The translations under genes were made by a program, and so were the position numbers. Positions 1 to 64,000 of a stretch of 64,000 bases of DNA are shown here, piece by piece. Source of the stretch: Mytilus californianus (lineage: Eukaryota). The notes under the pieces are model-generated. The model saw only the letters and a program-made list of their open reading frames with translations, did not search any database and was not told the origin of the DNA. Within the stretch, counting starts at the first letter, position 1, and each line of letters opens with the position of its first letter. The stretch lies in assembly GCF_021869535.1 (NCBI RefSeq), contig NW_026262581.1:122202001-122266000 (forward strand), written 5' to 3'.

Positions 1-2780
1 GTCTCTTTTGTCCAGAGACTTGTAAAATATTGCAAGGAGCATCATATTGTTTCCCGTAAATTTGTTGTTTTTGATAATTCCTTGATATGAAAAAAAAAAG
101 TTACCTAATGATAGCGTTTCTTTGTTTATATTGAAAATGACGTCACAATAAAAATCCCTAACAACAGGACCATCATCAGAAACGTTTCCGTATTTCTGTT
201 TCTTTTTTAACAGATTCTGAACTAAAATTTGCTTGAATTAAAACAAATAATGTATACAGACTTCGTCCCCTTTCACAGGTAACGCCTGCCTCACATTAGA
301 CAGAAATGTGTGAAAATTTGAGTTTTTACAAATGATATAATTTCAACAATATGTCCAACTTTCAAAGATTGACCTTTTTGGTCAGTACTTCAAGTACTAT
401 ATATAAATGGAGCCAATACTAAGAGAAAAACAATTGCATTTCATTTCTGGATAATATCTTAACCCTTAGAGTGCTACGTTTTTTGTTGTTGTTAAAATAC
501 CGTTGAGTGCCATGTGATAGGCCCTAGATTTGAAATTTGAACGGAAAAGGTCATAAAGAAGTGTAACAATGCACAAATGCCATGCAATATATTGTTTCCG
601 TATGGAAACCATTCTGTTTCGACAATTGGCGTTTGTCAGTTAGATTTCTTAAGGTAACAGGTTCATAAATGGGCAATACAACAGATTTTTTAAAGAAATT
701 TTGAAGGCAAATTGATCCATTAAAACCGCAGATAAATATTCATAAAGTATGCAAGAAGAAATTCGACCTTCAAAGATAAAGGAATCAGAATATTCTATAA
801 AACGTAGTACAAGTATATATATTGATGCACATAAATACCGCAAACACTATTGAATAATTTGATTTTAAATTGACTTTTCTTCAAGACATGTACAGCAAAT
901 TTTCTTTTAAAAAATATATTTCATTGTCACTTAAATTTCCGTTTTGTTGATTATATAAAATTTACAGGGGCTACCAAATTCATTTTTGTTGTATGCATCG
1001 ATCTTTCAAATGCATATGTTTCATCCTATACATGATTTTGCCACAGCGTTTTCAGTTTCTCTTTGAACTCTTTGAATGTTTTGGGTGTTCTTTTGGTACC
1101 TTCCACATCTTTTTCAAAGTCAAAGTTGCTGAATTTCTTGCAATATTTACAAGTATTCTATACTTTCGTACCTCAGATTTTCAAATATCTAATTTGCTAT
1201 ACATATCGGAGAGTAAATAGCTACATATATCATTTTTCTATACTGATAGGTGTCTGTCTGTTGACTCTGACCTTGTGCATCTTGTGTTATCTTGATGAAT
1301 AAAATATTTGCCACTGGACATTAAGTAGCCAAGAATCAAGTAGTTAATCCATAATTTCACAAACATTTGTACTTTGGATAGACTTTTAAACATCTAATGT
1401 TTAATTTTTCTGTTCTTTTTTTGTGAAATTGTTTTTTTTTGTTCATGTTGTTTATTGTTAAACTCAGGACACCAAGATCAAAATTAGATTTGCCACTTCT
1501 ATGTTGTGAAAATATTTTTTTAAGGTATGAGTGAAAACCATTGCAGTCACAGTGATCATTATTTTTGTTTAGCACGGTTGTCACACGTTTGTTTTTTTTT
1601 TTAGTGTTTTGCAAAAAGTATTCGTCATCTACGATCTTTTGCTAAATCAAATGAAAACACATTTTATAAAGTATTATTTTGAATGCATATATAATAATGT
1701 ATGGTTAGATTGTAACAAACTAAGAGTTGAAAAAAAAAAATTGTTTGTAGTGTATTTGTCTATTTGATCATAACGTTGTTTTCTTTCGTTTTATCATGAT
1801 GTTGTCATGTATAATTATATATTTATTTTAACTGTACAACAAATTTCCTGACAAAAATAATAATTGTGTTTATATCATTAGTAGAGGAAAACGCTTCTCA
1901 TAAAAAATATAATCAAACAGCAAATATGACAATTTTCTTTCTATTGGTACCAAGTTGATTAAATTCCAGCCAGAACTGATCCCACAATATTTTTTGGAAA
2001 ATACAGTTTTAAGGGAAATATATGACAAAAAAAAACTACATAGGTGATGAATATTCATTGCATATCATTGTAAATGTAATCGGAACATGCTTCATTGTTA
2101 TCTTTGTGCCACTTTGTCTGTAAGTATTGTTTGTTTTGTTTAGCTGATGAGAGATTTTATATAACCTCATATGCATTCAATAAAGTTAAAGAGAAAAAAG
2201 AAAACCCGACGAAATTTATCAAATTCAAGTTACGGCATTGAACACACATTTTCAATAGTTGATACAGGTAATTTTTTTTGAAAGTTACTAATGTTAAATG
2301 TTTATTTTAGTAATCCGCACTCTAGCATTATGAATTGTTCATTATTACGTAACTTCAAAATTCTGTTGGCCTTTGGGCCTCACCAGTGGTACTCAAAGAT
2401 AGTGTTATTGAATAGGTCTGATAGGCCGTATGGCAGAGAAAAGGTTAAGTATAAATAAGAAGATGTGGTATGAGTGCCAATGAGACAACTCTCCATCCAA
2501 ATCAGACTTTTAACAATATTAGGTGATATTGCAGCTTAGGATGAAAAGAACTTCTAGTATTGATTTTGAGATAATTTGGGCAAAGGTCAAGTAACAACAG
2601 CATCTAACATGTCTAACAGACCATAACTTGGTCAACTATTTGTTTTCCAACTTTTGAAATAAACTGTCAGGAGACAGAAAATCCAAACAATACGAAAGCA
2701 CCTGACACAAATGTATAAAAGATTGCCAAATATACCAAAAGAAAATAAAAGATTGAAAGACAAATATAGTCCAAAACAAT

Positions 2781-3275
2781 GAATGAAAACTTAAGTCTGA
2801 GTAACATAACCTCCCACATTACCCAAGATAAACCTGCAGTTCCTGCATCACTAGTGGTTCTACATAAGTTGTAACAAAGAATGAAAACTTAAGTCTGAGT
2901 AACATAACCTCCCACATTACCCAAGATGAACCTGCAGTTCCTGCATCACTAGTGGTTCTACATAAGTTGTAACAAGGAATGAAAACTTAAGTCTGAGTAA
3001 CATAACCTCCCACATTACCCAAGATGAACCTGCAGTTCCTGCATCACTAGTGGTTCTACATAAGTTGTAACAAGGAATGAAAACTTAAGTCTGAGTAACA
3101 TAACCTCCCACATTACCCAAGATGAACCTGCAGTTCCTGCATCACTAGTGGTTCTACATAAGTTGTAACAAGGAATGAAAACTTAAGTCTGAGTAACATA
3201 ACCCCCTTCATTACCCAACATGAACTTGCAGTTCCTGCATCACTAGTGGTTCTACATAAGTTGTAACAAGGAATG
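2781..3275. repeat. Tandem repeat, 5 x 98 bp
   Basis: Units starting GAATGAAAACTTAAGTCTGAG begin at 2781, 2879, 2977, 3075 and 3173. Units 2-4 are essentially identical and unit 5 is more diverged. Confidence 0.95.
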
Positions 3276-3696
3276 GAGGACAGGTTTGTGGCTAAAACAA
3301 GAGTAGAATCAGATAAATTGGTCAGATATCTCATAAAATTTAAGATGACTCTTTTAATATAAATCTTTTTTTTTTAACATTAACAAATCCTTCATTACAC
3401 TATCTAGTTATTAACAACTGCCCTATATAGCAAAACCATTCTATATGGGTTTATCCCTGTGTGTTAGTGCACAATTGAACCAGGGGATTTACTTGATGAA
3501 ATTATGTTCTTCTTTGCTTAAGTTATACAATACATTATTACATTTATTTCAACTTTGTGGATATCTGTTTTCTCTGTTTATAAATCTTTTTAAATGAGAC
3601 AATGCACCAGAAATCTAACTAGACCTTGTAGACTTGCTGCTTTCATTGCATAATGTGATATTAAATAATAGTGTGTATTTAATTTTGTAGAGAATT

Positions 3697-6600
3697 ATGA
3701 CAACTATGGAAGAATATAGAGACCTTCAGGAAAAGTTTGTAGCCAACCACACAGGAACCAGTGTATTAGAAATTTCAGTTGTTTTATCAGTTCCAGTTGT
3801 GTCTGTATTTCTTAGAAGAGCTTTACTGTTAGCCTTTCATATTCATGCACAGTTTTCATTGGGCCAGTCAAGTGTTTGGTATAGTATTTTTATATAAATT
3901 TCATCAATATGATTTATGTATGGTACAAGAATGAAATCAAATAAATAGCACCTGAATTTAACAGAATCTAAGAATTTATCAAACAACAAAATAGTGTTTC
4001 CTTTAAAATGTAAACTGAAGTTAGAACCTATCCACTAACATATCAGAGGATACATGTAATATGTAGCTAAGACAATGAAATAAAAGATATATGCATATTT
4101 TAGTAAAGCACATTTTTACATATATCGCTGTGATTGTTTGTTTATTCTTCTTTAAGATTTTTATACGGCGGTCGTATATTGGTATGACGTTGGCGTCGTC
4201 GTCGTCGTCCGAAGACAAATTGGTTTACGCACTCTAACTTTAGTTTAAGTGAATGGATCTCTATGAAATTTTACCATAAGGTTCAATACCACAAAAGGAA
4301 GGTGTGGATTGATTTTGGGGGTTATGGTACCAACAGTTAAGGAATTAGGGGCCAAAAAGGGTCCAAAAATAAGCATTTTTGTAACTTCCAGACATAACTT
4401 GTGTGTTAGTGTATGGATCTCTCTGACATTGTACCATAAGGTTCCATATCACAAAGGGAATGCTGGGATTGATTTTGGGGGTAATTGCCTCCAAATTTTA
4501 GGAATTAGGGGCAAAAAAGGGGCAAAAAACAAGCATTTATCTAGTTTCATGACAATAACTTGTGTGTAAGTGTATGGATCTCTCTGACATTGTACCACAA
4601 GGTTCCCTATCACAAAGGGAGTGCTGGGATTGATTTTGGGGGTAATTGCCTCCAAATTTTAGGAATTAGGGGCCAAAAAGGGGCAAAAAACAAGCATTTT
4701 TCTAGTTTCATGACAATAACTTGTGTCTAAGTGTATGGATCTTTATGAAATTGTACTACAAGGTTCCATATCACAAAGGGAAAGCTGGAATTGAGTTTGG
4801 GCGTAATTGCCCAAAACATTTAGGAATTAGGGGCCAAAAGGGGCCAAAAATAAGCATTTTTCTAGTTTCCAGACAATAACTTGTGTTCAAGTGTATGGAT
4901 CTCTCTGAAATTGAACTGTTAGGTACCATACCACAAAGGGAAGGCTGGGATTGATTTTGGGGGTAATTCCCTCAAAATTTTAGGAATTAGGGGCCATAAA
5001 GGGGCAAAAAAACAAGCATTTTTCTAGTTTCAGGACAATAACTTGTGTGTAAGTGTATGGATCTTTATGAAATTGTACTGCAAGGTTCCATATCACAAAG
5101 GGAAAGCTGGGTTTGAGTTTGGGGGTAATTGCCCTAAACGTTTAGGAATTTGGGGCCAAAAAGGGGCAAAAAAACAAGCATTTTTCTAGTTTCCAGACAA
5201 TAACTTGTGTTCAAGTGTATGGATCTCTCTGAAATTGTACTGCAAGGTACCATACCACAAAGGGAAGGCTGGGATTGAGTTTGGGGCCGATGAATCATAA
5301 GGGGGTTAAAAAAATTTGGGGGGGGATTTTTTTTTTCCTTTTTTTTCTTTAAAATTTTCCATTATAAATTGGTTATTTCTGATTTATATATAAAAGCAAA
5401 TAATAATGATATGGTTTGAATAGGTAAATTAAAAAATTTTAAGTTCTTAGACCACATTCATTCTGTGTCAGAAACCTATGCTGTGTCAAATATTTAATTA
5501 CAATCCAAATTCAGTGCTGTATCAAGCTTGAATGTTGTGTCCATACTTGCCCCAACTGTTCAGGGTTCGACCTCTGCGGTCGTATCAAGCTGCGCCCCAG
5601 CAGGAGCATTTTATTTGTATTTGATTTGTGTCAAAATGAAATATAATCAAAAGATAATTCAATTTAATGTTTATGGATGATTTTTTTTGTTAATGATAAG
5701 TTTTCCATCTTTACAAATTAAGTATAGTGCACAGAAAAATAAAATGCAAATTCATTCCAACTTTGAACAATTTAATACAAGAAGTTTAAGCTGAAAAAAA
5801 TAGCATTTTTTTGTTAATTTTTATGATTCGGAACACAAAAACTAAACGAATGCTAGATAAAAATTAAGTGGAGGATAAAAATTTAGAATAGTCTGGTAAC
5901 CTGAAACATAATATTCATGTTTTAAGCTTATATGAAAAGTACATATTTTGCAGGAGGATTTTTATGATTGACTTTTTGTGTTTGGTGCTGCCAACACTCT
6001 TGTCAGCTACCACTCATTCAGAAAGTCTTTATTTCCTATTCTCTTCTGTACTGGTGGTAGCAAGTGGTTCCATCATTTTGCAGTGTTACAGAATTCCAGG
6101 TTTAACATGGAAACATGCAAAGACAAGAGTGAAAGACTTCCCAGCAATCGAAATAAATGACAGGTTTCAGTTCATATCCAATTTTAAAGCCTACACTTTG
6201 ATAGGAACAGTGATTTCAATATTAGCCGTAGATTTTACAGTCTTTCCTAGAAGATTCTGTAAAACTGAGACTTATGGCACAGGATTAATGGATGCTGGTG
6301 TTGGGTTGTTTGTTGTTTCCAATGCAGTTGTGTCTCCTGAGGCACGAAACAAAATGACACAAGGTCAGAATAGGTAGAGTATAATTGTATTTTTAAAAAC
6401 ACATTTTAAATATATCATTACAATTAGAAATCACAACCATATATTCATATTAAATCACATGTGATTTTTTTTTATCTACAGAACAAGTTTTCCTTGAGAC
6501 TAATTAATACCACAATCTTGATTAAAATACTTTCTTGTGTCCATGCTCCGCTTATAAGGATCTGAAAACATTGCGTTCTACTTTCTATTTTAAAGACCTT

Positions 6601-9600
6601 TCTGGATCCTCTGGTTTTATTATAATGTTACACACCTTCAAAAATTTGAAGGCAGGACTTCATTGGCTGATGTAATAATTAACAGAAGGGAAAATGGAAC
6701 AGAGTGTTGTTGTATCTGTGTAAGCAGAGCTTTGACACAGAATCTGGGGCTCTTTTCACAAAAAATCTTAAGACTAAAATAGGTTGTAAGTTATACTAAA
6801 ATGTTCATGACTAAAGAGTATTTTTGCTTGTAAGATTTTTTGTGAATTGAGTCGCTGTATTTTAATCAGATTTTCAGTACCAGGGATTGGCTACTAGTGA
6901 AATCTCATGTTTGTCTCAAATAAGTTTTTGAAAGATTTCATATGAAATATTTTTAGCCTAAAAAAGGTAGAATGTATTTTATAAATGTAACATGTTCTTT
7001 TCCATAACGGCCCTGGAATCATCCTGAGACTCCCATATTAGCCCAAGGTGCCAGCTGAGGGCTCATATCGGTGGAGGGATGATACCAGGGGCCCATATGG
7101 AAAAGGACATCAATTTATCACATATTATACAAATGCTTAGTAGAAAGAATTTTATCACTCCATCTGGCAAGATCATATATTTTTGTCCTCCACTGAAATA
7201 ATTCTGCTGTCATTTTAATCAAAGTTCCTCATACGTCATTGTTATTATAAATGCTTATGACGTCATTACAGGGCACAATAACCATTTAAATGCCCTGGGC
7301 AGGAATATGACTAGGGCAAATCTGCGTTTATTGCATATGCAAAACCCAATGTTTTCGTAACAAATATGTGATAAAATTTTAAATTGATATTTTTGCAGTT
7401 AATCTTAATATCTCCCTAAGTCAATGGAAATAAATGTATTATATCCCCCTTGGAGTGTGGAAGTAACTGTAAATAGTGTGCAGTATACTCTTATAGTACA
7501 GTGCAATGTTGTTTGATAAGGATGACATTATACAATTATGGCCCGTTGAAAAGGTGAATATCCAAAATTGTCAACACGAGAAGGTTATTTCACTGAGGGC
7601 GCAGCCCGAAGTGAAATAACTTTTAAGGGTTGACAATTTTGGATATTCATCGCTTCTAAGGGGCCAGAATTGTTTTATTATACCGAACTAACAGTGGAAG
7701 GGCATTTTGAATCATTGTAAAAACACTTACCCTTACTTGAGTCAGTAACAAACACAAGTTGACGTTCAAAAATACATGTAATTTGTGTCTTAGAATTCTC
7801 GTATGTACACCAAAGGTAGATTCTTTTTGTAAAATATTGATGGCTCTGAAAAGGACCGTTATTAGAGATATCATCGGCACAAGATGCATGTCAAAAGCCT
7901 TATTTCCTCTTCTCTCGATCAATGGGCTTCCTGTAACTTGAACGTTGCCATTTTGTTTATTTACGTCTGTGACGTCATTTTCATTAGTACAAATCAACAA
8001 ACTAAAAAGGTTATTCGCCGGTGAATAATAGGGTTATTCAACGCTGGTGTACATTTTTAGGGTTATTCGTTCTTCCTTGCAATTGAATGAAAATTAACTG
8101 AATTATTCCATGTCACATGATAACGTTTTACCCAATAGAATTGTTTGAAATATATGTAAGGTATAATAATATTAGTTAGTAGGTAAATGTTATCTTTTGT
8201 AATTTTGTTTCAAAAGTTTAGTCATGCAAAAAAAAAAGTTATTGTATGAATATTGGTAAACAATATCACCCTAAGAATATTGCACTCAAAATCTTATGCA
8301 ATATAATATTTTACTGTTTATTTCACCAGTATTTTCTGCAATAACCATATATTTTTAGTCATGATTTTATTATAAAAAGTAACATGAAATGAATACATAT
8401 GAAAATATATAAAATTGTAAAACTGATATTTTATTTTATTTTAAAGGTTTTCCCAAGTCTATAAGTCTATCATATCAAGCCTTCCATTATTAGTATTAGG
8501 ATTAGCTAGAGTTATAACGACCAAAGGAGTGAACTACCAGGAACATGCAACAGAATATGGTACACATTGGAATTTCTTCTTTACTTTAGCAACTGTCAAG
8601 GTAATTGTTTTAGTATGACAAACACAAAAAAAAATAATATAGAAACACCTTGCTTAATGCTCTAATTTGTATGAATAAGCTTCTCTTTGTCAAGAACTAA
8701 TCGTTTATTCTTTATTTAATGAGTAGGAACACCAGATACCTTTGGCTATCTTTCTTTTACAAGTTGTGTCTGTTGCATGTGGGATACTACATGGAGATCA
8801 TTGTTTAGTATAATTATTCCTGAACCCTAGGTCCATGATTGTTGAAATCTCTGTAAGCTGTATCACAAATACTGCGCACATGATATTTATATGATTGTTT
8901 ACTGCCATTAATAGAAGGTGTGATGTAAATAAACATGGAATTGTTAGTTTGAAAATGAAGGTTGCTTACTATGTCTAACACTACAGACTGGAGGATCACA
9001 TTTAAAAATATGTCCACACTTTGTCTACAGTCTTGGTCAAATTAGCTGTATTATTATCCAGATGAGTGCATTATGTATGAAACTGCCACTTTATTAAAAA
9101 AGCAAAAGTGGTCCATTACAGACTAACAGGGCTTTAATACAGGGCCATTATGAATAAACAGAGTTATAATGAAAAAAACAGGGCTATTATGAAAAAACAG
9201 GGCCATTATGAGTATTCAGGGCTATTACGGATATTTGATTGCTATCAATTCAAATACATTTCTGGTGAAAAGAAACATCAAAAATTGAAAGTTCCCAAGA
9301 ATCCTGACTTATCTTATTTCACCCAGTTGTCAAGTCAATAATTACATAATAAATTCCATGATGTGTATCAATTTATTTATTTTTGAGAATGAAATCTTGT
9401 ATTTTGTCTTAAATTGCCATAAATTGCCTTGAAAAAGGACAACAATAAGACTATATATACATTTACATGTTATTCCATGACATCACTTTAAAAAGTTCTT
9501 TTTAATATTGCATTTGGTTTAATTATATATATTTAATTTCTCCACAAAAAAACTGATTTGGCTTGGTTAAATATTACAAATTGACGGTTTGGATAATAAA

Positions 9601-12600
9601 AATGTTAAGAAATGGGTGTTTTCAAATTGACCCTGTTATTTGTACACGGTCAGTAATAATGGCCTCGGAGGTTGTTATGTACTTTGGTGTTGCCCTATGC
9701 CATTACAGGCATCCTTGTTCATTATAACAGACCTTGGACATATAACAGGGCCACTATGAAAACACTCATTAATTAATACTATATTAATAAACATATGATA
9801 ACAATATCAGTGCACACTTTCTGGAATAACCTTCCAATAACCAAAGTTTGGGAAGCTTAAAACATACATTAAGGGCCTTAACAACAACCAAAGCCATCTC
9901 AGGTCAGATTTTTCTAGAGGGAGTTGCAATTTTAAATTTATTCAATTTTTGCACCATTATCCTAGTTTTGAAAGGAAAACAATGTTATTTAAAATTCCAC
10001 AGATGTTGTCATTCTTGTATTTTGTCAGAGTTGTGTCCCCTATACCAGTAGGTATATTTATTGGACAACTCAATAGTTCTGGAGGATAACACTCCTAAAA
10101 CAATTCATGATGAAATCAGAGGCAGACTTGAGCCTTCGGTGTTTTTTTGCAAAGTTAATGAATGAGAGTTCATGTTTTTTGTAATTTCTTTACTTTGAGC
10201 AACGCTTTAATTCTACTATCAAAACTTGACTCTGATAAAAGTTTTTATAGATATTTTTTATTTTGAACTTTTAAGATAAATTAAAAGATATATGTCTATG
10301 AAAATAGCTGTATTCCTACGATTAGTTATCTGTCATTAAACTATTCACAAATTGTTATGAAACAAAACTGTTATTTAAAATATTATAGTTTACGGCCATT
10401 GCAATGAAATGAGCGCATGAATGAAACTTTTTCACTACAGTATTAATCATTACATACTAATACATTGTATAAACTTATATAGTTGTCATATACCTTGACC
10501 TCGTTAATGTATTGATTACTAACTTATTGCATCAATTATTTTCTTTTTTCAGATATTAGCCAGTATTTTAAGTTTTCTACTATCAGTAGTGTATTGGAAG
10601 TTTGTTGTGATTTTATTGTGTGTTGTACATCAATATTTACTGACATACAGAGGCCTGAGCCAGTACATTATACAGGTAAATAAAAGAACAGTTGTTGTTT
10701 TGCCCATTGTGGATAATATATATATTTGCTATTGACTGTTTAGCAAACAACAATCAAGCAAATGAAAGTATGCCACTGTCGATTCATCTGTCAGATCACA
10801 CTTTTAAAATAAAATAAGTAAAATTTACTTTTTATTTGCTTAGATACTACTAAGATTTTCTTGCCATTCAGAGAATCCATTATAGAGGCATCCTACTACA
10901 TGTGAAAACAAAAATTATCCCCCTTTTTCATAATAATTAAAGTTATGTAACTCCAAAATAACAATTCAAACAACTGTCAAAAAGACACTTATCATCACTA
11001 TACCTGTCTAATCAAATTTTTGAAATAAAGTTTAATGATCAATAAACAAAAATTTGACTTATTGTATTTTGTGTAAAAGTTGCTCATTTTTGTTAAACCC
11101 CTTAACTTCAAAATGACAATTAAAACAATCATCTAAACCAAAACAAGTGCTTTTATCAATCTTTCTATGCATTTTGTTAAATTTCCTGAAAATCAATCAA
11201 GCAAACTAAATTTTTTATAATAAAACTGAGTCAATCAAAAATAAAAGGTGTTATTAGTTTTATCTATAAATGCCAGGTAAGCAATACAGGCTTCTTGAAG
11301 TTATTACTTCTATTCATCTTCTATAAAATATGAAAAAAATGATAAAGAATAATTTTAGAAATTTACACCATTTACTGTTTCTAGGGCATAGATGGCCATG
11401 GTGGAAGACACGGAATATTAGACAGTAATAGAGAAGGCATCATTTCAAGTGTGGGTTATTTCATCATGTACTTGTTTGGGGTTGAGATAGGAAGATTAGT
11501 TTTTAAAAAGGAAAGGTTTGTATAAGAAATCATATATTTTTAAGTCTGCAGATCTTTCCTGACTTTTCTTCTAATTTGATCTGTGGTTTTAAAAGTTAAG
11601 AAAAGAATAGGAAGGAATAGCTAATATGAAAGATTAAAATTCCAAAATCACTGGGAGAAAAGTTTCTTGGTACAGGGTCTTTGCACCTGAAATTTGTGGG
11701 TTTAACCAGGTGTTATGGTGTTAAACTTAATGTTTAACTTCTGACATGTCTGACACTTATAGAAATGTATTATACCAAAATATCAAATAAACACAAACTT
11801 TTTTCTGCATCTTGATCTACACACAATTTACAGTAGTATATCGAATAGTCAAACTACTTATGCACTTGCATGTATGTCTTTGAAATTGCGTGATGAAACA
11901 GCATAGTACAATATAGCTGCAAGGTTCTTATGATATTTTTTGACATGTCCGCAAATTGTCAAAAAATATCATAAGGACCTATGAGCTATGGTTTTGCAGC
12001 TAAGGACAATATTGACTGATGTTAAGTTCCAAATTTATATGTACACAACCATCATATGATATGTATGGATTGCCAATTTATAAAGTAGCAAATCTTGCAC
12101 CTAACCAACACAAGAGGATTCCAACATCTCTGTTTATTCTATAAATAGTGACATAAGTAATCACACAATGCACTTGATACTTTTCCACATATTTATTTTG
12201 TATAATTATTACAGGAAAACAGTATCAGATTATATGAATCTGTTAGGAGTATTAGTTATATCAGCAGGATCTTTATTTACTGTATTACCATACCTGACAC
12301 AGATTGAACCTATATCAAGGAGATTTACTAATGTACCTTATGTTATATGGATGGTATGTTTGTATTTAATACAAAAACAATTTTAAAAGTTATAACAGTT
12401 CTTCATTCTTTAAGTGTAAGTTTGTGTTTACCTGTTATACATCTAATATAATGGATTCTTTGTTTCCCCTTAATGACAATTATTTACATTTTTTATCTTC
12501 ATTTATAAGATTGCAACTTTCGGAATATAAATTGTAAGAGCAATTCCTTGGGATAAGTTATGCTACATGTTTTATTTATCACACAGACTCAGTCAGTTGT

Positions 12601-13820
12601 GAAAACACGGAAGACACTTACTTGGTGGGCAATATAAATGGTAAAAAGAAGGCATGTAGAAATCATGAACTATTTATGAGTTCTAGTGTGCACACTATTG
12701 TGTTTGTACATTTTGAAAAAATCCCTTTGAAAGATGTCATGTTGAAATCATGATTTCTTCCTGCTATACACACAAGCAAACCTGTTAAAATATTAAGGTT
12801 TGATGAGGTCCTATACATTTAATGACAAAATAAGAAGAATATGGATAAAAATGGGTAGAACAATTGGTTTATACACAGAAGCATGCAAATACATGTACAA
12901 AGAGAACAGAAAGATGGCATTCCAACAGTTAATTTTGAAAATGTTCATCGAAGACAAACTTTTTAAAAGTAGATAACAGTTTTTTCTCAATGATCTTTGA
13001 TTGGAAACATAACATGACATGATGACCACATATTAGTTTTGCTATCTGATGTATTCCATAGTCATTATGTTTCTGCTTTGCACCAGCAAATTATTAAATG
13101 AATTTTATTTTGTTTTAGATTGGAATATGTTTACAGCTAATGGCTTCTTATTTGTTAATAGATTTGATTTTCCTCTTTCTCAAAAGTTTACAAAATAAAA
13201 AAGAAAAAGGTGAGTTGATTTCATGCTCTATATTGTAAATATGATTAAGTATGATTTCCAATGAGACAACTCTCCACCAGAGACCAAATGACTTAGAAGA
13301 TAACAACTATAGGTCACCATACAGCCTTCTATAATAAGCAAAACCCATACCGCATAGTAATGTTTGTTTTGTTCAATGCATTATTTATTTTGATGAGCCA
13401 AACTCAGTTGTTTTGAAATCTCATTTAACTCAAGTAGAACAAACGTGTCAAAGTTTGAAATGCATGAAAATTTGAAAGGAAAAGAAAGAGTCAAATAATG
13501 AAATTTTATTTTCATGTTATATTGAAAATTAAAATGACATGTTAATTGTTTCCTTCATACAGTTTAAAACACTTGAAGTTTTGATTGTTACAGGTATAAA
13601 AGAAGATAAAGTATTGTACAGTTTAATAGATGCTGTGAACTACAATGGCTTGTTATACTTTCTGATAGCCAATTTATTGACAGGGATAATTAACCTGAGT
13701 ATAAAAACTATTTTGGTGCCACCAATTTACAGTGTTATTATTATTGTTATTTATATGATTATATTATCAGTCGTATCATTTATTTTATATGTAAACAATG
13801 TTAAAATGAAATTCTGGTAA
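3697..13820 (+). CDS. PIGW: GPI inositol acyltransferase PIG-W (GWT1 family), 8 coding exons, 488 aa
   Basis: Exons 3697-3878, 5954-6373, 8447-8600, 10553-10675, 11385-11515, 12215-12353, 13119-13209 and 13594-13820. All introns are GT-AG with compatible phases, total 1467 nt. Family motifs: [100 protein letters not shown]. An acceptor AG at 3689-3690 implies an upstream 5'UTR exon. Confidence 0.95.
4158..5610 (+). mobile_element. Non-autonomous Helentron/HINE-like element with internal ~161-bp satellite, in PIGW intron 1
   Basis: 5' end TTTTTATACG..GTCGTATA followed by a (GTC)n microsatellite. 3' end TGCGGTCGTATCAA (subterminal inverted repeat) plus a short GC-rich stem. Internal units marked by GTATGGATCT at 4411, 4572, 4733, 4893, 5055 and 5217. 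Family assignment rests on architecture. Confidence 0.75.
6992..7110. repeat. Imperfect hairpin (foldback element remnant) in PIGW intron 2
   Basis: Arm ATGTTCTTTTCCATAACGGCCCTGGAATCATCC pairs with GGATGATACCAGGGGCCCATATGGAAAAGGACAT. Confidence 0.75.
7532..7673. repeat. Imperfect hairpin (foldback element remnant) in PIGW intron 2
   Basis: GGTGAATATCCAAAATTGTCAAC..GTTATTTCACT pairs with AGTGAAATAAC..GTTGACAATTTTGGATATTCATC around a GAGGGCGCAGCCCGA core. Confidence 0.8.
13249..13358 (+). repeat. Fragment of an abundant dispersed repeat associated with Penelope-like element termini
   Basis: CCAATGAGACAACTCTCCAC..AGACCAAATGAC..CAACTATAGGTCACC is shared with copies near 2460, 22385, 36136 and 48115. 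Confidence 0.75.
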
Positions 13821-16800
13821 CAATATATATGGTTCCTAGTGACTTGACTTGCAGACTTAAAGATAATCATTTAGTTTTGATAAGGTTGTTAAAACTGTTA
13901 TAAATACTAGTGACAGACTATGGAAAACATATTTGTATAGGAGTCAGGACTGTAGTTTATGTTTTGTCTCCTAAGGCAAAAATAGTTCGTCTGTTATAAG
14001 TGATTTATACAAAAGAGTTAGCAACTGGCAATATCAATAAAAAAATAAAGATGACCGAATTTTTAGAGAGAAGACAAGCATAAAATTGTTTATGGGGATT
14101 TTTTTTCTCCAAAATTACATGAATATAAATTCTAAATTCAAAAGTAGCAGTTGGGCTTAGTGTTTCTTAGAATGATTAAAAAACAATTTAAACTGATGTC
14201 TGTATCATTTGTTCTCTTTTAAATATGTCACAAGAAAGAAACTGTTGGGCACTTTATAGAACTCCTATGTTCTAAAACAATTCAATCATTGCCAATCACG
14301 GTAACTTATTTTTCAAAGTTGTGGGATAGGTGCAATAGAATGAGAATGAATAATTGTAGTAGCTTTCACTTAATTTTTGTTTTGTTTACAAAAGCATAAA
14401 CTATGTTTTGATTCTTACTGTATTGATCAATCACTTTAATGTCTAGAAAATTAATTTCAATTGACAGAGAATTTGAATTTACTTTTTTCTGATGTGTGAA
14501 CTTTCTTGTATGACATTAAACGATTACTCAAAACCACAAAAAGTACCAGGCTGAGTATTCTGCACAGTAACATGCTTTGATATTTAGTGGTTGTACCTTT
14601 GCCCTGTTTTGATTATCTGACTACCAAGCATGTATAGTTGTATACATATTATATACTTACTTCTATTGCAGTATATATTAGTAATTTAGTAAGATGCAAA
14701 CTATGGAGGGCCTTATCTATAAAATATTAAATACAATATAAGGTGAAATAATGTTTGAGCTCAACCTAAAAAAACTGTGGCTTTTTTGTTAAGATTTAAC
14801 ATTAATTTTAGTTTTAAGGTTAAACAAATTAATTTAACTAAATTGTTTTTTTGTGCAATGTTTTATGTCTGTGATCATTCCAATTTGTAATTTTGTAATA
14901 AAAGTGAAAAGTAACTACATATTTTTCTCTAATGTGTTCTTTTTCAGTATCTTACATGTTTAGCATATGTGTTTGATTTGACTTTGGAATGATATAATGG
15001 ATGACGCATGCGTTATAAGAATAACTGGAGATGCTTATCATGTTGACATTGTTATTGTGAAGAACCCTAGAGGCTTTGCCTTATCAGAGTACCAATAGAC
15101 CATGGATAGAGAAAGGTTGTTAGTATGGAACAAGTCCAATGCAATGATAATATTCTTAATATCCAATTCTAATTGTTGATTACCCGTTTCCTGAGGATTA
15201 ATGAAACTGATGGTTAATATACCTTTTTTTATATTTTTGGAAAAGAAAGCTGCAAAAATAATTTTGTTAAGACATGTAATTATTTTGAGAAAATATTAAA
15301 TACATGATATGAAAAGGAGATTACCTTAGTCATGTTCAACATCATGGTTTGATATTATTGATTTTGCTGTAAAATTATTTCCCTTCTATATCCTTAATTT
15401 TCTAATCATGTAGGGAGATATATTGTTTAAGTGGTATTACTTTTTCTTGTTATTGTTCTCATACACCTTGTCTGTGTCAAGACACCTTTATTTTTTGACA
15501 TTTACTTGTAATACTTGGCATGAAGGTGTATTACCATATGAAAGTGTGTCAGTCACATCTCATCATGTCCTTCATTTGACCTTTACCATTGACCTGATGG
15601 TTAAAAAAACAAATTTGGGACATTTTCTTATACAAACCATAACTTTTTAATCAAGACCATGTGCCACATACCATTGAAGACGACCTCTGATCTAATCATT
15701 TGAATGTTTTTTACGAACATTTTCATCACTGCTCAAAACCATATATATTCTTGCTTGAAATGACAAGAACTTTTTTAGTGCATCTAATGGTAAGGACCTG
15801 GCAGAAATGCACCATACCTTTCATATAATAAATTGTAAAATATCTCTATAAAATGTTTTAGATCCCCACTCATTGACCACTTATTTTCATAATCATTATG
15901 ATAAGACCTTTCTAGTGCACTATAGATTTTGCTTTGGCTTCAGGGGACATGGTTCACCACTTTCATATCATTAATTATCAAATATCTTTAATTTAAAACT
16001 GTTAAGATCACCACCAATAGATTATATACATTCTTAATTGTCATGTCAAGACTTAACAGTTTCCTTAGCTTTACCATAGGGATGTTCTCTTCTTCATTTA
16101 TATCATAAATGGTTAAATATATAAAAATAATGTTCAGATCCCCACCCTAAACCAAATACATGTATATTCTAAATTGCCATGATTAGACCTTTCTTCTGCT
16201 AGATAGATTTTGTCCTGGAAGTGTTTGTCACACCCAACTTCTCTTCTCTTAAGGATGTACTTAGGTGAAATTAAAAAAATCTAGAATTTAAAATTGATAC
16301 TATAAGTCAGAAGAGCATTAGTTAAGGAACAAAATAAGCTAAATTATTGATAGTTTATGGAGCTCCTTTTCGAGATATTAATTTTTTTTAAATGGCGGGA
16401 AACGGCTGACTCGGACTTTTACCTTATATTTGCATTGGTATTATTTGGGTCTCAAATCAAAAGAAAAGAAATCTAGAATGCTTAAATTTTGGTAAATAAC
16501 CTTTTATGAGCTATTGAAGTCTTGTATGAAAAGAAAAATGGGTGTTATGGGGCAAAATACTTTACCCTGTATTGTAGGAAAAAAACCAAGGAGTCCAACA
16601 TCTGACACAAATTCCTAAACCTGACCTAAGTACATCCTTAAACTGCTGTTGAATATATAGAAAAAAAACAGAAAAAATCCTCACCAATTTACCATGTGTA
16701 GTCTTAATTGCCATGACAATACCTTTCCAGTATTGGAGTACTAGAATTTGTTTGTTGAGCTTTCCTTTACAGGAATGACTTGTATAGATGAAGGGAGACA

Positions 16801-17512
16801 TATATTTAGTCCACTAAAACAATTCCACTTTAATATTTTAGAAAACATATTTAAATAAAGAAAAAATACAATATTTGTTTTGTTAGAAAACTAAGCAATA
16901 CTTTATTGCTATACCTTTAACATTGTCTGTAATTTCTGTCTGTTATTTATCCATTCTCAATGACATTATGAAGAAATATAATTACAGTATAGTTTTTGGT
17001 AAAGTTTTCCTGATCAGATTATCTTTTTAGTTACTAAGAGTAAAAGGTGAACTATATTTGGTCAATGGAATCTTTGTAAAGTGTTGATACGAATATAAGA
17101 ATATTTACAGACAAAAGACATGCAGTCTTCAACAATAGAAATGTTCCTACCATATGTCAAGCTCTAAATAATATCAAAGATCTGCCATTAACACAGAATT
17201 CCCAAAACCATGTTTAATATTTAGACATAACATACCCTTAGTAAGTTTGATCCAAGTAGCAACAACTTGATCTCTAGATTTTCAAAATACAATGTACTAT
17301 TCGGTCATTGTCGATTACACAGGTGAGTTATTTCCAATACGTTCAAGTGTTCGTTCTGGTATGGATTTGTGTCTTCCAAATGATTGTAGTTAAAGGAGTC
17401 TTATATGTCTTTTGATTCCTTGTCCGAATTTGGCTATACTTTAGGTTCTTTTTGGTTTTATCAGCTCTGCAACGTTTGTATTAGGTTTTGGATTTACAAA
17501 TATTGTGGCCTC

Positions 17513-17560
17513 GAGCGTTACTGAAGAGACATTAATTGTTGAAATGTGCATTTGATGCAG
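17513..17560 (+). ncRNA. Minimal type I hammerhead ribozyme remnant
   Basis: Stem I GCGTTA/TGATGC, core CTGAAGA (17521-17527), stem II GAC-ATTAATT-GTT, GAAA (17541-17544), near-palindromic stem III TGTGCA, then the UH site TT. Confidence 0.6.
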
Positions 17561-17786
17561 TAAAATTTGTTCCGTTTATATTATTGATGCAAAACCATCT
17601 TCAACTGTCATATACCTAGGAGATTTGACGGTGTAAATTATGCTCAACCACACCATTTTGAAGAAACTGTGACAAAGTGTACCTCGTCAGGAATATAAGT
17701 TGGTCTCTACTTAGTGTTCTGATAGTCTTGTATTTCTATATTTTATCTCTCATGTACTCTTGAACTGTGGAGTTTTATTGGATTAT

Positions 17787-18285
17787 TAGTTTACTTCTTC
17801 TTCCCAATGTACATTAGTTTACTTCTTCTTCTCAATGTACATTAGTTTACTTCTTCTTCCCAATGTACATTAGTTTACTTCTTCTTAAGGAATGACTGTA
17901 ATATTTTTTCTGTCTATGAAGAAATAACATCAAAAATGTGGTGCACACTGAATAACCCACGTAGCGGGTTATTTTAAAGTGTGCACCACATTTTTTATGT
18001 TATTTCGAATAGACAGAAAAAATATTACAGTCATTCCTTATAATTTAATTCAAAATTCCGTTTTAAGCCGGGGTAAATCATGACAAAACGTTCATGACGT
18101 CACCGTCACATGACAAAATTATGTCTATGAGCTGATAGACAAAACACTGTCAGCCAATCAGATGACGCGTTACATCCAAAATTAAATTATTTCCCAATGT
18201 ACATTAGTTTACTTCTTCTTCCCAATGTACGTTAGTTTACTTTTTCTTCCCAATGTACATTAGTTTACTTTTTCTTCCCAATGTT
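17787..18285. repeat. 28-bp minisatellite (ATTAGTTTACTTCTTCTTCCCAATGTAC) split by an insertion
   Basis: About 3.6 units lie before 17887 and about 3.3 units after 18190. The interrupted unit rejoins across the insertion with TT on both sides. Confidence 0.9.
17887..18190. mobile_element. 304-bp non-autonomous element: 153-bp hairpin module plus a module with short inverted ends
   Basis: AAGGAATGACTGTAATATTTTTTCTGTCTAT... (17887) pairs with ...ATAGACAGAAAAAATATTACAGTCATTCCTT (18039). ATAATTTAATT (18040-18050) is inverted to AATTAAATTAT (18180-18190). The insertion into the minisatellite is clean. Confidence 0.85.
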
Positions 18286-18572
18286 ACTATGTAAGCTTGG
18301 GCTAAGGAGACGGTAAGCAACATCGAATTCAAATCAAAAAGACCATCAGTGGTAGACATGCGAACTTAACACATGTTAAGCACTAACAGTGACACAATGG
18401 GAGTAATGAAAATAATTTGTGGAAGTAAAAAACCTGAGGAAAGAGTTAAAGGACAAACACTAGTCCATATATATAGAACACTATACAGAAATCTTAACAT
18501 TGAGCAACACTAACCACATTTAAAATCCATTGGTATGTCAATTATGAATCATATTAAAACGAGTCAAAATAG

Positions 18573-18674
18573 GATGGATTGTGGTGGTCATTTGTCACAC
18601 TAACGTTCTGTAGCGATGGTGTGATGAATTGTGGTGGTCATTTGTCACTCTAACGTTCTGTCGCGATGGTGTGA
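18573..18674. repeat. Direct tandem duplication, 2 x 50 bp
   Basis: GATG(G/A)ATTGTGGTGGTCATTTGTCAC.CTAACGTTCTGT.GCGATGGTGT occurs at 18573 and 18623. Confidence 0.85.
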
Positions 18675-19113
18675 AGCCTTAGTTCAGTAGTTTCCTTGTA
18701 AGCAACAAACCTCTATCAAGAAATTCACGATAGGAAACATTAGCTATGGAATATCGTAGAAAAAAGTAAGAAGATACCAAGGGGCAATCACAAACCACAT
18801 GTTGAAGAAAGCAGACATTAACATGAAAAAGAAAAAGACAGATAACAGTCCACAATCACAACACAAAAAATTAAATTGGGCAACCCGAATACCACAAAAA
18901 TATAGAGCCACCTCAGATTATCATGATACTGATACCTTCGTGTTACTTATTATAATAGAAGTAAACACCCTGAGATAAGTTTACATACGGATGATTTTAT
19001 GAAAGAGGAAAGGATAAAGGAATGATAACCTTTGCTTCAATAGTTTTTGTTTCAAGTAGTAATCTTTTATGATGATATGATAGTGAACGCAAGCCCTACA
19101 TATAGATTATAAC

Positions 19114-19235
19114 ATGGCATTTTTCATATCCGACCCCTTATCAGCCCTAGGTCACGATATCAGCCCGAGAGCCGACAGGCTCGAGGGATGATTTTGACTT
19201 TGGGCTGATAAGGGGTCTGATATGAAAAATGACAT
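19114..19235. repeat. Near-perfect hairpin (foldback element end) upstream of the cGLR gene
   Basis: ATGGCATTTTTCATATCCGACCCCTTATCAGCCC pairs with GGGCTGATAAGGGGTCTGATATGAAAAATGACAT. Architecture resembles the 6992-7110 hairpin. Confidence 0.85.
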
Positions 19236-19702
19236 TTTATGTTCTTTTTATCAGAGACATATAATACAATTATGTCTCTGTTTTTATCATATACTTCAGC
19301 AGAAGCCATACAGACAAGGAAAACTTGTATTAATATTTGTTTTGCATTTTTTAATAATATATTTTCCTGTTTCCTAATATTCGTTCTTTTATTCTACTTA
19401 GTTATTATCACTAAAATGTACCACTGAGGTTTATTTTCCGCAATTTGCAGAATGACGTCGAAATACTTTGCGATAACGTTAAAGAAAGGCATGAGATAAT
19501 TACCGGAAGCAGTTGATATATACCGGAAGCAGTTGATAGCTAAGACAATTCTTCAAATTTAATGAATAAATATATGTATAAATAAGTTTTATCAAGGGGT
19601 TCAATTATACTATTATTTTCTACAAGTATATGATAAAATATTATATCAACTGGATGATATATAAAACAACCCAACTCCACACAGGTGGTATTACATAAAA
19701 TT

Positions 19703-19729
19703 GGAAAGTCCACCATGCGAAAATTGAAG
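19703..19729. promoter_or_regulatory. Candidate NF-kB-like site next to an IRF-like site upstream of the cGLR
   Basis: GGAAAGTCCA (19703-19712); its reverse complement TGGACTTTCC is one mismatch from the canonical kB site GGGACTTTCC. It is followed by GCGAAAATTGAAGT. Motif match only. Confidence 0.25.
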
Positions 19730-20440
19730 TCATCTAAGTCACCACAATTTTTAGATCGTCAAACAACCTTTATGTTTATCATTAGTTGTGCATTTGAAAA
19801 TTTTGTACAATCTCAATTCTTTATCCTAATAGTTTCTAATAAAAGAAAATAGATAATTTAGAAGCATTTGTAACAACACGAAGCATGTAAAGATTTCATA
19901 CACATAAAAAAAAGTACTTGTAAAAAAATATCGTATTGCGGGTTTTAAATGAACTTGGTTCACTGGGTTTAACTATATCAAGATTATGATGATTTTATAA
20001 AGAGTGCTAGAGTTTGATATTGCAAAAGGTATGTCTTTTTCTAATTTTTTATTCGAACTCATACTTATCGCTCACACTAGAATGATATTGAAACAAAGGT
20101 TTCGGTGAAAAAGAAATATACATTTCTGTTATTTTTTTTACTTCCGCCTGTTTTTCTTACAGGTTAAAACTTGCTAATACTTATTTGTTTGGATTCGTAT
20201 ATGTATTTATTTTTTTCTACTTTATGTGCTGCAGACTTATCTGTTGAATTTATTAAATAAAATGGAAATGTCTTTAAGATGATTAAGAGGAAAAGAATTA
20301 ATAGGAGAGGAAAATTTTAATTGGCTGTTAGACATATTTGATTTAGAGGAATGCTGCCAAAGTTCGTAATAGAAGTATAATACATACTCGGTAATACTAC
20401 TTTTTCTATGAATAGAATATTTTGTTTGTATACTTTTAGT

Positions 20441-21538
20441 ATGGCTGAAGGTTTTACTTATGTTCCAGAGATAGAATTATGGAAAAGTTTGAATGTGTTT
20501 TATACTTCATACGGACATCTTACCAGATCAAAAGTTTTGCCTGAAGTTGTAGAAACTGCTTACGCTATTCTACAAAAAATACAAGAAACAAGTGAAATGT
20601 TTAAAGGCGAAGTGGTAAAAGTTGGAAGTTCAGCTTCTAAGGTGTCAGCAATGTTTGATGACGAAAGTGACGTATTATTTCCTATCTATATTGAAGGACA
20701 AATTGAAGCGACTGAGGATCCGGAATATGTCAAGTTTAAATTACCGAAGCGCTGTGTGAAAATTTGGGAAATCTGTTCTGATAATGAATATTTAAGCCCA
20801 AGTAAATTTTCTAATCACTTTTATGATTTGGTAAACGATTGTTTAGAAAAACTGAAACCGGATGGTAAGATCGAATTAGAAGGAAAGGGCACAGTTGCAG
20901 CAACTCTAAACTGTTGCCATGAAAAGTTCGATTTTTCTGTTGATTTAGTTCCTGCAGTTAGATGCAAACCATGGAGTACAAATCCATATTGGATGACTGA
21001 CAAAACAAGGCAGTGGCCTCCGAGAGATATACTGGCTTCTTTTATTGGAAGGGGTACAGAGCTAGTTTCAAAGTCATCTAGAGGTGGTGGAAATAATTGG
21101 CGTTTGTCGTTTTCCCATGCTGAAACGGAGCTAGTTACAAATGCAACTTTAATATTCCCAACATTTGGAAAGCTCTTGATTATTTGGAAAACGCTACGAA
21201 AGCTTTATTTCTCACCACAAAGTAGACATTGTACAATATTATTTAAGTCTTACCATCTTAAGATATTATTATTACACGAGGCAATAGATAACCCGGACAA
21301 AGAAGCATGGGAAAACCAGAACCTTGCTCTTAGATTTAAGTTGTCTTTGGAACGTCTGCGACAACATATAAAGGCAGGATTTTTACCTCACCTATTTATC
21401 CCCACAGTCAATCTGTTTTCCAATGGCACACCTCATTTCGTTTTGGACCATAAACTGTTTACAACTAGCGATTTGGCAGACGTCATGAGAAACATTCGAA
21501 AATTGGACAGAACGGACTTTTACCCCGGTGGATTTTAA
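20441..21538 (+). CDS. cGAS-like receptor (cGLR; Mab-21/cGAS-DncV-like nucleotidyltransferase), 365 aa, single coding exon
   Basis: Uninterrupted ORF with VGSS (G62-S63), DDESDVLF (E75, D77), SVDLVPA (D168), WRLSFSHAE, IIWKTL, KSYHLK and LPHLFIPTVNLF. A polypyrimidine tract and AG at 20438-20439 place the start at ATG 20441 rather than 20408. Confidence 0.9.
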   Translation: MAEGFTYVPEIELWKSLNVFYTSYGHLTRSKVLPEVVETAYAILQKIQETSEMFKGEVVKVGSSASKVSAMFDDESDVLFPIYIEGQIEATEDPEYVKFKLPKRCVKIWEICSDNEYLSPSKFSNHFYDLVNDCLEKLKPDGKIELEGKGTVAATLNCCHEKFDFSVDLVPAVRCKPWSTNPYWMTDKTRQWPPRDILASFIGRGTELVSKSSRGGGNNWRLSFSHAETELVTNATLIFPTFGKLLIIWKTLRKLYFSPQSRHCTILFKSYHLKILLLHEAIDNPDKEAWENQNLALRFKLSLERLRQHIKAGFLPHLFIPTVNLFSNGTPHFVLDHKLFTTSDLADVMRNIRKLDRTDFYPGGF

Positions 21539-22383
21539 AATGTTTTAAATGTGTTGCCGATTCTCATTTACCATGTCTAGATATTTGTACTCATCAGAAC
21601 TTAGTTGATTTTATGTTCTTGAAATTTTATCGGCATTTGTTATATTGCGCACACTTGAATAACTAAAGCTTTCACATAAAACGAATACTCATATCAATAT
21701 AAAATAATAAGATTTAAGGTGAATTTTAAATTAGAACTCAATCCAGTTTTACGAACTATAATAGATGCAAATATAATTATAACTTAAAACGTTATGTTGC
21801 ATTTTTCAGACAAGGATACAAGATCAAAATGTTATTTTTATGGCTTTATCATTTGTAGATACGCAGGTAAATTTTCAACTTTGCATGGATTCGCTCAATG
21901 AGTTATACAAATTCAATGATGGTGATGTGGACCTTGTCTTCATAAATATAGAATTTATCGCTTTGAAACCATGTTTAGGTGTGTAAAAGGGGTTTCAAAT
22001 TTTGATTTCTGCTTCAAGAAGTCAAATTTTCGGACCTTAAATGTAAGCAACTCTAGAATTTGTTGCGCTTGTTTTGTTGTCACAAACTTTGAGATTTTGC
22101 TTAATATAAGAGATGTTTCGACATGTCATTTTCTGACAAAAAATGTAGATGGTGATGTATTTAATCATGTGTTGTTCGCTCAAGGACCAAATTCTGAACC
22201 CGCAATTTTGAACTGATAGTATTTTTATTGTGAACTGACAACCTTTTTACATTTGCATTTAGGGGTGGTCTTTTCATAGAATTATTGTTTTACAACTACA
22301 TCGCTTCTGCATACAACATTTTGTTTGTAGAATGCAATGTCCAGCCTTTTAAAAAAACAGTCGAAATATATTAGAATATAGAA

Positions 22384-23910
22384 ATAAGAAGATGTGGTAT
22401 GATTGCCAATGAGACAACTCTCCACAAGAGACCAAATGACACAGAAATTAACAACGATAGGTCACCATACGGCCTTTAACAATGAGCAAACCCATACTGC
22501 ATAGTCAGATATAAAGGCCCCGAAATGACAAATGTAAAACAAACGAGAAAACTAACGGCCTAATTTATGTACAAAATAATGAACGAAAAACAAATCTGTT
22601 ACACAGCAACAAACGACACCCACTGAAATACAGGCTCCTGACTTGGGACAGGCACATACAGAATGTGGCGGGGGTAAACAAGTTTGAAGGCGCCAACCCT
22701 CCACATAACCTGGGACAGTGGTGTAACAGTACAACATAAGAACAAACTATAAAAATCAGTTGAAAAAGGCTTAACTCATCAAATGGATACAAATAGAAAT
22801 ACATCTACCAAAAACAGACAGTGGACGTGGCAGGGTACTTATACATTCCCACAACAAAAAGACACTAAGTACAGATCTGAGAATACTCGCAGTTACTGAC
22901 AGCTAGTTTAAAGCCAATAAAAACTTATAAAAAAAATCTTGCATCTAAGACTAAAATATCAATCAGTACACATCCAACATCCAATGGATTTAGTGTAAAG
23001 ACGTCGTTAACATGCAGCCAGAGAAAAACGTGACCTTGTGCAATGCCAAGATACAGGTATCGACAGGTTGTAGAGCCACAAATGTGCATATGTATATAAA
23101 AACAATATTTAGTTTGATTTTAATTTACCGATAACAAAATCAATATTAATACCAATAAAAACAATATTCAAAGATCAACAGTGTTGCATTGGTAACCTTT
23201 TAGAATAGTTTATTTAAAGGATCGATAAGTTTTCCCGGATCGTATATAAATCTCCAGGCTCGGTAAACAACATCTCCGTAAAAATTAGGATGTTCTATCC
23301 CGATTGAAATAAGTTTTCTACAGGTACAACCAAACTTCAAAACTAAATCTTTATATCTATGGAAGAATTTAGTAAAGGTTTTAAGTAATTTGTGGTAACG
23401 AAATTCCTGACTTAATAATTTACCAGCAATACATAGATTACGTTCATTGAAATCCAAAACGTCACAACATACACGGTAATAGCGAACGAGTTGTGATATA
23501 TAAACACCGTAAGATGTACCAAAGGAACATCACCGTCCAAAAAATGAAAATTAACAATAGGGAACGAAAAATCGTCCCTTTTATCGTAATTTTAGTGTAG
23601 AGTTTCCCCTGTAAAACTGAAATATCTAAATCTAGGAAAGGACAGTTATTACCGTTTATATTTGATTTATTTAAAGTAAGTTCTTTTCGGTAAATTTCGG
23701 GAGTATATTTAGAAAATTCTTGATTATTTAACGAAAAAATATCAAGATAACGGTAAGAGTTGTTGAATTTATCAATTAAATGCAATTTAGACGGGTCTTT
23801 ACTGAGTTTGGTCATAACAATACAAGAACAAGTCTGCTATTAAAGGGGGCGCAATTGGTGCCTAAAGGAATACCCCCAACCTGTCGATAAACTTTATTGC
23901 TGAAACGTAC
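22384..23910 (-). mobile_element. 5'-truncated, decayed Penelope-like retroelement (RT core and thumb plus 3' terminal repeat)
   Basis: Minus-strand frames give VYRQVGGIPLGTNCAP, LIADLFLYCY, RYLD-IFSLNN (one catalytic Asp missing), CPFLDLDIS and MDFNERNLCIAGKLLSQEFRYHKLLKTFTKFFHRY, with frameshifts. 22384-22720 matches the dispersed repeat seen elsewhere in the window. Confidence 0.8.
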
Positions 23911-24646
23911 ATCAGGCAGTTTGTCGTTTCAGAAGTGTTTTTGCTCTTGAATAATATCTTGATATTTCTTTAAAAATAAAAGTTTACAAATAAGAACAAT
24001 TCACTTCGGCTATGAATATAAGTCGTCTTTTTTGAGAGGTTTAATTGGTTAAAATAGCACAACCATGCAATGAGCTTACATCATAAGCTTCTCTCTATAA
24101 AAACACACTTTTAATGTTCTTCTTGGGGATTCCATTACATTCTTATATATAATTTATGCATGTCTAGACCAATTTGGTAAAACAAGGTATTTGTGTGCAT
24201 GCATGCATATGATGAGGATTAAATGTTTATCTTATTGATTTATGGTTTCTTGATTTTTTTTAGCGGCAACAATGCTATGCATTTAAATGGTCATTACGAT
24301 TCTTTGTATGTCATGTATGTCATGTAAATATTCGAATGATGTGTCCTGTGTAGCTATGATACCAACTATAAGTTAGTTACAACCTAAATATTCCAGGTGT
24401 CTTAATTATCTCTCTTTAAATGGTTCATAATATGTGTCTCTGTTCATATACCAATATATCATAATTTGCACATATGAACTATATACAACCACCAAAAGGC
24501 ACATTGACTACATAATCAAATAGAGAATGGAAACGGGGAATGTGTCAAAGAGACAACAACCCGACCAAAGAGCAGAAAACAGCCCAAGGCCAACATATGA
24601 ATAAAATCAGGAGTTGCTTATACAATAAGAAGGCAGGCCAACTACA

Positions 24647-26276
24647 AACAAGAGTGGACACGCTGAAATGTCTCGCCTTCTTTACTAACCGTTGATATTA
24701 TGTTGATAATCATTAATGAAAGCTTTACTACAACTATTACATAAACTTAACATGATCCAAGAAAATGAAGTCAAGGTCATATAAACCAAACAAGAAATAC
24801 ATGTACACCTTACAATCATTCAATACACTAAATATAGTTGACCTATTGCTTATAGTTTCTAAGAAACAGACTTAACCAAGAAAACTAAACATTGACCAAT
24901 GAATCGTGAAAATGAGGTCAAAGTCAAATGAACCATGCCAGGCAGACATGAACAGCTTACAATCCTTCCATACAACAAATATAGCTGACCTATTGCTTAT
25001 AGTTTAAGAAAAACAGACTGAAACACATAAACTTAACACTGAGCAATGAACTGTGAAAATGAGGTCAAGGTCAAATAAAACCTGCGAGACTGACATGTAC
25101 ATCATAGAATATTTCCATACACCAAATATAGTTGACTTATTGCATAATAGTATAAGAAAAAAGACCAAAACTCAGAAACTAAACTTTGACCACTGAACCA
25201 TGAAAATGAGGTCAAGGTCAGATGACACCTGCCAGTTGGACATGTACACCTTACAATCATTCCATACACCAAATATAGTAGACCTATTGGATAAAGTATA
25301 AGAAAAACGGACCAAAACACAAAAACTTAACTATAACCACTGAACCATGAAAATGAGGTCAAGGTCAGATGACACCTGCCAGTTGGACATGTACACCTTA
25401 CAATCATTCCATACACCAAATATAGTAGACCTATTGGATAAAGTATAAGAAAAACGGACCAAAACACAAAAACTTAACTATAACCACTGAACCATGAAAA
25501 TGAGGTCAAGGTCAGATGACACCTGCCAGTTGGACATGTACACCTTACAATCATTCCATACACCAAATATAATAGACCTATTGCATACAGTATAAGAAAA
25601 ACTTAACTATAACCACTGAACCATGAAAATGAGGTCAAGGTCAGATGACACCGGCCAGTTGGACATGTACACCTTACAATCATTCCATACACCAAATATA
25701 ATAGACCTATTGCATACAGTATAAGAAAAACAGACCAAAACACAAAAACTTAACTATAACCACTGAACCATGAAAATGAGGTCAAGGTCAGATGACACCG
25801 GCCAGTTGGACATGTACACCTTACAGTCCTTCCATACACCAAATATACTAGACCTATTGCTTATAGTATCTGAGATATGGACTTGACCACCAAAACTTAA
25901 CCTTGTTCACTGATCCATGAAATGAGGTCGAGGTCAAGTGAAAACTGTCTGACAGGCATGAGGACCTTGCAAGGTACGCACATACTAAATATAGTTATCC
26001 TATTACTTATAATATGAGAGAATTTAACATTACAAATAATCTGAACTTTTTTTTCAAGTAGTCACTGAACCATGAAAATGAGGTCAAGGAAATTGGACAT
26101 GTGACTGACGGAAACTTCGTAACATGAGGCATCCATATACAAAGTATGAAGCATCCAGGTCTTCCACCTTCTAAAATATAAAGCTTTTAAGAAGTTAGCT
26201 AACGCCGCCGCCGCCGCCGGATCGCTATCCCTATGTCGAGCTTTCTGCGACAAAAGTCGCAGGCTAGACAAAAAAA
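24647..26276 (-). mobile_element. Non-autonomous Helentron/HINE-like element with internal 147-bp satellite
   Basis: One end has TGTCGAGCTTTCTGCGACAAAAGTCGCAGGCTAGACA (hairpin) next to a (GCC)n microsatellite; the other end is AACAAGAGTGGACACGCTGAAATGTCTCGCC. Units CACTGA..CATGAAA start at 25191, 25338, 25485, 25614, 25761, 25908 and 26063. Confidence 0.8.
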
Positions 26277-27161
26277 CCAAACGAAATCTAGAGGTCAACA
26301 AATAGACAAAAGGTTGTACATTATGAAAAGCTCTATATTGCCCCAAGTCAGGAAATTTTTTAAATATATTCAACAGATACTATACTCAATATCTTCCAGG
26401 GTAATGGTCCGTTCGAAACGGTGTGCACATGGTCATATGATACCAAGATATCATACTAATGTAACTTAAGTTTGCCAAAAGATAAAAGATTAATACAATG
26501 CAGTTACGAACGGACTGACAAGGCAACCGGCCTAGTACACATACCTCACCGAGTCATATGGAACGCAGTCATTTAACGCAACTTTTTAAGATCACTCCTT
26601 GAAACGGTTTAGATCCAAAATGCTATGGGGTTTAAGAGAAAGGTTTTTGTATTAGCATACGGCAATTAGGTGAAATTTTAAATAGTCGTTCACTTTCGAA
26701 TCATACCTGTTAAATTTGGAGTTAATGAGATCTAAAAGTTTAAAGATTTTTCACATAGCTATGCAAAGTTCAAATCCGGTGAATGTTGAGCTGGCCTGTC
26801 GATGAGTTAATTTTAGTGAAATATATATAGAACTTTTTTATGGTTTTTTAATTCAGAGATATCAAAATTACTAGATCGTCAATATATGGAATAAAGATAT
26901 CCACCTCACTTTGTGTAAAAGAGAATGAATACAGTTTTACCAGATGATGAAACTAGTTCCAGTTTTTGACAATTTTATCCGGTTTAGCTAATATCTCCTG
27001 AAAGACCGTAATTTTCATTTATTTCTTTTTACAAAAATCAGCACACTCCCCTTTTCCTTAATATTGACCACTCAAATATGTCTTCTCAAATACTTTAGTA
27101 GTAATTTCATTTCCATTTATATAGACCTTTAAAACCAAAAAAAAAATAGGGAGTCTTAGAT

Positions 27162-27281
27162 CGACAAGTGTATGTGTGGAGGTTGAGAGACATTTGACCG
27201 ACAAGTGTGTGTGTGTGTGTGCGGGGGTTGGGAGTCATTGGACCGACAAGTGTATGTGTTGAGGTTGTGAGTCATTTGACT
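27162..27281. repeat. Short imperfect tandem repeat containing (GT)n, downstream of tubulin A
   Basis: Three copies of CGACAAGTGT(A/G)TGTGT..GGTTG.GAG.CATT.GAC. Confidence 0.65.
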
Positions 27282-27476
27282 ATAAGTTAAATCAGGCAAT
27301 GTTTGGGTTGAAAATTAACAAATGAAAAAATGCAATTGTCAATATTCTTTGTCCAAGTTGAGCTATTATGATTGGTATTTTCAACTCAGTGACAAGTAAT
27401 AATTTGTTGAATAATTTTAATAGTTACTACTTGGTAACAAATTATAATGTTCTTTGCTGTTATTTAAACTGTTCAT

Positions 27477-31175
<3,699 letters not shown>

Positions 31176-31256
31176 TTTTCTAGAGTATATATGTTACCAA
31201 GTAAATAAAAACAAAGATACAGCTCAGGGTGAGTATGATGCGTCACGTTGAGCAAT

Positions 31257-31297
31257 AACTGACATCTGGCTGATTTGTTAGATACTTACTTATATAT
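31257..31297 (-). promoter_or_regulatory. Putative TATA box and Inr of tubulin A
   Basis: On the minus strand TATATAAG (31296-31289) lies about 35 nt before TCAGTT (31262-31257), and about 85 nt of putative 5'UTR precede the ATG. Confidence 0.5.
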
Positions 31298-33234
31298 GAA
31301 TCAGGGGGTCGTTATGGTAGCATGGATTTAAAGGTCTATCGATCAGTTCATTTTTGCTTTCGGCAAGGCCAAACAAAGTTAATATAGTTATGTTTAGGAA
31401 TAACAGCTGTTTACTAGTAATTAAATTAACTAATTTTTTTTCAGCTTTAAATATTTGGTAAAGCTTTTTGTTTTGACATGTTATCGTATTATCATTATTA
31501 TTTTAACAAACGTAAGTTTAAAATTCAAATAAAAATAACAAATATACATGTAGATGCGTTCATTTTTATACGTATGTGAATAAAACGAGGTGTGGTGTAT
31601 ACGTCAATGAGACTGCAACCCAATAATATAAAAATAACCAAGATTCCAATATAAAGTCTTTATAACAAGAAGATATATGTGTCTGTAATATGTCAAGCTC
31701 TAAATCAACTGAATTCTAGAAAAGTAGGGAGAGTATGTCATAGATCTGCCATCAAAACAGAATCCCCCCAAAAAGAAACACATCATATATGACAAAAGAC
31801 AATCTGTTTGGAACAAGTACTAGTTCTTTAAAAATCTTTTGCAATTATGATTCGAATCGATGATACAACTTGAAGCATACAATTTATTCGAGAAAATTGT
31901 AAGCAAATATTATACATTAAAATTGATTTTAAAAAGCTGTGATTAAAATTATTCTGCAGCTACATTAAAAATGCTTGGCCTATTTAATTTTTCTCCAAAT
32001 TACAAAATATATTCAAAATTTGGCCACCTTTGTTCTTGCAAAATATTTGTCTCACGTTCAACAATGCAAACAATATTTGTAAAAATCCATAAGATCTATA
32101 GAATGTTTATTGACGTTAAATTGTCAGATTACATACAAATTTTATATTAATGCGATTCAAAGCTGGAGGTTTACATTTAAAATTTAGCATTGATACTATA
32201 CAAAGCTTTACATTTAAATGTGTAGTTGATAATATCCTTCCAAACTTTAAAATAAGACAATCCCATATTTTACATTGTAAAACTTTAAATATCTGTGCAA
32301 AATCTATACTTCATATTTACCAACAATAAACAAATACATTTTTGTCGTGTAACTATGTATTTGCGTGTGAATTCCTCCGTCTGACAAGCGTATATTGTTT
32401 CATTTGAACTTCTATTGACAAATTGTCAAACTCCGCTGACTAGCAACCAAGAAATAGTAACGTTCCTCTCCGTTAGTATCTGAATTGTATAATTCTGGTG
32501 GTCGTTAATTACTAAAACATAATTATTTTAATTGAAGGTTATTTGTCATTAAAATCACGACCAATTACACAGAAAAAAAGTATTAGAAATACATATTTTC
32601 CTGTTACATTATATACAGTTATTTTTTTTTTAATTTAATACTAATTAAGGCGATATACAGTGTAGTGGGTCAATGTCAGAAAAATATCCACTTTTTTGTA
32701 CGAGGCTAAGAAATTGGAGAAGGACGAGGTTTACATTGACTTGCAGAAATATTGTTTTATACTGCAGCTAAAAATTGCTACTATTATATTTATGAAAATG
32801 CTGACATAAAAAAAAACGTATTTTCCATCCCTAACCGAACAACTACCAGATTGTGAAGAAATGACGACCGAGACATGAAATCGACATTGCACGAACTATC
32901 CCTTTACTACTATATTTGGTAAATGACAATAGGAAGTGTTCCAGCTACACTATATAAGGCTTACCCACTTATTATACTTTTCACATGCTTTTTTTCCCTT
33001 TCCAAACTTTTGTCTCGAGAGTACATATTAAATTTTTTTCAAAAAACACGTGACATCCACAGGGATCTTGGTATCTAAAGTCATCTATAACTGTTACAAT
33101 GAAATGTATGAAATTTATATAGGCCAGAGACTTTTAAATGAAAACGTTCAATTGTGGTCTTACGGCGCACTGGTGAGGTTTCAGGTCAAAGACAGATGTG
33201 TCCTACATTTATCATAACAGACCACCCTTATTAA

Positions 33235-33623
33235 AGGGGCATTATCTGTCAAATTCATGTTCACCGATTTGACTCAAATTCAACTTATAACATACTAAAA
33301 CGCATATCCAAATTATAAAAAGTCTAAAATTAACAATTTACGATGCATAGACTCGACAGTGTATGTCAACATTTCGTGTGTATTTTAGTCTAGACGCCAT
33401 CTAATTAACCATCGAGGTGATCTAAGTTCACATGAATACGGATTCAATGAGGTCGAATTATTCACTTGCAAATGAATAATTCATTAGCGATCTTTCTTTG
33501 CTTAATTTGACAAAACTGAACCAAACAGGCTGTTACAAGCGAATTATTATTTCACTATTTCATTTTCATTAATAATTGAACAAAAAAAATCATATTTTAT
33601 TTTTTTTATATCTCGTAGCCCCT
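33235..33623. mobile_element. TTAA-flanked MITE (Kolobok-like termini)
   Basis: TTAA|AGGGGC ... GCCCCT|TTAA. A TTAA target duplication with purine-starting termini fits Kolobok better than piggyBac. Confidence 0.6.
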
Positions 33624-34829
33624 TTAAGTAAAATAATATAAACATGCATTTTGGCTTGATTGTGACAAAAGGGAAAATTCCTAACAAAATTTAATCTTAC
33701 TTTGTTCCTTTGACATAATTTTCTAAAGATCCAAAATAAATAATCTTGCAGATGAAGAAATTCACTATTGACAACAGTTAACTTTAATACCTTAATGCTT
33801 TAGAAGGTTTTTTTTATCACAGTTAGTAATTTCATCGGTTTGTGTTATGCTATTTATCACTTTTCAATGCAGAATTAAATTATATTAATAAATAAAAACA
33901 GTGTTGTTTTTTGGCCTTCCCTAGTGCCTCAACGAAGACCTTTATATTGAGATAGCATAAATCAGTCTCTGACAAGTTTTAAAACAACTTAAAATGGTCC
34001 CAAGGTATTTAAGATAAACATAAGGACAACTGTAAGAACACATTCGTTAAACAGATTTATGGATAAGAAGTCAATAAAAAGGAGTGACCAATTTGACGTT
34101 ATAGATTCGTTACTTTGGTTTTTAAAACATTCATTGAATGTGAACAATTTGTCTAATTATGCTATGCTATTTTCAATTAAAAGAAATGAATAGCTGTTCC
34201 CTTTCTGTAATAAAGATAATACAATTCAAGAAGAATATAACGTATTTGAAAACAGGGACGTTTTTATCAAATTCTCCCGTAAAATTCAGTTGGTCACGGA
34301 TACATACTGTCTATGTAAATGTATATTTGAATAGTTTAGAACTTCAAGTACTAAACTGCCTTGTAAATATATAAAGTATGATGGCAGTAAAACTTCAACA
34401 TGAGGTACAGATTCTTTACAGCTATTTAATTGAATGTTTATAACTGAGAAGTTTTAATCAGCAACGCCCATAACTATGAACTAGCCTTGTAAATCCTGGC
34501 GGCGTAACTAAACCATATTCATCTTGTGTAATATGCTTTGCCTTTTCTTCCTTCACACAAGTCATTATCTATAGTATTTAATATTGATTATTTATCTCAC
34601 CAGTATTGATTAAAAATTATCTAGACATGACTGTACAGCCTATACTTGAACAAAAAAGTTAAGTAGTTTAAATAAACCTTGTGCATTGACAACGATCAAG
34701 TAAACCTTTTTCATTTCTATTTTTACACATTACGCAACAGTTCTATTGAAAGATACTAGTTTGGCACATGTTTATATTCAACTTTGTTCGCAATGTTTGT
34801 CTTCCCTACGAAGAACCTAAATAAAAAGT

Positions 34830-35160
34830 AATTAACAATTAGTTCGATCACTGATATTCAAAATCGCAAATCCATTTGGAATAGCGTCAGTACCTATACC
34901 AAACAAGAAAGAAAAAAACCGCATGAACTGCAAACGAAGCGATACAAGAGAGTGAGAGTAAGCATCTCCTGATATGCATGCAACACCCGCCATGTCAAAC
35001 CAAACTCGACAAAGAATGTCACGAGAAGAAAAGAGACACCATCTGTAAATCTTTACCAGACGACTATTCTGGTGTGTTAAGATCCAAGACTTCGAATCAT
35101 ACATTTCGTATAGGCCAACCACTTCGTGATGGAAAAAATACGTTTTCTTGTAAGCCTTAA
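34830..35160 (-). mobile_element. Highly decayed Penelope-like element 3' fragment
   Basis: Minus-strand AYKKTYFFHHEVVGLYEM resembles the PLE RT C-terminus, followed by GGCGGGTGTTGCATGCATATCAGGAGATGCTTACTC, which resembles a 3'UTR. Confidence 0.4.
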
Positions 35161-35879
35161 CAATACAAAATTTTAATGCTTTAAGCCCGTCTAGTGTTCA
35201 TGCTTCAAACATTATATATACACTGAGTGCCAATAGAAACGCAACCCCTACATGTATTTTCCATTTAATAAAAATTCAAACCGACATATCTTCCTTGGAA
35301 ATAGACCAATCGTTCTAAGATTTTGAAGACTCCGTTGGATACAGCACATTATCGGCCATTTTCCGTTTTTTTTTTTTTTTAATTTCCGATTTTAACATTT
35401 AAGAACTCCACATTTTAAACAACTTCGATGAATTGCGATAAAAGTTGATAAAATAACACACTGATAAAGTAACATGTAGTAAAATGATTGAGGAATGCAT
35501 CAAATAAACGTGTGTATTGTTATTTAAAAAGGACCAAATGGGGATTGGACTATGATATGTTGCATTTCTATGGGCACTCAGTATTAATATGACTTCCCAA
35601 ACGTTTGGTCTGAGCAGTCCTGGATAAGAATATGTATTTGTCACTGAAACAGGTATTGCACGTTCATTCATATATCTCATCCCCACTTTCACCTTTGTAT
35701 ATATAGGTTGAGGTCGCTTGTAATGACACCTTTTCTTCTAGTCAGTACAAGAAATTGTCACTTGACCTTGACTCATTCGCACGTTCCAATAGTCATATTA
35801 CGTTTTTATTTGCATCATATCCTTTTGGCAAACACTGAGTGCATGTTCAGCAGCGCCGGCATATAGAGTATTATCTCCC

Positions 35880-36620
35880 AGTTGATTCAATTTTCTAGAG
35901 CTTGCATTTCCTATCATGATTTCCTTTATAGAGGATTACAATGCTACTTACAAGGAAGCTATGAAAACAAGAGTTCCAAGTGGTGTTGTAGTAATCCCTT
36001 CGAAAATTTTAAGGACGCCATCTCGAGATTGTTGGCCGTTATGGAATATATCTGTTTCACAGAAGACGATGGATATGTTCCAATTGTCGTAACCATAACC
36101 CCGTCCTCTTTTTTGCGAATTAGACTTGTCACCGGACAACTCTCCAAAAGAGACCAAATGACACAGAAATTAACAACTATAGGTCACCGTACGGCCTTCA
36201 ACAATGAGCAAAGCCCATACCGTATAGTCAGCTATAAAAGGCCCCGAAATGACAAATGTAAAACAATTCAAACGAGAAAACGAACGGCCTAATTTATGCA
36301 CAAAATAATGAACGAAAAACAAATATGTTACACAGCAACAAACGACAACCACTGAATAACAGGCTCCTGACTTGGGACAGGCACATACAGAATGTGGCGG
36401 GGTTAAACTAGTTTGAAGGCCCTTATGGAATATCCGTTTCACAGAAGACGATGGATATGTTCCAATTGTCGTAACCTTAATCCCGTCCTCTTTTTTTTAA
36501 TGCGACCTACCGAATTAGACTTATCACCGAGTTTATACTTCCATGTGCAACACGACGACGGATGCCGCCTCATCTGGAGCACCTGAGACCCCCTCCCCCT
36601 CCTGTTTTTTTGACTTATGA
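35880..36620 (+). mobile_element. Decayed Penelope-like RT C-terminal fragment with ~100-bp direct repeats flanking an inserted terminal-repeat copy
   Basis: LIQFSRACISYHDFLYRG is a PLE thumb motif. 36038-36134 is repeated at 36423-36529. 36136-36415 is the same dispersed repeat as 22385-22700. Confidence 0.7.
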
Positions 36621-37045
36621 GTTTGAATATTCCGTTGGTATCTTCCGCCTTTCTCTTCGAACTAAAGCACATTTATGACCAAAAGATGCATAAAGATAAG
36701 ACATAGATTTCCACTAAAACCATTTTAGACAGAACATGTGGCAAATGTTTCAAACAAAAAACTATTCAGTTTTATTGAAAACGGATGACTGCGAAATATT
36801 TAAAAAAAAACCGATTACTATTAAATGGGTCTTTTGTGTCTTTTGTTATTTTGTTGATTGATTTTCGCGCTTTATTCCATTCTAATGAGTCTAGCGCTTT
36901 TATCTGACTTTAACAGTTTGTTTACATGTTGTACTGTTACACTACTGTCCAAGGCTAGGAAGAGGGCTGAGCGTAGAAACCATTTTTAACCCGTAGTTAA
37001 GTGGTTGTCGTTGGTTGCCGTCTGTCATAGTTGTTTTTTTGTTAA

Positions 37046-37413
37046 GGTCAAGGAAAAGTAAATGGGCTTTGTCATTGATTTTGATAAAATTTTGCTATAC
37101 AACTTTGGCTCTATGAACTATAAGAGAAAATCGAAAAAAAATATTTACATATTGTAACGGGGCTTTATTTACCGTATAAACTGTCACATTAATCAAGATG
37201 AAAGATCATTAAACTGATTAAGTATTGGCCATCAAATCTTTGATGTAATTGACCACGCCACAATATATTGAAAGAATTCAATCAGTAATATTTAATAAAA
37301 TAAAAGGGATGAAAGCATTATTTTTTTCCATTTTCAATAATAGTTCAACGAGCCAAAGGTGTATGCAAATTTTACTAAAATCAGTGAAATAGCCCATTTA
37401 CTGTCACTTGATC
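37046..37413. mobile_element. TTAA-flanked MITE with long imperfect TIRs, same family as the 60-kb palindrome
   Basis: TTAA|GGTCAAG..TAAATGGGCT... and ...AGCCCATTTA..CTTGATC|TTAA. The arms align by eye with 60024-60549. Confidence 0.7.
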
Positions 37414-37685
37414 TTAACAAAAAACAACTATGACAGACAGTAGTGGAACAGTACAACATTTGAATAAGTTCAGTAGTCGGTACTTCAATACTGACATGAT
37501 TTATAACAAACCGTTCTAAAATTGTCCGTTTATAAATTTCGAAATTAAAAAAGAAACTAAGATTTCAACTCCCTCAGGAAGATATGACCTTAGATTGATT
37601 TGGGTATTTTTTAGATCCTTTTGATCATATAGCTCTTCAACGGTTTCGGTTTTTATTCATCCTTGGCTACCAAATATTTGGCTTT

Positions 37686-37731
37686 GAGCGTTCCTGATGA
37701 AGGTAAATCCAGAAAAGCGCTGCGGATGCAT
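37686..37731 (+). ncRNA. Minimal type I hammerhead ribozyme remnant with mutated cleavage site
   Basis: Stem I GCGTTC/GGATGC, CTGATGA (37694-37700), short stem II GG-TAAAT-CC, GAAA (37712-37715) and palindromic stem III AGCGCT. The expected UH position reads GC. Confidence 0.55.
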
Positions 37732-40387
37732 GACATTTATAGCGTGTTGTTTTCATTTTTTTTACCTTTTAAAAATGTTATGAGCTTAAATCAGACTATT
37801 GAACGGTTTCTCAGTTTTGCTCATTGTTAAAGGTCGTATGGTGAAATGCAGAATTTCACAATCCTGGTTTTTGGTGTATATTCTTATTGGCAATCATACA
37901 CTTCCTTATTTATAGTTTAACTAGATTATATTCAACGAAAGAATAAAAATAATACTTTTAAATTACGCACAACAGACAACATATAATCATACTACATGTA
38001 TATAATACGGTGTCAAAGAATAATTGTTATTGAAGGCATTTTCATGTTGTTGTTTTTTTTTATATATTTGTTGATAGTTGAAATACTCTTTAAGGAATCG
38101 TGTGTTACCTATTGCTAGGCAAAACAATCTTGACTTCTTTTTTCAGCTGCAGCTCAAATTTTCAGATCTTCAATTTGGTTTACCAGCTTTGCAGAGCATA
38201 TGATTTAATTGTTATTTAAATTGTTCTTGTCCTCAATGCGCATGATATATTTTCAACTGGACAACAATAATCAAGCAATCAACCAGATTCTAATTTGTGA
38301 TTTAACTTATTTTACTATCCTATGATGACGTAGAGATCGCTTCAATCAGAAACCTTTAGTTATTCGAGAGTTGTTTGTAAAGTCGATACAATAAAGATTA
38401 ATTTTGTTTGCTCTGTACAAAAGTGTATCAAGGAAAATTTCTTCAATTTTTGTTTCTTGAATATATTTTAGTTAATACGAATGGCCGTTTTAAAACATTA
38501 TGTTATTATATTACAGCCGCGGATGAAAAAGGGGTGGTGAAAAAGAATGTGTGTGTGTTCAAGCCTAATTTTCGTCGATTTTTTCGCGATTAAATTCAAT
38601 ATTCGAACAAAGAGGGATTCAAACCCCTACACACCCCTTTCACATGGATTAACAGATGTATTGACATAAAACTTCTCTCATTATATGCATATGTATATAT
38701 GTGTTTACACTGCGTGAAACGTATTCTTAGTATATAAATTCTATAAAAGCGAATTTCGTTTGGAATGTTCTCTAGGCTAATAAAAATGGCATATTATTTC
38801 AAGTAAAGCTATTATTGTGATACTTTATGTCATTAAACACGTTAGCAATCTATATTTGTAAACAGAATTTTATATGCAAGCAATATAATTCCCCGAGTAA
38901 ACAGAAATAAAAACTTGATAAAAGGAATATGAAAATGTAAAGTTCTCTTAAGATTTATGACCACCCCTTAATAGATTTATTACAAAAAATTTATTAATAC
39001 CAATGCAATCTGTCCAAAAAATAAATAAAATAATATTAGTGACCACCTTTTATTCATTTTTGAAATTAATGTTAGATTTTTACTCTGAGGTTTATGTTCT
39101 GTTGGTTTTTTCTTATAGGTAATCACAGAGATAAGCTTGGAGACAACAACCCATCAACAAAGGACTTACTTGTATTATTAAAATACTATGAAATCATATT
39201 TATGAATTACATGGTCAATATCAGGGTTTTCTAAACTATCCAGAATAAAAATATAGAATATTTTATTGTTCCAATTAAGGGCCCTTGATGGGCAGCATTT
39301 CATATGATTTGTAACAAAAAACCTTTTTTTTTAACATTGAAATGAAATATTAAATGTTCATATAGTTATAGAGCTACATGTATTTCTTCATCTTATATAA
39401 ATCATGTACATTTATTCCAGGCAGGACCAGAACCTTAAAATCATTACAATAATCATCGTTATTACGTATATTGATTGACGTTTCGTCTAATACTGGACAT
39501 TTAATTAAAATAATTCCCTTAATATTGTAGGACACACAAATTTCTATTAGTAAATAACCAAACAAATTTTGCCTCATTTGAGAGATCTGAAAAGTTATGA
39601 AAAATATTGTTTATCTCCTTGAAAAATATTGTTTATCTCCTTGAAAAATATCTCCTTATCAATATTGTATGCTGGACAACTAGTAATAATATGTCGATCA
39701 TCTTCAAATAAATTAAGGGTTGATGATTGGGGATTTTACCGACCTTGACTGGCTATAAAGCCCTCGCACGGTCGGTAATAAATTAAGGGTAAAATATATG
39801 TGACGTTGTTGTATGCAATCTATTTCGAAGTTTAGTGGTTAATATAATGCAGTGCAAGAGCAATACTTCATGAGTATGTATCATTAAATTTTGTCCCCAT
39901 CTTAGAAAAATATCCAAAGAAGAACAAAATTCCTTATAAAATGTTGGACAATATTTCATAGATTGATAGTAACGACATTTTGTCTTGTTAAAGGGAGGTT
40001 ATCCAAAGTAATATTTTGTGTATATTGAGTGAATACTTCATTTTTATTTTTTTGTTTTATTGATAATTACAAATATATATTGTAAGTGATTACCAGTGCT
40101 GTATCTAAACAGAAGAACATGAAACAATTAACATGTTTGACTATTTATAAAGGCAAATTTGAAATTTAAAATATATGTTTGTTTGGTATATAAAATATTT
40201 GCCTTACAACATATTTTCAGTTATGTATAAAAAAAAATGCGCATGCTTCATGCATTTGTACTGTACACGAGAATTATTTGATGCAGCATTTAACGGTTCT
40301 ACACAAACTTTTCAAGGATTCCAGAAACACTCTCAAAATTTCATAGCACAGGAATACTCAGAGAAGACATACTTTGATTAGGAAATA

Positions 40388-40525
40388 CAGGGGCGGATCC
40401 AGCCATTTTTAAAAAGGGGGGGGGGGGGGGGGGGTTCCAACTATATGTCCCCTTTCAAATGCATTCATCGTCAAAAAAAGGGGGGTTCCAACCCCCGAAC
40501 CCCCCCCCCCCTGGATCCACCACTG
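40388..40525. mobile_element. Short MITE with TIRs CAGGGGCGGATCCAG / CTGGATCCACCACTG
   Basis: Inverted termini with a TA-like flank. A closely similar copy lies at 56337-56465. Confidence 0.8.
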
Positions 40526-40599
40526 CAATATTGTCATGGACAGAAATTCATAGTAAAATTAAAAACCAATTGTTCTCTCTTTCCACATCAATTTTCTAA

Positions 40600-41723
40600 A
40601 TTATTGATGAGAAGCTACTTCCGGTTTACTCAAAGTAACTATTGGCGTCCAAGCATAGGTTTTTCATACTGATTCAATAAATAAATGTTTCTATATATTT
40701 TTTGCCTGAACTAAGGGAGATAATTGTCAACTTCCGGTTTTATAAATGTCACGTCCGGTCTCACATGATAGCTTTATTTACACTGATTCCAAAAATATAT
40801 GGTTTCAATATACTTTTCCCTGTAATAATGGAGATGTTAGGTACTTCCGGTTAAGTGAAGGTCACTTCCTGTCTCAAATGATAGGTTTATGTATGCATAT
40901 TTAAAAAACATTTAGTTTCTAGGTACTTTTTCATGAAATAAGTGCAAACATGGCTACTTCCGGTTTACTCAAGGTCACTTCCGGTTGATATTTTTCAAGG
41001 TCATATGTCAACCAACAGTTTGCAAAAGACCCTATGGCTTTATCATGTACCAAGTTGGAGAAATAATCAATCAACCTTAAATTGAATCATTTTAGGGACA
41101 ATAACTCCTACAAGATGTCATTGGATTGTTTCAGACCAAATGTATCATATCTTCGTCACAATGAGGCAAATATTTTGCATTAGTTCTTTTAAATATATCT
41201 CTAAGATTGTCAGACGAGATCTCCGAACAATGAAAAGTCAAAATCTAGAACATGACCTTGACCTCAAATTTATTTTTATGAACCCAGGACCTCAAATACA
41301 CGTACCTTAGGTCTGTATTACTTACCATTCATGTGATACATTGACATATCTCTTATGTCAAATTCAAAAGGGGAAATAACTGGCATATGGAGTCTACGAA
41401 TTGATTCGGTTAAAATTTGACAAATCATCCTGAGAATATAACGAGCAATTTAGTAAAATAAATTTGTCGCGTTCTTTTACGGTTACGGAGGAGATCTCAC
41501 CACAAAGAAAACAGTGTTTGGGGCGATAACTCTTACAATAAAAAGTTTTCGACTAAACAGGGTCAGTCTCAAAAGCGCAATAACTGTTCGATATCATATG
41601 CAAAAAATCTAAGAGACATCTTGAGAAACTACAAAAACAAGTTTTGAAATTTGGCGGAAGAAGAACAAAAATAATCAGAACAAATACAATAGGTCTTTCC
41701 ACAAAATAGTGGAAAGACCTAAT
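40600..41723 (-). mobile_element. Non-autonomous Helentron/HINE-like element with 113-bp internal periodicity
   Basis: Terminal hairpin AGGTCTTTCCAC-AAAATA-GTGGAAAGACCT (41691-41720) next to a (GAA)n stretch. CTTCCGG unit starts at 40618, 40731, 40844 and 40957. The left boundary is uncertain. Confidence 0.6.
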
Positions 41724-41914
41724 ATTATTAGGGACAGTATTAATTCCCAATGTAAAATTGTCCCAAAGAACTTGACAACATGTCAAAGAGAGGACACTAT
41801 ATGATAATGACATAAAATATTGACATTTTTTATGCTACACAAGACGACACTTGTCGACTTTATTATTTTTATCTTTCTGTCAGTAATGCTGCAAGTATTT
41901 TTTGAATGAGTGCT

Positions 41915-42208
41915 ATTGTAAAGCAAAATATTGTCCTATGAAATATTGCCCCCCAAGACAGACAATATTTCATGACTTTGTATCATGGAGTTGTGTCCCT
42001 ATCTATGAAATAATGTCCATATACATGATAAGTGAAATATTATCCAGAATGAGGTGACAAAATTTCATGGACAACGACACTATTTGATAATGAAATATTA
42101 TCGAGGACAGTTTTTCATTAATAAATATAGAGTGTCCGCGGACAATATTTTATATGAAATTTTGTCTGATCTACAATATTTCATGGGGACATTATTTTAT
42201 GTTACACT
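41915..42208. repeat. Degenerate array of GAAATATTGTCC / GGACAATATTTC motifs in both orientations (probable MITE remnant)
   Basis: The motif recurs several times in direct and inverted orientation and the segment ends in TGTTACAC. Confidence 0.45.
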
Positions 42209-42594
42209 ATATGGTGGTGACTTCTTATAGTTGTGTCTTGATTTTCCTCAATATCAAAATAATTGACTGAAGTGTATTATTTCTGGTTTTGAGTATTATT
42301 AAGTGTTTAATGTGTCAAATGTCACTCTTAGAGTGGGTTCATTTGTTGAGTTTTATTACTAAAAAAAGGCTGCGAAGTCCGGAATCTCGTCAATTGTTGA
42401 TGTTAGCATTTTATGGTTCTGTCTATTGTTAGTTTGATTTTAACATTAGTTGTGTTTTCTCTGTTGAATTCATCCACAAGTTGTCTGGCTGGGTGCAAAG
42501 AAAAAGATAAAATAAATAATTAATCTATATTGCATATCTATGACCCAAGACGATGACCTCTAAATGTTTGTTTTTGTGACTTTGTCTTATTGGA

Positions 42595-42900
42595 GGGTCT
42601 TAATGGGGCTACCTTCATGACGAATAACGGTAAAAATTCTTGCCCCAAATGACTTTAAATAACGGTAAATTTTGGTGCATGACGATGTACACTTTCTTTT
42701 AGACGTTAAAAAAATAGAATGGTTTTGACGAATCACGTAATTTTTTTTCCAAAAATAACGGTAACGATAATTATTTGAGACCTCTGACGAATCACGATAA
42801 TGATATTTTGACGAATCACGGTAAAATTTTAACCAATTTGATCTAACGGTAGCCGAAAATGACAGTTTGACGCCTGACGGTAAAAGGAAATTACTACCCT
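42595..42900. repeat. Array of GACGAAT(C/A)ACGGTAA-type motifs (probable MITE)
   Basis: About ten full or partial copies, bounded by GAGGGT (~42594) and ACCCTC (~42895-42900). Confidence 0.55.
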
Positions 42901-44248
42901 CTTATTGAGTAGTTGAAATACTCATAAAACTGAAGAAAAAAAAACGCATAGTTCTCACTAAACTTCCTATTTCAATAACTACTTACATGACAGGAATGAT
43001 AAAAAAGGTTAAACAAAATAAGCGCAAACTTAAAAGAATAGACACTAAGAATGTGTAATAATAAAAAGACGAGGAATCGCAGCAGAGTATGGTTTGATAG
43101 TTTATAATATGTCCCTCAATCTTCCGTGCCTGCAGATCCGGAAATATAGTCCTAAAATGCCCTTGGTGTTTGAAGAACCTTTTATGAGTATTTAAAAGAG
43201 AACTTTCTGATTTAATTAATGAGATATAATGTTTAAATATTTAGAAATTTTGGTTTCATTGTTTTATGATTATTATCATTATGGATATTTGGAGCAATTC
43301 AAATAATTTTAAGGGCAAACTTTGTGAAATTATAGAGATATCAATTATATCGTATAAGCTCTTTTCTTGATACATCATGTATGGGAGATGAACATAATGA
43401 ACATAGATAAAAATCAAATTGTTGCTATTTAAAAATGCAATTCCGTTGCTTTCAAATCAAAGAGAACAATTTATCGCAAATCATCACGGTACTCAGTGGT
43501 GCATTCTGGTGGGGGTGTAGAGGGGCCCCTCCCATTTGATCGAGAAAAAAAATCTTAAGCTCGCCGATTTTTTAACCATTGAACACTGTCCCTTTCATCA
43601 GACCCTGGATCCGTCGTTAGTACACAATTTCATGTCGCTTCCGAAATACAATTAATAATTATATCACGTCATCTCAACGATTCGTCTATTGTAATTTTAT
43701 TACACGATTTCACCTCTGAATCCTACTGAATGTCACACGCATTTTCTAGACAGAGATTTTTTCAAACCTGAATACAAGGCAATATTATATCTTTATTTCT
43801 TTTCATTTTATATAGTTGTTTACCTTTTAAAAAAATCACAAAAATGACACGGAAGACATCTGTTTTCAGTAGTAATTATTTCCAGAAGTTTCCTATAATT
43901 TTGTCCATCATAATCGATATATAAATCTTTCAGCTCCATTTGACCTATTAGTTGCTAGAATAACTTTATAACAGTTATAACAAATGTTACAATTGTTTGT
44001 TAGATTTTGGCTCAAGATAGACGTCTACGCGACGTCCAAAATCTTTTAATTTATCTTATTAACAATGATTAATTTAACTTCAGTAGACTTTGATCAATAA
44101 AAGGGTCAAAACGATTTAAAACCAATGCAGAATTTGTCACCCGTCCATTACCATGTGTTTGATAAGAGTATGATTAATAAAGAGACGAGTTTTGGTTCTG
44201 TTGGTACTATGGAGATGTCAAACACGACTGAACAAGAGTTTTCCGGAA

Positions 44249-44283
44249 TATAAAACCGACTGGCGGTCCGATTTTGGCATTTC
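44249..44283 (+). promoter_or_regulatory. Putative TATA box and start site of tubulin B
   Basis: TATAAAA at 44249-44255 and GCATTT about 30 nt downstream, about 90 nt before the ATG. A CCAAT lies near 44122. Confidence 0.55.
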
Positions 44284-44371
44284 ACAAGGTACCTCTCACA
44301 AGAGACGCATTGCTGTCTATAAGTGAGTTTTCTTGGTTGAACTTGGATACCAGTCTATTTAATTTTTAAGC

Positions 44372-47631
<3,260 letters not shown>

Positions 47632-48114
47632 ACTAACTGAACAATAAAAAAATCAGGACTGTTGTTTCAAAAAAATAAATAAATTTAAGCAACGTGTACA
47701 GTTGGAGTCTTATAATTTAAAACTTGACTTATAACTGACATAACTGCGTTTGCCCTAACATTTATATTACTTCTATTGCTAATTACCTTTCATAATCTTT
47801 ATAACTATTTATCGTTCTTTTCGATAGTGGAATAACACACAAAACCCCAAAAAAGACAAAACAGTAAATAAACAAACTCGCTAGAACCCTGAACATCAGA
47901 AAGGATATCATAAAAAATAAAATACTCACGTAACACTCATAGTGAATTCAATGCTACCAAAGGGTAAATATATGGCACACATTAAATAGTCAGAAGGAAC
48001 ATGAGTCAATCAGATATTCAAGAAATGTTTTACATTTTTGATGCTTGATATTGCATAATCTTTTTTCTATTTGGACAACACGAAATTTCAGAGATGTAAT
48101 GATACATTCGTATA

Positions 48115-48460
48115 AAAATATGAAAATATGGTATCATTGCAGAAATGAGACAACTTTCCATCGTAGAAGTACGGCCTTCAACAATGAGCAAAACACATAG
48201 CACATAGCAGCAAGATAAAGAAGGCCTCGACATGACAAATGTAAAACAATTCAAACGAGAAAACATACGGCCTGATTTACAAACAAAACGATTAACGAAA
48301 AACAAATGATATACACCAACAAACGACAACCCCTGATCTTTTAATCGTTTTTCGTTTTTTGCCATGACATTGTAGGTTTTTCCGACTAATGATTGTGAAT
48401 GTCCCTTCGGTATCTTACGCCTCTCTTTTACAGGCTCCTGACTTAGTACAGACACATACG
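48115..48460 (+). repeat. Copy of the PLE-terminal dispersed repeat with a nested insertion
   Basis: ATGAGACAACT..GTACGGCCTTCAACAATGAGC..ATGACAAATGTAAAACAATTCAAACGAGAAAAC matches 36136-36300. It is interrupted near 48334-48428 before CAGGCTCCTGACTT resumes. Confidence 0.7.
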
Positions 48461-51400
48461 TAGTACGAATTGATCATTCGATTCGAAATTCAAAATCTAA
48501 ATAATCTACCATGTTTATCAGACTTTTTTCCATGCCCATACAACTTTGGTGTTGGTATTACCATTTGCTGTTTTAGTCCATTATTCACATACTAGTAACT
48601 AGATTCGACAGATTCTTGTAAGCTTAGAATTGTAAACGCTAGACAAAGTCTTACTATGATAAAGAGACAAAAAGTTTGTTAACAGAAAACAAATAACATA
48701 CGTTCAATTAAATTCTGATGGAAAATGAAAATTCGACACAAATAACTTTGCTTCTAAAATATAGTTTTGCTTCCCATCAACGACGGGGAGGGGGATTTTA
48801 ACGACCTTGACTACACATGAGGGTCTTGCACGGTCGGCCCTGGCTTGTGCCTTTTTGGGCATTTAAATAATATATTTTTACCTTATGGTAATTGATATAA
48901 TTTTGAGAGACAAAAAGAAAAAAAAAACCATAACATGAATAAAAATAATGTAAAAAGTAAAAGCCACCAAAAGCCGGAACAGGAGAAAAGGCCAAGCAAA
49001 CGACAGTGAGCGGCAGCAACGTTGTCATGGTACACCAGCAGCCAAGTAAAGAGCGGAGAAATTTGATATGCTTAATTGTGTATGTGAATTTAGTAGCCAA
49101 AATATTTTGTATAAACCCAAATATGCCTAAATAATGATGTGTATGTGAATTTAAGAAAAATAAATAAGTATAAGGTTTTATATGTACATAACAGAAATGA
49201 ATAAGTAAAATGAAATAAAAGAAAACCAACGGGTGTATGCATTATTTTGACTGCTTTGTGCTAGCCTACTGTTAATGCAGGACTTCAAAGTGCTAGTACA
49301 CCGGAATACTGTCAGCAGGAAGACAAACGCCCCACCTTCCCATCAAGATGCGAAGCTATTATTTTTGTACGATATTCACGCCATCTTAAAATTATTACAT
49401 AACAAATATCGATTCTCATTGGTTGCCTGATGATGTGGGAAAGATTCTATTGGCTAGAATGAGCTATAGAATTGGGAACATGTCCCGGATGTATGGGTAT
49501 TCAAGATCCGATCAATCATGAAATAATTTTGCCTTTACTGGTTTACCTTACTATATAATGTCGTCTCAGTCAAATTCATATTGATAAGTGGAAAGATGAA
49601 CCCGTTTCTGAGAGCTCATCTGACTATATATGATCATATATGCATATACTTAAAATACATATTATTGCCAATGATCTTCATAATACATGTATTCCGTGTT
49701 ATAAAACCAAATAATATACAAAAACCATCTAGGTCAAGAGCAGTTGATTTCTTCGCATTAGAATTGTTAGAATTTTGGGATATTTAGGTGCATCAAATAA
49801 CAAGTTAGTATAAAATGGCTGTGTAGGAAAACATGCATGAGGATATCCATATGCAAATGAATGTTGCGTCAAAGGTGAATTTTAAACGTCCCATAACTCT
49901 GGAACGACAAAACATAAAGTTTTCAAAATCCAAAGCGAGTCTAGATTAACCACTACCAGCAAATTAACAGTGTAAAGATTATAGTAAAATGATCCAAGCA
50001 TACTAGTTCTAGTGCATGATAAGTAGAATATTGACTTTTATTAATCTGACTGTCAAAGTCCCATAACTGTGGAATAACAAATCATAAATTTTCAAAATCA
50101 AGCAGTATCTCTAGAATGGACGCCAGATAAAAATTTTTGTTGTAGTTTACTCACTATCGACTTCTGTTTATTATAAAATACACTCTTTAGATTCAATTGT
50201 GAACATAAATGTCCCATTTAGAACGAAACATGAATGGGAAAGTAATAGGAATTCCTAATAGTGTCCACTAATTGTTGATTTATTGTTCTGAATACAAAAT
50301 TACAAGATACTGAAGTAACTTCATGCACTACGTGTGCATTTGGAAAATTTATCTCTCGTCAATGGTGCTTGATACCGATAATTTGATATACAATAGTGGC
50401 AAATGGTACCACGTCCGGAACAGTTTAATCTTTTTATGTATTGGTTGGGTTGTTTCTGTTCTTCAAGGAAGACATCTTTCAAAAATTTACAGCATTATAG
50501 GTGATATCATTTTTCTTGTCAGAACTCTTATACTCTTTAAAACTTCATCCTACATTTTGAAATGTATTTGATAACACTGTCTATAAAGCTTAAACGATAA
50601 ATATAACCATAATTATTCTGAGTTAAAACTAATAGTTTTAAACATGATTAAATTGGCGTTACTTTTGAATATTTCGACAAAAACAAACAGCATTTATGAA
50701 TCCTCATTCAGGTCAATAGATTTACCAATAAAGTTGTTGATAGATGATTGTGTGTGGTATTTTGGGCGATATCGAGTAAGATATAACACGGGAGTAATAA
50801 ACAAAAACAATGAGAAAGACCGATAATGCCGCCTCTAAAAGAGATAAAACAAACAACAGTCGTCCAAAAATACTTACACAGAAAACTTAAAATGGCGCAA
50901 CACGAACCCCACCAAACTGTTGTTGAACTCGGATAATCCGGAAGGTTGAGTATTCCTGCTCAACAAATGTCACCCTTCTTCTTGTTCATTTCAACTGATG
51001 CCTCTTCACTCTTTATATATGGCAGGTCATTTTACATAGACACTTACCCTCCAGGTGTCGCTCCTTTTAAAGTTTATGCGATTCCCTCAGTTTTTGTTTG
51101 TTTCCTTGACTTGTCTATTCTTAATCGATTTACAAGATTTGAACATTAGTAAACTACTTTCGCCTTATGTATGATGATGATGTTACTTTAAAATAGGGGA
51201 AAAAACGATTTCAGTATAAAAAGATTGTTATTTGTAACAAAAAGGCGTGAAAACTGATCAGATGAATAGTTTTCCATCAAAAACAGAAATCAAGTTTGTA
51301 TACGTTTGAATTTACAAACTTTATTGTCTATTGAAGTTATTCCGTTTAACATTGGATATCTTAGATTGTATGCAAAATATCTCCAGCGATTTATAAAGTA

Positions 51401-52030
51401 TCATATAGCGCTTAAATGATGCGTCTCATTTTGACAAAATGAATTCCTAGATTATTACAATTATTTATGATTGTATTCGGACAGAAGAACCAATAAGATA
51501 ATAACAGGATGACTCATTTACTATCATCATTAAATAATTTATTGGTAGGCTTCCTACACCATTTCATAGAATTAATATAATTATTTATGTATGAAAAATT
51601 GACATTATTCTGCGTTTGAGGTTTTAAGATGTAAGTTTAAATTTATCATTTACTTTTTGATTTTGTAGTTTTCATGATTACATAGATTGAAATTTTAATG
51701 GACAATCTTAAATTAGCTTCAAGTATTGGATTAATTTAGAGAAATTTAACATTTGCATCTGATTTCTTCTTCCAGTCTCTTAATATGTTTCCAATTTAAC
51801 AGAATTTAAAGCATGCATTAGTGATTGTTGTCAAGACCCATTCGTGTGTTCTCGGTTGTGATTTACTCCTAGTAATTTTACAACTGCCACATGTGAAAAC
51901 GAAAAGAAGGAATTTGTCTTTACCTTTCGGAGTAAGTATTTCACCCTTTTTACTTACAACTTATGATTATTTTTTGTTATGATTATTTTCTTATTTTTAC
52001 TTTTTACTTTTGATTACCGTTTACACTCCC

Positions 52031-52118
52031 CGCCACCTCTCACACACACGCACGCCACCTCTCACACACACGCACGCCACCTCTCACACACACGCACGCC
52101 ACCTCTCACACACACGCA
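52031..52118. repeat. Minisatellite, 4 x 22 bp (CGCCACCTCTCACACACACGCA)
   Basis: Four perfect copies. Confidence 0.95.
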
Positions 52119-52389
52119 CGCACAGTTTGGGATACATCTGCTTTATTTCTGTTTCGTATATATACCTTTTTAACCCTAAAACATGTCCTTTTCACTCATT
52201 GTTTGTTATGGAAACATATTTGATAAATATATCATCGAACAAGCTTACTAAAATTAAATTAAAGTATGTTTAATAATTCTCTTGAATAGGTAAAACTTAA
52301 AGTTAACAATTGATATGTTTTTTTAGTTGTGCTAAGAATGAAATCATAGTCATCCATGTCTTTCGGGTTGTTTTATTCTCCTAGCTAGG

Positions 52390-54600
52390 AGCCTTATCCC
52401 GTATTCGGAAGCCGCCGAAAAAGAAGTCTCCCATGTGTGGTCTAACTGATGTCTTATAAGCATTTTCTTTCATGAATTCTGAGCTGATGTGGAGGTTTCG
52501 GCATAAGAAACCAAGGTTTCAACTGGTTTTACCTGTGCTGATATTGATGTGTTCTCCTCTATCTAGAGCATTTGCGGTGGTGCAGCCCAGGTATTTAGTT
52601 GATGTGTCATGCACCAGAGCATGCATGGTCGTTATGTTTGTTATTCCATCCGATTAGGTTTTCTTTTCTGTCCCTGTTTATCCAGATCTTTTTAGGGTTT
52701 ATAGCAGTCGCTGCATTAGGTAAAATGTAAAATTAGGTAAAATAGACTTCCGTATTGTCAGCAAACAGTCTCACTGTTGAGTTGGGGCTTATGGTATAAT
52801 AAGAAGAAAACAAATTGACAGTGGCTTAAAACTGGTCCTTGAGGGTACTCCAGATTCTACTTTCAATTTGTCAGACTTTTGCCTTCGACCACTTCTACTT
52901 GTGTTCTGTTTGTGAAAATTCTTTTATCTTGCCTGCGTTTCACGAAAAAATCTTACGACTAAAATTAAGCGCAAGTATACTGAATAGTTCATTACATACG
53001 ATCAATATAAGTCATAAACGTTTGTGTGATAGGCAGTTTAGACTGTTTTCCAGATTGTTTGGGATATCGAGTATATTCAAGTAGCTGTGTTTTACGTGAT
53101 TTGTTTACTCCTGGTAACATGCTGGAGAGTGTATAGGATTTTATTTGCCTTTGCATGCTTCGTGATGTTACTGGTTCCATATGGTATGTATTTCTGACCT
53201 TTTATGTAGACATTTGCGGTTTGCCAGTCATCGGTTATCAATCCTTTCTAGATTGAAAAAAAAATGTTAATGATAGTTAGGATAGGAGCAATTTTGATAG
53301 CTAGTTCTTTCAGTATCATTTGTTTGATGTTGTCAAGTCCAGAAGCCTTGTGTGGGTTGATATTTTTTATTTGTTTTTCAACTCCATTATTGCTGATGAT
53401 AATACAAAAAGTAAAATAACAAACATACCGAATTCCAAGGGAAATTCAAAACGGAAAGTCCTTTATAAAATGGCAAATCAAAAGCTCAAACACACCAATG
53501 GAAAACAACTGTCGTATTCCTAACTTGGTACAGACATTTTCTAATGTAGAAAATGGTGGATTAAACCTGGTTGTATAGCTTGCTATACCTCTCACTTGTA
53601 TGACAGTCGCATAGAATTTTGGCTGTTTGAATATTTTTCTTGTAGATCAGTCATGAGTCTGTTTTCGAATCCGGAGAGACCATCTTTGTCAGAAGTTTAG
53701 GATTATAGTATAATTGAGCTTATGCAAAGATCTTGTGTCCCTTTTGAGTGGATTCGTGCCAATAATATTTCACAGTTCTTGTGGAGTTCTGGTACTTCAA
53801 ACTTAGTCATTTTTTTGGCTATGACGACTCCACTCCCAGTTTTATTTTCCTTTTCTGTCCTTCCGGTAAATGCAATAATCGGGTGCAAATATTTGGCTGT
53901 TTGTAATTGAACATTCTAGCAAAGTTATTATCATGATAATTACACCTGGATTTGTAATATATATTAAAGGTTTTTGACTTGGTGCTGATTATTTCTTGTG
54001 GACTGACATTTAACCACTGGAGTTAACATTTAAGATCCTTATTGGTCTTACCTTTTCTTCTTTGCTGCTTTACTGATGCCGTGTGCCTTCTAGTAGGTAT
54101 TGAGATAAAACTGTTATTAATTGGAATAGTTGTCTGTCGAACCATAACATAAGGAATTTTGTAATTTGAGTATTCACAAATCTCAGATATGTTTCCATCA
54201 TCCACAAAGGAAGCGAAATTTTTTTGCCATCGAAATATCTTGGCAGTTGGTGTGAATCCATTGATCTGATCATGAAGTACCGCAGTTAATGGCTCTGTCG
54301 TCCTTGCTTACATGCAGGTCAAATGTTCCGCAGGGGTATTTGGTGCTGTCAATGTGTGTTGGACCTGGGTTTGGATTTACATCACTTGCGTTTGCTATAA
54401 GTATGAACACTGAATATGATGTTACAGATTTACATTAATATGGATTTACATTTATTGGTGGGTTTAGCCTATTTATTGATGTTAATACTAGTATGCAGTT
54501 TATATCCTGTTTTATTTGTACCTCTTCATCTTCAAATCTTGCCATAGTTTCATTTTTCATGCTCATAATGGTGCTTGCAATGATGATTATGCCTGTGATA
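52390..54600 (-). mobile_element. Decayed CR1/L2-type LINE: leader, 2A-like NPGP, PHD finger, APE endonuclease, RT
   Basis: Colinear minus-strand motifs with stops and frameshifts: SDVNPNPGP (54383-54360), KYPCG..INCG..WIHTNC, RPIRILNVN, GSGVVIA..CEILLARI, DDWQTANV, HAKANKILYTLQH, SRKTQLLEY, VESGVP, STVRLFADNT, KDLDK, KYLGCT, LGFLCRNL, AYKTSVRP. An unrelated repeat is inserted at ~53260-53640. Confidence 0.8.
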
Positions 54601-56336
54601 TCTAATGCAAATGTTTTTTAGTAAGTATTAGACTCTGCACTTATATGGTGTCTATAAACCTTATCTCGGCACCTGGATGTTGCCCAATAATCTTCATTGC
54701 TCTTTTGTATTCTTTAAGAATGGTGTTCACAGTTTCATAATTATGGTAATTTAGTCTAATAAACTTTCCCTCTTCTATGGGAATATTACAGGCTGCTGAC
54801 CAAAGGTCAATATTAAGTCGGTATGACCTTTGGTTGATTTGTTTATTCTTTGATCAATGAAATCCATCAGTTCAGATGTCTTTGTTCCAGCGATGCACTA
54901 GTATTTTAGTGGGGACTCTCTGTTTTGACATGCTTTTTATGGTAGAGCCTTTGCTGTCAGATACAAGTATCGAAGTTTAAATTTGTAACCGCTTGGAATT
55001 TTGAGTGGATCAGAAATATTTCTTTATTTTGTAGCTAATCTGAAAATGAGGGTTTGGGAAAATATACAGTTTAATTTTTTTATTTTTTTTGCAAACCGGA
55101 AAGGTAAGTTTTTGTTGTTGTCAATATGAACTTTTCTTCTCGCCAGATGAGCGGACTGAAAGTAGATATATATATTTTTTTTTCACATTTTCTGGAAATT
55201 TCACCAGTAATTTTGTAATACGAGAGGAAATGATAACATTTAGATTAATAAATCGCAGAATATTCTATGTTGACAATGAACTGTTTGGGGAAAAATAAAG
55301 GCCATCATTTTATGCGGCTTTTAATTACAGAAAATCACTATCGGAAAATCGCAATGACGTCTGGTCTGAAAAGGATATTAAAAGGTGAACAAAATAATCC
55401 CGTAAGACTGCATGACTATTGAATTGTATAAAACATGCACAGAAATGCATTAACATTGTACAGCTACACAAGAAAATGTTGACCTTAGAGGCGAACAACT
55501 TGTACTATAGCCTGATTTCTGATTAAATAAAACTTCGAATCGGGATTCCAACCTGATCAGACATTCCTGAAAAACCAATAAGATATTAGAATAGATAACA
55601 TAGCGATTAAAACATTATAATGCTTGGTGTGTCTGAGTATTATCATTGAATGTCTCTTGAATATTCCCTCATTGTATCCTAGCATATTCCAAGAAGTTGT
55701 TTCATATAGATTTCTGACAAACTTTATTGCAATTAAGTTATTCCTGTGATCAACTATTAACAGGATTCACTTATGTATCACAGCCTATTAAAGCTGAGCC
55801 AGCAATATTCAGTTAGGGGAAGAAATTGACCATCATAAACTTACCATCCTCTTCTTTTGCTTCCTTACAAATTATGCTTACTTTTTGTGTCATTTATGTG
55901 CATATGCATGTAATCGGTATCTTCCATAGATTTGATTTCCAGTAGTTTAAATGGTGAAATTTTTTTTTGTATCCATGGCAACAATATATTCATTTGCTAT
56001 AAACCATTGGAAAAAGGGGTGCGAAGACGTAATTAATATATTTCCCTAAAATTTGACCAAAATAATAATTTCAATCCCTTGCGGTTATGCCTTTTTTAAA
56101 ACTTTTTACATGTATTTATCAAGAGATCAAATAAAAATCATATGCCTTCAAGTCTCATTCTTTTTAGTAAATTTGCATATAAAAGTTCGTGTGAAAAATA
56201 ATGTTCGCGGACCGTTTTTATTTAGATTAATCCGAAAGTATTGGACATTGAAGTTTGTCTTGCTTTTGTTTTGCGTGTGTAGTATACACATGTATATTAT
56301 AAGGGTTAGAACACTGTAGTGTACAAGTGTATACTG

Positions 56337-56465
56337 CAGGGGCGGATCAAGCCATTTTTAAAAGGGGGGTTCCAACCATATGTCCCCATTCAAAATCATT
56401 GATCGTCAAAAAAAAGGGGGATCCAACCCCCGGACCCCCCCCCCCCCCCTCTGGATCCGCCACTG
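56337..56465. mobile_element. Short MITE, same family as 40388-40525
   Basis: CAGGGGCGGATCAAG ... CTGGATCCGCCACTG|TA, with interior sequence nearly identical to the 40388 copy. Confidence 0.8.
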
Positions 56466-56785
56466 TACTGACGTTTTATAAATATGATGCAATGTCTTGG
56501 GGCTAGACGAGATAATTTTCCAATCAGCTAATGTATGCTGCTCAATTATCTCCTGTTTTGACTTATCGTTGGATTTTGAATGAATAAAGGGATATATCTC
56601 GCAGGTAAAACATGCACTGCTTACTCTTTCTAGGTTCATTGTCTTTTTTTTCTAGATTCATGTTGCAGAATAATTTTTTTCGAGACTGTTATCTGTGTTA
56701 TTTTTTTTGTATTGGTTATATAAAATACGGGGAGGGGTTAATTTATACCATAACGTAGTTTGTTCATTTTCTACTGTTAAATTAC

Positions 56786-57100
56786 ACTTGGCGTCCGTCG
56801 TCCGTTAACCTATACAAAAATCATCTCCTCTGAAACTACTGGGCCAAATTTAACAAAACTTGACCAGAAAGACTAGATCTACAAATGAGTTAACATGGCT
56901 GAAATTGTCCGACGACTCCTTTTTAAAGTAATTGCTCTTAATTCACGATTTGTACCCATTGTTCGTGTTTTTGTCAAATATTTTGAAAACTAGATAGATA
57001 GTGAAACACTTTAAAAAGAAAAGATCAGCAACAAAACTGCAAATAAGTTAAATGGCCGAAATCGTCAGTCGACTCCTTGTTGGAGTAATTGCTGTTTAAA
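56786..57100 (+). mobile_element. Truncated HINE-like repeat fragment
   Basis: GGCGTCCGTCGTCCGTTAAC microsatellite-like head followed by CTCCTCTGAAACTACTGGGCCAAAT, which resembles bivalve Helentron-associated repeats as I recall them. Confidence 0.4.
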
Positions 57101-57769
57101 TATATTTCATTTCGTTTGAAAATGGGGTTTTCCCGTTTGCTATTAGTAGGACTTATATATAGATGGGAACTGGTATAACTAGTTCTGCAACAGTACTAGT
57201 ACTACTATTTATAAAGTTTGATGTTAGGTGCATAAGGCACGAGAAAAGTTTTGGCGGTTTCTACGGGTGGGGTTTTATGGTACAATATAAAGTTTGGCAT
57301 TTAAATGTATTAGTATCGAAGGTGCTCGCAGTTACGTCGAATCGAAGTTAGTCACATTAGTATATATATATACAGTTGCTGTTACGTTTATTTCATGTAT
57401 TTACATGGTTTTGAATGGTAAAACACTACAATTATTTATGATAAAAAGTTTTGTGTCTCAAGAAAAAATAATATGTTACTGCGAGCACCTAATCCTATTT
57501 CTGTGATTGTATTGTTTATAGATAATTGAATTTAGAGTAGAATTATTTTTGATTCGGACGAGCAGGGCGAGGGAGAATTTAATGACAATGTTTTTGTCTT
57601 GGTGTTATCTTGGTACCACATGTGACGATTCTTGCTGCTTCTCGTTGCAAGTTTTCGAAAGATGGTTTTTTTTTTATCAGAAATATTGTCCCTGACACTA
57701 AGAATGGGCGTATAAAAGATAAGTAAAATTTTTAATATTAATTTAAATTTTAGCTTTCGGAATAAGGCT

Positions 57770-58280
57770 TATCGGGAAAGAGCCTTATCAGTAATAATTT
57801 ACATGATTATTCCAGCCCCGTGTTCATTTAAAATAACCCCTAAATATTCACGCGACTCTACTTCTCTGATAATATTATCATTCATATAATTTGGTGGGTA
57901 ATGAGGTTTGTAGCGCTTCTATTGAGATTGTCATTATTTATGTTTGATTTGGGTTGAAATTAACAATCAATTGATTAGACCAAATATATATCTCCTAAAT
58001 ATCTTTAGTTAATCTTTCTGCCGCTTCATATTCGTTATCAACCACTATATAAATTGATGTGCCGTCAGCAAAAAGGTTTAATATCACATTCTATATCATT
58101 AAATATGTCTGAGTCATTTATATAATATATTAGAAATAGAATGGGACTCAAGATAAACCCTTGATATAGCCCATTTGATACATGCTCAGTGTTGGGCGGT
58201 TCTCCACCAATGTCAACTTGCTGTCTTCTTGGGTTCAAGAAGCACTCAGACCAAAGTAACAATACTCCATCAATTCCCAT
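57770..58280 (-). mobile_element. Decayed CR1/L2-type RT fragment
   Basis: GIDGVLLLWSECFLNPRRQQV..GLYQGFILSPILFLIYYIND, then DGTSIY and EYLGVIL (RT domains 4-7). Confidence 0.75.
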
Positions 58281-58354
58281 TTGTTACGGTAAAAAATCAC
58301 CTTTAAATTGTAGCCAACAAAAGACACAAATCAATAACAAAATTTAACAAGATT

Positions 58355-58435
58355 TATTATACACAATTTTACAAGAAATATTATACACAATTTTACAAGA
58401 AATATTATACACAATTTTACAAGAAATATTATACA
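58355..58435. repeat. Minisatellite, ~3.3 x 24 bp (TATTATACACAATTTTACAAGAAA)
   Basis: Units start at 58355, 58379, 58403 and 58427. Confidence 0.9.
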
Positions 58436-60023
58436 AATTGAAATGTCAACTTAACTGTTAAAATATATGTCCGATCCTTTTGTCTTTTCTTTATCCGGAA
58501 TTCTTCTCTTCACTGTTGCCGGAATCCAAACAGAATATTATGTCCAATAAGTCACAATCTAGTATGATGTAGTTAACGTAAATAAAAGTGTCAATCCAAC
58601 AACTGCAGAGAACTTCTGAGAATACAAGAAAGTTAATGTCTAATCTGAAAGTCTAACTTTAGTGATCTTTAGTGTCTGTATAAGCCTCTGTTCCAAACTC
58701 GGTCAAATGATCGACTTATGTGGCAAAATATTACCCTTACCTCTATTCCTGTATCCAATGCTTTACCAATTTCGTTGGTTTAACGCCGAATCACCAGGGA
58801 TAAAACAAGACTGGAATTTTGTTAATAAAGAATTTGTGATAATGAATTTAAAAAGGTATTCGAAAATGCACCTCTTCATTGTCTTCGCAATATTTGATAG
58901 CAAAGATATTTGACAATATGTAATTCAGTAATATTTCTAGGCCACCCTTATTTCTATAGACGGGTATAACATTTGGTAGTATTTTGTCAGCAGGGATCGA
59001 TTCAAAAGTTTGTAAACGGAAGTTTTTACCGACCTCAGAAGTCTTGGTTTGGTTAAATCAATTGTTTGTAATGTAAAGAGATATTCTTCGAAATTTGGTA
59101 TATTTCCATCTTATAATATTACAGATACAGTTTAAGTTTCATCGTAGTTGATACTTTTGTACAGACTAAATCCTTTCAATTTAAAAAAAAAAAGGTAAAC
59201 CGTTTTCCCGCATATTTTCCTTAATCATTGACCTTGAATCGTAATTTGGTATAGATTCTATATGACATCGGACAGATTACCGCCTTTTTGCGTTGTATAG
59301 AGGTGTTGTCCTGCTTTATTGTATATAAACAACTTATATAATTCACTCTTTTTTCTTTCTTTTTTTTTGTGTGTGTAAAAAATGGAGATATTCCCAGGAC
59401 TTTATGTTTTTTTGTCATTATATGATAAGTAACAGATCAAGTTTGAGTTTGGTCATGATTGATTTTAAATACTGATTAATGTATGGTTTAAAACTATACG
59501 GACGAAGGAGTTTCATTCACAAATTTTAAGCGGTATTTCTTAATCATTTATTTTAAAATACTGCTCTTTTTTGAGGAATTTTATAGTTTTACCAGTGGTG
59601 GCATTTCAATCTTTATCTGTGATGAAAAAAAAAATTTGATATTGTTTAACATACAATCGAAATTTGAAATGTATCTTTTTCATTTTTTTTAACAACAAAT
59701 TCTGATGCACGAACTCTGAATTTTATAAATCGGGTGTTTTATGATATTCTTAATCTTCGTCCTGTTGCGACATTGGTGTTTTCAGAGACCAGTGCTTTTA
59801 CAAGGAGGGTCACCACTAATTCTATTCTTGGCCCCTTTGCTTTCTATGCTTAAATCTTCAATTTCAAACGTTCATAGCTCATTTTCTTAAGTTCAAATAA
59901 AGTGACAGCAATTGCATGTCAAAGCAATATCTTAGCTTTCATTGTGCTGAAAAAAAAATCAACATACCTTTAATTGCATATAAGAGCGTACTAGTTCCCG
60001 GAACTTAAAAGGTAAAGAAACTG

Positions 60024-60549
60024 TAAATGGGCTATGTCACAGATTTTGCTAAATTTTGCATACAACCTTGGCTGGTTGAACTATAACTGAAAATCGAAAA
60101 AAAATAACGCATTTATCTCTTTTATCATCTGAAATATTACTGATTGAAATCTTTCAAAATTGGTGAACATTTTTATAGGAAGCACATATAATCGTGAAAA
60201 ACCTTCTTAAATTTGTCTTAAAATCATCAAATCTCTAATTTCTAATACATAGATTTTTCTTAAAAAACTATATAAAACGGAAATTAATGTATCAACAACA
60301 TATAGTTTTTTAAGAAAAATTCATGTATATGAAATTAGAGATTTGATGATTTTAAAACAAATTTAAGAAAGTTTTTCGCCGATCGTAATTGCTTTCTATA
60401 CAAATGTTCACCCATTTTGAAAGATTTCAATCAGTAATATTTCAGATGATAAAAGAGATAAATGCATTATTTTTTCGATTTTCAGTTATAGTTCACCGAG
60501 CCAGAGCTATATGCAAAATTTTACTAAAATCTGTGACATAGCCCATTTA
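60024..60549. mobile_element. 526-bp palindrome (foldback MITE with ~250-bp arms and a 26-nt spacer)
   Basis: TAAATGGGCTATGTCACAGATTTT (60024) pairs with AAAATCTGTGACATAGCCCATTTA (60549). Pairing continues inward to CTTAAAAAACTATAT / ATATAGTTTTTTAAG, leaving a loop at 60274-60299. Confidence 0.9.
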
Positions 60550-60806
60550 GCTTTTATTTGATACCACATTTACCAAAATGTTCTACATATTTTGAAAGTT
60601 ACACCCATGCGCAAGAACTATTTTGTTGAAAATATGTACTATATTCTTTCCAGGCCCGAATTAGTGATGTTACACCTACAAGGCAATGGAACAAAATGAT
60701 GTCGTAACAGAAAACAATTACTATTTCAATGCACAAACTACAGAAAATGTTAATAAAATTTTCATTTTATACATATTGATTAAAATTTTTTTTTGTTTTT
60801 TGTTAG

Positions 60807-63800
60807 ATGAACTACAAAATACTTTTCGCTGTTATTTACTTATTTGGAATAAATCATGAATCATATCGTTTTAATCAATGCAGTGGAGAGATGATAAATC
60901 CCGATAATTTCTTTAAGCAATATGTGACGGCCTGTGGATTTGGATATCTTTGCAACAATAGTTTGGAAAATGCAACTGGTTTGTATGTGCCCAGGAGCCT
61001 AGGGCCTTGTCCATCTTGTGCATGTGATAATGGCTGCTTTTCTAGAAATGATTGTTGTCCTGATAAACTGTTTACTCGACCATGGACAGCATGTGAATCT
61101 ACCTCAATTAACAGTCTATATGAAACTAATCTGGTCAAGTATCCTTTAATTAGCAGCTGCCCTGCAAATGCTTTGTATGAAGATACACTGTCATGTTATG
61201 ACCCAAATAATCCTTTTACTGCATCCACATATCAATACAGGCATACACCGGTAAATTCCAATCGAACACAACTGTCTTATAAGAACATTTTTTGTGCCTT
61301 ATGTCATGCAGAAGACCCGGCAGATTTAGAAAAATGGGATATATACATCAGCAACAGCAGTTGTGAACCGGAAGTGTATAACATTGAGTCTTCGTTTTCC
61401 TTTTCTGAATTAGCCGACCCTAGATTTCATACGTTTTGTGATGCCTGGTATATACCTAAGTCTTACAATATGGTTCCGCAATGTTCTAGTGAAGATCAAA
61501 TCCTATATAACGATTGCAATATAACAGGAACTTGGACAGCTTATAACGTTGACATATACCATGCTTGCCGCTCAGGCTACGGTCCATCTTTTCGCTTGTA
61601 CAGTAATATATTTTGTTTTATGTGTAATCCACCTAGACAACACGTTCCGCTCATATCTTCATGCAATTTAAACATTTTGAATACAATGTATGGGAACGAT
61701 CTGTTCACTTTGTGCAACAAACAAGAACTGTCATTTATAACTTTTCCTTACAAAAATGTATTTTGCTACCTCTGTAACTTGATAGTGAAAGATGACTTCC
61801 TTTACAAACCATTTTCTGCAACAGAAAACGAGTTTCTTTTAAAAAAGTCCGTCGTTTACATTTACACAAATATTAGGCTGAACAATTTAGATCATGTTGT
61901 AAAACAAAACGCTGACGTTTCTACAGATTTACCTTCTTTCTATGACAAAACTTCAATCGTTTTGAATGGTGTTCATTACAATCTGTCGTCTCTGCTACTG
62001 ACAAAAGTTTTATCATCTCCAACAAATATTTGCAATAAGAATAATCTTCCTCGTAATTTTCGTAACTTAACCGCACAGAACTGCGACTGTGATCCGAACT
62101 GTCTTTTTACAAACAAGTGCACCTGTTGTGTTGATGTTGCAATATCATATCCGTTAGAGTGCTTCAATTCATTATTTGTAGTAACAAATGGATGTTATGG
62201 TGATAAAAACATTGGCAAACCGTATTTTTCTACCATTAACTTCCTCTGTGAATCAAATACCGTTTACGGATCTCTTCCAGTAGTCTTTAATGGGATAGAC
62301 TACAAGAACATTTTCTGTTATATTTGTAACAGTGATTATCAAGTTTTAAATGATACACTTGTTGTTTCATCCGACTATCACATCAGAAGTACGTTTATTA
62401 CATGTGCTGAAACTGTTCCCATGTTGTATAGTGTCACGTTCGATGATATATTGACACATGCACGAAATTCGAAGTGTAAATTTACTTTCGAAACAAAAGA
62501 CCATATTCCAAGAGGATGCGTACAGTCTTATTACCACCAAGTTTGTGATTTATCATCTGACGTACCCTTAGATTTATTTGAAGTATGTCATAGATTATCG
62601 TATGAAAATCTTTATCCATATGGTGACTATAAAAATGAGATTTGTTTCCTTTGCGATAACTATGGCAGAATGAAATCTTCGAATGACACAATACAAACAT
62701 GTAGTGATACTTATAGTAATACATCACTTGCAAGCGCGTGTTATAATTTACCAATGTCACAGTCAGACATCATATTTCCGTACAAGAACTCCTTTTGTAA
62801 ACTTTGTAATCAGGAATGTTTTCCTCATTGTAATTTCGGTGAACCGATTCCACCATTGTCAGACTGTCTAAGTGAACCGGGTTCAATTGGTATCGTGGAT
62901 CCCCCATCTTTACGACAAGTATTTGGAATTCCGGTTGAAGAACCAAACATAGATCAAGAAGAATCACACGTCGTTCTTAATTACACGCTAATGTTTGATA
63001 AGATAAATGTAAGTAAAATCCTTTTAGGTTGATTATTATACTGTAAGATTCAGAATGATAACATAAAGCCAATATAAAGCCAGTTTTTAAAGACAAGATT
63101 GGTAAATACCGAATCACTAACAATAGAGAGAATGTCAGATATCAAAATCCACAGTACAATGCAAAAACATAACAAATAAAAGGCTATTTGTTTTCTAATT
63201 TATCAATGTGTAAAATAGGCCAATTCACTCACAAACTTGCCCTGTGTTGTGAGTAAGTTTGAGAGTGTAGTTGTATATTTTCCCAGTGATTAATAAATAA
63301 AAAATGACGTTTAAGGCTAAAATTAGTTCTAAAAAGAAATACTTCAAATCACTCTGTGTTAATGAAAATCAGTAACCTCTATTAACATATAATTAACTAT
63401 TATAAGTAAGTATTTGTATTCAGTGAATACTTCAAAATGTATCGGTTTTCTTACTGTTTTGATCGTATTTATTTCATTGAACTTAAAAGAAACGACGGAT
63501 GCAGTTAGGTCAGGTTCAATCTGACAAACCTACAAAATCTGTTGACTAATAAACTTTACGACGAACAAATGTTTCCTGTTTCACATTGTAAAATTTCCAT
63601 GCTTAGGTTTCAATACTTGTGAAGAACTTGCATTTATCGTTTAGAAGATATAAAGTTATGCATTTTGTAGATAAATGTTTGCTGTAACAAAAAAGCTTCA
63701 TAAGGTTTTTGCAATAGTAAGTTGAAGTAATTTCTTCATACGTTTCAAGGTCACAAACGCTGATAAAATATCGGAGTAACACGACAAATATATCATTTAT

Positions 63801-64000
63801 CGTAGCCACGATTTCAATCGCTCCCGCATTCATGGCTTTTCTTGTATTTTCAGCATATGTATCGATCCATTACTTGTTTTCCTGGGCGCATGTTAACACC
63901 TGATGAATGTAAGGTACGGGATATGACGGAGAAAGTTGGAGAATATGTATTGATGGTAAAAACAGTAGGCAGAATCGTCAAGAAAAACAACTACGGATCT
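60807..64000 (+). CDS. Large Cys-rich extracellular protein (2 somatomedin-B-like domains, 6 YKNxFCxxC repeats), probably the ectodomain of an adhesion/secretin-family-like GPCR; 3' end lies outside the window
   Basis: Exon 60807-63008 encodes 734 aa (AG directly before the ATG, GTAAGT donor at 63009, phase 0). The next exon runs from 63854 to the window end (TTTTCAG acceptor) and is open in frame: HMYRSITCFPGRMLTPDECK... Signal-peptide-like N-terminus, 51 Cys and many N-x-S/T sequons. The 7TM assignment is inference. Confidence 0.85.

What the first reader, a model, noticed from the sequence alone, without database searches (positions are those of the whole stretch)
20441..21538. Stand-alone cGAS-like receptor with intact active site and no Zn-ribbon
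Seen in sequence: the NTase signature G62-S63, E75-x-D77, D168, the lysine equivalents in IIWKTL and SYHLK, and no Zn-ribbon insertion after SFSHAE. Established: cGLRs are nucleic-acid-sensing enzymes, expanded in bivalves, that make diverse cyclic dinucleotides for STING. Inference: this is an active receptor of unknown ligand and product. It has an atypical E-S-D catalytic strand and no accessory domains, and sits alone between housekeeping genes rather than in a cluster. This is the best candidate here for an uncharacterised immune signalling component.
Basis: partly seen in the sequence, partly recalled or inferred. Interest (0 to 1): 0.7.

Follow-up and report, generated by a model that had tools for sequence, protein, structure and literature searches.

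The report
Solitary mussel cGAS-like receptor gene
This is a real, intact, weakly expressed mussel gene for a cGAS-like immune enzyme with a complete active site, but it is one ordinary, already annotated member of a family known to be hugely expanded in bivalves, and its trigger and product are untested.

Summary
Window 20441-21538(+) is a single-exon CDS of 365 aa with both Mab-21 Pfam domains. G62-S63, E75-x-D77, D168, R221, K250 and S270-Y271-H272-x-K274 align to the cGAS active site, and there is no Zn ribbon. An AlphaFold2 model (pLDDT 91) superposes on DNA-bound cGAS at Z 33.

The genome is a Mytilus species. The identical protein is already in NCBI. The M. galloprovincialis ortholog is named "cyclic GMP-AMP synthase-like receptor 1". 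The gene sits alone between PIGW and alpha-tubulin, and this order is kept in M. coruscus and M. galloprovincialis. dN/dS is 0.19-0.36. Low-level, strand-consistent RNA reads cover it.

It belongs to a small, well-supported mollusc clade. Only 20 of 365 positions are invariant there, and they include the catalytic residues. True MAB21L2 lacks these residues.

Two details differ from the textbook motif: V instead of Q/T before GS, and S/C between the acidic residues. The protein is near neutral (pI 7.2). Known nucleic-acid-sensing cGLRs have pI above 8.5, so the ligand is open.

Lacking a Zn ribbon and accessory domains is normal for invertebrate cGLRs. Verdict: a new, uncharacterised member of a known kind, of modest interest. 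This scan also noted other cGLR genes on other pieces of this genome.

The parts
20441..21538 (+). Complete CDS (365 aa plus stop) of a cGAS-like receptor, all in one exon
   Evidence: ORF. Identical 365-aa protein in NCBI. Pfam Mab-21 and Mab-21_C. AF2 model pLDDT 91.3, pTM 0.90. Z 33 to cGAS.
20624..20629 (+). G62-S63 of the NTase GS motif (GGA AGT), preceded by clade-invariant V61
   Evidence: Sequence. Alignment columns. G62 and V61 invariant in 14 non-redundant clade members.
20663..20671 (+). E75-S76-D77, the two metal-binding acidic residues on the catalytic strand (GAA AGT GAC)
   Evidence: Aligned to cGAS E-F-D. E75 and D77 invariant in the clade. The middle residue is S or C in the inner clade.
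20942..20944 (+). D168, third catalytic aspartate (FSVDLV)
   Evidence: Aligned to cGAS ISVDI. Invariant in the clade. Q in MAB21L2.
21101..21118 (+). R221-L-S-F-S-H226, the nucleotide-contacting WRLSFSH strand. The cGAS Zn ribbon would follow here and is absent.
   Evidence: No Cys or His in residues 227-250.
21188..21190 (+). K250 (IIWKTL), aligned with the conserved lysine of the cGAS LLKY helix
   Evidence: Nearly invariant in the 64-sequence alignment. Invariant in the clade.
21248..21262 (+). S270-Y271-H272-L273-K274, aligned with the cGAS SYHVK nucleotide-binding segment
20420..20439 (+). Polypyrimidine tract plus AG immediately before the ATG. It may be the 3' splice site of a 5'-UTR intron. 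Its use is not shown.
   Evidence: Conserved in three Mytilus species, whereas the upstream in-frame ATG at 20408 is not. The fused M. edulis gene model enters the CDS at this point. No spliced read was seen, and Logan contigs run collinear with the genome across it.
21539..21979 (+). Probable 3' UTR
   Evidence: A transcriptome contig in run X1 spans 20586-21979 and one in X2 reaches 21837. There is no coverage beyond this until the repeat at 22319.
3706..13192 (+). Upstream neighbour: PIGW (GWT1) exons. Context only.
   Evidence: tblastn of the M. edulis PIGW part. Same gene order in M. galloprovincialis and M. coruscus.
27477..28628 (-). Downstream neighbour: main exon of an alpha-tubulin gene. 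Context only.
   Evidence: Pfam Tubulin and Tubulin_C. PDB alpha-tubulin at E 2e-257. Same position in the orthologous loci.

Best explanation
The gene encodes a minimal, stand-alone cGAS-like receptor (cGLR). It consists of a Mab-21 nucleotidyltransferase core and helical lobe only, without the vertebrate Zn ribbon or the basic N-terminal tail.

By analogy with characterised cGLRs, it most likely rests in an inactive state, is switched on by binding a ligand on the face opposite the active site, and then uses two Mg2+/Mn2+ ions held by E75, D77 and D168 to join two NTPs into a cyclic dinucleotide. One of the several mussel STING proteins would read that product.

**Shown here:** family membership, full fold, intact active site conserved under selection, purifying selection on the gene, conserved solitary synteny, and low-level transcription of the + strand.

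**Inferred:** catalytic activity, ligand gating and STING as receiver.

**Open:** ligand and product. The near-neutral charge makes a long dsDNA or dsRNA ligand less certain than for cGAS, Sp-cGLR1 or Cv-cGLR1.
For: - **Domains and sequence relatives.** Pfam finds Mab-21 and Mab-21_C. A profile of the clade scores PDB chains in this order: Sp-cGLR1 8GJY 125 bits, cGAS 88, MAB21L1 74, Cv-cGLR 8GJW 68. The entries were identified.
- **Structure.** The AF2 model has pLDDT 91.3. It aligns to cGAS-DNA-product complexes at Z 33.2, rmsd 2.6 A over 325 residues, covering residues 13-355.
- **Conservation of the active site.** Only 20 of 365 positions are invariant in 14 non-redundant clade members at about 30-38% identity. 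These include G62, E75, D77, D168, K250, Y271 and K274. The chance that G62, E75, D77 and D168 all fall in the invariant set at random is 7e-6.
- **Contrast with MAB21L2.** A bona fide MAB21L2 representative has no GS, E-x-E instead of E-x-D, Q for the third Asp, and no Arg in WRLSFS.
- **Selection.** dN/dS is 0.19 against M. coruscus and 0.36 against M. galloprovincialis, with no indels.
- **Synteny.** The order PIGW - cGLR - tubulin is kept in three species.
- **Expression.** Raw RNA reads over 20743-21727 all lie in one direction. Transcriptome contigs in three further runs from two studies cover only the CDS and 3' UTR.
- **Receiver.** Mytilus genomes encode 5-9 STINGs, and M. coruscus STING is a functional cyclic-dinucleotide receptor (PMC11190208).
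Against: - No enzymatic data exist for any member of this clade.
- An intact motif is necessary but not sufficient. MB21D2 has one with no known product (PMC9980059). Three shrimp Mab21 proteins related to cGAS neither bound nucleic acid nor made cGAMP (PMC12928593).
- The motif departs from the published h[QT]GS and [DE]h[DE]h patterns at two positions, V61 and S76.
- The pI is 7.16. The NTase core has net charge -3 and the spine helix -1, against +6 and +3 on average in the vertebrate cGAS clade. Known nucleic-acid-sensing cGLRs have pI above 8.5.
- Expression is low and the condition sampled is unknown.
- The deep tree places the clade only weakly (SH-aLRT 79), and on the side that also holds MAB21L2 and MAB21L3.
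Confidence: 0.6

Rival explanations
1. It is a non-canonical Mab21 protein. It keeps the fold and nucleotide-binding pocket but acts mainly through protein-protein contacts (for example by boosting a TBK1/IKK-epsilon-type kinase) or has a non-immune conserved cellular role, and does not act as a ligand-gated cyclic-dinucleotide synthase.
For: - Shrimp Mab21 proteins related to cGLRs bind neither dsDNA nor dsRNA, make no cGAMP, and activate IKK-epsilon directly (PMC12928593).
- This protein is near neutral, and its NTase core and spine helix are acidic.
- It is a conserved, solitary, syntenic gene under purifying selection rather than part of a fast-evolving immune cluster.
- The deep tree does not separate the clade from MAB21L2 and MAB21L3 with support.
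Against: - The few positions that stay invariant across the whole mollusc clade are the metal-binding and nucleotide-binding residues. That is hard to explain unless nucleotide chemistry, or at least nucleotide binding, is under selection.
- True MAB21L2 has lost these residues.
Confidence: 0.25
2. It is specifically a dsRNA-activated cGLR that makes a 3'3'-linked or other pyrimidine-containing cyclic dinucleotide, like its closest solved relative Sp-cGLR1.
For: - The clade profile scores Sp-cGLR1 (8GJY) clearly above cGAS and Cv-cGLR1, at 125 against 88 and 68 bits.
- Sp-cGLR1 is dsRNA-activated and makes 3'3'-cUA, and dsRNA sensing is the more widespread mode among divergent cGLRs (PMC9980059).
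Against: - Identity to Sp-cGLR1 is only about 25%, and the strong match covers mainly residues 104-327.
- The charge profile is unlike that of known nucleic-acid sensors.
- Ligand and product specificity in this family do not follow overall similarity.
Confidence: 0.12
3. It is a decaying intronless retrocopy or a mis-annotated ORF with no function.
For: - The whole CDS lies in one exon.
- Expression is low.
- The copy in one M. edulis assembly is disrupted after residue 242.
Against: - The 365-codon frame is intact with no indels in three species separated by dS up to 0.21, with dN/dS 0.19-0.36.
- Flanking DNA diverges faster than the CDS: 66-73% against 91% identity to M. galloprovincialis.
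- Orthologs in oysters and a clade reaching chitons keep the active site.
- Intact 365-aa versions at about 86% identity occur in other runs.
Confidence: 0.03

Closest known systems
Sp-cGLR1 of the coral Stylophora pistillata (PDB 8GJY; Li et al. 2023, preprint PMC9980059)
   Same: It is the best-scoring solved relative by clade profile (E 2.5e-35, 125 bits). It has the same two-lobe cGLR fold (Foldseek TM 0.67-0.71). It is a stand-alone enzyme without a Zn ribbon and shares the GS / ExD / D site.
   Different: Identity is only about 25%. Sp-cGLR1 is a dsRNA-activated 3'3'-cUA synthase of the high-pI class, whereas this protein has pI 7.16. Ligand and product are unknown here.
Vertebrate cGAS (e.g. 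mouse cGAS-DNA complexes 4K9B, 4O6A; human 6CT9)
   Same: The fold matches over the full length (Z 33, rmsd 2.6 A over 325 residues). All catalytic and nucleotide-contacting residues align.
   Different: There is no Zn-ribbon insertion and no disordered basic N-terminal tail. V replaces T/S/A before GS, and S replaces F between the acidic residues. The core is acidic rather than basic, at -3 against a mean of +6. Identity is 21-24%.
Cv-cGLR1 and Cg-cGLR1 of oysters (PDB 8GJW), dsDNA-activated 2'3'-cUA synthases
   Same: They are bivalve cGLRs of the same family with the same overall fold.
   Different: They are more distant than cGAS by profile score (68 bits). Li et al. place them close to human cGAS in the tree, whereas this gene lies in a separate mollusc clade.
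MAB21L1 / MAB21L2 (PDB 5EOG, 5EOM), developmental Mab-21 proteins
   Same: The fold is the same (Foldseek TM about 0.65-0.69) and the profile score is comparable (74 bits). The deep tree does not separate them with support.
   Different: In the MAB21L2 representative the GS positions read D-A, E-x-E replaces E-x-D, Q replaces the third Asp, and V replaces the Arg of WRLSFS. This protein keeps all of these residues. MAB21L1/2 are extremely conserved across animals (background knowledge), while this clade is mollusc-restricted and divergent.
Shrimp LvMab21-1/2/3 (PMC12928593)
   Same: They are invertebrate stand-alone Mab21/cGLR-like proteins with an immune role, and canonical nucleic-acid sensing is in doubt for them.
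   Different: Their mechanism (binding IKK-epsilon, no CDN synthesis) is only a rival model for this gene.

Membership tests
Animal cGLR family (criteria of Li et al. 2023, PMC9980059) | Active-site motif h[QT]GS [X8-20] [DE]h[DE]h [X50-90] h[DE]h | tested here: inconclusive
   The catalytic residues are all present with allowed spacing: G62-S63, 11 residues, E75-x-D77-V, 88 residues, V-D168-L. Two non-catalytic positions do not fit the literal pattern: K-V before GS instead of h-[QT], and S76 instead of a hydrophobic residue. Vertebrate cGAS rows in the same alignment also show S or A before GS, so the pattern is looser in practice.
Animal cGLR family (criteria of Li et al. 2023, PMC9980059) | [quoted passage not shown] | tested here: met
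   Pfam Mab-21 covers 92-233 and Mab-21_C covers 250-331. phmmer to cGAS spans residues 38-328. The profile match to cGAS spans 5-324.
Animal cGLR family (criteria of Li et al. 2023, PMC9980059) | Predicted structural homology to known cGLR / CD-NTase enzymes | tested here: met
   The AF2 model has pLDDT 91.3 and pTM 0.90. Foldseek gives E 3e-19 to cGAS and Sp-cGLR1. VIA-align gives Z 33.2, rmsd 2.6 A over 325 residues.
Animal cGLR family (functional definition) | Ligand-stimulated synthesis of a cyclic nucleotide second messenger read by STING | not testable with these tools
   This needs recombinant protein and a nucleotide product assay. Only indirect support exists: the active site is conserved under selection, and STING genes are present in Mytilus.
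Vertebrate-type cGAS | Zn-ribbon (H-x5-CC-x6-C) insertion after the SFSH strand | tested here: not met
   The Cys-rich stretch of cGAS meets only short gapped sequence here. Residues 227-250 contain no Cys or His.
Vertebrate-type cGAS | Basic DNA-binding surface and high pI | tested here: not met
   The pI is 7.16, against 9.50 for Spea cGAS. Net charge of the core is -3 and of the spine helix -1, against means of +6 and +3.3 in the vertebrate cGAS clade. Charge was counted by sequence region, not on the 3D surface.
MAB21L1/2-type (degenerate active site, developmental) | Degenerate active site (no GS, third acidic residue replaced) and very high conservation across animals | tested here: not met
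   The MAB21L2 representative P0088 reads SEIDAR / NEFEVV / YVVQIT / AWVLQFSE at the motif positions. The window protein reads VKVGSS / DESDVL / FSVDLV / NWRLSFSH. The window protein sits in a separate mollusc clade with 99% support.

The most novel reading that the evidence does not exclude
The gene is the Mytilus representative of a small, old, mollusc-wide cGLR lineage (bivalves to chitons). The lineage is kept as a solitary syntenic gene outside the birth-and-death clusters and is marked by an invariant V-G-S and a near-neutral, non-basic surface. It could sense something other than long double-stranded nucleic acid, such as a small molecule, a protein or a modified RNA, or it could be constitutively active. 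That would make it a conserved, non-nucleic-acid branch of cGLR signalling.
Probability: 0.2. Interest if true: 0.6.

Novelty: new member of a known kind. Interest (0 to 1): 0.3.

Why it matters
Bivalves hold the largest known cGLR and STING repertoires, yet only a few of their enzymes have a known ligand and product. This gene is a clean expression target: short, with its CDS in one exon, no appended domains, a confident model, and conservation from mussels to oysters. Its low charge sets it apart from the nucleic-acid sensors characterised so far. It would be a reasonable pick for a biochemical screen aimed at cGLRs with unknown ligands. It does not change what is known about the family.

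Tried and rejected
- **Paralogs in the window.** tblastn found none.
- **Earlier scan notes near this place.** None.
- **Li et al. tables.** I searched the supplementary tables for the M. coruscus ortholog (CAC5386221) and for other clade members. No hit. The stored tables are truncated, so this does not show exclusion from their catalogue.
- **Final Cell paper.** I tried to open it by DOI to identify 8GJY and 8GJW, but it is not held. The entries were identified instead from Foldseek titles and a citing preprint.
- **Splicing at the conserved AG before the ATG.** No spliced read appears in the RNA run. Two Logan contigs of the M. edulis-complex ortholog are collinear with genomic DNA across it. 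They may be genomic or unspliced, so they do not settle the question.
- **Word-index homolog searches.** They returned only 8-12 relatives, which understates the family. The exhaustive search was needed.
- **Deep phylogenetic placement** against cGAS, MAB21L2 and MAB21L3. A quick tree leaves it unresolved (SH-aLRT 79).
- **Rejected: retrocopy or pseudogene**.
- **Rejected: real PIGW-cGLR fusion protein.** It appears only in one M. edulis model built on a garbled assembly region. The two genes are separate in two other annotations.
- **Not possible.** Model coordinates could not be read in scripts, so surface electrostatics were approximated by per-region net charge.
Full report
**1. What is at the coordinates**

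The + strand carries an open frame at 20408..21538, with a second Met at 20441. Translating 20441-21535 gives 365 aa.

- The upstream in-frame ATG at 20408 is not conserved in M. galloprovincialis.
- A polypyrimidine tract ending in AG at 20420-20439, directly before the ATG, is conserved in three species. It may be the acceptor of a 5'-UTR intron. No spliced read was seen, and two Logan contigs run collinear with genomic DNA across it, so its use is unproven.
- The window has about 33% G+C and no N.

**2. Organism and orthologs**

| Relative | Identity | Public name |
|---|---|---|
| M. coruscus CAC5386221.1 | 96% | "MB21D1" |
| M. galloprovincialis XP_076085287.1 | 85% | "cyclic GMP-AMP synthase-like receptor 1" |

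The window is therefore from a Mytilus species close to M. coruscus. A more distant paralog cluster includes an M. californianus protein.

In M. galloprovincialis and M. coruscus the gene is again a single 1098-nt coding exon, flanked by PIGW (GWT1) upstream and a tubulin gene on the opposite strand downstream. The window shows the same arrangement: PIGW exons at 3706-13192(+) and alpha-tubulin at 27477-28628(-). No other Mab-21 sequence lies in the 64 kb.

One M. edulis gene model fuses PIGW to this CDS. In that assembly the region after residue 242 is garbled by duplications and stops. I treat the fusion as an annotation artefact or a defective allele.

**3. Family and active site**

Pfam finds Mab-21 (E 2.4e-18) and Mab-21_C (E 7e-15) and nothing else significant. 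Against solved structures the single sequence hits:

| PDB relative | E-value |
|---|---|
| cGAS | 2e-15 |
| cGLR1 8GJY | 2e-15 |
| MAB21L1 | 6e-10 |
| MB21D2 | 3e-7 |
| MID51 | 1e-4 |

The alignments put G62-S63, E75/D77, D168, W220-R221-L-S-F-S-H226, K250 and S270-Y271-H272-x-K274 on the corresponding cGAS residues. Where cGAS has its Cys-rich Zn ribbon after SFSH, this protein has only short sequence, and residues 227-250 contain no Cys or His.

**4. Relatives and phylogeny**

The word-index searches gave only 8-12 relatives. Placement in the family, and the claim of a small distinct lineage, rest on the absence of closer relatives, so I ran the exhaustive profile search. It found 2804 representatives at E<=1e-3 but only 18 at E<=1e-30.

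A tree of 60 full-length domains shows:
- A 10-row bivalve clade (SH-aLRT 99) holding the Mytilus and oyster (Ostrea edulis) sequences.
- This clade is nested in a 16-row mollusc clade (99). That clade also holds a chiton protein (Liolophura "cGLR 1"), a clam protein (Mercenaria, auto-named "MAB21L1") and a second Mytilus paralog (auto-named "mab-21-like").
- The deeper position is unresolved. The clade sits, with support of only 79, on the side of the midpoint-rooted tree that also holds a MAB21L2 representative, MAB21L3 and a shark cGAS-like protein. The vertebrate cGAS clade is on the other side.

| Motif position | MAB21L2 representative | Window protein |
|---|---|---|
| GS region (59-64) | SEIDAR | VKVGSS |
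| Acidic pair (74-79) | NEFEVV | DESDVL |
| Third Asp (165-170) | YVVQIT | FSVDLV |
| WRLSFS strand (219-226) | AWVLQFSE | NWRLSFSH |

MAB21L2 thus has no GS, E-x-E in place of E-x-D, Q for the third Asp, and no Arg. The window protein keeps all of these.

Across 14 non-redundant clade members, only 20 of 365 positions are invariant. They include V61, G62, E75, D77, D168, K250, Y271 and K274. The probability that G62, E75, D77 and D168 are all invariant by chance is about 7e-6. Nucleotide chemistry, or at least nucleotide binding, appears to be what selection preserves.

**5. Structure**

With a 64-sequence alignment, AlphaFold2 gives mean pLDDT 91.3 and pTM 0.90.
- Foldseek returns cGAS, Sp-cGLR1 (8GJY) and MAB21L1 at E about 1e-18 to 1e-19, with TM 0.65-0.75.
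- VIA-align gives Z 33.2, rmsd 2.6 A over 325 residues to mouse cGAS-DNA-product complexes, covering residues 13-355.
- DNA-bound cGAS entries rank slightly above apo entries (Z about 33 against about 31). This difference is too small to interpret.

With the clade profile, the best solved relative by sequence is Sp-cGLR1 (125 bits), ahead of cGAS (88), MAB21L1 (74) and oyster Cv-cGLR 8GJW (68). The entries were identified.

**6. Selection and expression**

- **Selection.** Nei-Gojobori dN/dS is 0.19 against M. coruscus (dS 0.10) and 0.36 against M. galloprovincialis (dS 0.21), without indels. Against M. galloprovincialis the flanking DNA is 66-73% identical and the CDS is 91% identical.
- **RNA reads.** In a bona fide stranded-looking RNA-seq run (X21, about 6% of reads sampled), reads cover 20743-21727 at depth about 0.5-1.3. 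All have the first mate on the minus strand, as expected for a + strand mRNA in a dUTP library. This reading assumes that library type.
- **Transcriptome contigs.** Three further runs from two studies hold contigs covering only 20586-21979, 20607-21837 and 21251-21680. Unique flanking DNA has zero depth. That pattern is typical of transcripts, although these runs are only guessed to be RNA.
- **Conclusion.** The gene is expressed at a low level under unknown conditions.

**7. How unusual it is**

Li et al. (preprint PMC9980059) curated 3,020 cGLRs using three criteria: motif, two-lobe homology and AF2 homology.
- They report 87% as stand-alone enzymes and note extreme expansions in bivalves.
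- Their Table S5 lists 218 cGLRs and 9 STINGs in M. galloprovincialis, 119 and 8 in M. coruscus, and 55 and 5 in M. edulis.
- M. coruscus STING is an experimentally studied cyclic-dinucleotide receptor (PMC11190208).

The absence of a Zn ribbon and of accessory domains is therefore the rule for invertebrate cGLRs. The existence of one more mussel cGLR is expected.

Three things are mildly distinctive:
- **Solitary position.** The gene is conserved and syntenic, whereas clustered, birth-and-death cGLRs were noted elsewhere in this genome by this scan (I did not check those notes).
- **Motif deviations.** Two clade-wide departures from the published pattern: V instead of Q/T before GS (invariant in the mollusc clade), and S or C instead of a hydrophobic residue between the two acidic residues. 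Neither position binds metal. Vertebrate cGAS rows in my alignment also vary before GS (T/S/A). I therefore infer that catalysis is not impaired.
- **Charge.** The pI is 7.16 (orthologs 8.06-8.07). The NTase core has net charge -3 and the spine helix -1, against means of +6 and +3.3 in the vertebrate cGAS clade. Li et al. report pI above 8.5 and long basic grooves for dsDNA- and dsRNA-sensing cGLRs, and a less positively charged surface for auto-active ones. This weakens, but does not exclude, nucleic-acid sensing.

**8. Mechanism and rivals**

- **Main explanation (0.6).** A minimal ligand-gated cGLR uses E75, D77 and D168 with two metal ions to make a cyclic dinucleotide for a mussel STING. 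Ligand and product are unknown.
- **Rival (0.25).** A non-canonical Mab21 function of the kind shown for shrimp LvMab21 proteins, which neither bind nucleic acid nor make cGAMP but activate IKK-epsilon (PMC12928593). The clade-wide invariance of catalytic residues argues against a purely scaffolding role.
- **Sub-hypothesis (0.12).** A dsRNA sensor like Sp-cGLR1.
- **Pseudogene or retrocopy (0.03).** Essentially excluded.

**9. Verdict**

This is a new, biochemically uncharacterised member of a known and already catalogued family, and its protein is already annotated in public databases. Interest is 0.3. The most novel reading still allowed is a conserved mollusc lineage of non-nucleic-acid-sensing or constitutively active cGLRs. 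I give it about 0.2.

Noticed in passing
window 60807-63032 (+): A 741-aa uninterrupted ORF with a signal-peptide-like start. It is very Cys-rich and carries a recurring Y-K-N-[IVS]-F-C-x-[LM]-C-[NH] motif. It has no Pfam hit at E<0.01 and no PDB sequence hit. It may be an uncharacterised secreted Cys-repeat protein.
   Followed up: partly
window 27477-28628 (-) and 46630-47631 (+): Two tubulin exons lie on opposite strands about 18 kb apart. The first is alpha-tubulin (E 2e-257 to tubulin alpha-1A). The second has the same Pfam domains but was not typed.
   Followed up: partly
window 17788-18378 and 22319-22900: High-copy repeats flank the cGLR gene. Summed contig word depth in small transcriptome-like runs reaches thousands to tens of thousands. 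There are many variant letters, loose ends and internal rearrangement joints, as expected of transcribed transposable-element families.
   Followed up: no
L004 15716-16816 (M. edulis assembly GCA_905397895.1): The orthologous cGLR copy is intact to residue 242. After that it is scrambled, with a duplicated SYHLKIL segment and several stops, and the public gene model fuses it to PIGW (P0003). Whether this is an assembly error or a null allele was not resolved.
   Followed up: partly
proteins P0005 and P0021 (inner bivalve clade, Logan transcript contigs): Two clade members have G-Y and G-C instead of the G-S motif while keeping E-x-D and the third Asp. One also has Y for S270. This may mean altered or lost activity in a sub-lineage.
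   Followed up: no
window 13193-20440 (+): The window matches the PIGW part of the M. edulis fused model only up to its residue 365, ending at window 13192. Orthologous PIGW proteins are 488-490 aa. The last PIGW exon or exons should therefore lie in this interval and were not located.
   Followed up: no
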